A stretch of 53,585 nt of DNA from Terriglobia bacterium (GTDB lineage Bacteria > Acidobacteriota > Terriglobia > Acidiferrales > UBA7541): the NCBI GenBank assembly GCA_041496565.1, contig JBGQEW010000001.1, forward strand, positions 1 through 53,585, written 5' to 3'. Shown one piece after another: positions 1-53,585 of the stretch (positions are counted from its first letter, which is position 1; the number at the start of each line of letters is the position of its first letter). The translations under genes and the position numbers were made by a program. The notes under the pieces are model-generated. The model saw only the letters and a list, made by a program, of their open reading frames with translations, ran no database searches and was not told where the DNA came from.

Positions 1-188
1 GCGAGCCACTCAAACCGTTCCTGACTGGTTGGATGGTTGGGAAGCAGGTAGCCGGAGTTGCCAAGCGGCACCGCGCCAAAGCGTTGCAGCTTTCGCCAGA
101 CTTCAACCCGCTGGCTGGCTCGCTTTGCGGGCAGGGTGAAGGTCAGCAGCAACCAAGGAGTGGCGCTCCTGCTGTTAGATACGGCCAT
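1..188 (-). CDS. ChrB N-terminal-domain-like protein, 5' part only (continues beyond the left edge)
   Basis: Not in the ORF track because there is no stop in the window. Reverse-strand ATG at 188-186 opens a frame reading MAVSNSRSATPWLLLTFTLPAKRASQRVEVWRKLQRFGAVPLGNSGYLLPNHPTSQERFEWLA. The W-L-L-L...LP...RV.VWR.L...GA..L..S.YLLP pattern matches the ChrB N-terminal domain as I remember it. Confidence 0.4.
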   Translation of the reverse strand, partial: MAVSNSRSATPWLLLTFTLPAKRASQRVEVWRKLQRFGAVPLGNSGYLLPNHPTSQERFEWL

Positions 189-309
189 ATCTAAGCGATG
201 TTATACTTATAACTATAATGTGGTCAACCTCATTGAACATGCTGGGTCGCTCGCCGAACGGGACATTTTCTAGACTGTTGCTAGAGGAGCTTAACACTCC
301 CTTCCTTGT

Positions 310-2273
310 TTGGCTGCCGCTGTCCTGATGGCGATTCCTGCCTGGCCACAAGAGACGCCAAAGGACCTGGGTAATAAGAGCATCGAAGCCCTGATGAACA
401 TTGAGGTGACTTCCGTCTCGAAGAAAGAACAAAAGCTGTCGCGCACGGCAGCCGCAATCTTTGTCATCACTCAGGAGGATATTCGCCGCTCGGGTGCCAC
501 CAACATTCCCGATCTTTTGCGCATGGTGCCGGGACTGGACGTGGCGCAAGTGAATAGCAGTACGTGGGCCATCAGTTCCCGCGGGTTTAACGATCAAGCC
601 GCTAACAAGCTCTTGGTGTTGATCGATGGTCGCACCGTGTACTCCCCGCTTTTCGGCGGAGTCTTTTGGGATGTGCAGCAAGTTCCGCTTGAAATCATCG
701 ACCATATCGAAGTCATTCGTGGCCCCGGAGCCGCCGTGGGGGGGCAAATGCCGTTAATGGCGTCATCAATATCACCACCAAAAAAGCGTCGGACACTCAA
801 GGAGGACTTATTAGCGGTGGCGGTGGCACCTATGAACGAGGATTCGGAACCGCTCAATTCGGTGGCAAAATGGGAAGCGACACCTATTACCGCGCCTTCA
901 TGAACGCCTTCGATCGGAATCATTTTATTGGTTTGGCCGGGCAGGACGGCCATGACGAATGGGACACCTATCGGACCGGATTCCGCGTAGATAGCAAACT
1001 CGACGCCAAAGACTCGATCACCTTTCAGGGAGACGCATACAAGGGCAGTGAAGGCGAGGTTGTGGCGTCGGTCACTTCTCTTCAACTACCGCAGCCCCAG
1101 ATACTGAACCTGCGTCAGCGCTTGGGAGGCTGGGATCTTCTATCCCGCTGGGATCACGCCCTTTCATCAACTTCACAAACGACGCTTCAGGTTTATTTCG
1201 ATCGCACCAATCGTGGCGACTCCACCTATGGAGAGGGTCGCGACACATTTGACGTCGATTTTCAGCATCACATCGCCTGGGGACATCGGCAGGATTTAGT
1301 TTGGGGTCTCGGATATCGCGCCACGTCCGATAGCATTCGCGGCACGATCAGAGTCTCTTTCAATCCTTCCAGCGAAACAGATCGGCTTTTTGGCTCGTTC
1401 GTGCAGGATGAAATTGCCATCCTTCCCCGACGCTTGTATTTCACGCTAGGAGCCAAGCTCGAACATAACCACTCTACGGGCTTCGGTGCGCAACCTAGCG
1501 CCAGCATCGCCTGGCTTGTAAATGACAAAAACATGCTCTGGGCCTCCGTCTCCAGGGCCATGCACACGCCCGCGCGTGATGAAGATGTGCGTTTCAATCA
1601 GAGGGTATTACCTGGGCCGGTTCTGGTCAGCTTTTTTAGCGCAGGGCAAAAAAACGAAAACGTTCTTGCCGAAGAACTCGGCTATCGCACTCAGCTTTCG
1701 ACAGAACTTTCGTTGGACCTGACTGCTTTTTACAATTCCTATACCCATCTCAGATCCGGAGAGTTCGGAACTCCGTTCTTGGAATCCAGCCCTGCCCCCG
1801 ACCATATGGTTTTTCCAATCAACGCCGGGAATTTGATCCATGGCGAGAGCCACGGAGCTGAGATGGCTCTGAACTGGAAGCCAGCCAGCCGCTGGACTCT
1901 CAGTTCGGGTTACTCATACTTGCAACTGCATATGCACCGCGATCCAACGAGTACGGATGGCGTCACTCCTGTGACAATTGAAGGCAGCAGCCCCCGTGAG
2001 CAAGCGCAGTTGCGCTCCCATCTCGAATTGGCATCCAGGTGGACATGGGATGCTTCGGTCTATTTCGTCGGGCCCCTACACGCCTTGCAAATACCCTCTT
2101 ATACGCGCCTGGATACCGGGTTGACGTGGAAGATTGGCGAAAAGTTGTCGCTCAGCGTTGTCGGGCAGAATCTTCTCCTCGATCATCATCTTGAGTCCAG
2201 TGGGCCCGACCAAATAGTCGTATCCGGAATCGTGAAACGCAGCGCTTATGCGAAGTTCACTTGGCAGTTTTGA
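310..2273 (+). pseudogene. TonB-dependent receptor, interrupted by a frameshift in a G7 homopolymer (738-744)
   Basis: ORF 310-903 encodes the plug domain (IFVITQEDIRRSGATNIPDLLRMVPGLDV, VLIDGRTVYSPLFGGVFWD, IEVIRGPGAA). The expected continuation ANAVNGVINITTKKASDTQGGLISGGGGTYERGFGTAQFGGKMGSDTYYRAF is in the frame of ORF 870-2273. That ORF carries the beta-barrel and ends in the typical aromatic C-terminus ...AYAKFTWQF. The frames switch within gtgGGGGGGGca at 736-746. Confidence 0.8.
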
Positions 2274-2371
2274 TCGCACGGCAAATTACTTTGAGCCATA
2301 CGAACGGATTGCGAGTGGGGTTCCGGCACAGGAGATGGGGGACGCGATCACCGCGAGCTGCGCACTGTCGC

Positions 2372-2932
2372 GTGCGGCTCTGCGCCACGGCCCTCGCGGC
2401 AGTCTCGGCGCTTGCTGGCGCGCCTCCAACCGGGGCTCAAGCCACTCCGTCGGTCGAGTATCAAGTCAAGGCAGCGTTTCTTCTAAACTTTACAAAATTT
2501 ATCGAATGGCCGGCAAACGTTTTTCACGGTGAAAAAACACCCATCACTGTCTGCGTATTTGGATACGACCCATTTGGCAGCACTCTCGATGAAGTCATTC
2601 GGGGAAGGACAATCAACGGCCGCGAGGTGTTGGCGCGGCGGATCAATGAATTGCCGGACCTGAATTCCTGCCAGCTGGTTTTCGTCAGTGAGAAGGAAGA
2701 TAAGCGTCTGCCGGACCTATTGAACAGTTTGAAGGGGGCGAGTGTGCTCGTTGTCGGAGAGGGCGAGGATTTTGCGGAGCGAGGTGGCACAATCCAATTC
2801 TACTTGGAAGGGAACCGGCTGCGCTTCGCCGTCAACGTGGATGCGCTGCAAAGGGACCGCCTGAATGTCAGTTCCAAACTGCTCGCACTGGCCAAAATCG
2901 TCCACGACAAAAGTCATCCGAAAGGAAACTGA
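2372..2932 (+). CDS. YfiR family (DUF4154) periplasmic protein
   Basis: ORF 2261-2932. Contains VEYQVKAAFLLNFTKFIEWP, CVFGYDPFG, CQLVFVS, LVVGEGEDFAERGGTIQFYLEGNRLRFAVNVDALQRDRLNVSSKLLALAKIV, the hallmark YfiR/DUF4154 layout. A GTG at 2372 gives a plausible signal peptide (M)RLCATALAAVSALAGAPPTGAQA. The upstream alternative start at 2261 cannot be excluded. Confidence 0.7.
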   Translation: MRLCATALAAVSALAGAPPTGAQATPSVEYQVKAAFLLNFTKFIEWPANVFHGEKTPITVCVFGYDPFGSTLDEVIRGRTINGREVLARRINELPDLNSCQLVFVSEKEDKRLPDLLNSLKGASVLVVGEGEDFAERGGTIQFYLEGNRLRFAVNVDALQRDRLNVSSKLLALAKIVHDKSHPKGN

Positions 2933-2933
2933 G

Positions 2934-5621
2934 ATGCGTTCGTACCTAGACCTATCCATCCGTCATAAGCTCCAAGGCATGGTGATCATCGCCTGCGGCG
3001 TTGCCTTGTTCGTGGCATCCACAGCATTCACCATTTACGATCGGACCACTTTCCTCCGTGCAAAAACAGCCGATCTCATTGCCTCCGCGAAAATGATCGG
3101 ATCGAACAGCACCGCGGCGCTTACCTTTCATGATTCCGGATCGGCACGGGAGATCCTAAGCGCGCTGCGAGCCAAGCAGCATGTGATTCATTCCTGTATT
3201 TACGACGCCGATGGCAAAGTCTTCGCGAAGTACAGCCGGGACCCGACCGAACTTGGTTCTTGTCCTCCTCCAGCCCAAGGAGAAGGAAGCACGCTTGTGA
3301 CACGACACATGGTCTTATTCCAGAACATAGTCCTGAATGGTGATTCCATCGGCACGATATACATTGAAGCAGATCTGGGGGACCTTCATGAGCGATTCCT
3401 GCGATTCGTGGTGATTGATTTCGTTGTGTTACTGGGTTCGCTGGCGATTGCATACGTATTGTCTTATCGGCTGCAGCGCGTGATTTCGGAACCGATACGG
3501 GAGCTGGCAGAGACCGCATCGTCGGTCTCCGTCCATGAAAACTATTCGATTCGCGCCACAAAGAGAAGCCAGGACGAAATCGGGGTTTTGTTTGACCAGT
3601 TCAACAGCATGCTCGACCGCATCCAACAGCGGGATGTCGCTATACAGAAAGCGCACGATAATCTCGAGAACAGAGTCGAAGAGCGGACCGCGTATCTCAA
3701 TGCCCTCATCGAAAATAGCCCGCTCGCCATTATGGTGCTGGACTCGGCAGAAAAGATTCAACTATGCAATCCAGCGTTTGAACAGATGTTTCAATATTCC
3801 AAGATAGAATTGATCGGCAAACCGGCCGACGGACTCCTGGCGGATGGGGGCCTCCTCGCGGAAGCACGCAATATTTCCCATGGGACGCTCGGCGGAACAC
3901 CCGTGAATCTGGTGACGCGACGCAAGCGAAAAGACGGGAGCCTGGTGGACGTCGAACTTCACGGTGTGCCCCTGGTCGTGAACGGCCAGGTGGTTGGCTC
4001 GCTGGGCATCTATCAAGACATTTCCGTCCGCAAACGAGCCGAAGAAGCAATGCAGCAAGCGAAAGAAGCGGCGGAAGCTACCAGCCGGGCCAAGAGCGAG
4101 TTCCTTGCCAACATGAGCCATGAAATCCGCACGCCAATGAATGGAATCATGGGAATGACGGAACTCGTTCTCGACACCGAACTCGACTCTGAACAACGCG
4201 AGTACTTGAACATGGCCAAGATGTCCGCCGACTCTTTGCTTTCCCTGATCAATGACATCCTGGATTATTCCAAGATCGAAGCCGGCAAGCTCGAGATCGA
4301 CACGATTGATTTCAATCTCGGAGACACCATTGGCGACACGATGAAAACGCTAAGTCTCCGCGCACATCAAAAGGGACTGGAGCTCGCCTACGATCTTCAG
4401 CCGGACGTTCCCGATGCGCTCATGGGAGACCCAGGACGCTTGAGACAAATCATTGTGAATTTGGTCGGAAACGCCATCAAGTTCACCGAGAGGGGCGAAG
4501 TGATCCTTTACATGCAGACCGAGAGGAGGACGAGTGAGGATATTCAGCTCCATTTCACCGTTTCAGATACCGGGATCGGAATTCCCCCTGAAAAACAGGC
4601 CGCAATCTTTGAAGCCTTTACGCAAGCTGACGGATCCATGAGTCGCACTTACGGCGGCACGGGATTGGGTCTCACCATTTCGTCCCGGCTCGTCGGACTC
4701 ATGCACGGGCGAATTTGGGTGGAAAGTGAGCTCAACAAGGGCAGTCGTTTCCATTTCTCCGCGCAATTTGGACTGCAGAAGGCGCCCGCGAGAACCATTG
4801 TCCCGCGGGATCCGGCGACCTTGCGTGACATGCGAGTGCTCGTCGTGGACGACAACGCGACAAACCGGCAAATCTTGCTCAAAATGCTTGACCACTGGCA
4901 CACAAGGCCTTTGGCCGTGGAAAGCGGCGCGAAGGCAATGACCGCCTTGAGCGAGGCCCAAGGCTTGGGAAGAAATTATCCTCTTATTCTTCTCGATGCC
5001 CAAATGCCCGAAATGGACGGATTCGCGTTGGCTGAATGTATTAAGAGGAACCCAGAATGGGGAGCGGCCACCATCATGATGTTAAGCTCCGCCGGCCAGC
5101 GTGGGGACGCCAAACGCTGCCGTGAATTAGGCGTCGCCGCCTATCTCACCAAGCCCGTTCGGCAGGGAGAATTATTAGACGCCGTTTTGACCGCGTTGGG
5201 GACGAAACCAATAAGAGAAGCTCCGCCTCCCCTGGTTACCCGCCACTCTCTCCGCGAGAATAGCAAGCACCTGCGCATCCTGCTAGTCGAGGATAACGCC
5301 GTGAACCAGATGCTTGCGGTCCGGCTACTGGAGAAACGCGGCCACAAGGTGATTGTGGCAGGGAACGGCAAAGAAGCATTGGCGGCCCTGGAAAAAGACT
5401 CATTCGACCTGGTGCTCATGGACGTTCAAATGCCCGAGATGGACGGCTTCGAAGCGACCGCGGTGATTCGGGAGAAAGAGAAAACGTCCGGGAATCACCT
5501 GCCCGTCATCGCCATGACCGCTCACGCGATGGCAGGAGACAGAGAGCGCTGTCTTGAGGCCGGAATGGATGACTACATCACGAAACCGATTCGGCCGGAG
5601 GAATTGACCGAACTGCTTTGA
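2934..5621 (+). CDS. Hybrid sensor histidine kinase (TM - periplasmic sensor - TM - HAMP - PAS - HisKA - HATPase_c - two receiver domains)
   Basis: ATG at 2934 (residue 24 of ORF 2865-5621) lies 1 nt after the YfiR stop. H-box EFLANMSHEIRTPMNGI. N/G boxes NLVGNAIKFT, DTGIGI, GGTGLGLTIS. Two receivers (VLVVDDNATNRQ...LLDAQMPEMDG and ILLVEDNAVNQ...VLMDVQMPEMDG...TKP). Confidence 0.9.
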   Translation: MRSYLDLSIRHKLQGMVIIACGVALFVASTAFTIYDRTTFLRAKTADLIASAKMIGSNSTAALTFHDSGSAREILSALRAKQHVIHSCIYDADGKVFAKYSRDPTELGSCPPPAQGEGSTLVTRHMVLFQNIVLNGDSIGTIYIEADLGDLHERFLRFVVIDFVVLLGSLAIAYVLSYRLQRVISEPIRELAETASSVSVHENYSIRATKRSQDEIGVLFDQFNSMLDRIQQRDVAIQKAHDNLENRVEERTAYLNALIENSPLAIMVLDSAEKIQLCNPAFEQMFQYSKIELIGKPADGLLADGGLLAEARNISHGTLGGTPVNLVTRRKRKDGSLVDVELHGVPLVVNGQVVGSLGIYQDISVRKRAEEAMQQAKEAAEATSRAKSEFLANMSHEIRTPMNGIMGMTELVLDTELDSEQREYLNMAKMSADSLLSLINDILDYSKIEAGKLEIDTIDFNLGDTIGDTMKTLSLRAHQKGLELAYDLQPDVPDALMGDPGRLRQIIVNLVGNAIKFTERGEVILYMQTERRTSEDIQLHFTVSDTGIGIPPEKQAAIFEAFTQADGSMSRTYGGTGLGLTISSRLVGLMHGRIWVESELNKGSRFHFSAQFGLQKAPARTIVPRDPATLRDMRVLVVDDNATNRQILLKMLDHWHTRPLAVESGAKAMTALSEAQGLGRNYPLILLDAQMPEMDGFALAECIKRNPEWGAATIMMLSSAGQRGDAKRCRELGVAAYLTKPVRQGELLDAVLTALGTKPIREAPPPLVTRHSLRENSKHLRILLVEDNAVNQMLAVRLLEKRGHKVIVAGNGKEALAALEKDSFDLVLMDVQMPEMDGFEATAVIREKEKTSGNHLPVIAMTAHAMAGDRERCLEAGMDDYITKPIRPEELTELL

Positions 5622-5824
5622 CGCTATTCACCTGCCGCTCCGACAGAGACCTATTGCGGAATTCGAGGTCCAGCATGAGCTGGAAGCAACCCCGGCACGG
5701 AGGACCACCGGTAGCCGTAATCGTGAAACCGTGGCTCGTGACCTTGGACTACGGTACGGGGTTCAGGATGTTCTCGATGCGCATCGGAGGGCTCTCCGCG
5801 ATGGCGGGCGTCATTCGAGAGAGG

Positions 5825-6634
5825 TCATTTCGCAATGCGCCGCTGTAAGACTTCGAGGATTCCTGTAACGAACATCGCCGGAGTCGGTGGGCAGCCGGGG
5901 ATATATCCGTCCACGGGAATCACCGCGTCCACCGCGCCGACGATTGCGTGGCTACCGGCAAAAATCCCGCCGCTACATCCACAAGCTCCTACGGCGACTA
6001 CCAACTTGGGCGCGGGCACGGCTTCGTACGCAGCCTTGACGGCTTCGGCCATATTGCGTGTGACCGGTCCCGTCACCAAGAGCATGTCGGCATGCTTCGG
6101 AGAGGCCACAAAATGAATGCCAAACCGTTCCAGGTCGTAATACGGGTTCGTGAGAGCGGTGATTTCCGCCTCGCATCCGTTGCAAGAACCGGAATCGAGT
6201 TGACGGATGTTCAACGCCCTTTGCAAAAGAGAGTGAATCTGCATGCGTGCAGCTTCTGGGGACGGGGCACTCAGGGTAATTTCGGTGCGGCCCTCGATAT
6301 CCCAGCGCCGCACCGTCTGTTCTTTTGGCACACCGCACCGGGTGAATTGTTTCGCTGTAACTGCGGCTCCTTCGCCAAATTCAATACACTTGCCGCACCC
6401 AATGCACTCGCCGTAGGAAAGCCTCAGGCAGCTTTGGCCCTCGCGTTCTTCCATGCCAAGCGCCGCCGTGGGGCAGACCTCGACCAGTCTCTGAGCGATC
6501 GCCGGCGTCAAGCGATCCGCGACGATCTCGGGCATGCGGCTGCCGTCGCAGTTCCCCAGCAGAGTTTCTACCGGGATCAATCTGTCCGGCTGGCGCAGAC
6601 TCTGCCCAATCACGTCACCGATCATCGGTCGCAT
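5825..6634 (-). CDS. NuoB/HycG-like [4Fe-4S] small subunit with an N-terminal degenerate ferredoxin-like extension (Ehr/group-4-hydrogenase-like module)
   Basis: Met51 of ORF 5825-6784 (MRPMIGD) overlaps the upstream stop. C-terminal part: DSGSCNGCEAEI...SPKHADMLLVTGPVT...GACGCSGGIF...VDGYIPGCPPTP, the NuoB/HycG cluster-binding pattern. N-terminal part: ...CPTAAL...CIGCGKCIE, one complete and one remnant ferredoxin motif. Confidence 0.8.
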   Translation of the reverse strand: MRPMIGDVIGQSLRQPDRLIPVETLLGNCDGSRMPEIVADRLTPAIAQRLVEVCPTAALGMEEREGQSCLRLSYGECIGCGKCIEFGEGAAVTAKQFTRCGVPKEQTVRRWDIEGRTEITLSAPSPEAARMQIHSLLQRALNIRQLDSGSCNGCEAEITALTNPYYDLERFGIHFVASPKHADMLLVTGPVTRNMAEAVKAAYEAVPAPKLVVAVGACGCSGGIFAGSHAIVGAVDAVIPVDGYIPGCPPTPAMFVTGILEVLQRRIAK

Positions 6635-8115
6635 CCCGAGTACGAAAGATTGAAACTTTTGTTGATCAGCGGAAAATCCGCAATGATGTTGCCCGCCACT
6701 GCCACCGGCATGACGGGCCAATTCTGAAACGACGGAGACTTGATGTGACACCGAGTCAATCGGCCGCCGCGCGCTTCCATCCAATAGCAGAGCTCCCCGC
6801 GGGGCGATTCCACTGCAGAAAATCCTTGGATGTCTCCTGGTGCGGCGAGCGGAGTGAAGACGCTTCCATCCGGAAGGGATCCCGCGGCCTCCTGAATCAA
6901 TTGTGCCGAGATCGCCGCCTCGGCAATGCGAATTTTCGCGCGCGCCATCACGTCTCCGTAATGCGTGACGGGAACCTCGATTTGATGCTGGCGGTAGCGC
7001 CCGTACGGGTGGTCGCGCCGAGCGTCGAGATCGATTCCGCTGGCGCGCGCGACGGGTCCGACGGCCGCGAGGTCCCGCGCGGCTTCCTGGCTCAGTATTC
7101 CCGCCGTTTCAAAACGGTTCTGGATGGAGGGCGTTTCGAGAATCAAACGCGCGACCTCCGAAAATTCACGGTGGGCTCGAGCCACAACTTGCGCGAGTTG
7201 GGCCACCTTGCCGGAATCGAGATCCAATCGCAGACCGCCTGGGACTGCGATACCGCGCCAGTAGCGCGTTCCGCAACACTGCGCTGACTCTCGAAGCAGG
7301 GATTCCTTGAGCCGCGCCGCATAGGCTGCGGGTACGCCGAAACCTACGTCGGTGCACAACCCACCGACGTCCGAGATGTGACAGACAAGCCGCTCGAGCT
7401 CCAGTGCAACCAGGCGGATGGCTGCGGCTCGCGGCGGAGCGTTGATTTCGCAGGCATTTTCCACCGCCTGGGAGTAGCACACCGCGTGGGCGAAGCAGTT
7501 GTCGCCGGAGACCGATTCCGCGAGCATCGCTCCATTCACAAACTGTCTTCCTTCGAAGAGTTTCTCGGTGCCTTTGTGAGTGTAGAAGTGGCGCAACTCG
7601 AGATGCAAAACTGTGTCGCCGACCACGCTGAAGCGGAAATGTCCGGGCTCTATTACGCCTGCGTGAACGGGCCCGACTGCGACTTCTGCGATGCCCTCGC
7701 CTTGAACCTGCAAGAAGCGGTACTCACGCTTCGACCAAGGAACGTCGTCCACCGGATCCATCATCGGGTACACACCGTCGGGCCAGTTATCGTGGAAGAG
7801 CAGTGGTCGCAAATCGGGGTGCCCCACGATCTCGATGCCGTATTGGTCGTGGAGTTCTCTCTCATACCATACGGCTGCCGGCACCTCGGGTGTGATGGAC
7901 CCGAGCGGGCCATCAGCCGGCAGCACGATCTCGCGGTAATCGGGATTTCCGATATCAAAAATGTAATGAACCCGCTTCTCGCGCGTTGGACTCAGGCTTC
8001 CGAAAATGGTGACGAGACGCGCCCGGGCTCCCTCTTTGGTACGCGGAATTGTGGGCATCGTTCCCAAAGGAGTTCTTTCGCTGTGCGGAACCGCTGTTGG
8101 GAGGTTTTCCTTCAT
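6622..8115 (-). CDS. NuoC+NuoD / HycE-like 'large subunit' lacking the canonical [NiFe] cysteine ligands
   Basis: N-terminal NuoC-like part (VWYERELHDQYGIEIVGHPDLRPLLFHDNWPDGVYPM). NuoD/HycE-like part (PVHAGVIEPGHFRFSVVGDTVLHLELRHFYTHKGTEKLFE). The L1 position reads AESVSGDNCFAH and the C-terminus reads INKSFNLSYSGCDR, instead of RxCGxCxxxH and DPCxxCxDR. Confidence 0.85.
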   Translation of the reverse strand: MKENLPTAVPHSERTPLGTMPTIPRTKEGARARLVTIFGSLSPTREKRVHYIFDIGNPDYREIVLPADGPLGSITPEVPAAVWYERELHDQYGIEIVGHPDLRPLLFHDNWPDGVYPMMDPVDDVPWSKREYRFLQVQGEGIAEVAVGPVHAGVIEPGHFRFSVVGDTVLHLELRHFYTHKGTEKLFEGRQFVNGAMLAESVSGDNCFAHAVCYSQAVENACEINAPPRAAAIRLVALELERLVCHISDVGGLCTDVGFGVPAAYAARLKESLLRESAQCCGTRYWRGIAVPGGLRLDLDSGKVAQLAQVVARAHREFSEVARLILETPSIQNRFETAGILSQEAARDLAAVGPVARASGIDLDARRDHPYGRYRQHQIEVPVTHYGDVMARAKIRIAEAAISAQLIQEAAGSLPDGSVFTPLAAPGDIQGFSAVESPRGELCYWMEARGGRLTRCHIKSPSFQNWPVMPVAVAGNIIADFPLINKSFNLSYSGCDR

Positions 8116-9566
8116 CGCAACACCGCCGCCGCCTCCCGCAACAGAACACCGAAAAAGTAAGGAATCCGCGCGCCGAAAAATAACAGGCAGAGAACAGCGA
8201 TCCCCATGGATGTGTACTCGGACGGGATGAGCTTTGCTTTCTCCGCGCGCGGGTCCGGCTCTCCACAGAGCATGCGGAAGAGATGGTGAGCGAATCCGCC
8301 GAACACCAGCGAGAGTACGGCTAGGAAAACAATCGCAACCAGATAGCGCGCCTGCGTGAAGGCTTCGGACAGAATGGCAAACTCGCTGATGAACAGGCTA
8401 AACGGCGGCAAGCCGACAATCGCCAGACTCCCGATGAGCAGGGCGGCGCTCGTTTGCGGCAACGTTCGAGAAATGCCGCTGATTCCATCGATTCGTAACG
8501 TGCCCACATTGTGACGGACGTTACCGGCGCTGAAAAACAAGAGGGACTTTGCTACCGAGTGGTTGAATGTGTGCAGCAGCGCGCCGAAAAACCCCAACGG
8601 CCCTCCCAATCCCAGGCCGATGGCGATGATTCCCATGTGTTCGATGCTGCTATAGGCCATCAGACGTTTCAGGTTCCGTTGCACTAGAATGAGGAGCCCG
8701 GCAACAACCATAGACATCACGCCGAAGATAAGCAGCAGAGCGTGAGGGAAGCCGGGCCCTGCGGCCAGGGAGACAATCGCGTCGTAACGCATCAAGGCGT
8801 ACATGGCGCAGTTGAGCAGGACCGCTGAAAGCAAGGCGCTAATGGGCGTAGGAGCTTCGGCGTGCGCATCTGGCAACCAGCTGTGCATCGGAACGAAACC
8901 GATCTTCGTTCCGTAGCCAACGATGACGAACACGAATGCAAGCTTCAGCAAGTGCGGATCAAGTCCGATGTGAGGCGCGGCATTCATCAGTGAGACCCAA
9001 TCGAGCGCTGCGGCCGAACTCATGCCTGCCTTGACGGCGGCCAGATACAACACAATGGTGCCAAACAACGCGAAGGCGATTCCCACCGTGCACACGATCA
9101 GATACTTCCAGCCGGCCTCGACTGCCCCTTCGGTGTTGTAGAAGCCCACGAGCAAGGCCGAGGCCAGCGTCGTTCCCTCCATCATGATCCACATGAAGCC
9201 GAGGTTTGCTGCCAGGCAGACGCTGATCATGGTGAAAAGGAAGAGAAAGACCAGAGCATAAAACCAGCGCGGCGAGGTGAAACGCCCTTCTCCCATATGG
9301 CGGAAGTAGCCCGAGGCGTAAACCAGCACCAGACCGGAAATGAATGCGATGCCCACCAGAAAAAAAGAGCTCAGGCCATCAGCGCGCAAATATCGGCCTT
9401 CCTGCAGAGCTCCGTACTTGTGGACCTGCCAGACGACCGCGCCGAGCGCGGCAATTTCGAAGCCTCCCAGCACGAGCGCCGCACCCGTGGCGGCACGCAG
9501 GTTCTGGAAGCATAGGACGATGCCGGCCCCGAGAAGCGGGATGGCAAGTGGTAACAGGAGAATCAT
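8112..9566 (-). CDS. HyfF / NuoN(M)-like proton-conducting antiporter-type membrane subunit
   Basis: 484-aa polytopic protein with the antiporter-like core GFVPMHSWLPDAHAEAPTPISALLSAVLLNCAMYALMR and LKRLMAYSSIEHMGIIAIGLG. Its stop overlaps the next gene's start (8112-8115). Confidence 0.85.
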   Translation of the reverse strand: MILLLPLAIPLLGAGIVLCFQNLRAATGAALVLGGFEIAALGAVVWQVHKYGALQEGRYLRADGLSSFFLVGIAFISGLVLVYASGYFRHMGEGRFTSPRWFYALVFLFLFTMISVCLAANLGFMWIMMEGTTLASALLVGFYNTEGAVEAGWKYLIVCTVGIAFALFGTIVLYLAAVKAGMSSAAALDWVSLMNAAPHIGLDPHLLKLAFVFVIVGYGTKIGFVPMHSWLPDAHAEAPTPISALLSAVLLNCAMYALMRYDAIVSLAAGPGFPHALLLIFGVMSMVVAGLLILVQRNLKRLMAYSSIEHMGIIAIGLGLGGPLGFFGALLHTFNHSVAKSLLFFSAGNVRHNVGTLRIDGISGISRTLPQTSAALLIGSLAIVGLPPFSLFISEFAILSEAFTQARYLVAIVFLAVLSLVFGGFAHHLFRMLCGEPDPRAEKAKLIPSEYTSMGIAVLCLLFFGARIPYFFGVLLREAAAVLR

Positions 9567-9569
9567 CTC

Positions 9570-10232
9570 TCAGCCTCGGAGCCTTCGCAGCTTCGACACG
9601 TCTAGATGCTCAAATGTGTCGCTGATGCGAAATGTGAAGACTCCCATCAAGAGCAGTCCAATCAGGATGTCGAAGAAGATTCCGATTTCGATGACCAGCG
9701 GCATACCGAACGTCGTGATCAGCGCGGCCAGAAAAATGCCGTTCTCCAACACGAGCAGCCCGAGGATCTGCATGAGCGTCTTCTTACGGCTGACCATCAG
9801 GAATGCCCCGGTGAGAATCAGGGCGACGGCCGCAGCGAGGGCATCGTCCTGGACGTGCACGGACCCGCCGTAGGAATGCACGGCCGCGTACGACAGATAG
9901 ATCATCGCGGCGACAATAAAGACCGACTGCGTAGGAGTTGTCGAAGCCTTTACATCACGCACAGTTTTCAGCCTCTTGGTCAGGACGAAGAATGCGCGAG
10001 GGATCGCGATCACCTTGATCACTAGGAACAAGACGCCGACTACATATGCCTCCGGAAGCTTTTCCTGAAATGCGGTCGCGAGTACCTCCGCTGTGATGAT
10101 CGCGGATTGCAGGCTGAAGAGAAACACGCTGGTGGAAATTCGACGCGCGACCGCCAGCAGCAGAATCGTGAGAAACAAGAAGACGGAAAACGAACTCAGG
10201 ACTTTTCCGGTCGCCATTCCCACGAAGTCCAT
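9570..10232 (-). CDS. HyfE-like small membrane subunit
   Basis: 220-aa hydrophobic protein. C-terminal half SRKKTLMQILGLLVLENGIFLAALITTFGMPLVIEIGIFFDILIGLLLMG...LRG matches the HyfE/NuoK-like pattern. Confidence 0.7.
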   Translation of the reverse strand: MDFVGMATGKVLSSFSVFLFLTILLLAVARRISTSVFLFSLQSAIITAEVLATAFQEKLPEAYVVGVLFLVIKVIAIPRAFFVLTKRLKTVRDVKASTTPTQSVFIVAAMIYLSYAAVHSYGGSVHVQDDALAAAVALILTGAFLMVSRKKTLMQILGLLVLENGIFLAALITTFGMPLVIEIGIFFDILIGLLLMGVFTFRISDTFEHLDVSKLRRLRG

Positions 10233-10236
10233 TCCG

Positions 10237-11178
10237 CTACCTCTTCGCCAGCGTCGTAAAAATCACCGCCAGCGCGCTCACCGCTGAGGCCACACCCAGA
10301 AAATCCGGGACCAGGTACATCCGCAGCTTGGCTACCGCGCTCTCGATCACGCTCAGCAAGACCATGAGAACGGCCGCCTTCGCGCCATACAGCAGCAAGG
10401 CTGCAGCAAGTCCCCAGCCGGAGCTTCCCGAAGCCATTCCCCAAGGACAGAACAGCGCGATCAGAAAGGCGATCATCGCGTGAAGCTTAATCGCGCTCGC
10501 CCATTCGATCAGCGCCAGGCTGGGCCCCGAATATTCCAGCACCATTCCCTCGTGGATCATCGTCAACTCGAGATGAGTGGTCGGATTATCTACGGGCATG
10601 CGGCCCGTCTCGGCCAAGGTCACCATGCCGAGAGAGGTGAGCGCCAGAATATGTACGGCGGAGATGTTGAAGACACTCTGCTGGAGCGTCCATGCGACCA
10701 TTCCCGCGATGTCGGCGCGGGACGCCAGGATCGCGATCGCCACCAGCCCCAGCAAGAACGGCGCTTCCGCCAAACTCGAGACCAATGCCTCACGGCTCGC
10801 GCCCATCCCCCCGAACGCGCTTCCGCCGTCCAGAGCGCCGAGGGAGAGAAAGAACCGCCCAAAGGCCAATAGATACACAAGCAGAAAAAAATCGCCGCGC
10901 GCCGCCAGCAGCGCCGAAGGATGCAAGACGGGCACAAATGCCGCCACGCAGATCGCGGATCCGAGCAATAGAATCGGCGCAAGGCGAAACACCACCGAGG
11001 ATGTGGGAGGAACTAAGTCTTCCTTGCGGAGGAGTTTGAAGATCTCTGCATAGGGACGCCAGATGCTGGCTCCCCGGCGCCTCTGCAGCCGTGCCTTGAG
11101 CCGCGCGATGATTCCCCCCACCAGCGGAGCTCCCAGAATGAGTAGCAGCGCCTGCAGGATGTCGGCAGCAATTTTCAT
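10237..11178 (-). CDS. HycD / NuoH-like membrane subunit
   Basis: Met253 of ORF 10237-11934 (MKIAADILQALLLILGAPLVGGIIARLKARLQRRRGASIWRPYAEIFKLLRKE) is the typical HycD/NuoH N-terminus. The ATG overlaps the upstream stop as ATGA (11175-11178). The 252-aa upstream extension in the track is Arg/Gly-rich shadow sequence inside the preceding gene. Confidence 0.85.
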   Translation of the reverse strand: MKIAADILQALLLILGAPLVGGIIARLKARLQRRRGASIWRPYAEIFKLLRKEDLVPPTSSVVFRLAPILLLGSAICVAAFVPVLHPSALLAARGDFFLLVYLLAFGRFFLSLGALDGGSAFGGMGASREALVSSLAEAPFLLGLVAIAILASRADIAGMVAWTLQQSVFNISAVHILALTSLGMVTLAETGRMPVDNPTTHLELTMIHEGMVLEYSGPSLALIEWASAIKLHAMIAFLIALFCPWGMASGSSGWGLAAALLLYGAKAAVLMVLLSVIESAVAKLRMYLVPDFLGVASAVSALAVIFTTLAKR

Positions 11179-13163
11179 CTCTGGAACCTCAACAACGCGA
11201 GCAGTGAAACCAGTGCGAGAAAGATGTAAAGCAGATAGACCTGTATGTTTCCCGTCTGCAATCGGCGCACCTGGTGCGCCAGCGAAACAACGAGCTCCAC
11301 AAAGGGCCGATAGAGCGCCCGTTCGTAGGAGGTGGTGCGCACCGACCGATATGAGATGGATACGGGGCAATAGGGCTGATCGGCGGGTAGCCGCTCGACT
11401 TTGCGATCGGGCCGGTAAACTTGGGCGAAGACAAAACGGATCGGTTTCGAGAAAGCTGTGGATGTGTATTGCATGCGACTGGAAAGCTCCGGAAGACCGC
11501 ACGCCCATGTCCGCACCGCTCTCTCCCCGCGCTTGAACAAGGCGACTATCGTGCAGATTCCCAGGATTGCCGCTGCGATCCAGGGGATGATCCGGGTGAT
11601 GCTTAGGATCTCCTCCGGCAGGCCGGCGCCGGGAATCAGCGTTTGGACCAGCGATGCGAGTGGCCACAAGAGAATCCCGGGCAAGATTCCAATGAGCAAG
11701 CAGGCTGCCGCCAGCAGAGTCATCCCGCTGCGCATGAGTATCGGCACCTCCACAGCATGCGCCGCCTCCGCGCTGCGGGGGCGGCCCAAGAAGGCCACAC
11801 CGAACACCTTTACAAAGCACGCCGCCGCCAACCCGCCAATCAGCGCGAGGACCCCGACCATCAACGGCAAGGCAATCTGAGCTTTCGTATTTGTCAGCAC
11901 CGAGCCGGCCAGGAAACTTCGAAACGTGAGCCACTCACTGATGAAGCCATTGAACAGAGGCAGCCCAACGATCGAGCAGCAACCGATCAGGAAGGCCGTT
12001 CCGGTAACCGGCATCCGACGCTGTAACCCGCCAAGCTCCTCCAAATCCACAGTGTGCGTTGCGGTCGAAATGGCACCCGCACCGAGAAAGAGCAGGCTCT
12101 TGAAGAGGGCGTGATTGAAAGTGTGTAAGAGAGCTGCAATAAGCGCCAAAGTCGCCCAAACGGGCGCATGATTGGCGAGAAAAAGCAACGACGTTCCGAG
12201 TCCCAAATAGATAATCCCGATGTTCTCCACGCTGTGATAGGCCAACAACCGCTTAAGATCGTGTTCGGCGATTGCGTACAAAACACCCAGCAGTCCGGAA
12301 GCGGCTCCAGCCAAGAGAACAACGTATCCAGACCAAGGTGGTCCTCCGCCGAGAAAATCAAAGGCAAAGCGCACAAATCCGTACACGGCCGTCTTCAACA
12401 TGATCCCCGACATCAGCGCGGAAACGGGGCTCGGCGCGATGGGGTGTGCCCGGGGCAACCACAAATGCAGCGGGATCAGACCGGCCTTGGCTCCGAATCC
12501 CACGAATGCTGCTACGAAGATGGCAGTCCGAATCCCGCCCGGTATCGCCGCGCTTGCCGCGCGAATGGCTCCAAAATCCAAACTGTGCGAATAGGGCAGG
12601 AAAAGAAAGAAACACGCCGCAACGGCGGCCGCCCCCACATGCATCATCAACAAGTAGATGAAGACATTGTGACGCCGCTCCGGCGAGCCCCCTTCGATTA
12701 AGATGAGAGCGGCGGACACAAGCGTCATCAATTCCCAGCCCGCCAGAAACGCAAAGCCGGTAGACGCCGTGACGACCACGATCATCGAAAGAAGAAACAG
12801 TGAAAGGAACGCCCACGTCCAGTGGCGGCGCTGCCCGGCGTAGTGGAGGTCGAAATACGGGACAGCGAAAATCGTGACCGGAACCGCCACCGCGCAGACC
12901 AACAGCAGGAAAAACGCACTGAGACGGTCGACGGCCAGCGAGAAAGAGAAGGGCGTCACCCAGGATAGATCGAGCAGAGGGGCTGGCTGTCGCAAGAAAC
13001 TGGAGACGGCCACTAGACAGCCCGCCGCGCTGGCGGCGAGAATCAGTGCGACGGCGAGCCTTCGCCAGCCCTTCGCGCGGCCTGCGATCAGAAGGAGAGG
13101 AACGAAGACTCCCAGGGTGCTTAACAGAAAGACGAACGCAGCGCCAGTGTATGCCATTCGCAT
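11175..13163 (-). CDS. HyfB / NuoL-like proton-conducting antiporter-type membrane subunit
   Basis: 662-aa polytopic protein. Contains GWELMTLVSAALI, GAKAGLIPLHLWLPRAHPIAPSPVSALMSGIMLKTAVYGFVRF, LKRLLAYHSVENIGIIYLGLG. Confidence 0.85.
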   Translation of the reverse strand: MRMAYTGAAFVFLLSTLGVFVPLLLIAGRAKGWRRLAVALILAASAAGCLVAVSSFLRQPAPLLDLSWVTPFSFSLAVDRLSAFFLLLVCAVAVPVTIFAVPYFDLHYAGQRRHWTWAFLSLFLLSMIVVVTASTGFAFLAGWELMTLVSAALILIEGGSPERRHNVFIYLLMMHVGAAAVAACFFLFLPYSHSLDFGAIRAASAAIPGGIRTAIFVAAFVGFGAKAGLIPLHLWLPRAHPIAPSPVSALMSGIMLKTAVYGFVRFAFDFLGGGPPWSGYVVLLAGAASGLLGVLYAIAEHDLKRLLAYHSVENIGIIYLGLGTSLLFLANHAPVWATLALIAALLHTFNHALFKSLLFLGAGAISTATHTVDLEELGGLQRRMPVTGTAFLIGCCSIVGLPLFNGFISEWLTFRSFLAGSVLTNTKAQIALPLMVGVLALIGGLAAACFVKVFGVAFLGRPRSAEAAHAVEVPILMRSGMTLLAAACLLIGILPGILLWPLASLVQTLIPGAGLPEEILSITRIIPWIAAAILGICTIVALFKRGERAVRTWACGLPELSSRMQYTSTAFSKPIRFVFAQVYRPDRKVERLPADQPYCPVSISYRSVRTTSYERALYRPFVELVVSLAHQVRRLQTGNIQVYLLYIFLALVSLLALLRFQR

Positions 13164-13167
13164 GCGG

Positions 13168-13518
13168 CTATTTCCAGCGCCGTCCTTCCTTCATTTCCTC
13201 CAACATTTCCCGCACGCCCACCAGGTGATTGTTAAAGATTTCCTTTGCCGCATCCAGCAGTTTGAAAAGAGATGGGTCGGAAATCGAATAGAAGACACTC
13301 GATCCGGACTTCCTTCCCTTTACGATGTTCCGAACCCGCAGCACCGCCAACTGCTGAGAAACGTTCGCCGGTTCGAGCTCAAGCATCTCGCTTAATTCCT
13401 TTACGCCCTTTTCGCCGCCCCGAAGGCAATCCAAAATGCGGATGCGGATCGGATGTGCGAGTGCCTTGAAGAATTCGGCCTTGAAGTTGGCAAGTTGCTG
13501 AAGCATGCGAATGTTCAA
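13168..13518 (-). CDS. ArsR/SmtB-family winged-helix transcriptional regulator, first gene of the Ehr-like operon
   Basis: FFKALAHPIRIRILDCLRGGEKGVKELSEMLELEPANVSQQLAVLRVRNIVKGRKSGSSVFYSI is the ArsR HTH signature. The track start at 13518 is TTG. An in-frame ATG (MLQQL) lies at 13506. The gene ends 5 nt before the HyfB-like gene. Confidence 0.85.
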   Translation of the reverse strand: MNIRMLQQLANFKAEFFKALAHPIRIRILDCLRGGEKGVKELSEMLELEPANVSQQLAVLRVRNIVKGRKSGSSVFYSISDPSLFKLLDAAKEIFNNHLVGVREMLEEMKEGRRWK

Positions 13519-13573
13519 TTATTCAAATATGCTAGACTACATAAAGGATGTTGTCAACACTGGCAGGACCATT

Positions 13574-13683
13574 GAATTGGAAAGGGACATCGTTACCCCC
13601 TAGCGCATTGGGACTGCATTAGTCCCAAGCGATGGGAAGAACTCGCCGCCCGGCGGAGGGAGAGGAGCCGGGCGGCGGCCAGC
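13574..13683. repeat. Copy A of an unclassified non-coding repeat family (full length)
   Basis: GAATTGGAAAGGGACATCGTTACCCCCTAGCGCATT..TGCATTAG.CC.AAGCG.TGGGA.GAACTCGCCGCCCGGCGGAGGG.GAGGAGCC.GGC.GCGGCC is shared with copy C (21673-21782). The first roughly 72 nt are also shared with copy B (20516-20587). Located between the arsR start and the kinase start. Confidence 0.8.
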
Positions 13684-13800
13684 GAGTAAAATCCGGGCGC
13701 CCCTGCCAGCGCTTCCCCTTGATTTGAACTATTGTCTTTCCAACTTGTAATGAGTTGACACCGCGTTGAGTGCCACTTACGATGCCTCTTCAACCGAAAA

Positions 13801-16800
13801 ATGATTGGCCAGACAATTTCGCACTATCGCGTCACCGCAAAGCTGGGCGGTGGCGGGATGGGCGTGTTGTACAAGGCGGAAGACGCGACGCTCGGGCGCG
13901 ACGTCGCGCTTAAATTCATGCCCAGCGACGTGGCCAATGATGCGCAGGCGCTGGAGCGCTTCCGCCGCGAAGCGCGCGCCGCCTCTGCGCTGAACCATCC
14001 GGGCATCTGCACCATCTACGAAATCGGCGAGCATGCCGGGCAGCCGTTCATCGCCATGGAGTTTCTCGAAGGCAACACGCTCAAGCACTTGATTCAGTCC
14101 GAGCGTTTTGAGCTGGAAGTGCTGCTCGATGCGGCCATTCAGATTTCCGACGCGCTGGATGCCGCGCACTCCAAGGGCATCATTCATCGCGACATCAAGC
14201 CTGCCAACCTCTTCCTGACCAGCCGCGGCCAAGCCAAGATTCTCGACTTCGGGCTGGCGAAACAAAGTCCCGGCAAGGGCGCGATGGCAGGGAATGCTGG
14301 CCTTTCCGCGCAAGTGACGGCGGGGTTGAGCGAAGAGCATCTCACCAGTCCGGGCACGGCCATCGGCACGGTCGCCTACATGTCGCCGGAGCAAGCGCTC
14401 GGCAAGCCGCTCGATGCGCGCACAGATCTTTTTTCCTTCGGCGTAGTGCTCTATGAAATGGCCGCCGGCGTGCAGCCGTTTCGCGGAGAAACGTCCGCGG
14501 CCATATTTGATTTCATCCTGCGCCGCACACCGGTCTCGCCGGTGCGCTTGAATCCCGACCTGCCATCGAAACTGGTGGACATCATCAACAAGTTGCTGGA
14601 GAAGGATCCGCGGATGCGCTATCAGCATGCCTCCGATCTCCGCGCGGACTTGCAGCGCCTGAAGCGCGACACCGATTCGGGACGCTCCGCCATTGCGGAG
14701 GCGGCAGAACCCGGCGCGTTCGACGCGCGCAGCGCCGGCCCCAGCGCCGCCGCGGCTGAGGAACTTTCGGTCGCCGTCCTTCCGTTCAAGAACGCTAGCG
14801 GGGATCCCGAGCTTGAAGCGCTGGCCGACGGCCTCACCGAAGACGTGAGCACGGGCTTGTCCCGCTTCTCTTATCTGCACGTGATTTCCCGCGATTCAGC
14901 AATTCCGCCTAAATCCAGATCGGCGGACTCGCACTCGGAGGGGAAATACTCTGGCGCGCGCTACGTGATGGAAAGCGCCGTGCGCAAGTCAGGATCGAAC
15001 GTGCGCATCAGCTCGCGCATCGTGGATACCGCGAGCGGCGAACATCTTTGGGCGGAGAATTACGACCGGGACTTGAAGGCCACCAGCCTGTTCGAGCTGC
15101 AGGACGACGTGACTGCAAAGATCGTTTCGACAGTCGGGGATTGCTACGGCGCGCTCCCTCGGGCCATGGCGGCAGTAGTCAGGCGCAAGCCGAGCGAACA
15201 CGCGACGCCATATGAAGCCGTGCTTCGACAGCTCAACTTCTGGCAGCAGGTTTCTCCTGAGGAGCATGCCATCGTCCGCGCCGGCCTGGAGCGCGCGGTC
15301 GAGCAGGCGCCGGACTATGCCGACGGATGGGCTTCTCTCGCGCTGGTGTATCTGGAAGAGCACTCGCACAGCTTCAATGTACGTCCGGATCCCCTCGGGC
15401 GTGCTGCCGCCGCCACGGCCAAAGCTCTTGCGCTCAACCCGGCCAGCCAGATTGCTTACTACAGTCTCGCGGAGACGCGCTTTTTCCAGAAAGATTTCCA
15501 GGCCTTTCGCCAGGCCGCCGAGCGGGCCGTGGCCCTGAACCCGTTGGATGGCAACACCAAGGCGCTGATGGGAAATCTGACCGCCTATTCGGGGGATTGG
15601 GACCGTGGGTTGGCTCTGGCAGACGAGGCTTTGACGCTCAATCCGCATCATCCGGGGTGGTACCGCTTTGTAAAATTCTGGGGGCACTATCGCAAACATG
15701 AATATCAAGAGGCCCTCACCATTGCGCGCATGATCAACATGCCGGGGAACTTCTACTACCATTCAACGCTAGCTTGCGTCTTAGGGCAGCTTGGCCGCAC
15801 CGAAGAGGCGCAGAGGTCGGTTCAAGAGCTATTGAAGATTTATCCCGATTTTCCCGCCAAGGCGCGCGCGGAGCTGGGCAAATGGCTGGAACCGGACTTG
15901 GTTGAGCAGTTCATCGAGGGCTTGCGCAAGGCCGGGATCGAACTCCCGGAGTTGGACGGTGCGTCGGCCCATCTGTCCTACGCGCCGGTCGCTGCGCCGG
16001 TTGACACGGCCTCAGGGGAAGTGCGTTCCGAGCGGACGGAGTCCGATAGCGGGCGCGCTCGCGCGCAGGGACTGTGGATTGCCGTCCTGCCGTTCACGCA
16101 CTCCGGCGCCGACGCCGAACTGGAATCGTTTGCGGTCGGACTGGCGGAGGACATCAACGCGGGTCTGGCGCGGTTTGCCTATCTTTCCGTTATCGCACGG
16201 AATTCTACCGCCCGTTTCAAGGGACAATCCGAGGATGTGCGCGCTGTAGGAGAGCAATTGGGCGCTCGCTACGTGCTGGAAGGCGGGATTCGCAAAGGCG
16301 CCTCCACGATCCGCATCAACATGCAATTGATCGACACCCAGACCGGCTCGCACTTGTGGGCAGAAACCTACAACCGCAACCTGAAGGATTCCGACATTTT
16401 CTCGGTACAGGACGACATCACGGACCGCGTGGTGGCCACCGTTGCGGACACTAACGGAGTGCTGCTGCGCTCGATGGCTGCCAGCGTGGAAGAAAAACCC
16501 GAAGGCGAGCTGACCGCTGCGGACTGGGTGCTGCGGTACTACAGCTACCGGCAACGCTTAACGCCCGAAGAACACGCCAGGCTCCGCGAAGGCCTTGAGC
16601 GCTTTGTGGAGCGCGGGTCCAGGGATGCGGTCGTGTGGGCCTGCCTCTCGCAACTGTATAGCGATGAATTCAGATTCCGGTTTAACCGGCGCCCGAATGC
16701 GCTGGACCGTGCGCTCGCGGCGTCACGCCGCTCCGTCGACCTCGACCGCACCTGCCAGAACGGACACCAGACCCTTGCGCAAGTCCATTTTTTTCGCCGC

Positions 16801-17910
16801 GACATCCAGGCGTTCCGCACGGCCGCCGAACAGGCCATGGCGCTCAATCCGCGCAACACAGACACTCTTGCTGAAATGGGACTCATGCTCGTGCACATCG
16901 GAGATTTCGAGCGCGGCGCGAATATTACGCGGCGCGCGATGGGCCTCAATCCACACCATTCCGGCTGGTACCACTTCAGTCTCATCTGGGAAAGTTGCAA
17001 CAAAGGAGATTACGAAAAAGCGCTGGAACACGCGACGCGGGTCAACATGCCAGGCTTGTTCTGGCAGCCGCTGGTGGTTGCGTGTCTATGCGGGCTGCTG
17101 GGCCGCCGGGCTGAAGCCGCCGCCGCTGTGCAGGAATTGCGCAATCTGGACAAAGATATCGAACTCCATGCGCGGCAATACATCGAGTGCTGGCATTACT
17201 CGAGCGGGCTGATGGACAGCATTCTGGAGGGGCTCCGCAAGGCCGGGCTGGAGATTGCGGCATCCGAAGCCGCTGCGCCGGAAGTTGCGGCGACCCACGG
17301 CGAGCGAGAGTTGCAGCGCAACGAGAGCGGTTCCGGATTTGACCGGCCCGCAGCCGCGGAATCCGGCTCGGTGCAAGCCAGCGGGCAGAGTTTTTGGATT
17401 GCCGTCTTACCCTTTAAGGCGCAGGGCGGCGATGCGACCCTCGAAGCGTTGGCTGACGGTCTGACCGAAGAGACCACCACGGCGCTTTCGCGTTTTGCCT
17501 ATCTTCAAGTGATCGCCCACAACTCGGCGATGGCCTTCAAGGGCCGCTCGGCGGATATCCACACGGTGGGGCGCGAGCTGGGCGCGCGTTACGTCCTGGA
17601 AGGCAGCGTGCGCAAAGCCGATAGCGAGGTACGCGTGAGCGCGCAATTGATGGATACCGCAAGCGGCACCCAGCTCTGGGGGGAAACCTACGACCGGAAG
17701 ATCGGGGACGCCAGCGTGTTCCAAGTTCAAGACGACTTAGTCGACCGTTTGGTGACTACAGTCGCGGACGGCTATGGAATTCTCGTTCGCTCCATGGCCT
17801 CCGTCATCCGCGACAAACCGGATGAGCTCGCTGCCGGGGTACACGCCGACGTACGACGCGAACGGGAACGTGCTTGGCGACAGCTTGCACAGCTATGCCT
17901 GGGATGCTGA
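13801..17910 (+). CDS. Ser/Thr protein kinase with three tandem sensor modules, the third truncated
   Basis: The N-terminus has the Hanks kinase motifs ([37 protein letters not shown]). Then come three modules beginning (E/L/F)(L/W)(S/I)(V/A)AVLPF at residues 321, 757 and 1198. Each has a TolB-N-like domain (ARYVLEG..RK......V..QL.D..(S/T)G..LW.E.Y.R), and TPR-like regions follow in modules 1 and 2 only. Homology stops at residue about 1345 (nt about 17835). The last 24 codons are unrelated sequence. Confidence 0.85.
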
Positions 17911-19099
17911 AGGCCGTCCCGGAACGATCGACACGGTGGGTATTACGTACGATGCGCTGGGACGCATGGCCGAGCAGAATCGCTCCGGGACATATGCCCA
18001 GTTAGTCTACGCCCCAACGGGCAACAAGCTAGCTCTCATGAGCGGCCAGACGCTGCAAAAGGCATTTGTGCCATTACCTGGGGGAGCCACCGCAGTGTAC
18101 AATTCGAGTGGCTTGGCGTATTACCGCCATCCTGATTGGCTGGGTAGTTCGCGGCTGGCCTCTACGCCGACTCGCGGAATCTATTTCGATACAGCCTATG
18201 GACCCTTTGGCGAGCCCTACGCGCAATCGGGAACGACCGACCTCTCGTTCACGGGTCAAAATCAAGACACGGTGTCAGCGCTCTATGACTTTCCTTTCCG
18301 CGAATACGGCATCCAGGGGCGGTGGCCTTCGCCGGACCCGGCCGGTCTCGCCGCCGTTAATCCCGGTGATCCTCAGTCTTGGAACCGCTATGCCTATGTG
18401 CGCAACTCTCCCCTGACGCTGGTCGATCCGCTTGGGCTCGAAAATTGCCGTGATAACCCAGACGACTGCAAGGCGAGGCAACATGCCTTAAACTTCGATG
18501 CAGTTCTGGCTTACTGGCTCGCCTTGACTCAAAGCGGAGACCTCTTCAGTCTTGTCTGCGGTGGCTGTGACGAATTCGACATTCTGACACTGGCCTTGAC
18601 ACCCACCGCTTACGTCGACACGAGTCCAAATTGTTTGAAGTACGGCGACTGTGGCAAAGGAGATCCGGTTTACGGGAATATCTGGCTCCTGAACTTCCTC
18701 GGTGACGGCGGCAATAGCAGCGGCACAAACAACGGCATGCCGCAAACGCAGACACCGCAGCAAGCCAGCCGACTAAAGGTCTGTGCAGAAACCTATTACG
18801 GCGTCGGTACAGCGGCAACCCGCCTGGGAACGCTGTTGGCTGCTCTGCCCCTCCCGAAGAGTTGGTTCGGCTTACCAGCGGCTCTTGGCTCCGGCTCCAC
18901 GACCACCATACCAAGTGTTCTATCACTAGGATCAGGAACCGCGGCGAGCGGGTCGAACTTGCTGCGAATGGGCGGACGCATAGCAGGACCGGTGGCAGTT
19001 GCAAGCGCCATCATCGATGCGTCGGCGATCGCGGCATGCACCTCCGAGCGTCCCCTTCCGAACTTCCTTTATACGATAGGTAAGTACGATCCCTTCTGA
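17836..19099 (+). CDS. Orphan (5'-truncated) RHS repeat-associated core tip with a C-terminal polymorphic-toxin-type domain of unknown family
   Basis: Frame of ORF 17774-19099. From residue about 21: [22 protein letters not shown]...ITYDALGR (YD repeats), [26 protein letters not shown]...[42 protein letters not shown] (core end with DPxGL at 18425-18439). A 219-aa tail follows with no motif I recognise. The first 20 residues of the track ORF are just the +1 frame of the kinase. Confidence 0.7.
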
Positions 19100-19147
19100 C
19101 CTGCGAAGGAGTCCCCGGGCTGAGGCGGAGAACCAGCGGGAGGCGAG

Positions 19148-19579
19148 ATGGTAGAGCGGAACAAAAGGGATAAAGCTGCGACCACGATTCGCGATCTTAT
19201 CGACGGCAAGATTACGAATGAGGAGTTTATACGTCAGTTTCCGAGGTCTGGGGACGATCCGGCTCTTCCAGCAGTTCTGAAGGCAGTGTGGATGCAGTTC
19301 TCGGATCACCGGATTCATAAACTAACCGGGCGTGATAACCCAACCCCTGAGCTGTGCGCGGTGTTAGAACGATGTTGGCTGTTTTTGACTACGGAACTCG
19401 AATTTCAGTGGCCGCCAGCGAAGTCTCGCGTCGGTAAAGGACTGCTCCAGTTGATTGGCTTGGGCGGACGGTTCCGTGCCTCTGACCAGGAATACAAATC
19501 GCACGGAGATTTTGAAGTATGGCCGTTCCTGAAGAAGAGCGATTACGAGGCTCATAAGCGGAATCTTGAGCGGAACTGA
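19148..19579 (+). CDS. Hypothetical protein, candidate cognate immunity protein of the RHS C-terminal domain
   Basis: 143-aa ORF starting 49 nt after the toxin stop and preceded by GGGAGG. This is the position typical of rhs immunity genes. No recognisable domain. Confidence 0.5.
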   Translation: MVERNKRDKAATTIRDLIDGKITNEEFIRQFPRSGDDPALPAVLKAVWMQFSDHRIHKLTGRDNPTPELCAVLERCWLFLTTELEFQWPPAKSRVGKGLLQLIGLGGRFRASDQEYKSHGDFEVWPFLKKSDYEAHKRNLERN

Positions 19580-19723
19580 GTTGCCGCAATCGCAGCGGAA
19601 CCCGAATACCACGTGGGCGGGAAAGGTCTGTGGGGCTGTGAGCTGGGTCGGCGGGTGGGCCATCCTTGGCTCCCGAGGTTCTTTTGAGAGTTCTCTGCGC
19701 TGTCGAACTTGAACCTCCGGGTG

Positions 19724-19756
19724 CCGCATCCTCTGCGCCCTTCGCAGAGGGTGCGG
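19724..19756. other. 14-bp stem-loop (13 Watson-Crick pairs plus one G-U) in a non-coding stretch
   Basis: CCGCATCCTCTGCG-ccctt-CGCAGAGGGTGCGG. Lies about 145 nt downstream of the candidate immunity gene. No clear U-tract follows. Confidence 0.4.
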
Positions 19757-19887
19757 GGTTTCGATTGCCCCTTCCCCTGCCCACTCTCTTCCCCCTGTGC
19801 CGCCCAAGGGCAGTTTCCGGCCCTCGCGGCCTTTGCCTTGTCCCGCGACCCTGCGCCTGATAGATTCCACACGCCGGTAGAAGACGT

Positions 19888-20229
19888 ATGAGACTTTCAC
19901 TTCCTTTCGCGCCGCCTCATCCGCGCTTTTTGGCTTGGTGCCAAGCGGCTTCCGGTCGGCGAGATGAGGCACTGCAGACGCTCGCGGAGCTCCAGGGGCG
20001 CTCGGACAAGGAGTACATTTCGCCGCTCTTCTTGGCATGGGGTCATAGCGAGCTGGGCGAACTCGTGCGGGCAAAAGAGCTACTTCAGGAGGCATTCACC
20101 GAACGGTCCTACTTACTAGTGCTTCCACAGATGCCGTGCTTCCGAAAACTGCGACAAGAGCCGCTGATGGAAGGTTTGCGGCGGCGACTCCTCGGGCAAA
20201 GCCTCGGCGCATCGGAATCATCGGCCTGA
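19888..20229 (+). pseudogene. 5'-truncated remnant: C-terminal TPR-like end of a larger protein
   Basis: ...LAWCQAASGRRDEALQTLAELQGRSDKEYISPLFLAWGHSELGELVRAKELLQEAFTERSYLLVLPQMPCFRKLRQEPLMEGLRRRL resembles the conserved C-terminal roughly 100 aa of TPR-tailed kinases/regulators (..GRRDEAL..L.EL.....YVSP........G.......L..A...R......L...P.F..LR.(D/E)P.....L.RR.). There is no N-terminal domain, no convincing start and no RBS. Confidence 0.45.
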
Positions 20230-20366
20230 TTCTCTCCCAATGCAAAATTCTCGTGCAGTTGAGTGCCGGCGGCATGGGCGTGCTTGTCAGAAACGGCATC
20301 CTCTGGACAAGAAACTTGACTCCAACTTGGGTCCAAATAGCTGCCGAATACCGGCCTATGGAAGAA

Positions 20367-20441
20367 TGGCTCCCCGGGCTAGATTCGAACTAGCAACCCT
20401 TCGGTTAACAGCCGAATGCTCTACCATTGAGCTACCGGGGA
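20367..20441 (-). tRNA. tRNA-Asn (anticodon GTT), CCA encoded
   Basis: Reverse complement: TCCCCGG TA GCTC AATGGTA GAGC A TTCGG CTGTTAA CCGAA GGGTT GCTAG TTCGAAT CTAGC CCGGGGA G CCA. Cloverleaf with a 7-bp acceptor stem, T-loop TTCGAAT and anticodon loop CT-GTT-AA. Confidence 0.93.
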
Positions 20442-20515
20442 ACCGTCTTGTTACCTTTTGGTTTTCAAACAGCCTACGCTACCTCTTGATTTTGCGCAAC
20501 CAAGTCACCTGGTTG

Positions 20516-20587
20516 GAATTGGAAAGGGACATCGTTACCCCCTAGCGCATTTGAAGTGCATTAGCCCCAAGCGGTGGGAAGAACTCG
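20516..20587. repeat. Copy B of the repeat family (5' 72 nt only, GC-rich tail absent)
   Basis: GAATTGGAAAGGGACATCGTTACCCCCTAGCGCATTTGAAGTGCATTAGCCCCAAGCGGTGGGAAGAACTCG, then it diverges. Lies 75 nt from the 5' end of tRNA-Asn. Confidence 0.8.
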
Positions 20588-20659
20588 TCCAGAGTTTTCT
20601 TCGGCTCATTGCCACCGTGGTCTTTCGGGTGGCGCAGGGTTGGTCGGTGCGCGGTGGCG

Positions 20660-20944
20660 TTACTGCACGCGCTGTTTCTCGGAATCCAGGCCGATGAGGG
20701 ACTCGAAGATGGCAAGGACATGCCGGCGGTATTCGAGGATGCGCTCGAGGATGGCGCGCAATTGAGGCTCGTGCACCGTTTCACGGTCCCATTTGGCGAG
20801 CACCGCCGCGGGCACCTCGATGTCGCGCCGAAGCTCTTCGGCGGAATGCCCGCGCAAGAACAGGCCGTAGAAGAATGCGGCTTCCCGCTGCGGATACTCG
20901 AAGTCGTGCGCGACTTCCTCAACCGGATTGTATTGCGTCGCCAT
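20660..20944 (-). CDS. Hypothetical small protein (94 aa)
   Basis: Met26 of ORF 20660-21019: MATQYNPVEEVAHDFEYPQREAAFFYGLFLRGHSAEELRRDIEVPAAVLAKWDRE... The composition looks like a real protein and there is a possible short HTH-like segment. No family recognised. Confidence 0.45.
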   Translation of the reverse strand: MATQYNPVEEVAHDFEYPQREAAFFYGLFLRGHSAEELRRDIEVPAAVLAKWDRETVHEPQLRAILERILEYRRHVLAIFESLIGLDSEKQRVQ

Positions 20945-21023
20945 CGCAGAAAAGTGCAGTTTACAGTTTTCGCGGGAACCGTCAAGAGGCCGTATAGTAG
21001 GTGTGGTGCAAAGAGGCAAAGGA

Positions 21024-21386
21024 CTAGATGCGGGCGCGGCTCGCGCGCAGGTAATCCCGAAGCGCCCAAACGTTGGGGCCGTAGGAGCCTACGCGACCGG
21101 CGTCCACCGGCAAGCCAAACTGCTCGGCTTGATCGAGGCTGACGCCGGCATCATCCAGCTCCGCGAGGCTGTAGCCTTCGGTGGGCACCAGGCGGTTTCG
21201 GCTGGAGCGGTCAACGGGCCGCGGCGGGCGCGAGCCTTGCCAGGGCTTCCGAACAATCTGGAAGAATTCGTCCCAGTCGCGCCGATTCCACATGTGCCCC
21301 TCCCGCGCCCTGCCGAACGTTTCGGGTCCGAAAGATTGGATGCAGCATGGGCTCGGCGGGTCGCTTGCCCGCTCGAGCTTTTCCAT
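21024..21386 (-). CDS. Hypothetical protein with a ribosomal-protein-L13e-like segment
   Basis: ...RPPRPVDRSSRNRLVPTEGYSLAELDDAGVSLDQAEQFGLPVDAGRVGSYGPNVWALRDYL follows the G(F/Y)SL.EL..AG(I/V)....A...G(I/L).VD..R......NV..L(K/R)(D/E)Y pattern of eukaryotic/archaeal L13e as I remember it. The start is uncertain (M1 at 21386 or M32, MWNRRDW). Confidence 0.45.
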   Translation of the reverse strand: MEKLERASDPPSPCCIQSFGPETFGRAREGHMWNRRDWDEFFQIVRKPWQGSRPPRPVDRSSRNRLVPTEGYSLAELDDAGVSLDQAEQFGLPVDAGRVGSYGPNVWALRDYLRASRARI

Positions 21387-21672
21387 CCACCTACCCTATC
21401 GTTGGAGGACGAAACGAAGCCGATTCTACGCCCTCCGCAGGCAAAGTGCGGGGGGATGGCGGCAACTGTATCTTGAGAGTTACCAGCCCGCCTGAGCTGC
21501 GATGGTTCGGGCGAGGAACCAAGATTCGACGTTTGACAAGTAAACCAGCGACGTCATGTCGAAGCACTTGGAGACTGCCGCCTCTAACGAAGCCTGGCAC
21601 TTCTCTGCGGGCTTGGTGCAAGCGCTCCCGGTCAGGGATCGAGGGCTGCTTGTCAATCTGTGCGGCAATGTA

Positions 21673-21782
21673 GAATTGGAAAGGGACATCGTTACCCCTA
21701 GAGCATTTGAAGTGCATTAGCCCGAAGCGGTGGGAGGAACTCGCCGCCCGGCGGAGGGGGAGGAGCCTGGCAGCGGCCGGCA
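21673..21782. repeat. Copy C of the repeat family (full length)
   Basis: GAATTGGAAAGGGACATCGTTACCCCTAGAGCATTTGAAGTGCATTAGCCCGAAGCGGTGGGAGGAACTCGCCGCCCGGCGGAGGGGGAGGAGCCTGGCAGCGGCCGGC. It has a 1-nt deletion in the C-run relative to copies A and B. Confidence 0.8.
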
Positions 21783-21880
21783 CGCCCCTAGTTCCACCAA
21801 ATCCAATTTCAGGGCCGATGGATGTGATATAGACTCTCTCATTCGCCGTGGTATGTAACTCGGTCTGGTCAGGAGGGGCA

Positions 21881-22360
21881 ATGCTTCACAAAGGGATCGC
21901 CACTCTAGCCGCGGGATTGATGCTGTGCTTCTTCTTGTTGAGTCATTTCGATCCGGAATTCTTCTTCCTCCACTTCTACGAGGCGCTCGTTTACGTCGTC
22001 ATCCTTTTGATGCTCTTCTATTTCCACGAACGATGGGCCTACATGCTCGGCATCGTCGCGCCGGCTGAATGGCTGCTCCTGATGTTCATTACCGGCGGCT
22101 TGACCGAATTTTGGACGCATGTCGTAAACATCCTGCGAGGCCCGACGCTGACTGATCCTCCCGCTCTCGTGGGAGCCTTGGTTTCCGTTCTGTCCCTTTC
22201 CATGATTCTTTTGTGCTGGTACCGGTGGCGGCGCGAGTTCGCCGGCTTGGGGAAAGGAATCAGAACATTCCTGGTGAGCTTGGGGATCGTCTCCACCTAT
22301 TATCTGGTTCTCATCTTCTGGTTCTGGAAAGCAGTTACAGCGGCGCTTTCCCCTCGATAG
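21881..22360 (+). CDS. Hypothetical integral membrane protein (4-5 TM segments)
   Basis: ORF 21848-22360. ATG at 21881 (MLHKGIATLAAGLMLCFFLL...). Several long hydrophobic stretches and no recognisable motif. Confidence 0.55.
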   Translation: MLHKGIATLAAGLMLCFFLLSHFDPEFFFLHFYEALVYVVILLMLFYFHERWAYMLGIVAPAEWLLLMFITGGLTEFWTHVVNILRGPTLTDPPALVGALVSVLSLSMILLCWYRWRREFAGLGKGIRTFLVSLGIVSTYYLVLIFWFWKAVTAALSPR

Positions 22361-22685
22361 GCTCTTGCGGATGCGTCGAGGGCGCAGGGGATGGCCCAAA
22401 GCGCTGTTGTCCGGGCTGCAGCAGGGATTATGCCGCCGAAAGCAAGCTCAACCGTAACGGCACGGTTTGCCTGAACGGCGATAACAGCCAAGCCAGAGTG
22501 ACCTGCGCAGTGCCTCTCTCCTGGTGGCGCGATGCATTTCAGGACAGACTGACTGATCTGGCCATCCGGCAGAGCCCCACGAACCACTACAATGTTTCGC
22601 TCGTATTTCCCGTACGACTACTCTCTGCCCGGCACGGCTGTTATACTTTCCGGGTCGAAACGCCGCTTGGATAGTTTCGAGGCGC

Positions 22686-23963
22686 ATGAGCAACACGGTT
22701 ATCGTCGTTCACTACCATGAGCTGTGGCTGAAGGGCCGGAACCGCCGGTTCTTCCTCGCCAAGCTCGCGTCGAATCTGCGCCTGGCGCTAGGCGGAATAC
22801 CGGTTGCCGCCATCGAGCGGCCCGGCGACCGTTTGCTCATCCGGTTGCGCACCGGTGCATCGCTGGAGGAAGCGCGCGCCCGCGTCGAGCGCGTTTTCGG
22901 CGTGGCTTACTACGCCATTGCGCGCCCCGTCGAGCGAGACATCGAAGCCATCTGCCGCGCCGCATGGGAGGAGATCGAGCCGCTGCGGTTCGCTCAGTTT
23001 GCCGTGCGCGCCAAGCGCAGCGACAAGTCCTTCCCTCATTCCTCCATCGAGACCGAATCGCTCGTTGGCCGCTACTTGCTTGACCGGCTGCGGGCCGCCG
23101 GCCGCGACGTTCGCGTCCAGCTCGACGATCCCGAGCTCACCTGCCGGATCGAAATTACGCCTGGCCCGGCGCTCGTCTACGCGCAGAAGATTCCTGGCCC
23201 GGGCGGGCTCCCCGCCAATACGGCTGGGCGCATGATGTGCCTGCTCTCGGGCGGATTCGATTCCGCCGTGGCTGCCTATCAAATGATGAGGCGAGGCGCC
23301 CACCTCTCCTTCGTTCACTTTTTCGGCGGCGGCGCGCGCCCCGGCGAATCCTCGCTGCATGTGGCGCGCGAGCTGGTTCGCAGGCTCGTGCCCTGCCAAT
23401 TCACAGCCAAACTCTATCGCGTGCCTTTTGAGCCCATCCAGCGCGAGATCGTCCGCTTCGCGCCCGAAAGCTATCGCATCCTTCTTTATCGCCGGATGAT
23501 GCTGCGCATCGCCGAGCGGCTGGCGCGGCGCGGGCATGCCCTGGCGCTGGTTTCGGGCGACAGCCTGGGCCAGGTGGCCTCGCAAACGCTGAACAACATG
23601 GTCGCGGTGGGCGACGCGGTGCGCATGCCAGTCTTTCGTCCCCTCGCCGGCACCGACAAGCTTGAGATCATGGACCTGGCCAAGAGAATCGGAACGTACG
23701 AAATCTCCTCCGAGCCGTTTCACGACTGTTGCCCGATCTTCATGCCCCGCTCCCCTGCGCTGCACGCCTCGCCCGCCGAGCTCGACCATGCCGAATCGAA
23801 GCTCGACATCGCGGCCCTGGTTCGCCAGGGGGTTGAGACCGCCTCGCTCGAAAACTTTCGCTACGCGGGCGGCCGCGTCGAAACGGTCGAATCCCTTCGC
23901 GAGCCCGCCACGGTTCCGTCAGTCGCGCTGGCTTTGAAGGAGGCCAGCGCGGCCACGTCGTAG
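22686..23963 (+). CDS. thiI: tRNA 4-thiouridine(8) synthase ThiI (THUMP + PP-loop ATPase)
   Basis: N-terminus (VIVVHYHELWLKGRNRRFF) is typical of ThiI. PP-loop MCLLSGGFDSAVAAY. ...LVSGDSLGQVASQTL. Confidence 0.88.
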   Translation: MSNTVIVVHYHELWLKGRNRRFFLAKLASNLRLALGGIPVAAIERPGDRLLIRLRTGASLEEARARVERVFGVAYYAIARPVERDIEAICRAAWEEIEPLRFAQFAVRAKRSDKSFPHSSIETESLVGRYLLDRLRAAGRDVRVQLDDPELTCRIEITPGPALVYAQKIPGPGGLPANTAGRMMCLLSGGFDSAVAAYQMMRRGAHLSFVHFFGGGARPGESSLHVARELVRRLVPCQFTAKLYRVPFEPIQREIVRFAPESYRILLYRRMMLRIAERLARRGHALALVSGDSLGQVASQTLNNMVAVGDAVRMPVFRPLAGTDKLEIMDLAKRIGTYEISSEPFHDCCPIFMPRSPALHASPAELDHAESKLDIAALVRQGVETASLENFRYAGGRVETVESLREPATVPSVALALKEASAATS

Positions 23964-24104
23964 CGCGCTCGGCTCTTTCTCAAGACAGTCTAAACATACA
24001 AAGCTCCGGAAATTCAGCCACAGGCACATTGATCCGCTGCGGCTTGCCGACAAGGTAGCCACATGAAGAAGCACGATGTTTTGATCGAAGGAGGGCCAGA
24101 AATG

Positions 24105-24135
24105 AAAAACGGGCACGGAGATAATCCCATGCCCG
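24105..24135 (-). terminator. Rho-independent terminator candidate for the RRM protein gene
   Basis: On the minus strand: CGGGCA-tgggattatctccg-TGCCCG followed by TTTTT, starting 30 nt after the stop at 24165. An inner GGA/TCC pairing extends the stem. Confidence 0.55.
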
Positions 24136-24164
24136 CTTTCCTCACCAAGAATTTCGATTGATAA

Positions 24165-24563
24165 CTACCAGTCGCGACGCCCACCGCCTCCACCGCCGCG
24201 GCCGCCTCCGCCACCACCACCGCCGTGCCCGCCGCGTCCACCACCTCCACCTCGGCCACCACCGCCACCACCGCCGCCGTGCCCGCCGCGTCCACCGCCT
24301 CCGCCGCCACCCTCGCGCGGCGGCCGCGCTTCGTTCACCACCATCGCCCGGCCCAGAAAGTCCTTGCCGTTCAGCGTTGCGATCGCCTTTTCCGCTTCTC
24401 CATCATCGGAAATTTCAACGAAGCCAAAGCCGCGCGGCTGGCCGGAAAAGCGGTCTCGGATCAACGTCACAGAGTCCGTCTTGACCCCTGCCTCGGAGAA
24501 CTGTGCTGCCAGATCCTCTTCGCTTGCCTGGAAAGGCAAGTTGCCCACGTAAAGCTTCTTCAC
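24165..24563 (-). CDS. RRM-type RNA-binding protein with a Gly/Arg/His-rich tail
   Basis: (M)KKLYVGNLPFQASEEDL (RNP-2), RGFGFVEI (RNP-1), then GGGGGGGRGGHGGGGGGGGRGGGGGRGGHGGGGGGGGRGGGGGGRRDW. GTG start preceded by AAGGAG. Confidence 0.9.
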   Translation of the reverse strand: MKKLYVGNLPFQASEEDLAAQFSEAGVKTDSVTLIRDRFSGQPRGFGFVEISDDGEAEKAIATLNGKDFLGRAMVVNEARPPREGGGGGGGRGGHGGGGGGGGRGGGGGRGGHGGGGGGGGRGGGGGGRRDW

Positions 24564-24841
24564 GTTGCGCTCCTTTTAGCCGCGAAACCATCCGCGCGTT
24601 TAGCGAGCCTGAAGAGGAAGGATCAGGACCGCTGGCAGCAGGCGCTTGCCCGGCTGCGGCGGGGTGAATCTTGCACTCCAGTCGCTCGCTGGCATCTTGG
24701 CTCAACTGAGGTTGCGAGTCAACAAAAGTTGCGAACACGAAAGTCGCTCAGCCGTGCATAAACCCTTGCCCATCGACTTCGGAGCGCTCGAATCGGCGAA
24801 CATTAGTGATAGGATTCGCCCGGCACGTTCGGAGGCCCTCC

Positions 24842-26455
24842 ATGCGCGGGACGATGATGGATTTCCCGCTCACGCTCATTCCTATCCTCGAGCGTGGCGG
24901 CCGGCTTTTCGGCAAAATCGAAATCGTTTCGCGGAAACCGGACCGCTCCCTTCACCGCTATACGTTCGCCGATTTTTACCGCCGTGCCAGGCGCCTCGCC
25001 GCAGCATTACAGCGCGCGGGGCTCCAGCGCGGAGAGCGTGTCGCCACCCTGATGTGGAACCATTCGGCTCACCTGGAAGCCTATTTCGGTATCCCGGCCG
25101 CCGGCGGCGTGCTTCACACGCTGAACCTGCGCCTCCACCCGGCGGAAATCGCCTACATCGCCAACCACGCCCGCGATCGTTTCCTGATCGTGGACGACGT
25201 CCTGCTGCCCACCTACGAGAAATTCCGCGACCTGGTGAAATTGGAGCGCGTTTTCGTCGTGCCTTACGAATCGAGCGCCGTTCCCGCTGGCTACGAGAGC
25301 TACGAGGCTTTCCTCGATAACGCACCGGACAATTTTGAATACCCGCTGCTCGACGAAAACGAAGCCGCGGCGATGTGCTTCACCTCCGGCACGACGGGCA
25401 ATCCGAAGGGCGTAGTCTATTCCCACCGCGCGCTGGTCCTGCACAGCTTCGCCCAGGCACTGGAGGACACGTTCGGCATTTCGCACCGGCAAACCGTGAT
25501 GCCCATTTCTTCCATGTTTCACGCCAACGCCTGGGGCATCCCCTTCACTTCCATCATGGTTGGAACCAAGCTTGTGCTTCCCGGGCCGCAGGCCGATCCC
25601 GAAAGCCTCCTGGATCTCATCGAGCAGGAGCGCGTCACCGTCGCTACGGCTGTTCCCACGGTGTGGATCGGAGTTCTTGCCGCGCTCGAAGAAAATCCTG
25701 GGAGGTGGAAGCTCGCCCGCGACGTCCAGATCGCCTGCGGCGGTTCCGCCCCGCCGGAATCATTGATCCGTGGCCTCGATCGCCACGGCTTCCATCTGAT
25801 TCATCTCTGGGGATTGACCGAAACCACGCCGCTCGCCACAACCTGCAAGTTGAAATCCTACATGTACGATTGGCCCGAGGACGAACGCTATGCCGTCCGT
25901 GCCAAACAGGGCCTGCCAGCGCCGTTTGTCGAGCTTCGCGTGATGACTGAAAAAGGCGAGGCGCCCTGGGACGGTAAGACTGTCGGTGAACTCCAAACCC
26001 GCGGACCCTGGGTGGCGGCAAGTTACTACGAAGCCCCGGAAACGAAATCGCGTTGGACCGAGGACGGCTGGTTCCGCACCGGCGACATCGCCTCGCTCGA
26101 CCCGGAAGGCTACGTAAAGATCGCGGACCGCGCGAAGGATTTGATCAAGTCCGGCGGCGAATGGATCAGTTCCGTGGACTTGGAAAACGCGCTGATGGGC
26201 CATCCAGCGGTGCGCGAGGCCGCCGTGATCGGCGTCGCGCACCCCAAATGGCAGGAGCGCCCGCTGGCAATCGTTGTCTTGAAGGATGGCGCTCAGACGA
26301 AGCCGGAAGAATTGCGCGCTTTCCTCGCCGGAAAATTCGCCAAATGGCAGCTCCCCGATGGCTTCGTCTTCGCGCAGGAAATTCCGCGTACGTCCGTGGG
26401 CAAATTCCTCAAGACCAAACTCCGGGAACAATACGCCGGCTGGAAATGGGAATAA
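24842..26455 (+). CDS. AMP-dependent acyl-CoA synthetase (fatty-acid--CoA ligase family)
   Basis: ORF 24806-26455. AMP-binding motif FTSGTTGNPKGVVYSHR, WGLTETTP, GDIASLDPEGYVKIADRAKDLIKSGGEWISS, PRTSVGKFLK. The start could be ATG 24842, 24854 or 24857. Confidence 0.85.
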   Translation: MRGTMMDFPLTLIPILERGGRLFGKIEIVSRKPDRSLHRYTFADFYRRARRLAAALQRAGLQRGERVATLMWNHSAHLEAYFGIPAAGGVLHTLNLRLHPAEIAYIANHARDRFLIVDDVLLPTYEKFRDLVKLERVFVVPYESSAVPAGYESYEAFLDNAPDNFEYPLLDENEAAAMCFTSGTTGNPKGVVYSHRALVLHSFAQALEDTFGISHRQTVMPISSMFHANAWGIPFTSIMVGTKLVLPGPQADPESLLDLIEQERVTVATAVPTVWIGVLAALEENPGRWKLARDVQIACGGSAPPESLIRGLDRHGFHLIHLWGLTETTPLATTCKLKSYMYDWPEDERYAVRAKQGLPAPFVELRVMTEKGEAPWDGKTVGELQTRGPWVAASYYEAPETKSRWTEDGWFRTGDIASLDPEGYVKIADRAKDLIKSGGEWISSVDLENALMGHPAVREAAVIGVAHPKWQERPLAIVVLKDGAQTKPEELRAFLAGKFAKWQLPDGFVFAQEIPRTSVGKFLKTKLREQYAGWKWE

Positions 26456-26494
26456 CAGCTGAAATTTCGGAGAGGCGTGCGGCGAATGGCGCGG

Positions 26495-27703
26495 CTAGGT
26501 GCGGTAGCTGGCGTTGATCTTCACGTAGTCACCGGTGAAGTCGCAGGTCCACATGCGCGCCCGCCCGGGTCCCGCGTGCAACTCCACGAGTACGGGAACG
26601 TAACTCGCCAGCAGCTTGCGGTGCGCTGCGCGCTCGTCGAACGGAGCTTCGAGCCCGCGGTGGCACATCGTGATTCCCGCCAGACGAATCTCCGTGCGCG
26701 CGGGATCGAACCGGACACCGGCGCGGCCCGCGGCCGCCAGAATGCGGCCCCAGTTGGGGTCGCCCCCGGCAAACGCCGTCTTGACCAGCGGTGAATTCGC
26801 GATGGTCCGCGCCACTTGCCCGGCCGCGCGATTCGAAGACGCGCCGCGCACTTCAATTTCGATCACGCGCTTCGCTCCTTCTCCATCCGCAACTATTGCC
26901 AGCGCCAGCGAGCGGCAAACACTCTCCAGCGCAGCGCGGAAATGGTTTAAATCAGCGCCGCCGCGAATCGCTCGCGCGCCTGCAGCGCCGTTCGCGAGCA
27001 CTGCAACCGTGTCGTTCGTGGACGTGTCGCCATCCACCGTAATCGCATTGAATGTGCCGTGCACGGCTTCACGCAGCGCCCGCCCCAGAACTCCCGGCGC
27101 GATTGTCGCATCGGTCGTAATAAACGCCAGCATCGTGGCCATCTGCGGATGAATCATGCCCGCGCCTTTCGTGCAGCCCAGCACCCGCACTTCTCGTCCG
27201 CCGATGCGGCAGCGCGCCGCCGCCCATTTCGGACGCTTGTCCGTCGTCAGGATCGCGCGCGTGAGCCGCGCGTACGCCGAAGCGTCCGGGCTGCGCCGGC
27301 GCGCCAATTCCGGCACGGCGCGAAGAATGCGCTCGACTCGAAGCGGCACGCCAATCACGCCCGTCGAACAAACGAGTACTTCGTCCGGCTGGCAGCCGAG
27401 CGCGCGAGCCACCGCGCTGGCCGTCGCCCGGGAAGCCTTCATCCCTGCCGCGCCCGTGGCGCAATTGGCGTTGCCAGCATTGACGACAATCGCGCGCATG
27501 CGTCCGGCCGCGCGGCGCAGATGTTCGCGTGAAAGCACAACCGGCGCCGCTTGCACCAGATTGGTTGTGAAGACGGAGGCAGCGGCGGCGGGAGTTTCGC
27601 TCGCGATCAAAGCCAGGTCCAGTCCGGATTTCTTCAGGCCGCACGCGAAGGCGGAGAATAAGAATCCGCGCGGCAACAGCGAGGCCGAAAGGCGAGGTTT
27701 CAT
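26495..27703 (-). CDS. argJ: Bifunctional glutamate N-acetyltransferase / amino-acid acetyltransferase ArgJ
   Basis: Met117 of ORF 26495-28051 (MKPRLSASLLPRGF). Autoprocessing site GMIHPQMATMLAFITTDA. The start overlaps the upstream stop as ATGA (27700-27703). Confidence 0.9.
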   Translation of the reverse strand: MKPRLSASLLPRGFLFSAFACGLKKSGLDLALIASETPAAAASVFTTNLVQAAPVVLSREHLRRAAGRMRAIVVNAGNANCATGAAGMKASRATASAVARALGCQPDEVLVCSTGVIGVPLRVERILRAVPELARRRSPDASAYARLTRAILTTDKRPKWAAARCRIGGREVRVLGCTKGAGMIHPQMATMLAFITTDATIAPGVLGRALREAVHGTFNAITVDGDTSTNDTVAVLANGAAGARAIRGGADLNHFRAALESVCRSLALAIVADGEGAKRVIEIEVRGASSNRAAGQVARTIANSPLVKTAFAGGDPNWGRILAAAGRAGVRFDPARTEIRLAGITMCHRGLEAPFDERAAHRKLLASYVPVLVELHAGPGRARMWTCDFTGDYVKINASYRT

Positions 27704-28209
27704 ACGGCAGCGGGGCTGGCGGATTCGGAAAGCACCGGCAGGGCGATGCGTTCGGGCAGAACGGTGGCGATCACGGCCGCGAGCCGGCAGGTGCGGCGTT
27801 TCGGGCAAGTATTGCAATCCCGCTCGATTTTTTCCGGTAGCGCCTGTCGTGACGAACGCGCAAATCCTCGCGGCGTGAAAAAGTCCGGCGACTGCGTCAC
27901 CGCAAAGACGCGTGCGATTTTCCGCCGCCGCGCTTCCATGAGCGCATGTTGCACCAGCCGCCCGCCGAGCCCGCGCCCGCGAATCTCCGGGCTCACGGCC
28001 AGCGAGCGAATCTCCGCCAGGTCGGCGCCATACAGCTCGAGCGCGACGCATCCGGCGAGCTGATCCTTGTCTTCGAGCACGAGAAACCGGCCGATGTGCT
28101 CGCGAATCTCGCTTTCTGTGCGCGGCAGGAGCAGTCCCTCGCCCGCATAATGCGCGATCAATTGATGGATCGCGACCGCGTCGGCCGCGCGTGCTTTTCG
28201 CGCCCTCAT
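27700..28209 (-). CDS. GNAT acetyltransferase, short N-acetylglutamate-synthase-like (S-NAGS type)
   Basis: 169 aa. Contains VLEDKDQLAGCVALELYGADLAEIRSLAVSPEIRGRGLGGRLV (acetyl-CoA motif R-G-R-G-L-G). The start overlaps the argH stop (28206-28209). The position inside an arg operon directly after argH supports an S-NAGS role. Confidence 0.65.
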   Translation of the reverse strand: MRARKARAADAVAIHQLIAHYAGEGLLLPRTESEIREHIGRFLVLEDKDQLAGCVALELYGADLAEIRSLAVSPEIRGRGLGGRLVQHALMEARRRKIARVFAVTQSPDFFTPRGFARSSRQALPEKIERDCNTCPKRRTCRLAAVIATVLPERIALPVLSESASPAAV

Positions 28210-29627
28210 CGTGCCGCCCCCGGCGCCATCCCGAGTGCCGAAAGCCGCGCGCGAAATTCCGCCAGCGCCGCGCGAACGCTTTCCGGTCCCGTACCTCCCG
28301 GCAGATTCCGCCGCGCGAGCGAAGCTTCCACCGTCAGCGCTGCGGCCAGGTCGGGGCCGAACACCGGCGAAAACGATTGCAGCGTCTCGGCCGGCAACTG
28401 AGCGATGCCCTTGCCTTGACGTTCCGCCTCGCGGATCGCTTTTCCCACGATTTCATGCGCTTGTCGAAACGGCACGCCGCGCGCAACCAGATAATCCGCC
28501 GCCTCGGTGGCGACCAGCGACGGATCGGAGGCGGCCTCGCGGAGACGCGTTTCGTTGAACCGAGTGGCCGCAATCGCGCCGGCGGCAATCTGCGTCATCG
28601 CCAGTGTCTGATCGTGCGCCGAGAAAAGAGCTTCCTTGTCCTCTTGCATGTCGCGCTGATAGCTGGTGGGCAATCCCTTCAGCGTCACAAGCAAGGAAAC
28701 CAGCGCCGCAAGCACGCGGCCTGACTTGCCGCGGATGAGCTCCCACGCGTCGGGATTCTTCTTCTGCGGCATCAGGCTGCTGCCTGTTGAAAACTCATCG
28801 GGCAGCGCGACGAATCCGAACTCTTGCGACGCGAAGAGGACGAAATCTTCGGCCAAGCGCGATTGATGGCTCGCGAGCACCGCCAACGCGTACAAATAAT
28901 CGAGCGCGAAATCGCGCCGGCTGACCGCATCGAGGCTGTTGCGCGTGATGCGCGCGAATCCCAGGTCGCGCGCAATCGCCATCCGGTCAACCGCGAACCC
29001 GCATCCCGCCAGCGCGCCGGCGCCCATCGGGCAAGCATCGTTCGTATTCGCGGCAAACGCCAGGCGGTCCGCGTCGTGGAAGAATCCTTCCGCGTGCGCG
29101 AGCAGAAAATGCGAGAGCAAAATCGGCTGGGCATGCTGCAGGTGCGTCATGCCAGGCATGGGCACGCCGAAAGAATTCTCGGCTTGCGCCAGCAGCGCTT
29201 CGATCAGGCCGGCAACCGCCTCGCGCATCGCCGCCGCCACGTCCTTGATGAACATTCGAAATTCGGTGACAACCATTTCGTTCCGGCTGCGGCCGGTGTG
29301 CAGCTTCGCGCCGAGCGGTCCCAGCTTCTCCATCAGCGCGAGCTCCGCGAAGTGGTGCACGTCTTCGGCAGGCGAGGCGTCGAGCCACGCTGGCTCTGCC
29401 TGCGCGCGCCGCTCAATGTCGTCGAGCGCCGCAATTATTTGCCGCGATTCCGTCTCGGTGAGGATGCCAACGGCCACAAGAGCCCGGGCCCACGCGCGGT
29501 CTACCACCAACTCATACGGCAGCAGGCGGCGATCGAAGCTCCACGAGCGCTCGAATTCGTAAAAAGATGCGTCCGGCGCGCGTTCGAATCGCCCGCCCCA
29601 CATTTTTGGCTGGCTTGCGCCGCTCAA
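28206..29627 (-). CDS. argH: Argininosuccinate lyase
   Basis: MWGGRFE..., fumarate-lyase signature [17 protein letters not shown]. 473 aa. Confidence 0.92.
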
Positions 29628-30865
29628 CGGTTCGACGCTCCCACGGCGCGGTATCTGGAGGAATCACCGGCCAATTGATCCTTGGTTCGTGGAACAGTGA
29701 TCGGCAGGGCGAATAAATTGATGAAGCCCTCGGCGTCCTTCGGGTTGTAGCCCGTCATCGTGAAGCTGGCGAGGTTGGTGCGATAAAGCGAATAGGGCGA
29801 CTCGCGCCGCAACACGCTCACATTGCCCTTGTAAAGCGAGAGTCCCACCTTGCCGCTGACCCGCTGCTGCGACGCCTGGAAGAACGCGTCAAGCGACTCG
29901 CGCAGGGGCGTGAACCACATCCCGTAATAAACCATTTCCGCATAGCGCAGCGAGAGCAGTTGCTGGTAATGCGCCGTCTCGCGGTCGAGGCAGAGCGATT
30001 CGAGCTCGCGGTGCGCCATCACCAGCAGCGTGCCGCCCGGAGTTTCGTACGCCCCGCGCGACTTGATTCCCACCAGGCGGTTTTCGACCAACTCCATCCG
30101 CCCGACCGCGTTCGCCGCCGCCACGTCGTTCAATTGCTCGACCAGTTCAACAGGCCGCAACCGTTTGCCGTTCACGCCAACGGGCGTGCCCGCTTCAAAT
30201 TCGATTTCTACCTCGGCGGCTGCCTCCGGAGCGGCGGCAGGCGAGACGACCCACTGCCACATGGACTCTTCCGGCGCATTGGCCGGATCTTCCAGCACGC
30301 CGCCCTCATGGCTCAGGTGCCAGATGTTGCGGTCGCGGCTGTAAATGTTGGCCTTGGTCTGATCAACTGGAACGTTGTGCGCGCGGGCATACGCGATCGC
30401 TTCCTCGCGCGACTGGATGGCCCATTCGCGCCACGGCGCGATGATGGTCAGCTCCGGGGCCAGCGCCTTGCACGCCAGCTCGAACCGCACTTGATCATTG
30501 CCCTTGCCGGTGCAGCCGTGCGCCACGGCGTCGGCGCCGAGCTTCTGCGCGAGCTCCGTCTGGCGCCGCGCCAGAATCGGCCGCGCGAACGAAGTTCCCA
30601 GCAGGTATTTGTGCTCGTACACCGCGCCGGCGCGCAGCGTGGGCCAGACGTAACCGGTGATAAATTCCTCGCGCAGGTCCTCGACGTACGCCGCGCTTGC
30701 GCCCGTCGCCAGGGCTTTGCGCCGCGCCGCTTCCAAGTCCTCGCGCTGGCCGAGATCGCCGATCATGGCGATCACTTCGCAGCCGCCGTAATTCTCTTTC
30801 AGCCAAGGAATGATGATCGACGTGTCGAGTCCGCCGGAATAGGCCAGTACAACTTTCTTGGGCAA
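29624..30865 (-). CDS. argG: Argininosuccinate synthase
   Basis: TTG at 30865 (residue 27 of ORF 29624-30943), 6 nt after AAGGAG. (M)[30 protein letters not shown]. Confidence 0.9.
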
Positions 30866-30875
30866 GGCAATCTCC

Positions 30876-31817
30876 TTAGCCGAGCAGGGTGAGCAGGATG
30901 GCTTTCTGCGTATGCAGGCGGTTTTCCGCCTGGTCGAACACAATGGATCGCGGCGAATCGATCACCGCGCCGCTGACTTCCGACTCGCGGTGCGCGGGCA
31001 GACAATGCAGGAAGACGGCATCGGGTGCCGCGTGCGCCAGCAGCGCTTCGTTTACTTGATATGGCGCGAAAACTTTCTCCCGCTGCGCCGCTTCCTTTTC
31101 CTGGCCCATGCTGGTCCAGACGTCGGTGTAAATCGCCTGCGCCCCGGCAACGGCCTCTTCCGGCGCGCGCAGGATCTCGATTTTTGCGCGCGTTTCCCGT
31201 GCCGCGCGCCGCGCCTCGGCGACGACCGCAGGATTCGGCTCGTAGCCCGGCGGAGTCGCAATGCGCAAGTGCGCCCCCACGCGAGCGCCGATCGTGAGCA
31301 GCGAGTGGCAGACATTGTTGCCGTCGCCCACGTACGCAAACTTCAGCCCGCGCAAAACGCTGAACCGTTCTTCGAGCGTGAAAAAGTCGGCGAGCGCCTG
31401 GCAAGGATGGTAGCGGTCCGACAATGCGTTGATTACGGGAATCCCGGCGTTGGCGGCCAGCTCTTCCACCACGCGCTGTTCGAATGTCCGCACCGCGATG
31501 CCGTGCACCCAGCGCTCGAGGTTACGCGCTACGTCCGCGATGGATTCCCGTTCGCCCAGCCGCGATTTCGTCTGGTCCAGGAAGACGGCATGGCCGCCCA
31601 GGCTCGAGATGCCGACTTCAAACGTCACGCGCGTGCGCAGCGAGGGTTTTTCAAAAATCAGCGCCAGGAAGCGCCCGGCCAGCGCGTTGCGATAACGGTT
31701 GGGGCGGGCTTTGACGTCCGCCGCCAGGCTGAAAAGTTCGTGAACCTGCGCGGGGCCCCACTCCATGCCGGTCAATACATCGGGCGCCCGGGTGATGGGC
31801 GTTACGACAGCGTTCAT
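30876..31817 (-). CDS. argF: Ornithine carbamoyltransferase
   Basis: [13 protein letters not shown] (STRTR-type carbamoyl-phosphate site), [19 protein letters not shown]. Confidence 0.9.
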
Positions 31818-31819
31818 CT

Positions 31820-33133
31820 TTACCTCGCTGCGGCCAGCGCCGTTGGCGCGGCCTCGGCGTGGGCCGCGTCTTCGGCGGGCTTCGCTTTCGGCTTCGGCGT
31901 CTTGGCCAGGACTATTTCAAGTTTCGAAAGAAACTCTTTCACTTGTTGCGTGCGAAGGATGAAAGGAGGCAGCAGGCGCAGGGTGCGTTCGTGCGTGCAA
32001 TTGATAATGAGGCCCGCGCGCAGCGCGGCCTCCACGTACGGCGCTCCATCCACCGCGAGCTCCACGCCCAGCATCAGCCCTTCGCCGCGAATTTCACGAA
32101 TGAAGTCGAATCCCGCGGCGAGTTTCTCGAGTCCTGCTCGCAGCTCCGCGCCGCGTGCGCGCACGTTCTCGATCAGCTTCTCGTTTTCCACCACCGTCAG
32201 GAATTCGAGCGCCACGGCGCAGACCAGCGGCCCGCCGCCGAACGTGGTTCCGTGAAGGCCCGGAGAAAATGCCGCCGCAAATTCTTCGCTCGCAAGGATA
32301 GCGCCGAGGGGCAGGCCGCCGGCAAGCGGCTTCGCCACCGTCACGACGTCGGGCCGCGCGCTGAATTTCTGGTAAGCGAAGCGGCGTCCCGTCCGGCCCA
32401 GCCCGCTTTGAATTTCATCGGCGATGAGAGCGGCATTGTGCTGCGTGCTGAGTTCGCGTGCGCGCTGCCAGAATGCTTCGCTGACCGGAAAGATCCCGCC
32501 TTCGCCCTGAATCGTCTCGATCACCAACGCGCAGACGCCCCCCTCGGCATTCGGCTCGAATTTCGCTTCGAGGTCTTCGAGATCGTCGAAGCGCACGAAT
32601 TCCACGCCGGGAACCAGCGGCGCAAACGGCTCGCGGTATTTCGCCGTCGAAGTGATGGAAAGCGCGCCAAACGTGCGCCCGTGAAACGAATTTTCGAGTG
32701 CCAGGATGCGCGTTTTCGGCGGCAGCCCGGCTGGGGCATGCTGGCGCGCGTAAACTCGCGCCAGCTTCAGCGCGCCATCGATCGCTTCCGTGCCGCTGTT
32801 GGTGAAGAAGACTCGGTCGAGCCCGGACCACTGGGCAAGTTTCCGCGCCAGCGGCCCTTGATAGGGATTGTGAAATAAATTCGAGACGTGGACCGCGTGA
32901 GCGGCTTCGCGCCGGATCACGCGCACGAGCCGCGGATGCGAATAGCCCAGCGCGTTCACGGCGATGCCGCCGAGAAAATCGAGATATTTCTTGCCGCGCG
33001 AATCGAACAGGTAGCAGCCTTTTCCGCGCGTGAACACCACTGGCGGCCGCCGGTAGGTGTTCATCAAATACCGCGCCTCGTCGCGCCGGATGCTTGCCGC
33101 ATGTACGCGGCTCGCTGGCTTGGACGATTTCAT
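31820..33133 (-). CDS. argD: Acetylornithine aminotransferase (class III PLP aminotransferase)
   Basis: FTNSGTEAIDGALKLAR, LIADEIQSGLGRTG, DVVTVAKPLAGGLP (PLP-lysine context). Position in the arg operon. The true start may be an internal Met (LMNTY). Confidence 0.88.
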   Translation of the reverse strand: MKSSKPASRVHAASIRRDEARYLMNTYRRPPVVFTRGKGCYLFDSRGKKYLDFLGGIAVNALGYSHPRLVRVIRREAAHAVHVSNLFHNPYQGPLARKLAQWSGLDRVFFTNSGTEAIDGALKLARVYARQHAPAGLPPKTRILALENSFHGRTFGALSITSTAKYREPFAPLVPGVEFVRFDDLEDLEAKFEPNAEGGVCALVIETIQGEGGIFPVSEAFWQRARELSTQHNAALIADEIQSGLGRTGRRFAYQKFSARPDVVTVAKPLAGGLPLGAILASEEFAAAFSPGLHGTTFGGGPLVCAVALEFLTVVENEKLIENVRARGAELRAGLEKLAAGFDFIREIRGEGLMLGVELAVDGAPYVEAALRAGLIINCTHERTLRLLPPFILRTQQVKEFLSKLEIVLAKTPKPKAKPAEDAAHAEAAPTALAAAR

Positions 33134-33957
33134 CGCGCCGCCTTTGCCGTGCGCAAAGCTGCGCGAGCGAATGCGTAGGTCACGCGCGTTCCCGAACCCT
33201 TCGCGCTACCCGCCGCGGAGAGCAGCGCGCGCGGCCGCGCACCCCCGACGATGCGCACCTGCCTCACTCCGCCAGCCAGCGCCCGCTTCGACGCTTCGAG
33301 CTTCAGCACCATGCCGCCCGACACTTTGTTCTGCCGGATCAAGGCTTCGATTTCCGCGCCGCTGACGGCCGAAAGCACTTTCTCGCCGTCGAGCACGCCG
33401 GCAACGTCAGTGAGGAAAATCAGCCGGTCGGCCTGACAGAATTCGGCGCATGCCGCGGCCATGTGGTCGGCATTGATGTTGTACAGCTCGCCGTCGGCGC
33501 CCAGCCCCAGGCACGAAGCTACGGGAACCACGCCGGCGCGCCACAGCGAAGTCAGGAACTCAAGATTGACGCCCGTCAGGTAACCGACGAAGCCGAGCCC
33601 GCCCGTCACTTCGTTGTGGACCATCGGTTCAGCCAAAAAACACGCCGAATCCGAAGCGGTGATTCCCACGGCCGGCTGCCCTGCGAGAGTGATCGCAGCA
33701 GCCAGGCGCTTGTTGAGCAATCCGCCCAGCACCATCACGGCAACATCGCGCGTTTCGCGGTCGGTGACCCGCAAACCGTTGATGAAGCGGCTCTGGATGC
33801 CCATCCGCGCCAGCGTCGCGGTAAAAATTTTCCCGCCGCCGTGCACCACCACCAGTTCGTGCCCTTCCTTCGCCAGTTCCACAATTTGACGGGCGATGCT
33901 CTGGACGCTTTCCTCGTGTTCGAGCAGGGTGCCGGCAATTTTGACTACCAGTCTCAT
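33130..33957 (-). CDS. argB: Acetylglutamate kinase
   Basis: Met93 of ORF 33130-34233: MRLVVKIAGTLL..., ELVVVHGGG, INADHMAAA. ATGA overlap with the argC stop (33954-33957). Confidence 0.9.
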   Translation of the reverse strand: MRLVVKIAGTLLEHEESVQSIARQIVELAKEGHELVVVHGGGKIFTATLARMGIQSRFINGLRVTDRETRDVAVMVLGGLLNKRLAAAITLAGQPAVGITASDSACFLAEPMVHNEVTGGLGFVGYLTGVNLEFLTSLWRAGVVPVASCLGLGADGELYNINADHMAAACAEFCQADRLIFLTDVAGVLDGEKVLSAVSGAEIEALIRQNKVSGGMVLKLEASKRALAGGVRQVRIVGGARPRALLSAAGSAKGSGTRVTYAFARAALRTAKAAR

Positions 33958-34988
33958 AGAAGTCCTGCGGTCTCGGGATAACCCAGCATCCCGTTCAAGT
34001 TTTGCACCGCCTGGCCGGCGGCCCCCTTGCCCAAATTGTCGAGACAGGACACCACGATCAGCCGCTCGCCCGAAGGATCGAGCGCGAAACCGATGTCGCA
34101 AAAATTGGTGTGCGTCACGTGCTGTAATTCCGGCAAGCGTCCGGCCGGTGAAATCCGCACCATCTTCCGTCCGGCGTAGAACTGCCGGTACAGCCCTTCG
34201 ATTTCTTCTGGCTGGCGCGCCTCGGCCAGCCATACATAGAGCGTCGAAAGAATCCCGCGTTCGACCGGGAGCAGGTGCGTCGTAAACATCATTTCGCCCG
34301 GCTCCAGCCCAAGATGTTCGGTAATTTCCGGAGTATGCCGGTGCGTGAACAGGCCGTACGCCCGGAAATTCTCGTTCACCTCGACGAATTGCGTCTCGCG
34401 CTTCGGCTCCTTGCCCGCGCCGCTCACTCCCGATTTGCAGTCGCAGACGATTCCGCGTTCGCGCGCGATCCAGCCGGCCTCCCTCAGCGGCCGCAAGCCG
34501 AGAATCACCGACGTGGCATAACAGCCGGGGTTCGCGACCAGCTTTGCACCCGCCAGCGCACCGGCGTAAAGTTCAGGCAAGCCGTAAACGGCTCCATCGA
34601 GCACCGGTCGCGCCGCTGCCGGAAGCTTGTACCACTGCTCGAATGTCTCCGGGTCGCGGAAACGGAACGCGCCGCTCAAATCAACGACGGGCAGTCCCGC
34701 AGCCACAAGTTCCGGCACCATTTCGAGCGAAGCTTCGTGCGGCGTCGCCAGGCATACGGCGCGCGCTCCGCTCTCTTCGATCGCTTTGGCAGAATACGGC
34801 CGGCACGGCGCTTCTCCCCAGCCGCGAAGATGCGGATAGATTTCGCTTAGGCAGCGGACATGCCCGTGGCCGTTGCGGAGATAAAATGTCGGCGTTTCGA
34901 TGTGGGGATGCCGCAGGAGAATCCGGGCCAGCTCGAATCCCGCGTAGCCCGTCGCCCCAATGACGGCGACTCGTGTCGCGTCGCTCAT
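33954..34988 (-). CDS. argC: N-acetyl-gamma-glutamyl-phosphate reductase
   Basis: Met37 of ORF 33954-35096: MSDATRVAVIGATGYAGFEL. Catalytic Cys context ANPGCYATSVIL. ATGA overlap with the argR stop (34985-34988). Confidence 0.9.
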   Translation of the reverse strand: MSDATRVAVIGATGYAGFELARILLRHPHIETPTFYLRNGHGHVRCLSEIYPHLRGWGEAPCRPYSAKAIEESGARAVCLATPHEASLEMVPELVAAGLPVVDLSGAFRFRDPETFEQWYKLPAAARPVLDGAVYGLPELYAGALAGAKLVANPGCYATSVILGLRPLREAGWIARERGIVCDCKSGVSGAGKEPKRETQFVEVNENFRAYGLFTHRHTPEITEHLGLEPGEMMFTTHLLPVERGILSTLYVWLAEARQPEEIEGLYRQFYAGRKMVRISPAGRLPELQHVTHTNFCDIGFALDPSGERLIVVSCLDNLGKGAAGQAVQNLNGMLGYPETAGLL

Positions 34989-35434
34989 CGGAGAAGATCC
35001 TTCAGGCGTTTTTGAAGCGCTGCCCGCGCGGCCTTCGAAGGTGTGACGATCAGGATCGTGTCGTCTCCCGCCAGCGTGCCCGCCACTTCCTTCCAATGCT
35101 CCGCGTCAATCGCGGCCGCAAGCGGTTGCGCACCGCTCGGCGGGGTCTTCAGCACCAGCAGGTTCTGCGCCGCGCGTACATCGAGTAGGAATTCCCGCAG
35201 GGCGCGCAGCAACGGTGGCAGGGACGCCGCCTCTTCCGCCACGGCGGACAATGGCTGGTAGCCCTCGCTGGTTTTCACCAGCTTCATTTCCCGCAGATCG
35301 CGCGAGAGCGTCGCTTGCGTCACGCGCATCCCCAGATGCGCGAGCCGCCGCCGCAATTCGTCCTGATTCGGAATGGGTTGCGCCGCAATCACTTTCAGAA
35401 TCTGTCCTTGACGAAATCGCTTGTGCATGCCCAT
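34985..35434 (-). CDS. argR: Arginine repressor
   Basis: Met51 of ORF 34985-35584: MGMHKRFRQGQILKVIAAQPIPNQDELRRRLAHLGMRVTQATLSRDLREMKLVK (ArgR winged-helix N-domain), plus the C-terminal oligomerisation domain ...GTLAGDDTILIV. Confidence 0.85.
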   Translation of the reverse strand: MGMHKRFRQGQILKVIAAQPIPNQDELRRRLAHLGMRVTQATLSRDLREMKLVKTSEGYQPLSAVAEEAASLPPLLRALREFLLDVRAAQNLLVLKTPPSGAQPLAAAIDAEHWKEVAGTLAGDDTILIVTPSKAARAALQKRLKDLLR

Positions 35435-35452
35435 CGGTACCGTATGACTTAT

Positions 35453-35470
35453 TATGCAGTCCTCTGCATA
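35453..35470. promoter_or_regulatory. ARG-box-like 18-bp palindrome upstream of argR
   Basis: TATGCAG-tcct-CTGCATA (perfect 7+7 inverted repeat), 19 nt upstream of the argR ATG. Same geometry as the TNTGAAT-N4-ATTCANA ARG-box consensus. Confidence 0.45.
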
Positions 35471-35682
35471 TTTATACGGCCCACGACACATTCTGTCAAC
35501 CCTGAATTTCTGTGGGGGTGATGCCCGCGGCGCCACCAGCCTCTCCCTCGCATTCCACCAAGGAGTGAAGAGACACCGGATCAAGAAATTTTATTACTCA
35601 GAATGGACCCATGTTCCTATAATGAGCCGACTCTAGGCCGGGGGAATTGCGCGGTTTTCAGGAACGCACGGAGATGAGGGCC

Positions 35683-37125
35683 ATGCGAAGCTTACGGCTC
35701 CAGTTGTCGCTCGTGTTTCTCGTGCTTTCGATGGGTGGCGTGCCGGTCCGCGCCCAGGCTTCCGTTCCTTCGAGTTCGCCCGCCGCTCAATCCGCTGCTC
35801 CCTCCGCCACGATCTCGGACCGCGTCTCTCAACTCGAGCAGCAAGTCTCGGGCGCCCAGAATTCCGCCGACAATTCCTGGATGCTGGTCAGCACGGCTCT
35901 GGTGCTGATGATGACCGGGCCTGGCCTCGCGCTTTTCTACGGCGGGCTGGTGCGCAAGAAAAACATCCTGGGCACGATGATGCAAAGCTTCGTGCTGATG
36001 GCGATCATTACCGTTCTTTGGGGCGTCATCGGCTACAGCCTTTGCTTCGCTCCCGGCAATCGCTTCATCGGTGGCTTCAGCTATCTTTTCCTTCGGGGAG
36101 TCGGGGCCGCACCGAATCCGGCTTACGCCGCTACGATCCCGCAGCAGACGTTCATGATATTTCAGCTCATGTTTGCCATCATCACGCCGGCGCTGATCAC
36201 GGGTGCGTTCGCCGAACGGATGAAGTTCAGCGCGATGGTTTTGTTCACCACCCTCTGGTCGATCTTGGTTTATGCGCCGATGGCTCACATGGTCTGGGGC
36301 CAGGGCGGGTTGCTGAACGCCTCGCTGGGCGGCAGGTTTCCCACGCTCGATTTCGCCGGTGGCACGGTGGTGCACATCACCTCCGGTGTTTCCGCGCTCG
36401 TCTGTGCGCTCTATCTCGGCAAGCGCTTGGGTTATCCGCAGGTGCCGATGCCTCCGCATAGCGTGGTGTTGAGCTTCGTCGGCGCTTGTCTCCTATGGGT
36501 CGGTTGGTTCGGTTTCAATGCCGGCAGCGCGCTCGCGGCGGGAAGCCTCGCGACCAGCGCCTTCGTGGCCACCCACTTCGGCGCCGCCGCTGCTGCACTG
36601 GGTTGGATCATTGCCGAGTGGATGCGCAACGGCAAGCCCAGCGCGTTGGGTGCCATCTCCGGAGCCGTCGCTGGCCTGGTGGCCATAACGCCCGCGTCGG
36701 GGTTCGTTGGGCCGATGTCTGCCTTTGCGATCGGGTTTATTGCGGGGATCGTTTGCTTCCTGATGGTGACCAGGGTGAAATCCTGGTTTCTGTACGATGA
36801 CTCGCTCGACGCCTTTGGCGTGCACGGCGCCGGCGGCACGCTCGGTGCCTTACTCACCGGTATCTTCGCCGCGAAAGTGATCAATCCCATTTTCAAAGAC
36901 AGCCAGGGCAACGCCCTCGCCGTCGGATGGATCGACGGCAACTTTCACCAGCTCCTGTATCAAATCGTCGGAGTCATGATTGCCTGGGCCCTGGCCATCG
37001 TGGGGAGCTTGATTCTTTTGAAGATTGTAGATGTGCTGGTCGGTTTGCGCGTGTCCCAGGAGCACGAAGTGGACGGTCTCGACCTCTCCCAACACGGCGA
37101 GGAGGGTTACAACCTGGAAGCGTGA
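35683..37125 (+). CDS. amt: Ammonium transporter (Amt family) with signal peptide
   Basis: ORF 35647-37125. An ATG at 35683 gives MRSLRLQLSLVFLVLSMGGVPVRAQA (35674 is also possible). Motifs: GAFAERMKF, LDFAGGTVVHITSG, DDSLDAFGVHGAGG. Confidence 0.9.
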   Translation: MRSLRLQLSLVFLVLSMGGVPVRAQASVPSSSPAAQSAAPSATISDRVSQLEQQVSGAQNSADNSWMLVSTALVLMMTGPGLALFYGGLVRKKNILGTMMQSFVLMAIITVLWGVIGYSLCFAPGNRFIGGFSYLFLRGVGAAPNPAYAATIPQQTFMIFQLMFAIITPALITGAFAERMKFSAMVLFTTLWSILVYAPMAHMVWGQGGLLNASLGGRFPTLDFAGGTVVHITSGVSALVCALYLGKRLGYPQVPMPPHSVVLSFVGACLLWVGWFGFNAGSALAAGSLATSAFVATHFGAAAAALGWIIAEWMRNGKPSALGAISGAVAGLVAITPASGFVGPMSAFAIGFIAGIVCFLMVTRVKSWFLYDDSLDAFGVHGAGGTLGALLTGIFAAKVINPIFKDSQGNALAVGWIDGNFHQLLYQIVGVMIAWALAIVGSLILLKIVDVLVGLRVSQEHEVDGLDLSQHGEEGYNLEA

Positions 37126-37221
37126 GTCGGCTCGCCGCCGGAACACGGGCGTTCCGCGCGCTTCCGTTTCTTGGCCCACGGTCCTGCTATCAGGATCGAC
37201 TCTGCTGAAGGATAAAGCATC

Positions 37222-37560
37222 ATGACAAAGCTCGAAGCGATCATTCAGCCTTCCCGGTTCGAATCCGTCAAAGACGCGCTTCGCGAGATCGGAGTCGAAG
37301 GCATGACGATTACCGATGTGCGCGGGCATGGCCGGCAGAAGGGCCACACCGAGGTGTATCGCGGGCGCGAATACACGGTGGACCTGCTGCCCAAGATCAA
37401 GATTGAAATGGTCTTGCCCGACCACCTCGCGGACTCCGCCGTGCAAGCCATCCTCAAATCCGCCAAGACCGGCAAGATCGGCGACGGTAAAATCTTTCTC
37501 TCGAAAGTGGACGAGGTCATTCGCATCCGCAACGAGGAGCGCGGCGAAAACGCTCTGTAG
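37222..37560 (+). CDS. glnK: P-II nitrogen regulatory protein
   Basis: 112 aa. MTKLEAIIQPSRFESVKDAL...T-loop GHGRQKGHTEVYRGREY (Tyr51)...TGKIGDGKIF. Lies directly downstream of amt. Confidence 0.92.
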   Translation: MTKLEAIIQPSRFESVKDALREIGVEGMTITDVRGHGRQKGHTEVYRGREYTVDLLPKIKIEMVLPDHLADSAVQAILKSAKTGKIGDGKIFLSKVDEVIRIRNEERGENAL

Positions 37561-37754
37561 CGCGCACTGAAGAATTTCAATCCCCGCCATTTCGGGCAGC
37601 CCCCATTCCTTCCATCGGGGCGGCGAGGAATCGCACCTCTGCCGAAGCGCCTTCGCCCCGAAACAGTTCGCGCGGCATCTCCAGGCCTCATGGCAAACAC
37701 GGCGCAGGGCCAACTGGTCGCGCGCGATTCGCGCTAGACTAATTCGAGGCTCAC

Positions 37755-40370
37755 ATGCCGCCCTCGACCCTTTCGGGCCTGCGCGACTTTTATGGGGAGG
37801 AAACGGAAACCGCTCGGCGGGATTTCGATTCGACCGGCAGCGGCGCCGCGGCTTTGCTCGCGCGCTCCTCGCTCGTCGATTCCATCGTCCGCCAGCTCTA
37901 TGGCGACCTGCTCTCAAGTGACTTGCGCGGCCCGAAAAATTTCTGCGCCATCGCCCTCGGCGGCTATGGACGGTGCGCGCTTTTCCCTCATTCCGACGTC
38001 GATCTCCTCTTCGTCCACGAAGACCCATCCCTCGAAGCCGCGCACAAGGAATCGGTCGCGGAAATTTTGAAGACCCTCTGGGACTTGCGGCTGCGCGTCA
38101 GTCCCGCCAGCCGCACCCTCGAGGAGTGCGACAAATTTAACGGCGACAATCCCGAGTTCACGATTTCACTTCTCGACTGCCGCTACCTGGCGGGTGATAA
38201 GCGTCTCTTCGCGCGTCTCTCGAGCAAAGTGATCCCGGAGCTGGTCGCCCGTGAACGCTCCCCCCTCGTCCGCAATCTTGCGGAGCTCACGCGGCAGCGC
38301 CACGCCAGGCACGGCAACACTATTTTTCACCTCGAGCCCAATCTCAAGGAAGCCCCGGGGGGCCTGCGCGATTATCACGTCGCGTGCTGGCTCACGCAGA
38401 TTTCCCGCCTCGAAGAAGGCGGCGGTGCAAGCTCGTCAGATGCCGCCGCCCCGCTGCCGTTGCAGTTGTCGTGCGATCGCGCCTTCGAGTTCCTCTCCGC
38501 CGCACGCTGCTTCTTGCACTACCGCCAGGGACGCGACGACAACATCTTGTCCTATGAGCTTCAGGCCGAAGCTGCAGCCGCGGGCATCGGTGCGCAGCCC
38601 GGCATCGGCATTCCCCCTGCCGATTGGATGCGCAATTATTTCCAGCATGTGCGCTCCATCTGCAATCTGACTGATCAGATGCTCGAGGAAGCGGCGTCTG
38701 CGCGCTCGTCCCTCTACGAGCTATACGAGGACTGGCGTTCGCGCCTTTCGACCGCAGAATTCTCGGTGATGCGCGGCCGCATCTTCATCCGCCAGCCCGC
38801 CGCGCTCGCGGATCCGGGAACTTTTTTGAGCCTCTTTGAATTTCGCGCCCGCCACGGCGTGCCCCTCAGCGCGGAAGCCGAGCGCCACGCGCGCGACGCT
38901 CAGGAAAAAATGAGCGGGGAACCCTTCGCCGCTCCGCAACTCTGGGCCCGCTTCCGGCAGATTCTTGTGCTGCCCCATGCCGCCGGCGCTTTGCGCGACC
39001 TGCATCGCCTCGGCACGCTCGTCCGGCTGTTTCCCCAGTTTCACGCCATCGATTCGCTCGTCATCCGCGACTTCTATCATCGCTACACGGTGGACGAGCA
39101 TTCCTTCCAGGCCATCGACAATCTGCACCGCTTGCGCAAGCCCGCCGGGGAATGGGAGCGCCGGTTTTCCGAAATGTTCAGCGAGATCGAGCAGCCCGAG
39201 CTGCTGTTCCTCGCGCTGCTGTTTCACGATGTGGGTAAGGGCTTGCCGGTGGAAAATCACGTGGAAGGCAGCCTCGGCGCCGTCTCCAGCGTCTTCGCGC
39301 GCCTCGCGCTCGAGCCGGCCGATGCGGAGACGGTGCGCTTCCTGATTTCGAGCCATCTCGAGATGTCCGCGACTTTGCTCCGCCGCGACATTTTCGATCC
39401 GGAGACGATTCGCGCATTTGCCGAAAAGGTCGGCTCGCCCGAGCGGCTGAAACTTCTCTGCCTGTTCACCTACGCGGACATCCGGGCCGTCAATCCCGAA
39501 GCGTTGACGCCGTGGAAGGCGGAAATGTTGTGGCAGCTCTACGCGGCGTCGACGAATTACTTGAATCGAAGCGTGGACGAGGAGCGCTTCCTCTCCGGCG
39601 CGACGCGGGAACAGTCCATCGGACAGATTCTTTCCTTTTTGCCCGCCGTCGCAACCGCCGAAGACGTCGCCGGCTTCCTGACGGGCTTCCCGAAGCGATA
39701 CCTCCTGACTCGTTCGCCGCAAGCCATCGCCGCGCACTATCAGATGATGCGGGAATTGCGCCACCATCCCGCCACGCTCAAGCTCAGCGAGCGCGGCCAT
39801 TTTCACGAGCTGACATTGCTCGCGGCCGACCGGCCGTTTCTCTTCGCCACCATCGCGGGCGCGCTTTCCGCGCTGGGAATGAACATCGTCAAGGCGGAAG
39901 CCTTCTCCAATGCCGCCGGGATCGTCCTGGATTCATTTTATTTCGTGGATCTCTTCCGCACGCTCGAATTAAATCCGCCGGAGATTCAACGCTTCGAGAA
40001 AACGCTCGTGGAAGTTTTGACCGGCCAGGCGAGTCTTGAAAAGCTTCTGAGCGGCCGCGCCAACCAGCGTGCTTTGCCGCCGCCCAAGGTTCGCCTGGAA
40101 ACGCAGATTCGCTTCGACGACGAGAGCTCGTCTCACAGCACGCTGCTCGAGCTCGTCGCCGAGGATCGCCCGGGCCTGCTTTACCAGGTCAGCTCCACGC
40201 TGGCCGAGCTCGGCTGCAACATCGAAGTCGCGCTGATCGACACCGAGGGGCAAAAAGCGATTGACGTCTTTTATCTCACCGCCGGCGGCGCCAAGCTCGA
40301 TCCTTCCCTGCAGCTTGCCCTGCGCTCGAGCTTGCTCCAAAAGCTCTCGACCGCCGAATCGGAAACCTAG
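37755..40370 (+). CDS. glnD: [Protein-PII] uridylyltransferase / uridylyl-removing enzyme
   Basis: Nucleotidyltransferase motif GGYGRCALFPHSDVDLLF, HD domain LLFHDVGKG, and two C-terminal ACT-like domains (LLAADRPFLFATIAGALSALGMNI, LVAEDRPGLLYQVSSTLAELGCNI). Confidence 0.9.
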   Translation: MPPSTLSGLRDFYGEETETARRDFDSTGSGAAALLARSSLVDSIVRQLYGDLLSSDLRGPKNFCAIALGGYGRCALFPHSDVDLLFVHEDPSLEAAHKESVAEILKTLWDLRLRVSPASRTLEECDKFNGDNPEFTISLLDCRYLAGDKRLFARLSSKVIPELVARERSPLVRNLAELTRQRHARHGNTIFHLEPNLKEAPGGLRDYHVACWLTQISRLEEGGGASSSDAAAPLPLQLSCDRAFEFLSAARCFLHYRQGRDDNILSYELQAEAAAAGIGAQPGIGIPPADWMRNYFQHVRSICNLTDQMLEEAASARSSLYELYEDWRSRLSTAEFSVMRGRIFIRQPAALADPGTFLSLFEFRARHGVPLSAEAERHARDAQEKMSGEPFAAPQLWARFRQILVLPHAAGALRDLHRLGTLVRLFPQFHAIDSLVIRDFYHRYTVDEHSFQAIDNLHRLRKPAGEWERRFSEMFSEIEQPELLFLALLFHDVGKGLPVENHVEGSLGAVSSVFARLALEPADAETVRFLISSHLEMSATLLRRDIFDPETIRAFAEKVGSPERLKLLCLFTYADIRAVNPEALTPWKAEMLWQLYAASTNYLNRSVDEERFLSGATREQSIGQILSFLPAVATAEDVAGFLTGFPKRYLLTRSPQAIAAHYQMMRELRHHPATLKLSERGHFHELTLLAADRPFLFATIAGALSALGMNIVKAEAFSNAAGIVLDSFYFVDLFRTLELNPPEIQRFEKTLVEVLTGQASLEKLLSGRANQRALPPPKVRLETQIRFDDESSSHSTLLELVAEDRPGLLYQVSSTLAELGCNIEVALIDTEGQKAIDVFYLTAGGAKLDPSLQLALRSSLLQKLSTAESET

Positions 40371-40522
40371 CGTTGCGTGCCAAGAACAACTGCGAATAGT
40401 CCAAATCTCACAAGCCGTTGGATGTCCGGTTTTCCGATTATTCGTCCATTGAGGTGTCCGATCGTGACACCGCAAGGCATAATAGCGACCAGAGTTGTGT
40501 TGGAAAAGGCGGAGCGAATGAA

Positions 40523-40702
40523 ATGAGCTTCGACCGGCAACTGGACTTGCTTGTCACCATCCTAACCACAGTGGTCGTTTTTGTCGGCTGCATTTTTTCC
40601 GGTGAGCTGTCCGTCAAGATTAGTTTGCTTGTTGCGGCCGGTGTTTTCCTAGCTCGCCTTGTACTTGGCCGGGGCATAAGCGAAATCCTCGATATCTTTT
40701 GA
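40523..40702 (+). CDS. Possible small membrane protein (59 aa)
   Basis: Met36 of ORF 40418-40702, GGAG 9 nt upstream. MSFDRQLDLLVTILTTVVVFVGCIFSGELSVKISLLVAAGVFLARLVLG has two hydrophobic helices. There is no homology evidence. Confidence 0.3.
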   Translation: MSFDRQLDLLVTILTTVVVFVGCIFSGELSVKISLLVAAGVFLARLVLGRGISEILDIF

Positions 40703-40768
40703 TTCGTTTTAATTGAACCTTCACCGCAGAGAAGAAGCCGGGGCTCAAACGTCCATCTGACTCAAACG

Positions 40769-40798
40769 AAATATCACCCTGTTCATAGGGTGATATTT
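40769..40798. terminator. Perfect 12-bp stem-loop, possibly a bidirectional terminator
   Basis: AAATATCACCCT-gttcat-AGGGTGATATTT. T-rich on the plus-strand 3' side (ATATTTTC) and followed by TTTCGTTT on the minus strand. Confidence 0.45.
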
Positions 40799-40992
40799 TC
40801 ACGTAGCCGTTAAGGGGTGACGGAATTCTGGAGCTAAGACACCACAGGCGCTATCTCTGTTCAGCCTGCCCACGCCGTGTTAACGTGGCTCGTGAATCCA
40901 GGAATTATCGCGCCCGACCTCGCCACCGCGAATGTCGCGGCACATGCGCGCCACACTTGTCCACACAATGCAACTTCACTCTCATCCTGTGA

Positions 40993-41056
40993 CTCCTCTT
41001 TCTTCTCTTTCTCCTTTATTTCCTCTTTCTCCTTTCCCTCCTCTGCCTTTCTCCCC
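40993..41056. repeat. Polypyrimidine/polypurine mirror-like tract of about 64 nt
   Basis: CTCCTCTTTCTTCTCTTTCTCCTTTaTTTCCTCTTTCTCCTTTCCCTCCTCTgCCTTTCTCCCCC, only two purines on the plus strand. It sits in a lower-GC non-coding region. Confidence 0.7.
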
Positions 41057-41415
41057 CGTTTTCTAATCGAAAATGAATTGGGCATAGTACCTGAACTAAA
41101 TGATTGCAAACAAAGAGCAGTCTCCCAGTCTAATCGCAAAAAGATTTTGGGGCCTGGCAAGGTCGAAAACGGCCTCCGAAGCGCCGCACAATCGCTCTTC
41201 TCGTCCTGCAAATCTGGACTTTCAACGGTCAACCCTGAACTCTTCGGCGCGCCTGCCAGCGGCGTCGTCCGCCGGAAGGGAACTTGCGATATGCTCCCGC
41301 CTGCTGCCGGCATGATCAGATCACTCACCTGTTTTCAGCCGAGGCGGGCCCGGACGCATGGCGTACAACATGCGACTCACAATCATGCTCCGCGCCAAAA
41401 GCTCCGGTCCTAGAA

Positions 41416-42783
41416 ATGGCTACCGACGCAAAACCTCATCTGACTCGCGGCTTCGGCCTGCTCCAGGCGACCGCGCTGAACATGACCAACGTCGTCGGCG
41501 TCGGTCCGTTCATCACCATTCCGCTGATTTTGGCCACCATGGGCGGTCCGCAGGCCATGTTGGGCTGGCTGCTCGGAGCCTTGCTTGCCGTGTGCGACGG
41601 CCAGGTGTGGAGCGAGCTCGGCGCTGCCTGGCCAAGTTCCGGCGGCAGCTATCGCTACCTCCGCGAAGCCTACGGCCCGGAAAGTTTTGGCCGCCTGATG
41701 GCATTTCTATTTATCTGGCAGTTCGTGCTGAGTGGGCCGCTCGAGATTGCCTCCGGCATGATCGGGTTTTCCGGCTACGCCAGCTACATCTGGCCGGCCA
41801 TCACTCCGCTCGATCGCAAGCTTCTGGCGGCCGCCGTGGGAATCCTTGCGCTCGTGCTCCTCTACCGCCGGATCACGTTTCTCAGCAGGGTCACCGTGAC
41901 GCTGTGGCTCGGCACGATCGCGACGATGGTCACTGTCCTGGTGGTCGGTCTGCCGCATTTCGATCCGCGAATCGCATTTTCTTTTCCCCCGCATGCGTTC
42001 GACTTTACGAGAGGTTTTTTCCTCGGCCTCGGCAGCTCCATGCTGATTGCGATGTACGATTACCTCGGCTACTACGATGTGTGTTACATCGGCGACGAAG
42101 TTCGCGAGCCCGCGCGCGTCATTCCTCGTTCCATCCTCTACTGCATTCTGGTCACCGCAGTCGCTTACCTCGCCATCAACACGGTTCTCATCGGAGTGGT
42201 GCCGTGGCAAAGAGCGATGCACTCTGGCTATATCGTCTCGGAATTCATGCAGCAGCTTCACGGCCGCGCCGCGGCCATTGTCGTCACGGTGATGATTCTC
42301 TGGACGGCTTTCGGCTCGGTGTTTGCCCTGCTGCTGGGCTACTCGCGCATTCCGTATGCGGCGGCGGTGGATGGATTTTTCTTCCGCATTTTCGCGCGCG
42401 AACATCCCACCAAAAACTTCCCGCATGTTTCCCTGCTCGTCCTGGGCGCCGTAGCCGTCGTCGCCGCGTTTTTTCCGTTGGACGTCGTTATCAGCGCTCT
42501 GATCACGACTCGTGTCCTGGTGCAATTCATCGCGCAGATTCTTGCGCTGCCGCTCCTGCGCCGTCTCCCGGCGCAACAGCGTCCTTATCGAATGTGGCTC
42601 TATCCCGTGCCTGCGGTCATCGCCTTCATTGGTTGGAGCTACATTTTCGTGACCTCCGGCTGGAAGTACGTCGCGGTGGGATTGCTGACGCTGCTCCTCG
42701 GCGTTTGTATTTACTTCCTGCGCGCGTATTGGACCCGAACTTGGCCGTTTGTGCAGCTGGCCAGTGGTGGTTCAAATGTTTGA
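41416..42783 (+). CDS. APC-superfamily amino-acid permease
   Basis: Met45 of ORF 41284-42783: MATDAKPHLTRGFGLLQATALNMTNVVGVGPFITIPL... About 12 hydrophobic segments. The overlapping frames 41358-42857 and 41707-42576(-) are shadow ORFs. Confidence 0.85.
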   Translation: MATDAKPHLTRGFGLLQATALNMTNVVGVGPFITIPLILATMGGPQAMLGWLLGALLAVCDGQVWSELGAAWPSSGGSYRYLREAYGPESFGRLMAFLFIWQFVLSGPLEIASGMIGFSGYASYIWPAITPLDRKLLAAAVGILALVLLYRRITFLSRVTVTLWLGTIATMVTVLVVGLPHFDPRIAFSFPPHAFDFTRGFFLGLGSSMLIAMYDYLGYYDVCYIGDEVREPARVIPRSILYCILVTAVAYLAINTVLIGVVPWQRAMHSGYIVSEFMQQLHGRAAAIVVTVMILWTAFGSVFALLLGYSRIPYAAAVDGFFFRIFAREHPTKNFPHVSLLVLGAVAVVAAFFPLDVVISALITTRVLVQFIAQILALPLLRRLPAQQRPYRMWLYPVPAVIAFIGWSYIFVTSGWKYVAVGLLTLLLGVCIYFLRAYWTRTWPFVQLASGGSNV

Positions 42784-42897
42784 CCGAGGCACATCTCCAT
42801 CAATCGACAGGGCAAGCGTTTACCCACTCGACATCGAGCAGGCCATGCTGTATCTAATTAACGGCCCTGTCGAACACATTTGGCCATCGGACAGCCC

Positions 42898-45894
42898 ATG
42901 CCACCAGTCGTGATCGAAAACCCGATCTTGAACTCTCCTTTTGAGGAGCCCCGCCGCCATTTTCGATTTTCCGAGGAAGGCATCACCAACGAGATCATTA
43001 ATGGACGACGAGTGAGTTCCTATTTCGTTCCCATTCCAAAGCCGAGGACGAAGGGCGGCAAGTCTCAGATGGTTTTCGATACGGAATGAACCCAGGAACG
43101 GATTGAAGAGAACAAATTCATCAATCAGGTCCGAGAACGGGTCGCAAGGTGGAGGCAGGGCGGATACGTTGGGGTGACCAAGACTACGACGTCATTGCTG
43201 GAGTATTGGAAGAATCCAGAGCGGGTGAGGCGGCTCTTCTTTTGTCAGCTCGAAGCTCTCGATACGGCAATTTACATCACAGAAGTCGCCAGTAAGTACA
43301 ATGATGCCTGGATTGAGAACGACCTTCGCAAAGCCAATGAAGCTGCCAATCCAGCCCTTTATCGCACGGCCATCAAGATGGCGACGGGAAGCGGGAAAAC
43401 CGTCGTCATGGCCATGCTCATTGCTTGGCACACACTGAATAAGATCGCGAACCTACAAGATGCGCGTTTCTCGGACACATTCCTCATCGTTACTCCAGGC
43501 ATCACGATTCGCGACCGCCTCCGCGTCCTACTGCCAAGTGATCCCGAAAACTACTACAAGCAGCTCGACATACTTCCTTCAAGTCTTCGAGAAGAAATAG
43601 GCCGAGCGAAATTGGTCATCACTAATTTTCATGCTTTCAAGCTGCGCGAGCACACCTCCGCTGGGCGCGTGACAAAGCAAATTCTAGGCCAAGGGTCGAA
43701 CGGCGCTTTTACGGAAACACCAGATCAGATGGTACGCCGCGTCTGCCGGGAGCTTGGCAACAAGAAAAACATAGTCGTCTTAAACGACGAAGCTCACCAT
43801 TGCTACCGTCGAAAACCTGACGGCGAGGAGGAAAAGCTTGCAGGTGATGATCGCCGAGAAGCGGAGAAGAGAGAGGAAGAGGCAAGAATCTGGATTTCAG
43901 GTCTTGAGGCGATCCAAGCGAAGCTCGGCATTCGCGCCACATATGACCTATCCGCTACGCCGTTTTTTCTACGAGGGTCCGGCTACAGCGAAGGGTCTCT
44001 CTTTCCTTGGGTAGTGTCCGATTTCTCGCTCATCGACGCGATTGAATCCGGGATTGTGAAAGTACCGCGCGTTCCCGTGGCAGACGATTCAGTAGTCGGC
44101 GGACAACCCACCTATCGCGATCTTTGGCTTCGCATTCGAGAGAATCTCCCGAAGAAGGGACGCCGAACGGAAGCTGTGACCGGCGAGCCGAAACTGCCAG
44201 CGGAACTCGAAGGCGCACTGCAAAGTCTTTACGGCAATTATGAGAAGTATTACCGCAAGTGGGAAGAGAATTCGGAGGCTCGCGCGCGTGGCTTGACGCC
44301 GCCTGTCTTCATCGTCGTCTGCAATAACATCAATGTCTCAAACCTTGTTTTCCGGTACGCCGCAGGTTGGGATAAACAAATCTCCGAAGACGTGACCATA
44401 CCCGTCCCCGGAAAACTACCTCTGTTCAGTAACGTGGTAAACGATCGCTGGACCATTCAGCCCAGCACCATTCTGGTAGATAGCACGGAGCTGGAATCGG
44501 GCGAGGGAATGAGCGACGAATTCAAGAGATACGCCGGTCGTGAGATCGAGGAATTCAAAAATGAGTATCGCAGCCGCTTCCCTGGGCGCGACGCTGAGAA
44601 TTTGACGGACGAGGATCTACTTCGAGAAGTGATGAACACTGTTGGGAAGCCAGGCAAACTGGGCGAGCAGATCAAGTGCGTAGTCTCGGTTTCGATGCTG
44701 ACGGAAGGTTGGGATGCAAACACCGTCACGCATATCCTTGGCGTCCGCGCCTTCGGCACACAGCTTCTCTGCGAGCAAGTCGTTGGTCGCGGTCTCCGGC
44801 GCATGAGCTATGTGCCGACGAAACAAACCGTCGCGATAAATGGCAAGCCGACGGAGATTGAAACCTTCGATACCGAATACGCCGAAATCTACGGCGTGCC
44901 CTTCTCGTTCATCCCAAGTGCTGGCTCGGCGAATGATCCAAAGCCAGCGCCGCCACCTACTCGCGTGCGGGCCTTGGAAGACCGCATCGCGTGTGAGATC
45001 ACGTTTCCCCGAGTCGCCGGCTATCGGTATGAGCTTGGCTCACAGACGCTTGTGGCAGCCTTTGGCCCGGACTCCAAGCTGGCACTTTCAACCGCTGATA
45101 TTCCTACGAAGACGGAAAACGCTCCCATCGTTGGCGAAAGCAGCATTCACACCCTGGATGATTTGAAGAACCGCCGTGAACAAGAAGTAGCTTTCCTCCT
45201 GGCCAAACTGGTTCTGGAGAAATACTTCACTGACGACGAGGGTAATGTAAAGCAGTGGCTCTTCCCTCAGCTTCTGGGAATTGCCAAGCGTTGGCTACGC
45301 GAGTGCGTCACTTGCAAGGACAACACCTTCCCTCAGATGCTTCTCTTGCTCGAAAAGGCCCACGATGCAGCAGACAGAATTTACCGCGCCATTGCCGCTT
45401 CTGAACCTGGAATGAAAGTCTTGAAACCAAGACTCCGCAACTACGACACAATCGGCTCGACGCGCTACGTGGAATTCGAGACCACGCGCCCCACATACAC
45501 CACCAGGCCTGATAGATGCCATCTCAACTATGTCGTGGCGGATACCGAGTCTTGGGAGCAAAAGATGGCTCAGACCTTAGAGGACATGGACGAGGTCCTT
45601 TGTTACGTGAAGAATCAAGGTCTGAACTTCATCATCCCCTACACGCTTAACGGTGAGGAAAAGAATTACCTGCCAGATTTCATCGTTCGAATACGCGATG
45701 GAGGCAGGGAACCACTGAACTTGATTCTGGAAGTAACAGGTGAGGCGAAGAAAGAGAAGGCCGCCAAGGTCGCTACCGCTCGAACACTTTGGGTACCGGC
45801 GATCAACAATCAGGGCACATTCGGCCGCTGGGTATTTCTGGAAATTACTGATCCATGGGACGCGCAGAAAACAATTCGAAGTATTCTCCGCTAG
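42898..45894 (+). pseudogene. res: Type III restriction enzyme Res subunit (DEAD/DEAH helicase + PD-ExK nuclease), interrupted by an in-frame TGA at 43087-43089
   Basis: ORF 42880-43089 (MPPVVIENPILNSPFEEPRRHFRF...FVPIPKPR...FDTE*) and ORF 43174-45894 are in the same frame. The 84 nt between them translate cleanly (TQERIEENKFINQVRERVARWRQGGYVG). Walker A KMATGSGKT, motif II LNDEAHHCY, motif VI-like QVVGRGLRR, C-terminal YLPDFIV...LILEVTGE nuclease region. Confidence 0.8.
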
Positions 45895-45897
45895 GTT

Positions 45898-45919
45898 GCA
45901 CAGGCACTCTTGCCTGTGC
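45898..45919 (+). repeat. REP hairpin 1
   Basis: GCACAGGCACTCTTGCCTGTGC, an 8-bp stem with a 6-nt loop, 4 nt after the res stop. Confidence 0.85.
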
Positions 45920-45976
45920 CCTTCTCCCCACACCTGCGCCCCAAGTCCAAAGCGCAGTCTGGCAGAGGCATCTACG

Positions 45977-46561
45977 GTGAGCTACTACGAGCGAAACTTG
46001 CCGCATTGGCATCCGGATGGACGCGCGATTTTTCTGACTTGGCGCGTGCACGGGTCGTTGCCGCAGAGTTTCGTCCGCGATCTCGAAAAACTGAAAGAAG
46101 ATCCGGCAAGACAGTTTCTTGCGGCCGACCGAAGGCTGGATGCCGCCGCGACAGGCCCGCGCTGGCTGGCCGACCCGGAAATTGCCGGCTACGTGGTGGA
46201 TAGCCTCATCCGTGGCGCCGAGCTTGGCCACTATTCCCTACACGCGTACGTCGTGATGTCCAACCATGTGCACGTCCTGCTCGACCCGTTGGTGCCGTTG
46301 CGCCGCATCACGGGCGGGATCAAGGGAGTGTCTGCCCGGGACGCGAACGGGGCGCTCGGTCGCACCGGAAAACCTTTCTGGCAGGACGAATCGTTTGACC
46401 ACTGGATCCGCGATGGAGCGCAGTTTGAACGCATCCGGTCGTATATCGAGAGCAATCCTGTGAAGGCAGGCCTGGTGGTGAGACCCGAAGATTGGAAATG
46501 GTCGAGCGCTTATCCTCAAGTAGCACAGGCACTCTTGCCTGTGCAGGTCGTTCGCAGGTAG
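45977..46561 (+). CDS. REP-associated tyrosine transposase (RAYT, Y1 HUH family)
   Basis: GTG at 45977 (residue 80 of ORF 45740-46561; upstream of that the frame overlaps res and REP1). YYERNLPHWHPDG, HUH motif VVMSNHVHVLL, catalytic Tyr context RIRSYIESNPVKAGLV, WKWSS. The last 13 codons read through REP2. Confidence 0.8.
   Translation: MSYYERNLPHWHPDGRAIFLTWRVHGSLPQSFVRDLEKLKEDPARQFLAADRRLDAAATGPRWLADPEIAGYVVDSLIRGAELGHYSLHAYVVMSNHVHVLLDPLVPLRRITGGIKGVSARDANGALGRTGKPFWQDESFDHWIRDGAQFERIRSYIESNPVKAGLVVRPEDWKWSSAYPQVAQALLPVQVVRR
46523..46544 (+). repeat. REP hairpin 2
   Basis: Identical 22-mer GCACAGGCACTCTTGCCTGTGC. Confidence 0.85.
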
Positions 46562-46582
46562 CACAGGCACTCTTGCCTGTGC
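46561..46582 (+). repeat. REP hairpin 3
   Basis: Identical 22-mer, 16 nt after REP2. Both are preceded by GTA. Confidence 0.85.
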
Positions 46583-46619
46583 ACGGTGTTCGCCGTTGCA
46601 GTAGATGAGAAGAAATAGC

Positions 46620-46643
46620 AGCACAGCCAGGAGTGGCTGTGCT
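46620..46643 (+). repeat. REP-like variant hairpin
   Basis: AGCACAGCC-aggagt-GGCTGTGCT. The stem is related to the REP stem (GCACAGGC to GCACAGCC with a compensating change). Ends 12 nt before the mod ATG. Confidence 0.6.
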
Positions 46644-46654
46644 ACAGGTGATGC

Positions 46655-49288
46655 ATGAAGAACGGGAAGCGCACGAAAGTCGAGAGTCTGAAGCACAAGG
46701 ACAAGCGCACGAATATTCCGACTGAGGAATTGCGCGATTTTGTCGCTGAAGACGAGCGCAAGCCTAAAACAGTAGTGCTCCCTGGCTTGCTATACGCCCG
46801 CGATCCGTCACTCGATCCACAGCTCGTCTGGAAGGGCAAAGACGAACAAGACCAGCAGGCATTGGAAGTGCCCGCCGTTCCCATTTACATCCAGGAAAAG
46901 ATTCACCCGCACGCGCTGATCGAAGACCTGCGCTCCGAGGCAAAGAAAAACGGCCAGGGTGAGCCCCTCTCTCTTTTCGCCGATTTCAACGGAATCAAAT
47001 TCGAGGACTTGGTGGACTTCTACGCTCACAAGGACGGCGTCAACTGGTCGAACCGGATGATCTTGGGCGATTCGCTGTACGTAATGACCTCTCTCGCCGA
47101 AAAGGAAGGACTCAAGGGCAAGGTCCAGATGATCTATATGGACCCGCCCTATGGCATCAAGTTTGGTTCCAATTGGCAGGTTTCCACTCGTAAGCGCGAC
47201 GTGAAGGATGGCAAGGTCGAGGACGCTAGCCGCGAGCCTGAAGTTGTGAAGGCGTTCCGCGATACATGGAAGCTTGGCATCCACTCCTATCTGGCCTACC
47301 TGCGCGACCGGCTCGTGGTGGCCCGAGACCTGCTCACCGAGACTGGCAGCGTCTTCGTCCAAATCGGCGATGAGAACGTCCACCTCGTGCGCTGCTTATT
47401 GGATGAAGTTTTCGGAAGCGATAATTTCGTAAGCCAAGTCAGCTATGCCACAACTGGGGGCTTCGACACTCTCACGCTAAGTCGCATCGGTGACCATTTG
47501 ATTTGGTACTGCAAGGACATCAAACAGATCAAGTATCGGCAACTCTACGTCACAAAGGGTTCCGTTCTTGAGCAGCAGAAGAGCAAGTACGACCAGGTCG
47601 AACTTGCTGATGGTACGCGACGCCGCATAAATAAACAGGATCGCGAAAACGGACTTCCAATCGGTGCTCTACCCTACCGTCTCGACAACATGTTTGGACA
47701 AGGACCCGCTGATGGGCCGACGCCATTCGCCTTTAAAGGACGGACATATCATCCTCCCGCAAACAATCATTGGAAACCTAACTATCCAAACGGCCTTGAA
47801 AGGTTGGTAATGGCCAACCGAATTCAAACTACTGGGGATTCTCTCGCTTATGTTCGCTTTCTTGCGGACCTAAGCGTTCAACCGATCAGCAACACGTGGA
47901 CGGATATCTCTGGAACTGTGCAAAGCCGTAGTGAGGGTAAGATTTTTGTTGTCCAAACAAGTACAAGCCTAATCGAACGCTGCCTGTTGATGACAACCGA
48001 CCCAGGCGACTTGGTGCTCGATCCGACGTGCGGGAGCGGGACGACGGCGTACGTCGCCGAGCAATGGGGAAGGCGTTGGATTACGGTTGATGCAAGTCGA
48101 GTCGCCCTGGCCCTGGCGCGCACCCGTCTGATGGCTGCCATGTACACCTACTATCTGCTGGCCGACTCGCCCGAGGGTCTCAAGAAGGAAGCGGAACTAA
48201 CAGGCAATCTGCTCCCTGAGTCCAAGACGGAAGGCGACATCAAAAAGGGCTTTGTCTACGAACGCGTCCCGCACGTCACGCTGAAATCCATCGCCAACAA
48301 CGCCGAAATCAAAGAGGGCTTGAGTCGCGAGGAGATTGACCGCGCCATCGCCCGCCACGCCGACACCGAGCAACTCTTTGACCAGCCCTACGAAGACTCC
48401 AAGCGCATCCGCGTTACCGGCCCTTTCACGGTCGAGAGCCTCTCGCCGCATCGAGTCCTTTCGGACGACGAACAACCTGCTTCAGAGCGCGAACCGCAGA
48501 TGGACGCTGGCCCCGGTCAGTTTGAAACAATGATCCTCGACAATCTTCGCAAGGCTGGAGTCCAGAACACTGTTAAGAACGAGCGGTTGAAATTTGAACG
48601 CCTCGAACCCTTTGCAGGGGTCTGGGTTCATGCCTCTGGAGATTACATCGAAAATGGGAAGTCTAAACGAGTGGCTGTTTCAATTGGCCCTGAACACGGA
48701 ACCGTTGGACCAGACCAAGTGAAAGAAGCAGCAAAGGAAGCAGTGCAAGGTGTCGGCTTCGACCTTCTTCTTGTGTGCGGCTTCGCATTCGATCCTCACG
48801 TCTCTGAAGAAGCGAAGCGCTACGGAAAGCTCAACGTGCTGACCACGCGAATGAACCCCGATCTTTCGATGGGCGACGAACTGTTGAAGAAAACGGGCGC
48901 CGGAAATCTCTTCATGATTTTTGGCGAGCCCGATATCGACATAAAGAAAACGAAAGACGGCAAGCTTACCGCCGAGATCAAGGGCCTCGACGTATACGAC
49001 CCCACAACAGGACAAATTCGCAGCCATTCAACTGACGACATTGCCTGCTGGTTCATAGACACGGACTACAACGGGGAGAGCTTCTTTGTCCGCCATTCCT
49101 ATTTCACGGGAGCCGACGAGCCTTACGAGAAGCTGAAACGCGCCCTGCGTGCCGAAATCGATGAGACAGCATGGTCCGCTCTCTATTCCACCAAGAGCCG
49201 CCCCTTCGATCCGCCGAAGACAGGCAAAATCGCCATAAAGGTCATCAACCACTACGGTGATGAAGTTCTGAAGATTTATAGCGTGTAG
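46655..49288 (+). CDS. mod: Type III-like DNA methyltransferase Mod subunit (beta-class N6A/N4C MTase)
   Basis: 877 aa. Catalytic motif IV QMIYMDPPYG precedes the AdoMet motif I VLDPTCGSGTTAYVAEQWGRRWITVD (beta-class order). The long N- and C-terminal regions are typical of Mod partners of DEAD-box Res proteins. Confidence 0.88.
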   Translation: MKNGKRTKVESLKHKDKRTNIPTEELRDFVAEDERKPKTVVLPGLLYARDPSLDPQLVWKGKDEQDQQALEVPAVPIYIQEKIHPHALIEDLRSEAKKNGQGEPLSLFADFNGIKFEDLVDFYAHKDGVNWSNRMILGDSLYVMTSLAEKEGLKGKVQMIYMDPPYGIKFGSNWQVSTRKRDVKDGKVEDASREPEVVKAFRDTWKLGIHSYLAYLRDRLVVARDLLTETGSVFVQIGDENVHLVRCLLDEVFGSDNFVSQVSYATTGGFDTLTLSRIGDHLIWYCKDIKQIKYRQLYVTKGSVLEQQKSKYDQVELADGTRRRINKQDRENGLPIGALPYRLDNMFGQGPADGPTPFAFKGRTYHPPANNHWKPNYPNGLERLVMANRIQTTGDSLAYVRFLADLSVQPISNTWTDISGTVQSRSEGKIFVVQTSTSLIERCLLMTTDPGDLVLDPTCGSGTTAYVAEQWGRRWITVDASRVALALARTRLMAAMYTYYLLADSPEGLKKEAELTGNLLPESKTEGDIKKGFVYERVPHVTLKSIANNAEIKEGLSREEIDRAIARHADTEQLFDQPYEDSKRIRVTGPFTVESLSPHRVLSDDEQPASEREPQMDAGPGQFETMILDNLRKAGVQNTVKNERLKFERLEPFAGVWVHASGDYIENGKSKRVAVSIGPEHGTVGPDQVKEAAKEAVQGVGFDLLLVCGFAFDPHVSEEAKRYGKLNVLTTRMNPDLSMGDELLKKTGAGNLFMIFGEPDIDIKKTKDGKLTAEIKGLDVYDPTTGQIRSHSTDDIACWFIDTDYNGESFFVRHSYFTGADEPYEKLKRALRAEIDETAWSALYSTKSRPFDPPKTGKIAIKVINHYGDEVLKIYSV

Positions 49289-49336
49289 TTCGTGAACGGC
49301 AGTCCTGGCCGACCTGGTCGGCCCGCTCCAAACGAG

Positions 49337-49413
49337 TGGTAGGCCCGTGGGGACTCGAACCCCAGACCTCTACCGTGTCAAGGTAGCGCTCTAACCAACT
49401 GAGCTACGGGCCT
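49337..49413 (-). tRNA. tRNA-Val (anticodon GAC), CCA encoded
   Basis: Reverse complement: AGGCCCG TA GCTC AGTTGGTTA GAGC G CTACC TTGACAC GGTAG AGGTC TGGGG TTCGAGT CCCCA CGGGCCT A CCA. Confidence 0.93.
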
Positions 49414-49576
49414 ATGTTCCTACAGCAGCTGAAGCCAGCTTACTGACGGCAGCCATTTTATCATTTGCCAGGGAGTGGGCATAGCGGGCCGTCATAGTGA
49501 TTTTGGAGTGCCCCAGTAGTTGAGAAACCGTTATGAGATCGACGCCCGCGCGCACTAGGCGCGTCGCAAAGGAACG
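49412..49576 (-). pseudogene. Tyrosine recombinase (phage-type integrase) C-terminal fragment
   Basis: Reverse frame reads (K)RSFATRLVRAGVDLITVSQLLGHSKITMTARYAHSLANDKMAAVSKLASAAVGT*. This is the R-H-x-F-A-T...LLGH....T..Y catalytic end of Int-family recombinases. There is no upstream part. The stop (49412-49414) overlaps the 5' end of tRNA-Val. Confidence 0.7.
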
Positions 49577-49671
49577 TTTTGAAAGGAAAGGGCTGGCTGG
49601 CCTCCGTGATCAATCAAGGCGACCCAACCGAATCCGATACCGGATCCGAGCGGATGAATTCCCGCCGGCGA

Positions 49672-50223
49672 TTAAGTGATCTCTCTAAGCAGTTCGTTCA
49701 TTCTCGAGTGCAGGCGTTCGTGGGTTCCGACCCCCATCTTCTGGATCTCCATCCGCTCGAATTCCTGGGCGAGCCGCTCTTGTTCCTCGTTCGTCAGCAG
49801 ACTTTCCGCCATCTGGAAGAGAACGTCATTTTCTTTAGCGATGTGCTCACGCAGAAGGTTGGTGTATTCCCCGGCGGCTTGCGCCCAGCGCCGGCCGGAC
49901 ACCCCAGGACTGTCCTGAAATTGAGAAGCAGCCAGTTCCATTTCGTGGATGAGTTCACGACCGCGGCCGTGCTCAGAAAGCATGACGCCGATCGGACCGC
50001 CGCCCCGGGGTATCCCTTTTTTCTCGAGTAGGGGAAACAAGAAATCTTCCTCCTTGCCGTGATGACAACGGTCGGCAAAAAGCCGAAAGAACTCAAGAAG
50101 TCCGTTCAGAGTATCGGACGAAACCTTCTCGCCCAGAAGGAGCCTCCGCCCGACTGCGTCGGTCGCGTCGAGCATCTTCAGAATCACATCGTGCTCTTTG
50201 CGAAGGATATCAGTTGCAAACAT
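49672..50223 (-). CDS. Hemerythrin-like (HHE cation-binding) domain protein
   Basis: ILRKEHDVILKML, FADRCHHGKEEDFLFP, MLSEHGRGRELI, LLREHIAKENDVLF: repeated His/Glu ligand helices of hemerythrin-like proteins. Confidence 0.8.
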   Translation of the reverse strand: MFATDILRKEHDVILKMLDATDAVGRRLLLGEKVSSDTLNGLLEFFRLFADRCHHGKEEDFLFPLLEKKGIPRGGGPIGVMLSEHGRGRELIHEMELAASQFQDSPGVSGRRWAQAAGEYTNLLREHIAKENDVLFQMAESLLTNEEQERLAQEFERMEIQKMGVGTHERLHSRMNELLREIT

Positions 50224-50385
50224 GGTCCAGCCTCCTCTTACACACTCGACTGCTAGATCGATGTGTGCATTGGTGCGGTCAAGAAGATTCGTTCCTGTTT
50301 CCTGAACATTTTAGTTTCGTCATTCTGGCTAAGTCTGCTTGCGATGAGTCTCCAGGGAATACCCGCCTTGCAAAATCTTTGTTGG

Positions 50386-51000
50386 TCAGCGCCCCAAGCG
50401 GCTGGAGCGAGTTTTGTGACTGAGAAGCCCCGAGATGAATTGTTCCGCGAATTCCTCGCCGATTTCTATGGAATTCGCTTCGCCGGAAGGGTCGAACCAG
50501 TAGGGAATCCAATTGAGCGAGCCGAGAAGGGCAAAGGTTGCCAGCTTGGGATCAGCGTTCCGGAAGACACCCGCCTTAATTCCGTCGGTGATGATGCGGC
50601 GAATACCACGGTCGAAGCGGTCGCGCTTCGCAATGACCTTCTGCCTACGGGAAGCAGAGAGCGCCTGCACGTCCATGGTCAGAGCGGTTCCGCGCAATTC
50701 GTCAATCATCATGTGTACGAAGGAGACGATGACGCGGCGTAATTTTTCCTGCGGTGGATGCGAACTGTCTTCGACCTTCTTGAGCATTCTCAGGAGAAGG
50801 TCAAGAGCAAATTCGTGGCAGGCAAAGAGGATGTCCTCTTTGTCCTTAAAGTAATAATAAAGGTTTCCCTTCGTCATGTGGAGCGCGCTGGCAATTTCAT
50901 CGACACTCGCCCCGTAGTAACCTCGCCGGCGAAACGCAGCTGCAGCACTCTTCAGGATTTCCAGGCGCATTTCACCATTTCTGGCTCGCCTACTGCTCAT
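50386..51000 (-). CDS. TetR/AcrR-family transcriptional regulator
   Basis: RLEILKSAAAAFRRRGYYGASVDEIASALHMTKGNLYYYFKDKEDIL is the TetR N-terminal HTH signature. Divergent from the crotonase gene. Confidence 0.9.
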   Translation of the reverse strand: MSSRRARNGEMRLEILKSAAAAFRRRGYYGASVDEIASALHMTKGNLYYYFKDKEDILFACHEFALDLLLRMLKKVEDSSHPPQEKLRRVIVSFVHMMIDELRGTALTMDVQALSASRRQKVIAKRDRFDRGIRRIITDGIKAGVFRNADPKLATFALLGSLNWIPYWFDPSGEANSIEIGEEFAEQFISGLLSHKTRSSRLGR

Positions 51001-51108
51001 TTTGAATTTCCCTCGCCCAGCGCTCCCGATCCCGTAAAAGCCGTCTTGGGGATAATATGGGATTCCAATATGGGGCGCAGTACAGCCAGAATGGGGAGGA
51101 CCTCCTTC

Positions 51109-51882
51109 ATGCCAGCCGAGTATTCAAGCATCGTCTTCGACATCCGAGAGAGTGTGGCAAGGATTACTCTGAATCAGCCACCTTTGAACATCATAGACAT
51201 TCTCATGATCGGGGAGATGCATCGCGCGCTTGCGCGAGTCCACTCCGCGGGTGATCTGAAAGTGCTCGTCATCGACCACCAGGGGAAAGCCTTTTCGGCC
51301 GGGGTCTCCATTAAAGACCATACGCCCGACAAGGTAGGGGAAATGATTGAGAAGTTTCACGGCATGCTCCGTCTTCTCCATTCACTTGCCGTCCCCAGCC
51401 TGGCGCTGGTCGATGGAATGGCTTTGGGCGGTGGCTGCGAACTGGCTGTTTTCTGCGATATGGTTATCGCCTCTGACCGGGCCACTTTCGGCCAGCCGGA
51501 GATCAAGGTAGGAGTCTTTCCCCCTGTGGCCGCGGTCCTCTTTCCACACCTCATTGGCCGGAACCGGGCGCTGGAATTGCTCCTGACGGGCGATATTATC
51601 GAGGCCGCCGAGGCCAAGGCGATCGGCCTCATCAACAAGGTCATTCCTGCCCAAAGCTTTCGCGAAAAGGCGGACGAATTCATCAGCAAACTCACGTCGC
51701 TGAGCGGTCCTGTACTGAGACTGACAAAGCGCGCGGTGGACCGCGGCCTCGATGCGAGCGTGGATGAGGGTATCAGTGCCGTTGAGCAGCTTTACCTTCA
51801 GGAGCTTATGAAGACGGAAGACGCCCGCGAAGGTCTGAATGCTTTCTTGGGACGGCGCAAGCCGATCTGGAAAAACAAATAG
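51109..51882 (+). CDS. Enoyl-CoA hydratase/isomerase (crotonase) family protein
   Basis: Met118 of ORF 50758-51882, with GGAGG 9 nt upstream. ITLNQPPLNIID, KAFSAGVSIKDH, ALVDGMALGGGCELAVFCDMVIAS, EGLNAFLGRRKP. Confidence 0.85.
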   Translation: MPAEYSSIVFDIRESVARITLNQPPLNIIDILMIGEMHRALARVHSAGDLKVLVIDHQGKAFSAGVSIKDHTPDKVGEMIEKFHGMLRLLHSLAVPSLALVDGMALGGGCELAVFCDMVIASDRATFGQPEIKVGVFPPVAAVLFPHLIGRNRALELLLTGDIIEAAEAKAIGLINKVIPAQSFREKADEFISKLTSLSGPVLRLTKRAVDRGLDASVDEGISAVEQLYLQELMKTEDAREGLNAFLGRRKPIWKNK

Positions 51883-51929
51883 CGCCGAAAACCATACACT
51901 GCTTTGCGGGGAAGCAGAGGATCTGTCCA

Positions 51930-52217
51930 TTACCTTGTTCTCTTGCGGGTATAAATCGTCTGGAAGTAAAACGAGACGACGGTCCGGCAATCTTGGCAGT
52001 TGTCCGGCAGTTCCTCGGGAAGCACAGGTTCCGCTCGCACCTCGTATCCCAATTGGCTGTAAAGCTCCATTGCTTCCTTCGCGCGCTGCTCATCGGCAGT
52101 GAAGCGGCGTTCCCATCCTTGGGCAATTAGTGAGGGGTTGGGCTGAAGCTGGGTGTCGGAGAGGAATCTTCGGCTCACGCCATCGAACAGATTATCTATT
52201 TTGATGAACTTCGCCAT
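51930..52217 (-). CDS. Hypothetical small protein downstream of the BcrAD-type ATPases
   Basis: ORF 51930-52238, ATG at 52217 (MAKFIKIDNLFDG...). No recognisable motif. Tightly linked to the upstream gene (17-nt gap; an overlap if the start at 52238 is used). Confidence 0.4.
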   Translation of the reverse strand: MAKFIKIDNLFDGVSRRFLSDTQLQPNPSLIAQGWERRFTADEQRAKEAMELYSQLGYEVRAEPVLPEELPDNCQDCRTVVSFYFQTIYTRKRTR

Positions 52218-52234
52218 CGCCGTCTCTTTGGCCT

Positions 52235-53077
52235 TCAATTTGGTTTCCCGGCCTCGGCGACAGGAGAACCATCGCGAGCGGGCAAATTCAGTTTTTGCAG
52301 CCGGCGTTGCGCAAGAATCGCGGCGCCCAGGGCACCAACGAACTGCACCAGTTCTTCCGGTGGAACATTCACTTCCGCCTTAAGGTGTTCGCGAACAACG
52401 CGTGCCATGGTCTCGAAGCGCAGGATGCCGCCGATCAAGGTGAACTCGGGCTCCATCTGAACGCGCTTCATCAGTTGTACCGAACGGTCCACCAGCGACG
52501 CGATGGCGCCGTGCATAATGTCCGCGGGTGCGCTCCCAATCGACAATTGGTTGATCACTTCGGATTCCGCAAATACCGCGCAGACGCCGGAAATGGCAAC
52601 TTGCCGCTTCGAAGTTGCCACCAATGGGCCAATCTCGGTGGTCCCGTAGCCCAAATATCGCGCTGTCTTCTCCAGGAAAGCGCCGGTTCCGGCGGCGCAC
52701 TTGTCATTGAGGCGGAAGGACTTGACCCGGGCCGACTCGTCGATCCGGGTGGCTTTCATCGTTTGGCCCCCGACGTCGAGAATCGTACGCGTTCCAGGGA
52801 AGAAAAAGGTCGCGCCCCGCGCGCTAGCAGTGAGGTCGGTTACTTGCGTATCGCTGAATGGCACCATGTGACGCCCGAACCCGGTGGCCACGACGTAGGA
52901 AATGTCGGATTCCGCCAGTCCCGCACTTTCTAAGGCACTTTGATAAACCTGCCTTGCCACTTCGGCGAGTTTAAAACCGGTGTTGTTCAAGGCGTGGCCG
53001 AGGATCACACCTTGGTCATTGAGGACTACCGCTTTGGCGTAAGTGGAACCAACGTCGATTCCGGCGGTACAAATCAT
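52235..53077 (-). CDS. BadF/BadG/BcrA/BcrD-type ATPase (benzoyl-CoA-reductase D / dehydratase-activase family)
   Basis: [19 protein letters not shown] (ASKHA phosphate-1), [41 protein letters not shown] (cluster Cys), IGGILRF. Confidence 0.85.
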
Positions 53078-53585
53078 GACGGCCTCCCTGTGGTTGCGGA
53101 TGCCCGCCCGGCCAGAACGTGATCCAGAGCGAATAAGGCAGCGCCCAGAGCACCCATGAAATGGGAATCGTCGCTCACGTTCAGCTTGGCGTTAAGACCC
53201 TTCTGCAGCGCCTCAATCATTCCAATATTGCGCGCCACTCCGCCCGTAAACGTGATCTCTTCCTCGACTCCGACCCGCCGAAGCAGCCCAATGGAGCGCG
53301 CCGCAATCGATTGGTGAACACCCTGTAGGATGTCCTCGATCTTTTTCCCTTTGCCCAGCCAGGAAAGTACTTCGGACTCGGCGAACACGGTGCAGGTGGT
53401 GCTGATGCGCACGGGCCTCTCGGAGCGCAGGGCCGTCGGACCCAATTGATCCAAGGGAATGTCGAGGGCACTGGAAGCCGCGCCCAAGAATCGTCCTGTA
53501 CCTGCCGCGCATTTGTCGTTCATGCAAAAATCCACAATTTCGCCTGAGGGGCGTACGCGGATCGCTTTGGTGTCTTGACCGCCCA
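53074..53585 (-). CDS. Second BcrA/BcrD-type ATPase, 3' part (N-terminus lies beyond the right edge)
   Basis: The frame stays open to the window edge: ...[34 protein letters not shown]...[15 protein letters not shown]...FTGGVARN. The stop overlaps the next gene's start (53074-53077). Confidence 0.85.

What the first reader, a model, noticed from the sequence alone, without database searches (positions are those of the whole stretch)
5825..13518. ArsR-led six-gene complex-I / group-4-hydrogenase-like membrane module whose catalytic subunit has no [NiFe] ligands (Ehr-type, function unknown)
The minus-strand unit is ArsR, HyfB/NuoL-like, HycD/NuoH-like, HyfE-like, HyfF/NuoN-like, a NuoC+NuoD/HycE-like fusion, and a ferredoxin remnant fused to NuoB/HycG. 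Junctions are ATGA overlaps or gaps of 5 nt or less (11175-11178, 8112-8115, 6622-6634), so it looks like one translationally coupled operon.

The large subunit keeps the family fold signature (GHFRFSVVGDTVLHLELRHFYTHKG). However, the L1 site reads SVSGDNCFAH where hydrogenases have RxCGxCxxxH. The C-terminus reads NLSYSGCDR where they have DPCxxCxDR. The small subunit retains all four Cys of the proximal [4Fe-4S] cluster.

No hyp/hyc maturation genes, formate dehydrogenase, CO dehydrogenase or NuoEFG-type input module is present in the window. This matches the 'energy-converting hydrogenase-related' (Ehr, six-subunit ABCDLS-type) class proposed from comparative genomics as an intermediate between group 4 hydrogenases and complex I. 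As far as I know, its substrate and physiological role have never been established.
Basis: partly seen in the sequence, partly recalled or inferred. Interest (0 to 1): 0.75.

Follow-up and report, generated by a model that had tools for sequence, protein, structure and literature searches.

The report
Nickel-free hydrogenase-like membrane complex (Ehr)
This is an ordinary, well-conserved member of the already named "Ehr" family, a six-protein membrane complex that looks like an energy-converting hydrogenase but has lost the nickel-iron site; it has the same regulator-plus-six-gene layout as the Rv0081-Rv0087 operon of Mycobacterium tuberculosis, and its substrate is still unknown.

Summary
Window 5825-13518 (minus strand) holds seven tightly packed genes: an ArsR-type regulator, then HyfB-, HycD-, HyfE-, HyfF- and HycE-like proteins, then a ferredoxin-NuoB fusion.

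- **Active site.** Aligned to E. coli HycE in register, all four [NiFe] cysteines are gone (RVCGICGFAH becomes SVSGDNCFAH; DPCYSCTDR becomes NLSYSGCDR).
- **Iron-sulfur clusters.** The four Cys of the proximal [4Fe-4S] cluster are kept, with hydrogenase-type CxxC spacing.
- **Classification.** The "Ehr" reading is supported. In a rough tree the large subunit sits in a single clade of Cys-less sequences, next to CxxC-bearing hydrogenases. The same six-gene order occurs in an Aquicultor (Actinobacteria-related) contig, a Thermoplasmatota archaeon and a Deltaproteobacteria MAG.
- **Closest studied relative.** Every protein, including the regulator, has a one-to-one best match in M. tuberculosis Rv0081-Rv0087.
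- **Refinements.** The "ferredoxin remnant" is a HycF/NuoI-like domain that keeps exactly the medial-cluster ligands. Two lineage-specific Cys sit one residue after the lost bridging Cys. dN/dS is 0.05-0.2, so the genes are not decaying.

Most likely function (inferred): an ion-translocating oxidoreductase that is not a hydrogenase, with an unknown acceptor.

Novelty: new member of a known kind. Interest is moderate to low.

The parts
13529..13557 (-). Sigma-70-type promoter-like site: TTGACA (13557-13552), 17 nt, TAGCAT (13534-13529)
   Evidence: The consensus scan gives 10 of 12 matches. Both hexamers are conserved in 15 related loci, while sequence further upstream cannot be aligned. Function is inferred, not shown.
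13506..13527 (-). Operator-like imperfect palindrome TTTGAATA-N6-CATTCGCA between the -10 hexamer and the regulator's ATG
   Evidence: Conserved block in 15 loci; in several of them it is a perfect TGCGAATA-N6-TATTCGCA. Rv0081 is reported to autorepress through an inverted repeat upstream of its operon. Binding here is inferred.
13168..13518 (-). ArsR/SmtB-family regulator of the Rv0081 type (116 aa from TTG 13518; more likely 112 aa from ATG 13506)
   Evidence: - Pfam HTH_5 and NCBIfam NF033788.
- The best solved-structure match is M. tuberculosis Rv0081, 6jmi, E = 1.1e-18; BLASTP identity to Rv0081 is 46%.
- Three of the four alpha-5 metal-site positions are non-ligands, and only one Cys sits in the alpha-3 box. 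This was read from the alignment against the residues named.
11175..13163 (-). EhrA: HyfB/HycC/NuoL-like antiporter-type subunit, 662 aa
   Evidence: - NCBIfam hydrogenase-4 subunit B, E = 8e-185.
- Best PDB match is HycC, 7z0s_C, E = 9e-66, aligned through the C-terminal WACG... segment.
- The TM5 Glu, TM7 Lys, TM8 Lys, TM11 Lys and TM12 Glu are all present.
10237..11178 (-). EhrB: HycD/NuoH-like membrane anchor, 313 aa (ATG 11178; the listed 565-aa GTG ORF is an upstream read-through artefact)
   Evidence: - Pfam NADHdh, E = 3e-39.
- PDB matches at E <= 1e-5 are only HycD (1e-42), MbhM (2e-26) and MbsM (1e-14); no complex I NuoH/ND1 chain matches.
- The acidic TM5-6 loop ...ELTMIHEGMVLEYSG is retained.
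9570..10232 (-). EhrC: HyfE-like membrane subunit, 220 aa, with a NuoK/MrpC-like C-terminal half
   Evidence: - NCBIfam hydrogenase-4 membrane subunit, E = 9e-25, below that model's cut-off.
- Weak Pfam Oxidored_q2 match over residues 132-219.
- No significant solved-structure relative by sequence.
8112..9566 (-). EhrD: HyfF/NuoM/N-like antiporter-type subunit, 484 aa
   Evidence: - NCBIfam hydrogenase-4 subunit F, E = 2e-130; best PDB match MbhH, E = 9e-43.
- The TM5 Glu, TM7 Lys, TM11 Lys and TM12 Glu are present.
- The TM8 Lys is replaced by Asn, or by Ala/Ser/Thr in other Ehr operons.
6622..8115 (-). EhrL: NuoC + NuoD/HycE-like large subunit, 497 aa, lacking all four [NiFe] Cys and ending exactly at ...CDR with no C-terminal extension
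   Evidence: - HycE 7z0s_E, E = 1.5e-75, with an in-register alignment of both motifs.
- Across 130 representatives, the positions where both groups are well conserved yet differ are C491S, C494G and A461P. The two L1 Cys (203, 206) are also absent, with Ser in 71% of Ehr-type sequences at 203 and no consensus at 206.
- C207 and C495 are conserved in 116 of 117 close relatives but not in other Ehr lineages.
5825..6625 (-). EhrS: fusion of a degenerate HycF/NuoI-like ferredoxin domain (one cluster-ligand set kept) to a NuoB/HycG-like domain, 266 aa
   Evidence: - Oxidored_q6, E = 9e-33, plus weak Fer4_7; MbhJ and HycG matches at E ~ 1e-38.
- Invariant Cys are C54(P), C77, C80 and C83, plus proximal-cluster C151, C154, C218 and C248 (269-aa numbering).
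- Other Ehr small subunits keep all eight ferredoxin Cys, and Mtb Rv0082 has no such domain.
- The N-terminal domain is modelled at pLDDT 83-95, and its best fold match is HycF 7z0s_F (probability 1.00, E = 2e-3).

Best explanation
**What it is (well supported).** An Ehr (Ech/energy-converting-hydrogenase-related) operon, ehrA-B-C-D-L-S, co-transcribed behind its own Rv0081-type ArsR repressor. It is the Acidobacteriota (Candidatus Acidiferrales) counterpart of M. tuberculosis Rv0081-Rv0087.

**How it most likely works (inferred).** It is not a hydrogenase.
1. A low-potential soluble donor, most likely a ferredoxin-type carrier, reduces the single [4Fe-4S] cluster kept in the HycF-like domain of EhrS.
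2. The electron passes to the four-Cys proximal [4Fe-4S] cluster of the NuoB-like domain.
3. From there it reaches an acceptor bound in the chamber formed by EhrL, EhrS and the HycD-like anchor EhrB. The acceptor is unidentified; the membrane quinone pool is the leading candidate.
4. Redox and protonation changes in that chamber are passed to the two antiporter-like subunits EhrA and EhrD, which move H+ or Na+. Three conserved loops would carry the signal: the EhrL beta1-beta2 loop GPVHAGVIEPGHF, the acidic EhrB TM5-6 loop, and the EhrA C-terminal segment.
5. The reaction may also run in reverse.

**Regulation (inferred).** The regulator probably represses the operon through the palindrome between the -10 hexamer and its own ATG, and responds to a non-metal signal.

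**My confidence.** Identity as Ehr about 0.9. Redox-driven ion pump about 0.4. Quinone as acceptor about 0.2.
For: **Identity**
- Family assignments agree across libraries.
- The in-register loss of all four [NiFe] Cys is seen against HycE and in 94 of 130 representative relatives.
- Those Cys-less sequences form one clade in a rough NJ tree.
- The same six-gene order with a ferredoxin-NuoB fusion occurs in four distant loci.
- There are 1:1 best matches to Rv0081-Rv0087 at 28-51% identity.
- The regulator's best solved relative is Rv0081.
- The literature uses the name Ehr for exactly this architecture.

**The genes are functional, not a relic**
- dN/dS is 0.05-0.21 for all genes tested.
- The cassette is intact in 24 or more genomes, while the flanking genes differ.

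**Electron path**
- The kept ligand set, CP + CxxCxxC, matches the medial-cluster ligand pattern reported for MbsN (C71, C96, C99, C102).
- All four proximal-cluster Cys are invariant.
- The N-terminal domain folds like HycF.

**Coupling machinery**
- The hydrogenase scaffold residues are almost all retained, including E156 of the beta1-beta2 loop.
- The HycD-type acidic loop is retained.
- The TM5 Glu, TM7 Lys, TM11 Lys and TM12 Glu are present in both antiporter-like subunits.
- The three-loop coupling model comes from the MBH, MBS and complex I structures.

**Regulation**
- The promoter and palindrome are conserved across 15 loci.
- Rv0081 autorepresses through an inverted repeat and lacks metal sites.
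Against: - No acceptor is identified.
- The complex I quinone-site hallmarks are missing. At the positions of T. thermophilus Nqo4 Tyr87 and His38 this protein has Gly and Ile (alignment; residue roles from my own knowledge).
- The proximal cluster has hydrogenase-type CNGC rather than the tandem CC of complex I and NDH.
- EhrB matches only hydrogenase and MBS anchors in the PDB, not NuoH.
- Some Ehr-bearing lineages (Riflemargulisbacteria) are reported to lack quinone biosynthesis.
- The Mtb version has no ferredoxin domain at all, so electron entry through that domain cannot be universal.
- The TM8 Lys is missing in EhrD family-wide, and in EhrA of Mtb.
- No donor or partner gene is conserved next to the operon.
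- No experiment on any Ehr complex was found in the papers searched.
Confidence: 0.55

Rival explanations
1. A redox-sensing, or purely structural, Mrp-like cation/proton antiporter. The hydrogenase-derived arm no longer turns over a substrate. Its FeS cluster(s) only gate or stabilise ion exchange by EhrA/EhrD, for example in response to the cell's ferredoxin or NAD(P)H redox state.
For: - No acceptor site or partner dehydrogenase can be found.
- The cluster chain shrinks across lineages, from three clusters (Aquicultor, Thermoplasmatota) to two (this window) to one (Mtb). That is easier to tolerate for a sensor than for a wire.
- Universal stress protein genes flank the operon in two distant loci, and the Mtb operon is described as hypoxia-regulated.
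- The antiporter-type residues are largely kept.
Against: - The whole hydrogenase scaffold is retained, including the proton-relay Glu and nearly every conserved Arg, Asp and His around the former active site. It is under purifying selection (dN/dS 0.13-0.21 for EhrL).
- That is more conservation than a mere lid would seem to need.
- Known Mrp antiporters work without such an arm.
Confidence: 0.17
2. A reductase of a small, non-quinone substrate (protons, polysulfide, or another small molecule). Catalysis would occur at the proximal [4Fe-4S] cluster, as proposed for MBS. Alternatively, in this lineage, it would occur at a new site built from the two repositioned Cys (C207, C495) with the conserved Ser/Asp of the former [NiFe] pocket.
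For: - MBS shows that a hydrogenase-derived complex without a [NiFe] site can reduce polysulfide at its proximal cluster.
- C207, C495 and C456 are conserved in 116-117 of 117 close relatives, while several other Cys vary.
- Ser at both former terminal-Cys positions and Asp205 are widespread in the Ehr clade.
- Geobacter Ehr subunits are more abundant on formate.
Against: - The proximal cluster here has the full four-Cys, MBH-type CxxC coordination. It aligns without a gap to MbhJ, unlike the shortened three-Cys motif of MBS.
- The two Cys kept in MBS were shown not to be catalytic.
- C207 and C495 are absent from most Ehr lineages, including Mtb, and show no covariation.
- Ehr expression was not increased by H2 in N. 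moscoviensis.
Confidence: 0.12
3. A genuine formate hydrogenlyase or hydrogenase-4-type [NiFe] hydrogenase, as the JGI annotation ('Ni,Fe-hydrogenase III large subunit') and the older Mtb literature imply.
For: Closest solved structure is E. coli FHL for four of the six subunits and for the ferredoxin-like half of the small subunit by fold; its NuoB-like half matches MbhJ and HycG about equally. The subunits score against hydrogenase-4 models.
Against: - All four metal-ligating Cys are replaced in an ungapped alignment.
- There is no C-terminal extension for endopeptidase processing (sequence).
- There is no hyp, hycI, fdhF or hycB gene in 53 kb.
- HydDB lists Ehr among homologues that do not metabolise H2.
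Confidence: 0.02
4. Simply the organism's respiratory complex I (nuo operon), as the NCBI annotation ('NADH-quinone oxidoreductase subunit C/NuoB') implies. Alternatively, a decaying remnant with no function.
For: Pfam complex I domains are found in all subunits. A 2026 Geobacter paper calls Ehr non-functional and under relaxed selection.
Against: - There are six genes rather than 11-14, with no NuoA, J, E, F or G and no separate NuoI.
- The proximal cluster has CxxC, not CC.
- NuoD scores are far below the model cut-offs (218 bits against 360).
- EhrB does not match NuoH in the PDB.
- Against decay: dN/dS is 0.05-0.21, with intact reading frames in 24 or more genomes.
Confidence: 0.03

Closest known systems
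M. tuberculosis Rv0081-Rv0087 operon ('hyc' or predicted formate hydrogenlyase locus, called an EHR complex in PMC6728331)
   Same: - An ArsR-family regulator leads six genes.
- Every window protein has its best match in one Mtb gene: Rv0081 46%, Rv0083 42%, Rv0084 41%, Rv0085 28%, Rv0086 37%, Rv0087 41%, Rv0082 51%.
- Protein sizes are nearly identical (662/640, 313/316, 220/220, 484/488, 497/491 aa).
- The large subunit has SGD in L1 and SY(A/S)G in L2.
- The regulator lacks metal sites and autoregulates through an inverted repeat.
   Different: - In Mtb the small subunit comes first in the operon and has no ferredoxin domain.
- Mtb has Ser, Asn and Ala where this lineage has C207, C495 and C456.
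- The TM8 Lys of the EhrA homologue is Asn in Mtb.
- The Mtb regulator has no Cys, whereas this one has one.
- Mtb adds Rv0088 and DosR/MprA control.
Geobacter sulfurreducens Ehr complex (EhrA-1, B, C, D, L, S; GSU0739-0745), the name-giving example (Coppi 2005), and the broader Ehr class of Marreiros et al. 2013
   Same: - The same six subunit types are described: NuoL-like, HyfE-like, a large and a small subunit, and others.
- It lacks the [NiFe] binding centre.
- Its physiological role has not been investigated.
   Different: The Geobacter subunits respond to formate; nothing comparable is known for Acidobacteriota.
E. coli formate hydrogenlyase and hydrogenase-4 (group 4a [NiFe] hydrogenases; PDB 7Z0S)
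   Same: - FHL is the closest solved structure for HycE (1.5e-75), HycC (9e-66), HycD (1e-42) and, by fold, HycF; for the NuoB-like half of the small subunit HycG (3e-38) and P. furiosus MbhJ (2e-38) score about equally.
- It shares the CxxC proximal-cluster motif, the beta1-beta2 loop with Glu, and the acidic HycD loop.
   Different: - No [NiFe] Cys and no C-terminal processing tail.
- No HycB/FdhF input module and no HyfD.
- HycF is fused to HycG and reduced to one cluster.
- HyfE- and HyfF-like subunits are present, as in Hyf rather than Hyc.
Respiratory complex I / NDH-1
   Same: Modular L-shaped design: NuoB, C, D and H plus antiporter-like homologues, and the charged residues of the antiporter-like subunits.
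   Different: - No tandem CC at the proximal cluster.
- No Tyr/His quinone ligands in the NuoD homologue.
- No NuoA, J, E, F or G and no separate NuoI or NuoK.
- All NCBIfam Nuo scores are below cut-off except the generic NuoB subfamily model.
[quoted passage not shown]
   Same: A hydrogenase-derived, ion-translocating complex that no longer makes H2. It retains a few Cys in the former [NiFe] pocket.
   Different: - MBS has 13 subunits with a full Mrp module and a separate two-cluster MbsN.
- Its proximal cluster has three Cys because of a shortened motif.
- Its two retained Cys are at canonical [NiFe] positions.
- Here the proximal motif is full length and the two Cys are each shifted by one residue.
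- Sequence similarity is much lower than to FHL.

Membership tests
Ehr (Ech/energy-converting-hydrogenase-related) complex | A gene cluster encoding homologues of group 4 hydrogenase large and small subunits together with NuoH/HycD-like and antiporter-like membrane subunits | tested here: met
   Pfam and NCBIfam assignments for all six proteins; PDB best matches to FHL and MBH subunits.
Ehr (Ech/energy-converting-hydrogenase-related) complex | The large subunit lacks the Cys of both CxxC motifs (L1 RxCGxCxxxH, L2 DPCxxCxxH/R) that bind the [NiFe] centre | tested here: met
   In an ungapped alignment to HycE, C->S, C->N, C->S and C->G. The same pattern is seen in 94 of 130 representative relatives.
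Ehr (Ech/energy-converting-hydrogenase-related) complex | Six-subunit A-B-C-D-L-S composition and order | tested here: met
   Window order is HyfB-, HycD-, HyfE-, HyfF-like, then L, then S. The order is identical in the two distant loci recovered complete (L035, L036); L033 has it with EhrB split into two ORFs, and L034 is cut upstream of EhrB. Subunit names are as in Geobacter.
Ehr (Ech/energy-converting-hydrogenase-related) complex | Phylogenetic placement of the large subunit with other Cys-less sequences rather than inside a hydrogenase subgroup | tested here: met
   In an NJ tree of 130 representatives, the Cys-less sequences form one clade next to the CxxC-bearing group. The window groups with P0132 and P0123 (Aquicultor). 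The tree is rough: BLOSUM62 distances, no support values.
Ehr (Ech/energy-converting-hydrogenase-related) complex | No H2 metabolism, and no dependence on Hyp maturation proteins | not testable with these tools
   No hyp genes in the 53.6-kb window. The rest of the genome could not be searched, and no activity data exist.
Group 4 [NiFe] hydrogenase (FHL/Hyf/Ech/Mbh) | Four Cys in the L1 and L2 motifs ligating Ni and Fe | tested here: not met
   All four are absent. Cys are present only one residue after each second position, and only in this lineage.
Group 4 [NiFe] hydrogenase (FHL/Hyf/Ech/Mbh) | Proximal [4Fe-4S] cluster bound by four Cys with CxxC spacing in the small subunit | tested here: met
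   CNGC...GAC...GCPP aligns without gaps to MbhJ and HycG. These Cys are invariant in 26 relatives.
Respiratory complex I (Nuo / NDH-1) | Tandem Cys-Cys at cluster N2 in NuoB, and Tyr/His quinone ligands in NuoD | tested here: not met
   The motif is CNGC, not CC. At the positions of Nqo4 Tyr87 and His38 the alignment has Gly and Ile. The residue roles come from my own knowledge of the T. thermophilus structure.
Respiratory complex I (Nuo / NDH-1) | Eleven to fourteen core subunits, including NuoA, J, K and I (and E, F, G) | tested here: not met
   Only six structural genes, and none of the missing subunits appears elsewhere in the window. EhrB does not match NuoH/ND1 chains at E <= 1e-5.
MBS-type sulfane sulfur reductase | Shortened proximal-cluster motif giving three-Cys coordination, a separate two-cluster MbsN, and a full Mrp module | tested here: not met
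   The proximal motif is full length (against the description). The ferredoxin domain is fused and holds a single cluster-ligand set. There are no MrpB/E/F/G-like genes.
Rv0081-type (non-metal-sensing) ArsR/SmtB regulator | Winged-helix ArsR fold without alpha-3 or alpha-5 metal sites, encoded first in an Ehr operon, and autoregulating through an upstream inverted repeat | tested here: inconclusive
   - Best PDB match is Rv0081.
- At the alpha-5 positions (Rv0081 A79, D81, V92, R95) this protein reads D, S, I, N, and the alpha-3 box holds a single Cys.
- It is first in the operon.
- A conserved palindrome lies at the promoter.
- DNA binding and the inducing signal were not tested.

The most novel reading that the evidence does not exclude
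In the Acidiferrales lineage the empty [NiFe] pocket may have been rebuilt into a new redox-active site. Two near-invariant Cys (C207 and C495) each sit one residue after a lost bridging Cys. With the family-wide Ser203, Asp205 and Ser491 and the retained proton-relay Glu156, they could form a thiol/disulfide or mononuclear-metal centre. That centre would be fed by a shortened two-cluster wire and would give this Ehr a chemistry not seen in hydrogenases, MBS or complex I.
Probability: 0.08. Interest if true: 0.6.

Novelty: new member of a known kind. Interest (0 to 1): 0.3.

Why it matters
- **An orphan machine.** Ehr complexes are widespread complex-I-like assemblies. They occur in Acidobacteriota, Nitrospirales, ammonia-oxidising archaea, Geobacter and M. 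tuberculosis, and no substrate is known for any of them.
- **Annotation risk.** Databases label these genes either "Ni,Fe-hydrogenase III" or "NADH-quinone oxidoreductase". Surveys of soil H2 metabolism or respiration can therefore miscount them.
- **What this instance adds.** It brings comparative clues rather than a discovery.
  - The Rv0081-type regulator travels with the operon in at least three lineages (Acidobacteriota, the Aquicultor contig and Mycobacterium).
  - The FeS wire varies from three clusters to one.
  - The pocket keeps the hydrogenase proton-relay scaffold.
- **Use.** These points could guide experiments in tractable hosts such as Mycobacterium and Geobacter.

Tried and rejected
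- **Literature.** The first query on "Ehr" returned only electronic-health-record papers.
- **Neighbouring kinases.** I tested whether the divergent Ser/Thr kinase or the convergent hybrid histidine kinase belongs to the unit. Neither is conserved next to the operon in 29 related loci.
- **Partner genes.** I clustered all flanking ORFs of those loci to look for a conserved donor or partner. Only the operon's own genes and their shadow ORFs recur.
- **Insertions behind the regulator.** Where ArsR lies 1-2.5 kb upstream of ehrA, the only insert I could recognise (in two of the four loci checked) is a small ORF whose sequence looks HTH-like by eye; no large ORF of the size of a redox partner is present, and none of the inserts was scanned against a domain library.
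- **Cys covariation.** I looked for covariation between C207 and C495. The two exceptions are different sequences, so there is no signal.
- **dN/dS artefact.** For the small subunit against L003 and L004 the values were nonsensical, from my own coordinate or frame handling. Only the L001 value (0.095) is used.
- **Structure model.** In the small-subunit model the NuoB-like half has pLDDT below 50. Only the N-terminal domain is interpretable, and no coordinates are returned, so pocket geometry could not be examined.
- **EhrC.** It has no significant relative among solved structures.
- **RNA.** Rfam and tRNA scans found nothing in or near the operon.
- **Whole-genome checks.** The single scan of genome collections was used to fetch related loci. 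Because of that, hyp, nuo and menaquinone genes could not be sought in the complete related chromosome.

Full report
**1. What is in the sequence**

On the minus strand of window 5825-13518 there are seven ORFs:
- an ArsR-family regulator (13168-13518);
- a 662-aa HyfB/HycC/NuoL-like protein (11175-13163);
- a 313-aa HycD/NuoH-like protein (10237-11178);
- a 220-aa HyfE-like protein (9570-10232);
- a 484-aa HyfF/NuoM-like protein (8112-9566);
- a 497-aa NuoC+NuoD/HycE-like protein (6622-8115);
- a ferredoxin-NuoB/HycG fusion (5825-6625).

Three junctions are ATGA overlaps and the other three are gaps of 3-4 nt. The listed 565-aa GTG ORF at 10237-11934 is only an in-frame upstream extension of the HycD-like gene. 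Gene callers start the small subunit at the ATGA overlap, giving 266 aa.

The window is Acidobacteriota. The closest loci are MAGs labelled Terriglobia or Candidatus Acidiferrales.

**2. The active-site claim**

The best solved relative of the large subunit is E. coli HycE (7z0s_E, E = 1.5e-75). T. thermophilus Nqo4 (7.5e-39) and P. furiosus MbhL (2.2e-35) follow.

Both metal-binding motifs align without gaps:
- HycE R-V-C-G-I-C-G-F-A-H against S-V-S-G-D-N-C-F-A-H;
- HycE D-P-C-Y-S-C-T-D-R against N-L-S-Y-S-G-C-D-R.

So all four [NiFe] ligands are replaced (Ser, Asn, Ser, Gly). A Cys sits one residue after each former second Cys. The protein ends exactly at ...CDR, with no tail for endopeptidase processing.

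The small subunit keeps the four proximal-cluster Cys as CNGC...GAC...GCPP. It aligns gap-free to MbhJ and HycG, and these Cys are invariant in 26 relatives.

No hyp/hyc maturation, formate dehydrogenase, CO dehydrogenase or NuoEFG gene was found among 37 other ORFs of the window.

**3. Family context**

A search of 1.84 billion cluster representatives found 993 proteins at E <= 1e-30.
- The window's own 50%-identity cluster (P0048, 77% identity) is followed by a gap down to 46% identity or less.
- I aligned 130 near-full-length representatives. Of these, 94 lack the Cys at both first positions and 24 have all four.
- The two groups share almost the whole set of conserved scaffold residues. 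These include the GPxHxGxxEPGHF loop with its Glu, and the conserved Arg, Asp and His positions.
- Positions that are well conserved in both groups yet differ are C491S, C494G and A461P. The two L1 Cys are also lost: position 203 is Ser in 71% of Ehr-type sequences and position 206 has no consensus.
- In a rough neighbour-joining tree rooted on HycE-like sequences, the Cys-less sequences form one clade next to the CxxC-bearing group. The window groups with P0132 and P0123, an Aquicultor sequence.

This is what the literature calls Ehr: related to group 4 hydrogenases but lacking the Ni/Fe ligands. HydDB lists Ehr among homologues that do not metabolise H2.

**4. The operon architecture is general, and the ArsR lead is already known**

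Across 29 related Acidobacteriota loci the six structural genes are syntenic. The regulator lies directly upstream in most of them. The flanking genes are not conserved.

More distant loci show the same pattern:
- Three loci with a large subunit 42-46% identical to this one (an Aquicultor contig, a Thermoplasmatota archaeon and a Deltaproteobacteria MAG) have the same order, as does L035, a metagenome contig of unknown taxon.
- All four have a ferredoxin-NuoB fusion as the last gene.
- The Aquicultor locus also has an HTH_5 regulator in front.

The regulator's best solved relative is M. tuberculosis Rv0081 (6jmi, E = 1.1e-18). I fetched the M. tuberculosis-complex locus (L030). Each of the seven window proteins has its best match in one gene of Rv0081-Rv0087, at 28-51% identity and with nearly identical lengths. 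Rv0087 reads SGDTS and SYAGN at the two motifs. That operon has been explicitly called an EHR complex of undetermined function.

**5. Refinements to the anatomy**

(a) *The "ferredoxin remnant".* It is a HycF/NuoI-type domain.
- Other Ehr small subunits carry the full CxxCxxCxxxCP ... CxxCxxCxxxC pattern.
- In the window only the CP Cys of the first motif and the first three Cys of the second remain, and all four are invariant.
- That is exactly the ligand set of the medial cluster in MbsN (C71, C96, C99, C102).
- So the distal cluster was lost and the cluster next to the proximal one was kept.
- The domain is modelled with pLDDT 83-95, and its best fold match is HycF (7z0s_F, probability 1.00, E = 2e-3).
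- Mtb Rv0082 has lost the whole domain.

(b) *Lineage-specific Cys.* C207, C495 and C456 are conserved in 116-117 of 117 close relatives, while other Cys vary. They are absent from most other Ehr lineages and show no covariation.

(c) *Membrane subunits.*
- EhrA matches HycC through its C-terminal segment.
- EhrB matches only HycD, MbhM and MbsM among solved structures, not complex I NuoH. It keeps the acidic TM5-6 loop.
- Both antiporter-like subunits keep the TM5 Glu, TM7 Lys, TM11 Lys and TM12 Glu.
- The TM8 Lys is present in EhrA but replaced family-wide in EhrD.

(d) *Selection.* dN/dS is 0.05-0.21 for every gene tested. This contradicts the idea that Ehr genes are drifting relics.

(e) *Promoter and operator.*
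- A TTGACA-17-TAGCAT promoter-like site is followed by an imperfect palindrome, TTTGAATA-N6-CATTCGCA.
- Both are conserved in 15 loci, while sequence further upstream is not alignable.
- This fits the reported autorepression of Rv0081 through an inverted repeat.
- The regulator lacks three of the four alpha-5 metal ligands and has a single Cys in the alpha-3 box.

**6. Mechanism**

*Shown:*
- the parts list;
- loss of the [NiFe] ligands;
- retention of two cluster-ligand sets;
- the hydrogenase-type pocket scaffold;
- most of the antiporter charge residues;
- purifying selection.

*Inferred:*
- Electrons from a low-potential soluble donor enter at the medial-type cluster and pass to the proximal cluster.
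- They then reach an unidentified acceptor in the EhrL/EhrS/EhrB chamber.
- Coupling runs through the three-loop system described for MBH, MBS and complex I to ion translocation by EhrA and EhrD, possibly reversibly.

Quinone is the obvious candidate acceptor, but the complex I hallmarks are absent:
- the tandem CC at the proximal cluster;
- the Tyr/His ligands of NuoD (alignment; residue roles from my own knowledge);
- a NuoH-type anchor.

Some Ehr-bearing lineages are also reported to lack quinone synthesis.

The rivals are these.
- A redox-gated or non-catalytic Mrp-like antiporter. The shrinking cluster chain across lineages favours it.
- A small-substrate reductase at the proximal cluster or at the new Cys pair. 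MBS is the precedent, but the four-Cys proximal cluster and the non-catalytic Cys of MBS count against it.
- A true hydrogenase, or the cell's complex I. Both fail their defining features.

**7. Verdict**

However, this is a typical member of a family that has been named since 2005 and 2013 and is routinely noted in genome papers. The ArsR-led layout is that of the Mtb operon.

Papers in the library still describe the function as unknown in 2025 and 2026. The open question is therefore genuine, but this uncultured-organism instance does not make it newly testable.

Novelty: new member of a known kind. Interest: 0.3.

Noticed in passing
L031 7507-10724 (Logan SRR7851365, M. tuberculosis-complex contig): The Rv0084 homologue is cut to 74 aa. 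Rv0085-Rv0087 are missing, and Rv0088 follows directly. This looks like a natural deletion of most of the Ehr operon in one strain, which would mean the complex is dispensable there.
   Followed up: no
L034 5944-9991 and L035 12287-14447: In the Thermoplasmatota MAG a universal stress protein gene and a second partial EhrA-B-C set follow the first operon. Usp genes also flank the operon in L035. This may be a stress or hypoxia association like that of the Mtb locus.
   Followed up: no
window 13801-17910 (+): A 1369-aa Ser/Thr protein kinase followed by three repeats of a TolB_N/LpoB-like plus TPR module, transcribed divergently from the ArsR promoter. Rv0081 is reported to be Ser-phosphorylated in hypoxia. 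However, this adjacency is not conserved in related loci.
   Followed up: partly
window 870-5621 (+): A TonB-dependent receptor, a YfiR/HmsC-like protein and a 918-aa hybrid histidine kinase with two receiver domains. They are convergent with the 3' end of the operon and are not conserved next to it elsewhere.
   Followed up: partly
window 26495-40370: An arginine biosynthesis cluster (ArgJ, argininosuccinate lyase and synthase, OTCase, acetylornithine aminotransferase, acetylglutamate kinase, semialdehyde dehydrogenase, ArgR). It is followed by an ammonium transporter and a GlnD-like uridylyltransferase.
   Followed up: no
window 43174-49288 (+): A ResIII-type helicase (906 aa) and an N6/N4 DNA methylase (877 aa), probably a restriction-modification pair. 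A tRNA-Val gene lies just downstream at 49337-49413.
   Followed up: no
window 52235-53535 (-): Two adjacent BcrAD/BadFG-family ATPase genes (activators of 2-hydroxyacyl-CoA dehydratase or benzoyl-CoA-reductase type enzymes, which use low-potential electrons). They lie 39 kb from the operon and no link was examined.
   Followed up: no
database annotations of P0001-P0120, P0276-P0374: The large subunit family is labelled 'Ni,Fe-hydrogenase III large subunit' by JGI and 'NADH-quinone oxidoreductase subunit C' by NCBI. Rv0081-family regulators are labelled 'lsr2/espR transcriptional regulator' by NCBI. All three labels are misleading.
   Followed up: no
L008, L013, L019, L024 between the ArsR gene and ehrA: In some Acidiferrales genomes 1-2.5 kb are inserted between the regulator and ehrA. 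In L008 and L013 the insert includes a small ORF of about 105-117 aa with the sequence ...AVADYYT..QLA.K.GISEA.IAELE..., which looks HTH-like.
   Followed up: partly

Follow-up and report, generated by a model that had tools for sequence, protein, structure and literature searches.

C-terminal displacement in rhs genes and the dissociated tips that go with it have been described (Jackson 2009, PMC2935791), as have orphan rhs-CT/rhsI modules (Poole 2011, PMC3150448), and an orphan was found to be mobilised by recombination with the main rhs gene (Koskiniemi 2014, PMC3967940). The known routes by which orphans are reactivated depend on a main rhs gene being present in the genome with a core that matches (PMC3967940, PMC2935791). 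In Salmonella, internal promoters and starts yield toxic products from both main and orphan rhs genes (PMC7043789). In Terriglobia, Rhs proteins of ~1530-1650 aa are found which carry a Sec signal; examples are a 1569-aa protein with signal peptide, followed by two orphan tips, in genome G009, and full-length genes from Candidatus Acidoferrum and Acidobacteriaceae MAGs.

The locus reported here lies within a window, i.e. the whole stretch of DNA analysed, of 53,585 nucleotides, which is contig C1 of a 2.27-Mb MAG (179 contigs, 74% complete), whose relatives are Terriglobia/Acidobacteriota. By its sequence, the element contained in the window belongs to the orphan rhs-CT/rhsI modules as described by Jackson 2009 and Poole 2011, although it is located outside any rhs locus and within another gene. 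The arrangement is probably a genuine genomic scar and not a gene fusion, formed when an orphan Rhs tip cassette was joined by illegitimate recombination to the third module of a kinase gene. An orphan rhs tip recombined into an unrelated gene had already been proposed in a preliminary description of this DNA, and both the domain assignments of the two parts and the ends of their homologies agree with it. The features of the locus are the following:

13801 to 17799, + strand: kinase-derived part, with the Pkinase domain, two full TolB_N-like + TPR modules and the TolB_N-like half of a third
17791 to 17823, + strand: junction interval, in which the family-typical residues of both parents overlap and the reading frame shifts by +1
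17810 to 18439, + strand: end of the Rhs core, with three YD-type repeats, GRWPSPDP and DPLGL, in frame +1 relative to the kinase
18440 to 19099, + strand: variable C-terminal (CT) domain, presumed toxin, 219 aa with 8 Cys
19148 to 19579, + strand: candidate immunity gene, coding for a soluble protein of 143 aa, with 4 nt between a GGGAGG Shine-Dalgarno sequence and the ATG
19724 to 19756, + strand: terminator-like hairpin with a 14-bp stem, followed by GGTTTCGATT
19888 to 20229, + strand: relic ORF of 113 codons, corresponding to the final ~95 codons of a protein with a TPR tail (homology 19909 to 20190)
20367 to 20441, - strand: tRNA-Asn (GTT), identified by ARAGORN and Rfam

The module resembles the described orphan rhs-CT/rhsI modules in being made up of a 5'-truncated core fragment, a DPxGL motif, a variable CT and a small immunity-type ORF downstream, in having no proper translational start, and in the lower GC content of both tip and immunity gene. 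It differs from them in that the tip is not located downstream of a full-length rhs gene with a shared core, being found instead inside an unrelated kinase gene and out of frame with it, and in that no recombination partner is visible in the available 74% of the genome. With the orphan Rhs of Salmonella Typhimurium, which is TA-like of type II (PMC7043789), it shares the combination of a tip and an immunity gene, the absence of a delivery part and the presence of in-frame internal starts; unlike in that system, neither an internal promoter nor an internal Shine-Dalgarno sequence was found, and its toxin family is unrelated. Compared with the Terriglobia proteins carrying a Sec signal, the end of the core is 60-72% identical, and core motifs and DPxGL are shared, but only the last ~13% is contained in the window, the signal peptide and ~1150 shell residues being gone.

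The interrupted gene is an ORF of 1369 aa (13801-17910, + strand) in which a Hanks-type Ser/Thr kinase domain (Pfam Pkinase, E 1e-46) is followed by three paralogous TolB_N-like + TPR modules; TolB_N, LpoB and TPR were also matched in Pfam. Homologues of 1550-2312 aa with 3-5 such modules are common in Acidobacteriota. The ORF in the window is similar to these multi-module Hanks kinases in the kinase domain and modules (60-72% identity) and has the same order of blocks; it differs from them in its third module, deprived of the TPR half, and in its tail, which is made of out-of-frame Rhs sequence. Alignment of the modules revealed that modules 1 and 2 are complete and that module 3 ends after the residues RSMA, so that its TPR half is missing, in agreement with the loss proposed in the preliminary description. 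The same description placed the cut in the middle of a domain, whereas the TolB_N-like domain of module 3 is intact (Pfam TolB_N at residues 1196-1292), and the cut is found at the linker between this domain and the missing TPR part. Relative to the closest kinase (G002:C1), DNA identity is 75% from 17392 to 17798. The shortened kinase, with its two full modules, is probably still functional. The kinases with 3-5 tandem TolB_N-like + TPR modules (P0003-P0121, up to 2312 aa) form a large Acidobacteriota family, in which modules are often nearer to those of other proteins than to their own sister modules.

Relative to the kinase, the +1 frame is open from 17756 to 19099, and the Rhs ORF is uninterrupted over 447 codons. 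The previous assignment of this frame to an RHS core is borne out by a match to the NCBIfam model TIGR03696 (Rhs_assc_core, residues 142-222, E 6e-15, 55.5 bits vs a curated cut-off of 32.5) and by amino acid identities of 70-81% to Terriglobia Rhs proteins, the closest core being that of P0122 (81% aa and 82% nt identity). Against the PDB, the core also aligns with the TccC3/YenC2 shells over their ~110 C-terminal residues (E 5e-4 to 1e-2). The cleavage motif DPLGL, of the DPxGL autoproteolysis type, is found intact at 18425-18439. An N-terminal export or delivery domain is absent, as already stated in the preliminary description: the homology begins at 17810-17814 and kinase sequence lies upstream of it. 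The YD-repeat shell, of at least ~1000 residues, is also absent. The earlier wording that no shell repeats are present is slightly too strong, since the piece keeps its entire core plug together with about three repeats of YD type (17852, 17900, 17948); Pfam RHS_repeat was not matched in the Rhs piece. A start had been reported as lacking altogether. Candidate start codons do exist (ATG 17774, ATG 17822 and GTG 17870), but a clear Shine-Dalgarno sequence was not found before any of the three, so that the claim stands in this restricted form. Having neither export signal nor shell, the Rhs piece could not be delivered to other cells.

Neither the CT domain nor the 143-aa protein matched a family in Pfam or NCBIfam. 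The last ~90 residues of the CT domain are rich in Gly, Ala and Ser and mildly hydrophobic. The C-terminal sub-domain (18770-19045, CT residues ~110-201) is 45-51% identical to the extreme C-termini of the Rhs proteins P0246 and P0138. Sequence data suggest that the Gly/Ala/Ser-rich sub-domain is the actual toxin unit. In P0246 and P0138, the sub-domain recurs behind different linkers. The pairing of the CT domain, as a presumed toxin, with the candidate immunity gene is supported by the position of the latter directly after the CT and by its Shine-Dalgarno sequence. The candidate immunity protein is soluble, which would fit poorly with a membrane-acting toxin. The exact 143-aa protein was found at this locus only; a gene neighbouring a related toxin at locus L119, considered as a possible immunity homologue, is unrelated and was rejected. 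GC content is 0.57 in the CT and 0.52 in the immunity gene, lower than the 0.62 of the kinase. The hairpin at 19724-19756 is probably the 3' end of the transcription unit of the cassette, an assignment that is suggestive only, such sites being no commoner than in shuffled sequences.

The join was located by following both homologies to their ends. Kinase DNA homology to G002 stops at 17798, where the last bases are CGC TCC ATG GC (RSMA), and Rhs DNA homology to P0122 (82%) spans 17814 to 18399. At the protein level, a 20-aa peptide encoded at 17810-17869 is identical at all 20 positions in the Rhs protein P0201, and the consensus at the Rhs start, in ~150 relatives, is SFQPTY-S-[ST]-ATNRM. The sequence at 17800-17813 is compatible with either parent, since it reads x-x-[VIL]-R-D in the kinase frame, as 'RSLAAAVRDKPVEE', and S-S-A-T in the Rhs frame; family-typical residues are kept in both frames over 17800-17826. 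As both readings fit there, the crossover can be placed only within 17791-17823, ~15-45 nt upstream of the breakpoint at 17835/17836 given in the preliminary description. Kinase homology had there been extended up to ...DKPDELAA, but the residues KPDELAA of the kinase frame are also encoded, in the -1 frame, by the Rhs gene P0122, where the corresponding DNA, AAACCGGATGAGCTCGCTGCC, is identical. Since a plain Rhs gene encodes this peptide, its likeness to module 2 stems from Rhs DNA. The stop at 17910, ending the kinase frame, was correctly identified; the out-of-frame, Rhs-derived tail preceding it amounts to 29-37 codons, and not to 24 unrelated ones.

Two candidate microhomologies are found in the interval: TCCATGGC (17791-17798), common to the kinase and to the leader of the orphan tip L050/P0190, and CGCGACAAACCGG (17809-17821), the latter if the ancestral module was ...RDKPVEE. 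Illegitimate recombination at the level of such microhomologies would have joined the cassette to the third sensor module, the crossover within 17791-17823 setting the Rhs frame at +1, and would have removed the remaining interior of the kinase gene. The cassette itself would have comprised the last ~205 codons of the Rhs core, the 219-aa CT, the 143-aa immunity gene and probably the terminator.

The window being a MAG contig, and short similar patches occurring at the join, a chimeric metagenome assembly was considered, in which a short word common to both would have linked kinase reads of one genome to Rhs reads of another. The comparison with other assemblies speaks strongly against it. Six other contigs, two from JGI (3300052992, 3300053056), two from NCBI (GCA_041483375.1, GCA_041492135.1) and two from Logan (SRR29605738, SRR35962389), encode both the 143-aa protein and the identical 1369-aa product, out-of-frame tail included. 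These contigs are independent, coming from at least five samples and from different pipelines (JGI, NCBI MAGs, Logan), and each of the six runs collinear with the window through the join, with 99.57-99.97% identity over 1.9-12.9 kb. No SNPs are found among the six in the Rhs module. For the GCA_041483375.1 contig, a SNP map showed no differences from the window over 11923-20441 and 40 differences in 20451-21251. As the differences begin only beyond the tRNA-Asn, where they reach 5%, this contig represents a distinct strain carrying the same join. The agreement between assemblies therefore makes a chimera very unlikely and points to a real join; the chimeric reading, extremely improbable on these grounds, is nearly refuted already. 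Besides a misassembly, the preliminary description had named an intact in-frame fusion of kinase and Rhs in related genomes as an outcome that would speak against its reading; no such fusion was found, all copies having the +1 offset.

A real join might still code for a functional kinase-Rhs fusion, if programmed +1 ribosomal frameshifting took place in the 17756-17910 overlap, where both frames are open over 155 nt; the identity of the arrangement in all copies would agree with this. Yet a known +1 shift site is absent, the kinase lacks both a transmembrane segment and a signal peptide, and a shell-less core stub of 205 residues cannot encapsulate or deliver a toxin, while the overlap simply reflects where the next stops fall. 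The probability left to such a fusion is practically negligible. Given the +1 offset and the absence of a known shift site, the kinase and Rhs parts would not form one protein.

According to the scar reading, the most likely present state of the Rhs piece would be that of a silent spare toxin tip. The immunity gene would be the part most likely still used, possibly protecting against neighbours that deploy the same toxin, because it has a strong ribosome-binding site whereas none is found before the toxin starts. It is decidedly unlikely, instead, that the module is not silent, the CT toxin being made from ATG 17822 or GTG 17870 and forming with the immunity protein a selfish, TA-like addiction pair. 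Such a pair would account for the presence of the module in every sampled strain, and several observations are in keeping with it: the precedent of internally expressed main and orphan rhs genes in Salmonella (PMC7043789), the intactness of both the 447-codon ORF and DPLGL, the many database orphans of the same Rhs family which are called from the Met of the NRM motif, and the lack of SNPs in the module across the six contigs. This last observation, however, also fits a recent sweep and is uninformative on selection. In addition, no Shine-Dalgarno sequence precedes any candidate start, and no promoter-like site was found on the + strand in 17300-20500.

A source for the cassette was sought in the genome and in public sequences. 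No full-length rhs gene, nor any other Rhs sequence, was found in the 2.27-Mb MAG (74% complete), and the search for a donor or recipient with a shared core, suggested in the preliminary description, thus gave no full-length candidate there. The best public match, P0122, is itself a fragment of 719 aa without N-terminus, carried by a contig outside the MAG and ending in a different CT domain. P0122 (L051/L052, 8001-10160; JGI 3300053056/3300052992) is flanked by an aminotransferase and a TonB-dependent receptor, and both samples in which it occurs also contain the window population. Full-length members of this Rhs family measure 1526-1650 aa and have a signal peptide, while its orphan fragments usually have 200-260 residues before DPxGL. 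Several orphan tips (P0190, P0212, P0146, P0252, P0198) start exactly at the ATNR..SLPG position. In addition, the leader of the orphan L050/P0190 matches, at 16 of 19 positions, a ~19-nt block within 17791-17812 of the window, directly upstream of where the Rhs homology begins. The leader block was searched for elsewhere by a metagenome pattern scan, which returned 66 matches, all in unrelated GC-rich contexts; a stricter pattern gave no matches in genome contigs, and a protein search with the P0190 N-terminus found no other 'PWPP' leader. The 'PWPP' of P0190 was also considered as a second kinase junction and rejected, the upstream sequence being an immunity gene in an unrelated rhs array.

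Arrays composed of a main rhs gene and orphan tips are frequent in the same bacterial family, and stranded tips also occur outside rhs loci, the P0122 fragment being one example. Another, P0146 (L123, 4824-6326; JGI 3300054984), starts 90 nt after a tRNA-Leu(CAA) and is preceded by a perfect hairpin; its neighbours are aspartate kinase, homoserine dehydrogenase and a response regulator. For these reasons, i.e. the recurrent 5' end, the shared leader, the arrays and the tips stranded elsewhere, the arrival of a pre-formed orphan is favoured over a random deletion endpoint, and we infer from the sequences that the cassette was already an orphan on arrival. There is, in addition, a slim chance that the tips of this Terriglobia Rhs family are discrete mobile cassettes, having a fixed 5' end before 'ATNR..SLPG', a short conserved leader and a dedicated or semi-specific placement mechanism, with occasional ectopic target-like sites such as the RSMA of the kinase (TCCATGGC). 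A mechanism of this kind, if real, could insert tips into the rhs genes already present and only occasionally at ectopic positions.

The same structure could have arisen by deletion, if a complete rhs locus had once been present between the kinase and the tRNA-Asn and a single event had fused module 3 to its last orphan, with the loss of the 3' part of the kinase, of the main rhs gene and of any earlier tips. A single deletion is a simple event, and the structure of the locus, the frequency of main gene and orphan arrays in the family and the absence of a main rhs gene from the MAG (74% complete) are all compatible with it. Neither an intact orthologous kinase nor an empty site was found, the genus mates holding paralogues only, so that deletion from a once-adjacent rhs locus keeps some probability. 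It is nevertheless considered unlikely. The Rhs 5' end matches the recurrent 5' end of orphan tips and has a leader in common with one orphan elsewhere, which would be a coincidence for a random endpoint; it would be expected only of an endpoint located in the short spacer that precedes an orphan already in place. Moreover, the TPR relic on the right is left unexplained.

Over 19909-20190, this relic shares 35-38% identity with the final ~90 residues of multi-module kinases of 1935-2391 aa (P0076, P0102, P0105, P0020 and others), and 35-45% with the C-termini of single-module kinase/TPR proteins of 500-860 aa. Upstream of 19909, homology was not found in any frame. The relic shares the frame of the kinase ORF, which would occur by chance in one case out of three. 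That it represents the old 3' end of the same kinase is about as plausible as not, leaning slightly to the negative: this reading is weakened by the closest homologues of module 3, which mostly end with '...GLRKAGLE', unlike the tail of the relic. Because a TPR tail brackets the cassette on the right, the cassette may sit inside the old kinase gene, the interior of which would have been replaced by the recombination proposed above. If the relic is indeed the old end of the kinase, the tRNA-Asn is merely the next gene.

The preliminary description placed the variable segment directly 3' of the tRNA-Asn, regarded as an integration hotspot. The location is correct (20367-20441, minus strand), but its interpretation as integration at a tRNA is not supported, given the bracketing of the cassette by a TPR tail and the absence of an integrase and of an att repeat: in 17.8-20.4 kb, Pfam and NCBIfam revealed no integrase-like ORF, and the search for a repeat of the tRNA 3' end gave a single match, 17 nt at 82%, which is at chance level. 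Orphan tips are not generally adjacent to tRNA genes either, this being the case for one of 17 loci, and the corresponding hypothesis was rejected.

Despite the lack of integration signs in the window segment, variable islands adjoin the tRNA-Asn in genus mates. It is followed by inserts of 0.3, 1.9 and 6.3 kb in L037 (G001:C39), L038 (G004:C15) and L036 (G002:C2), respectively; each of them lies on the 3' side of the tRNA, with 36-61 nt of the tRNA 3' end repeated as a partial copy at its border, in a classical island geometry. The DedA-like and P-type-ATPase-like neighbours of these inserts are absent at the window locus, and the left flank of the window (ArsR/Ehr operon) is missing from the genus mates.

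The tRNA-Asn is also a strain-level recombination boundary, with a break in the SNP pattern at 20441/20451. Relative to the GCA_041483375.1 contig (L044), a mosaic is seen in which the 8.5 kb on the left, including the tRNA-Asn, contain no differences, while the next 800 nt contain 40 (5%), mostly synonymous in the two small minus-strand ORFs. The left block indicates a recent recombination or sweep between strains.

Both orphan Rhs tips and what remains of them after decay have been well documented, and in principle the locus adds little that is new. It provides a clean, population-fixed case of a tip cassette outside any rhs locus truncating a signalling gene, and would extend the pool of 'dissociated tips' to ectopic chromosomal sites in soil Acidobacteriota. 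As for annotation, the 1369-aa 'kinase' would be better described as a truncated gene ending in 29-37 nonsense residues, the 409/441-aa 'hypothetical protein' as an undeliverable Rhs stub and the 113-aa ORF as a gene relic.

A non-coding direct repeat of 72-117 nt is present around the locus in three copies with the same orientation, at 13574-13690, 20516-20587 and 21673-21790 of the window. Among 21 relatives, the repeat is confined to this genome. Its third copy is polymorphic in the population, an unrelated 79-nt stretch being found in its place in the JGI 3300053056 contig.
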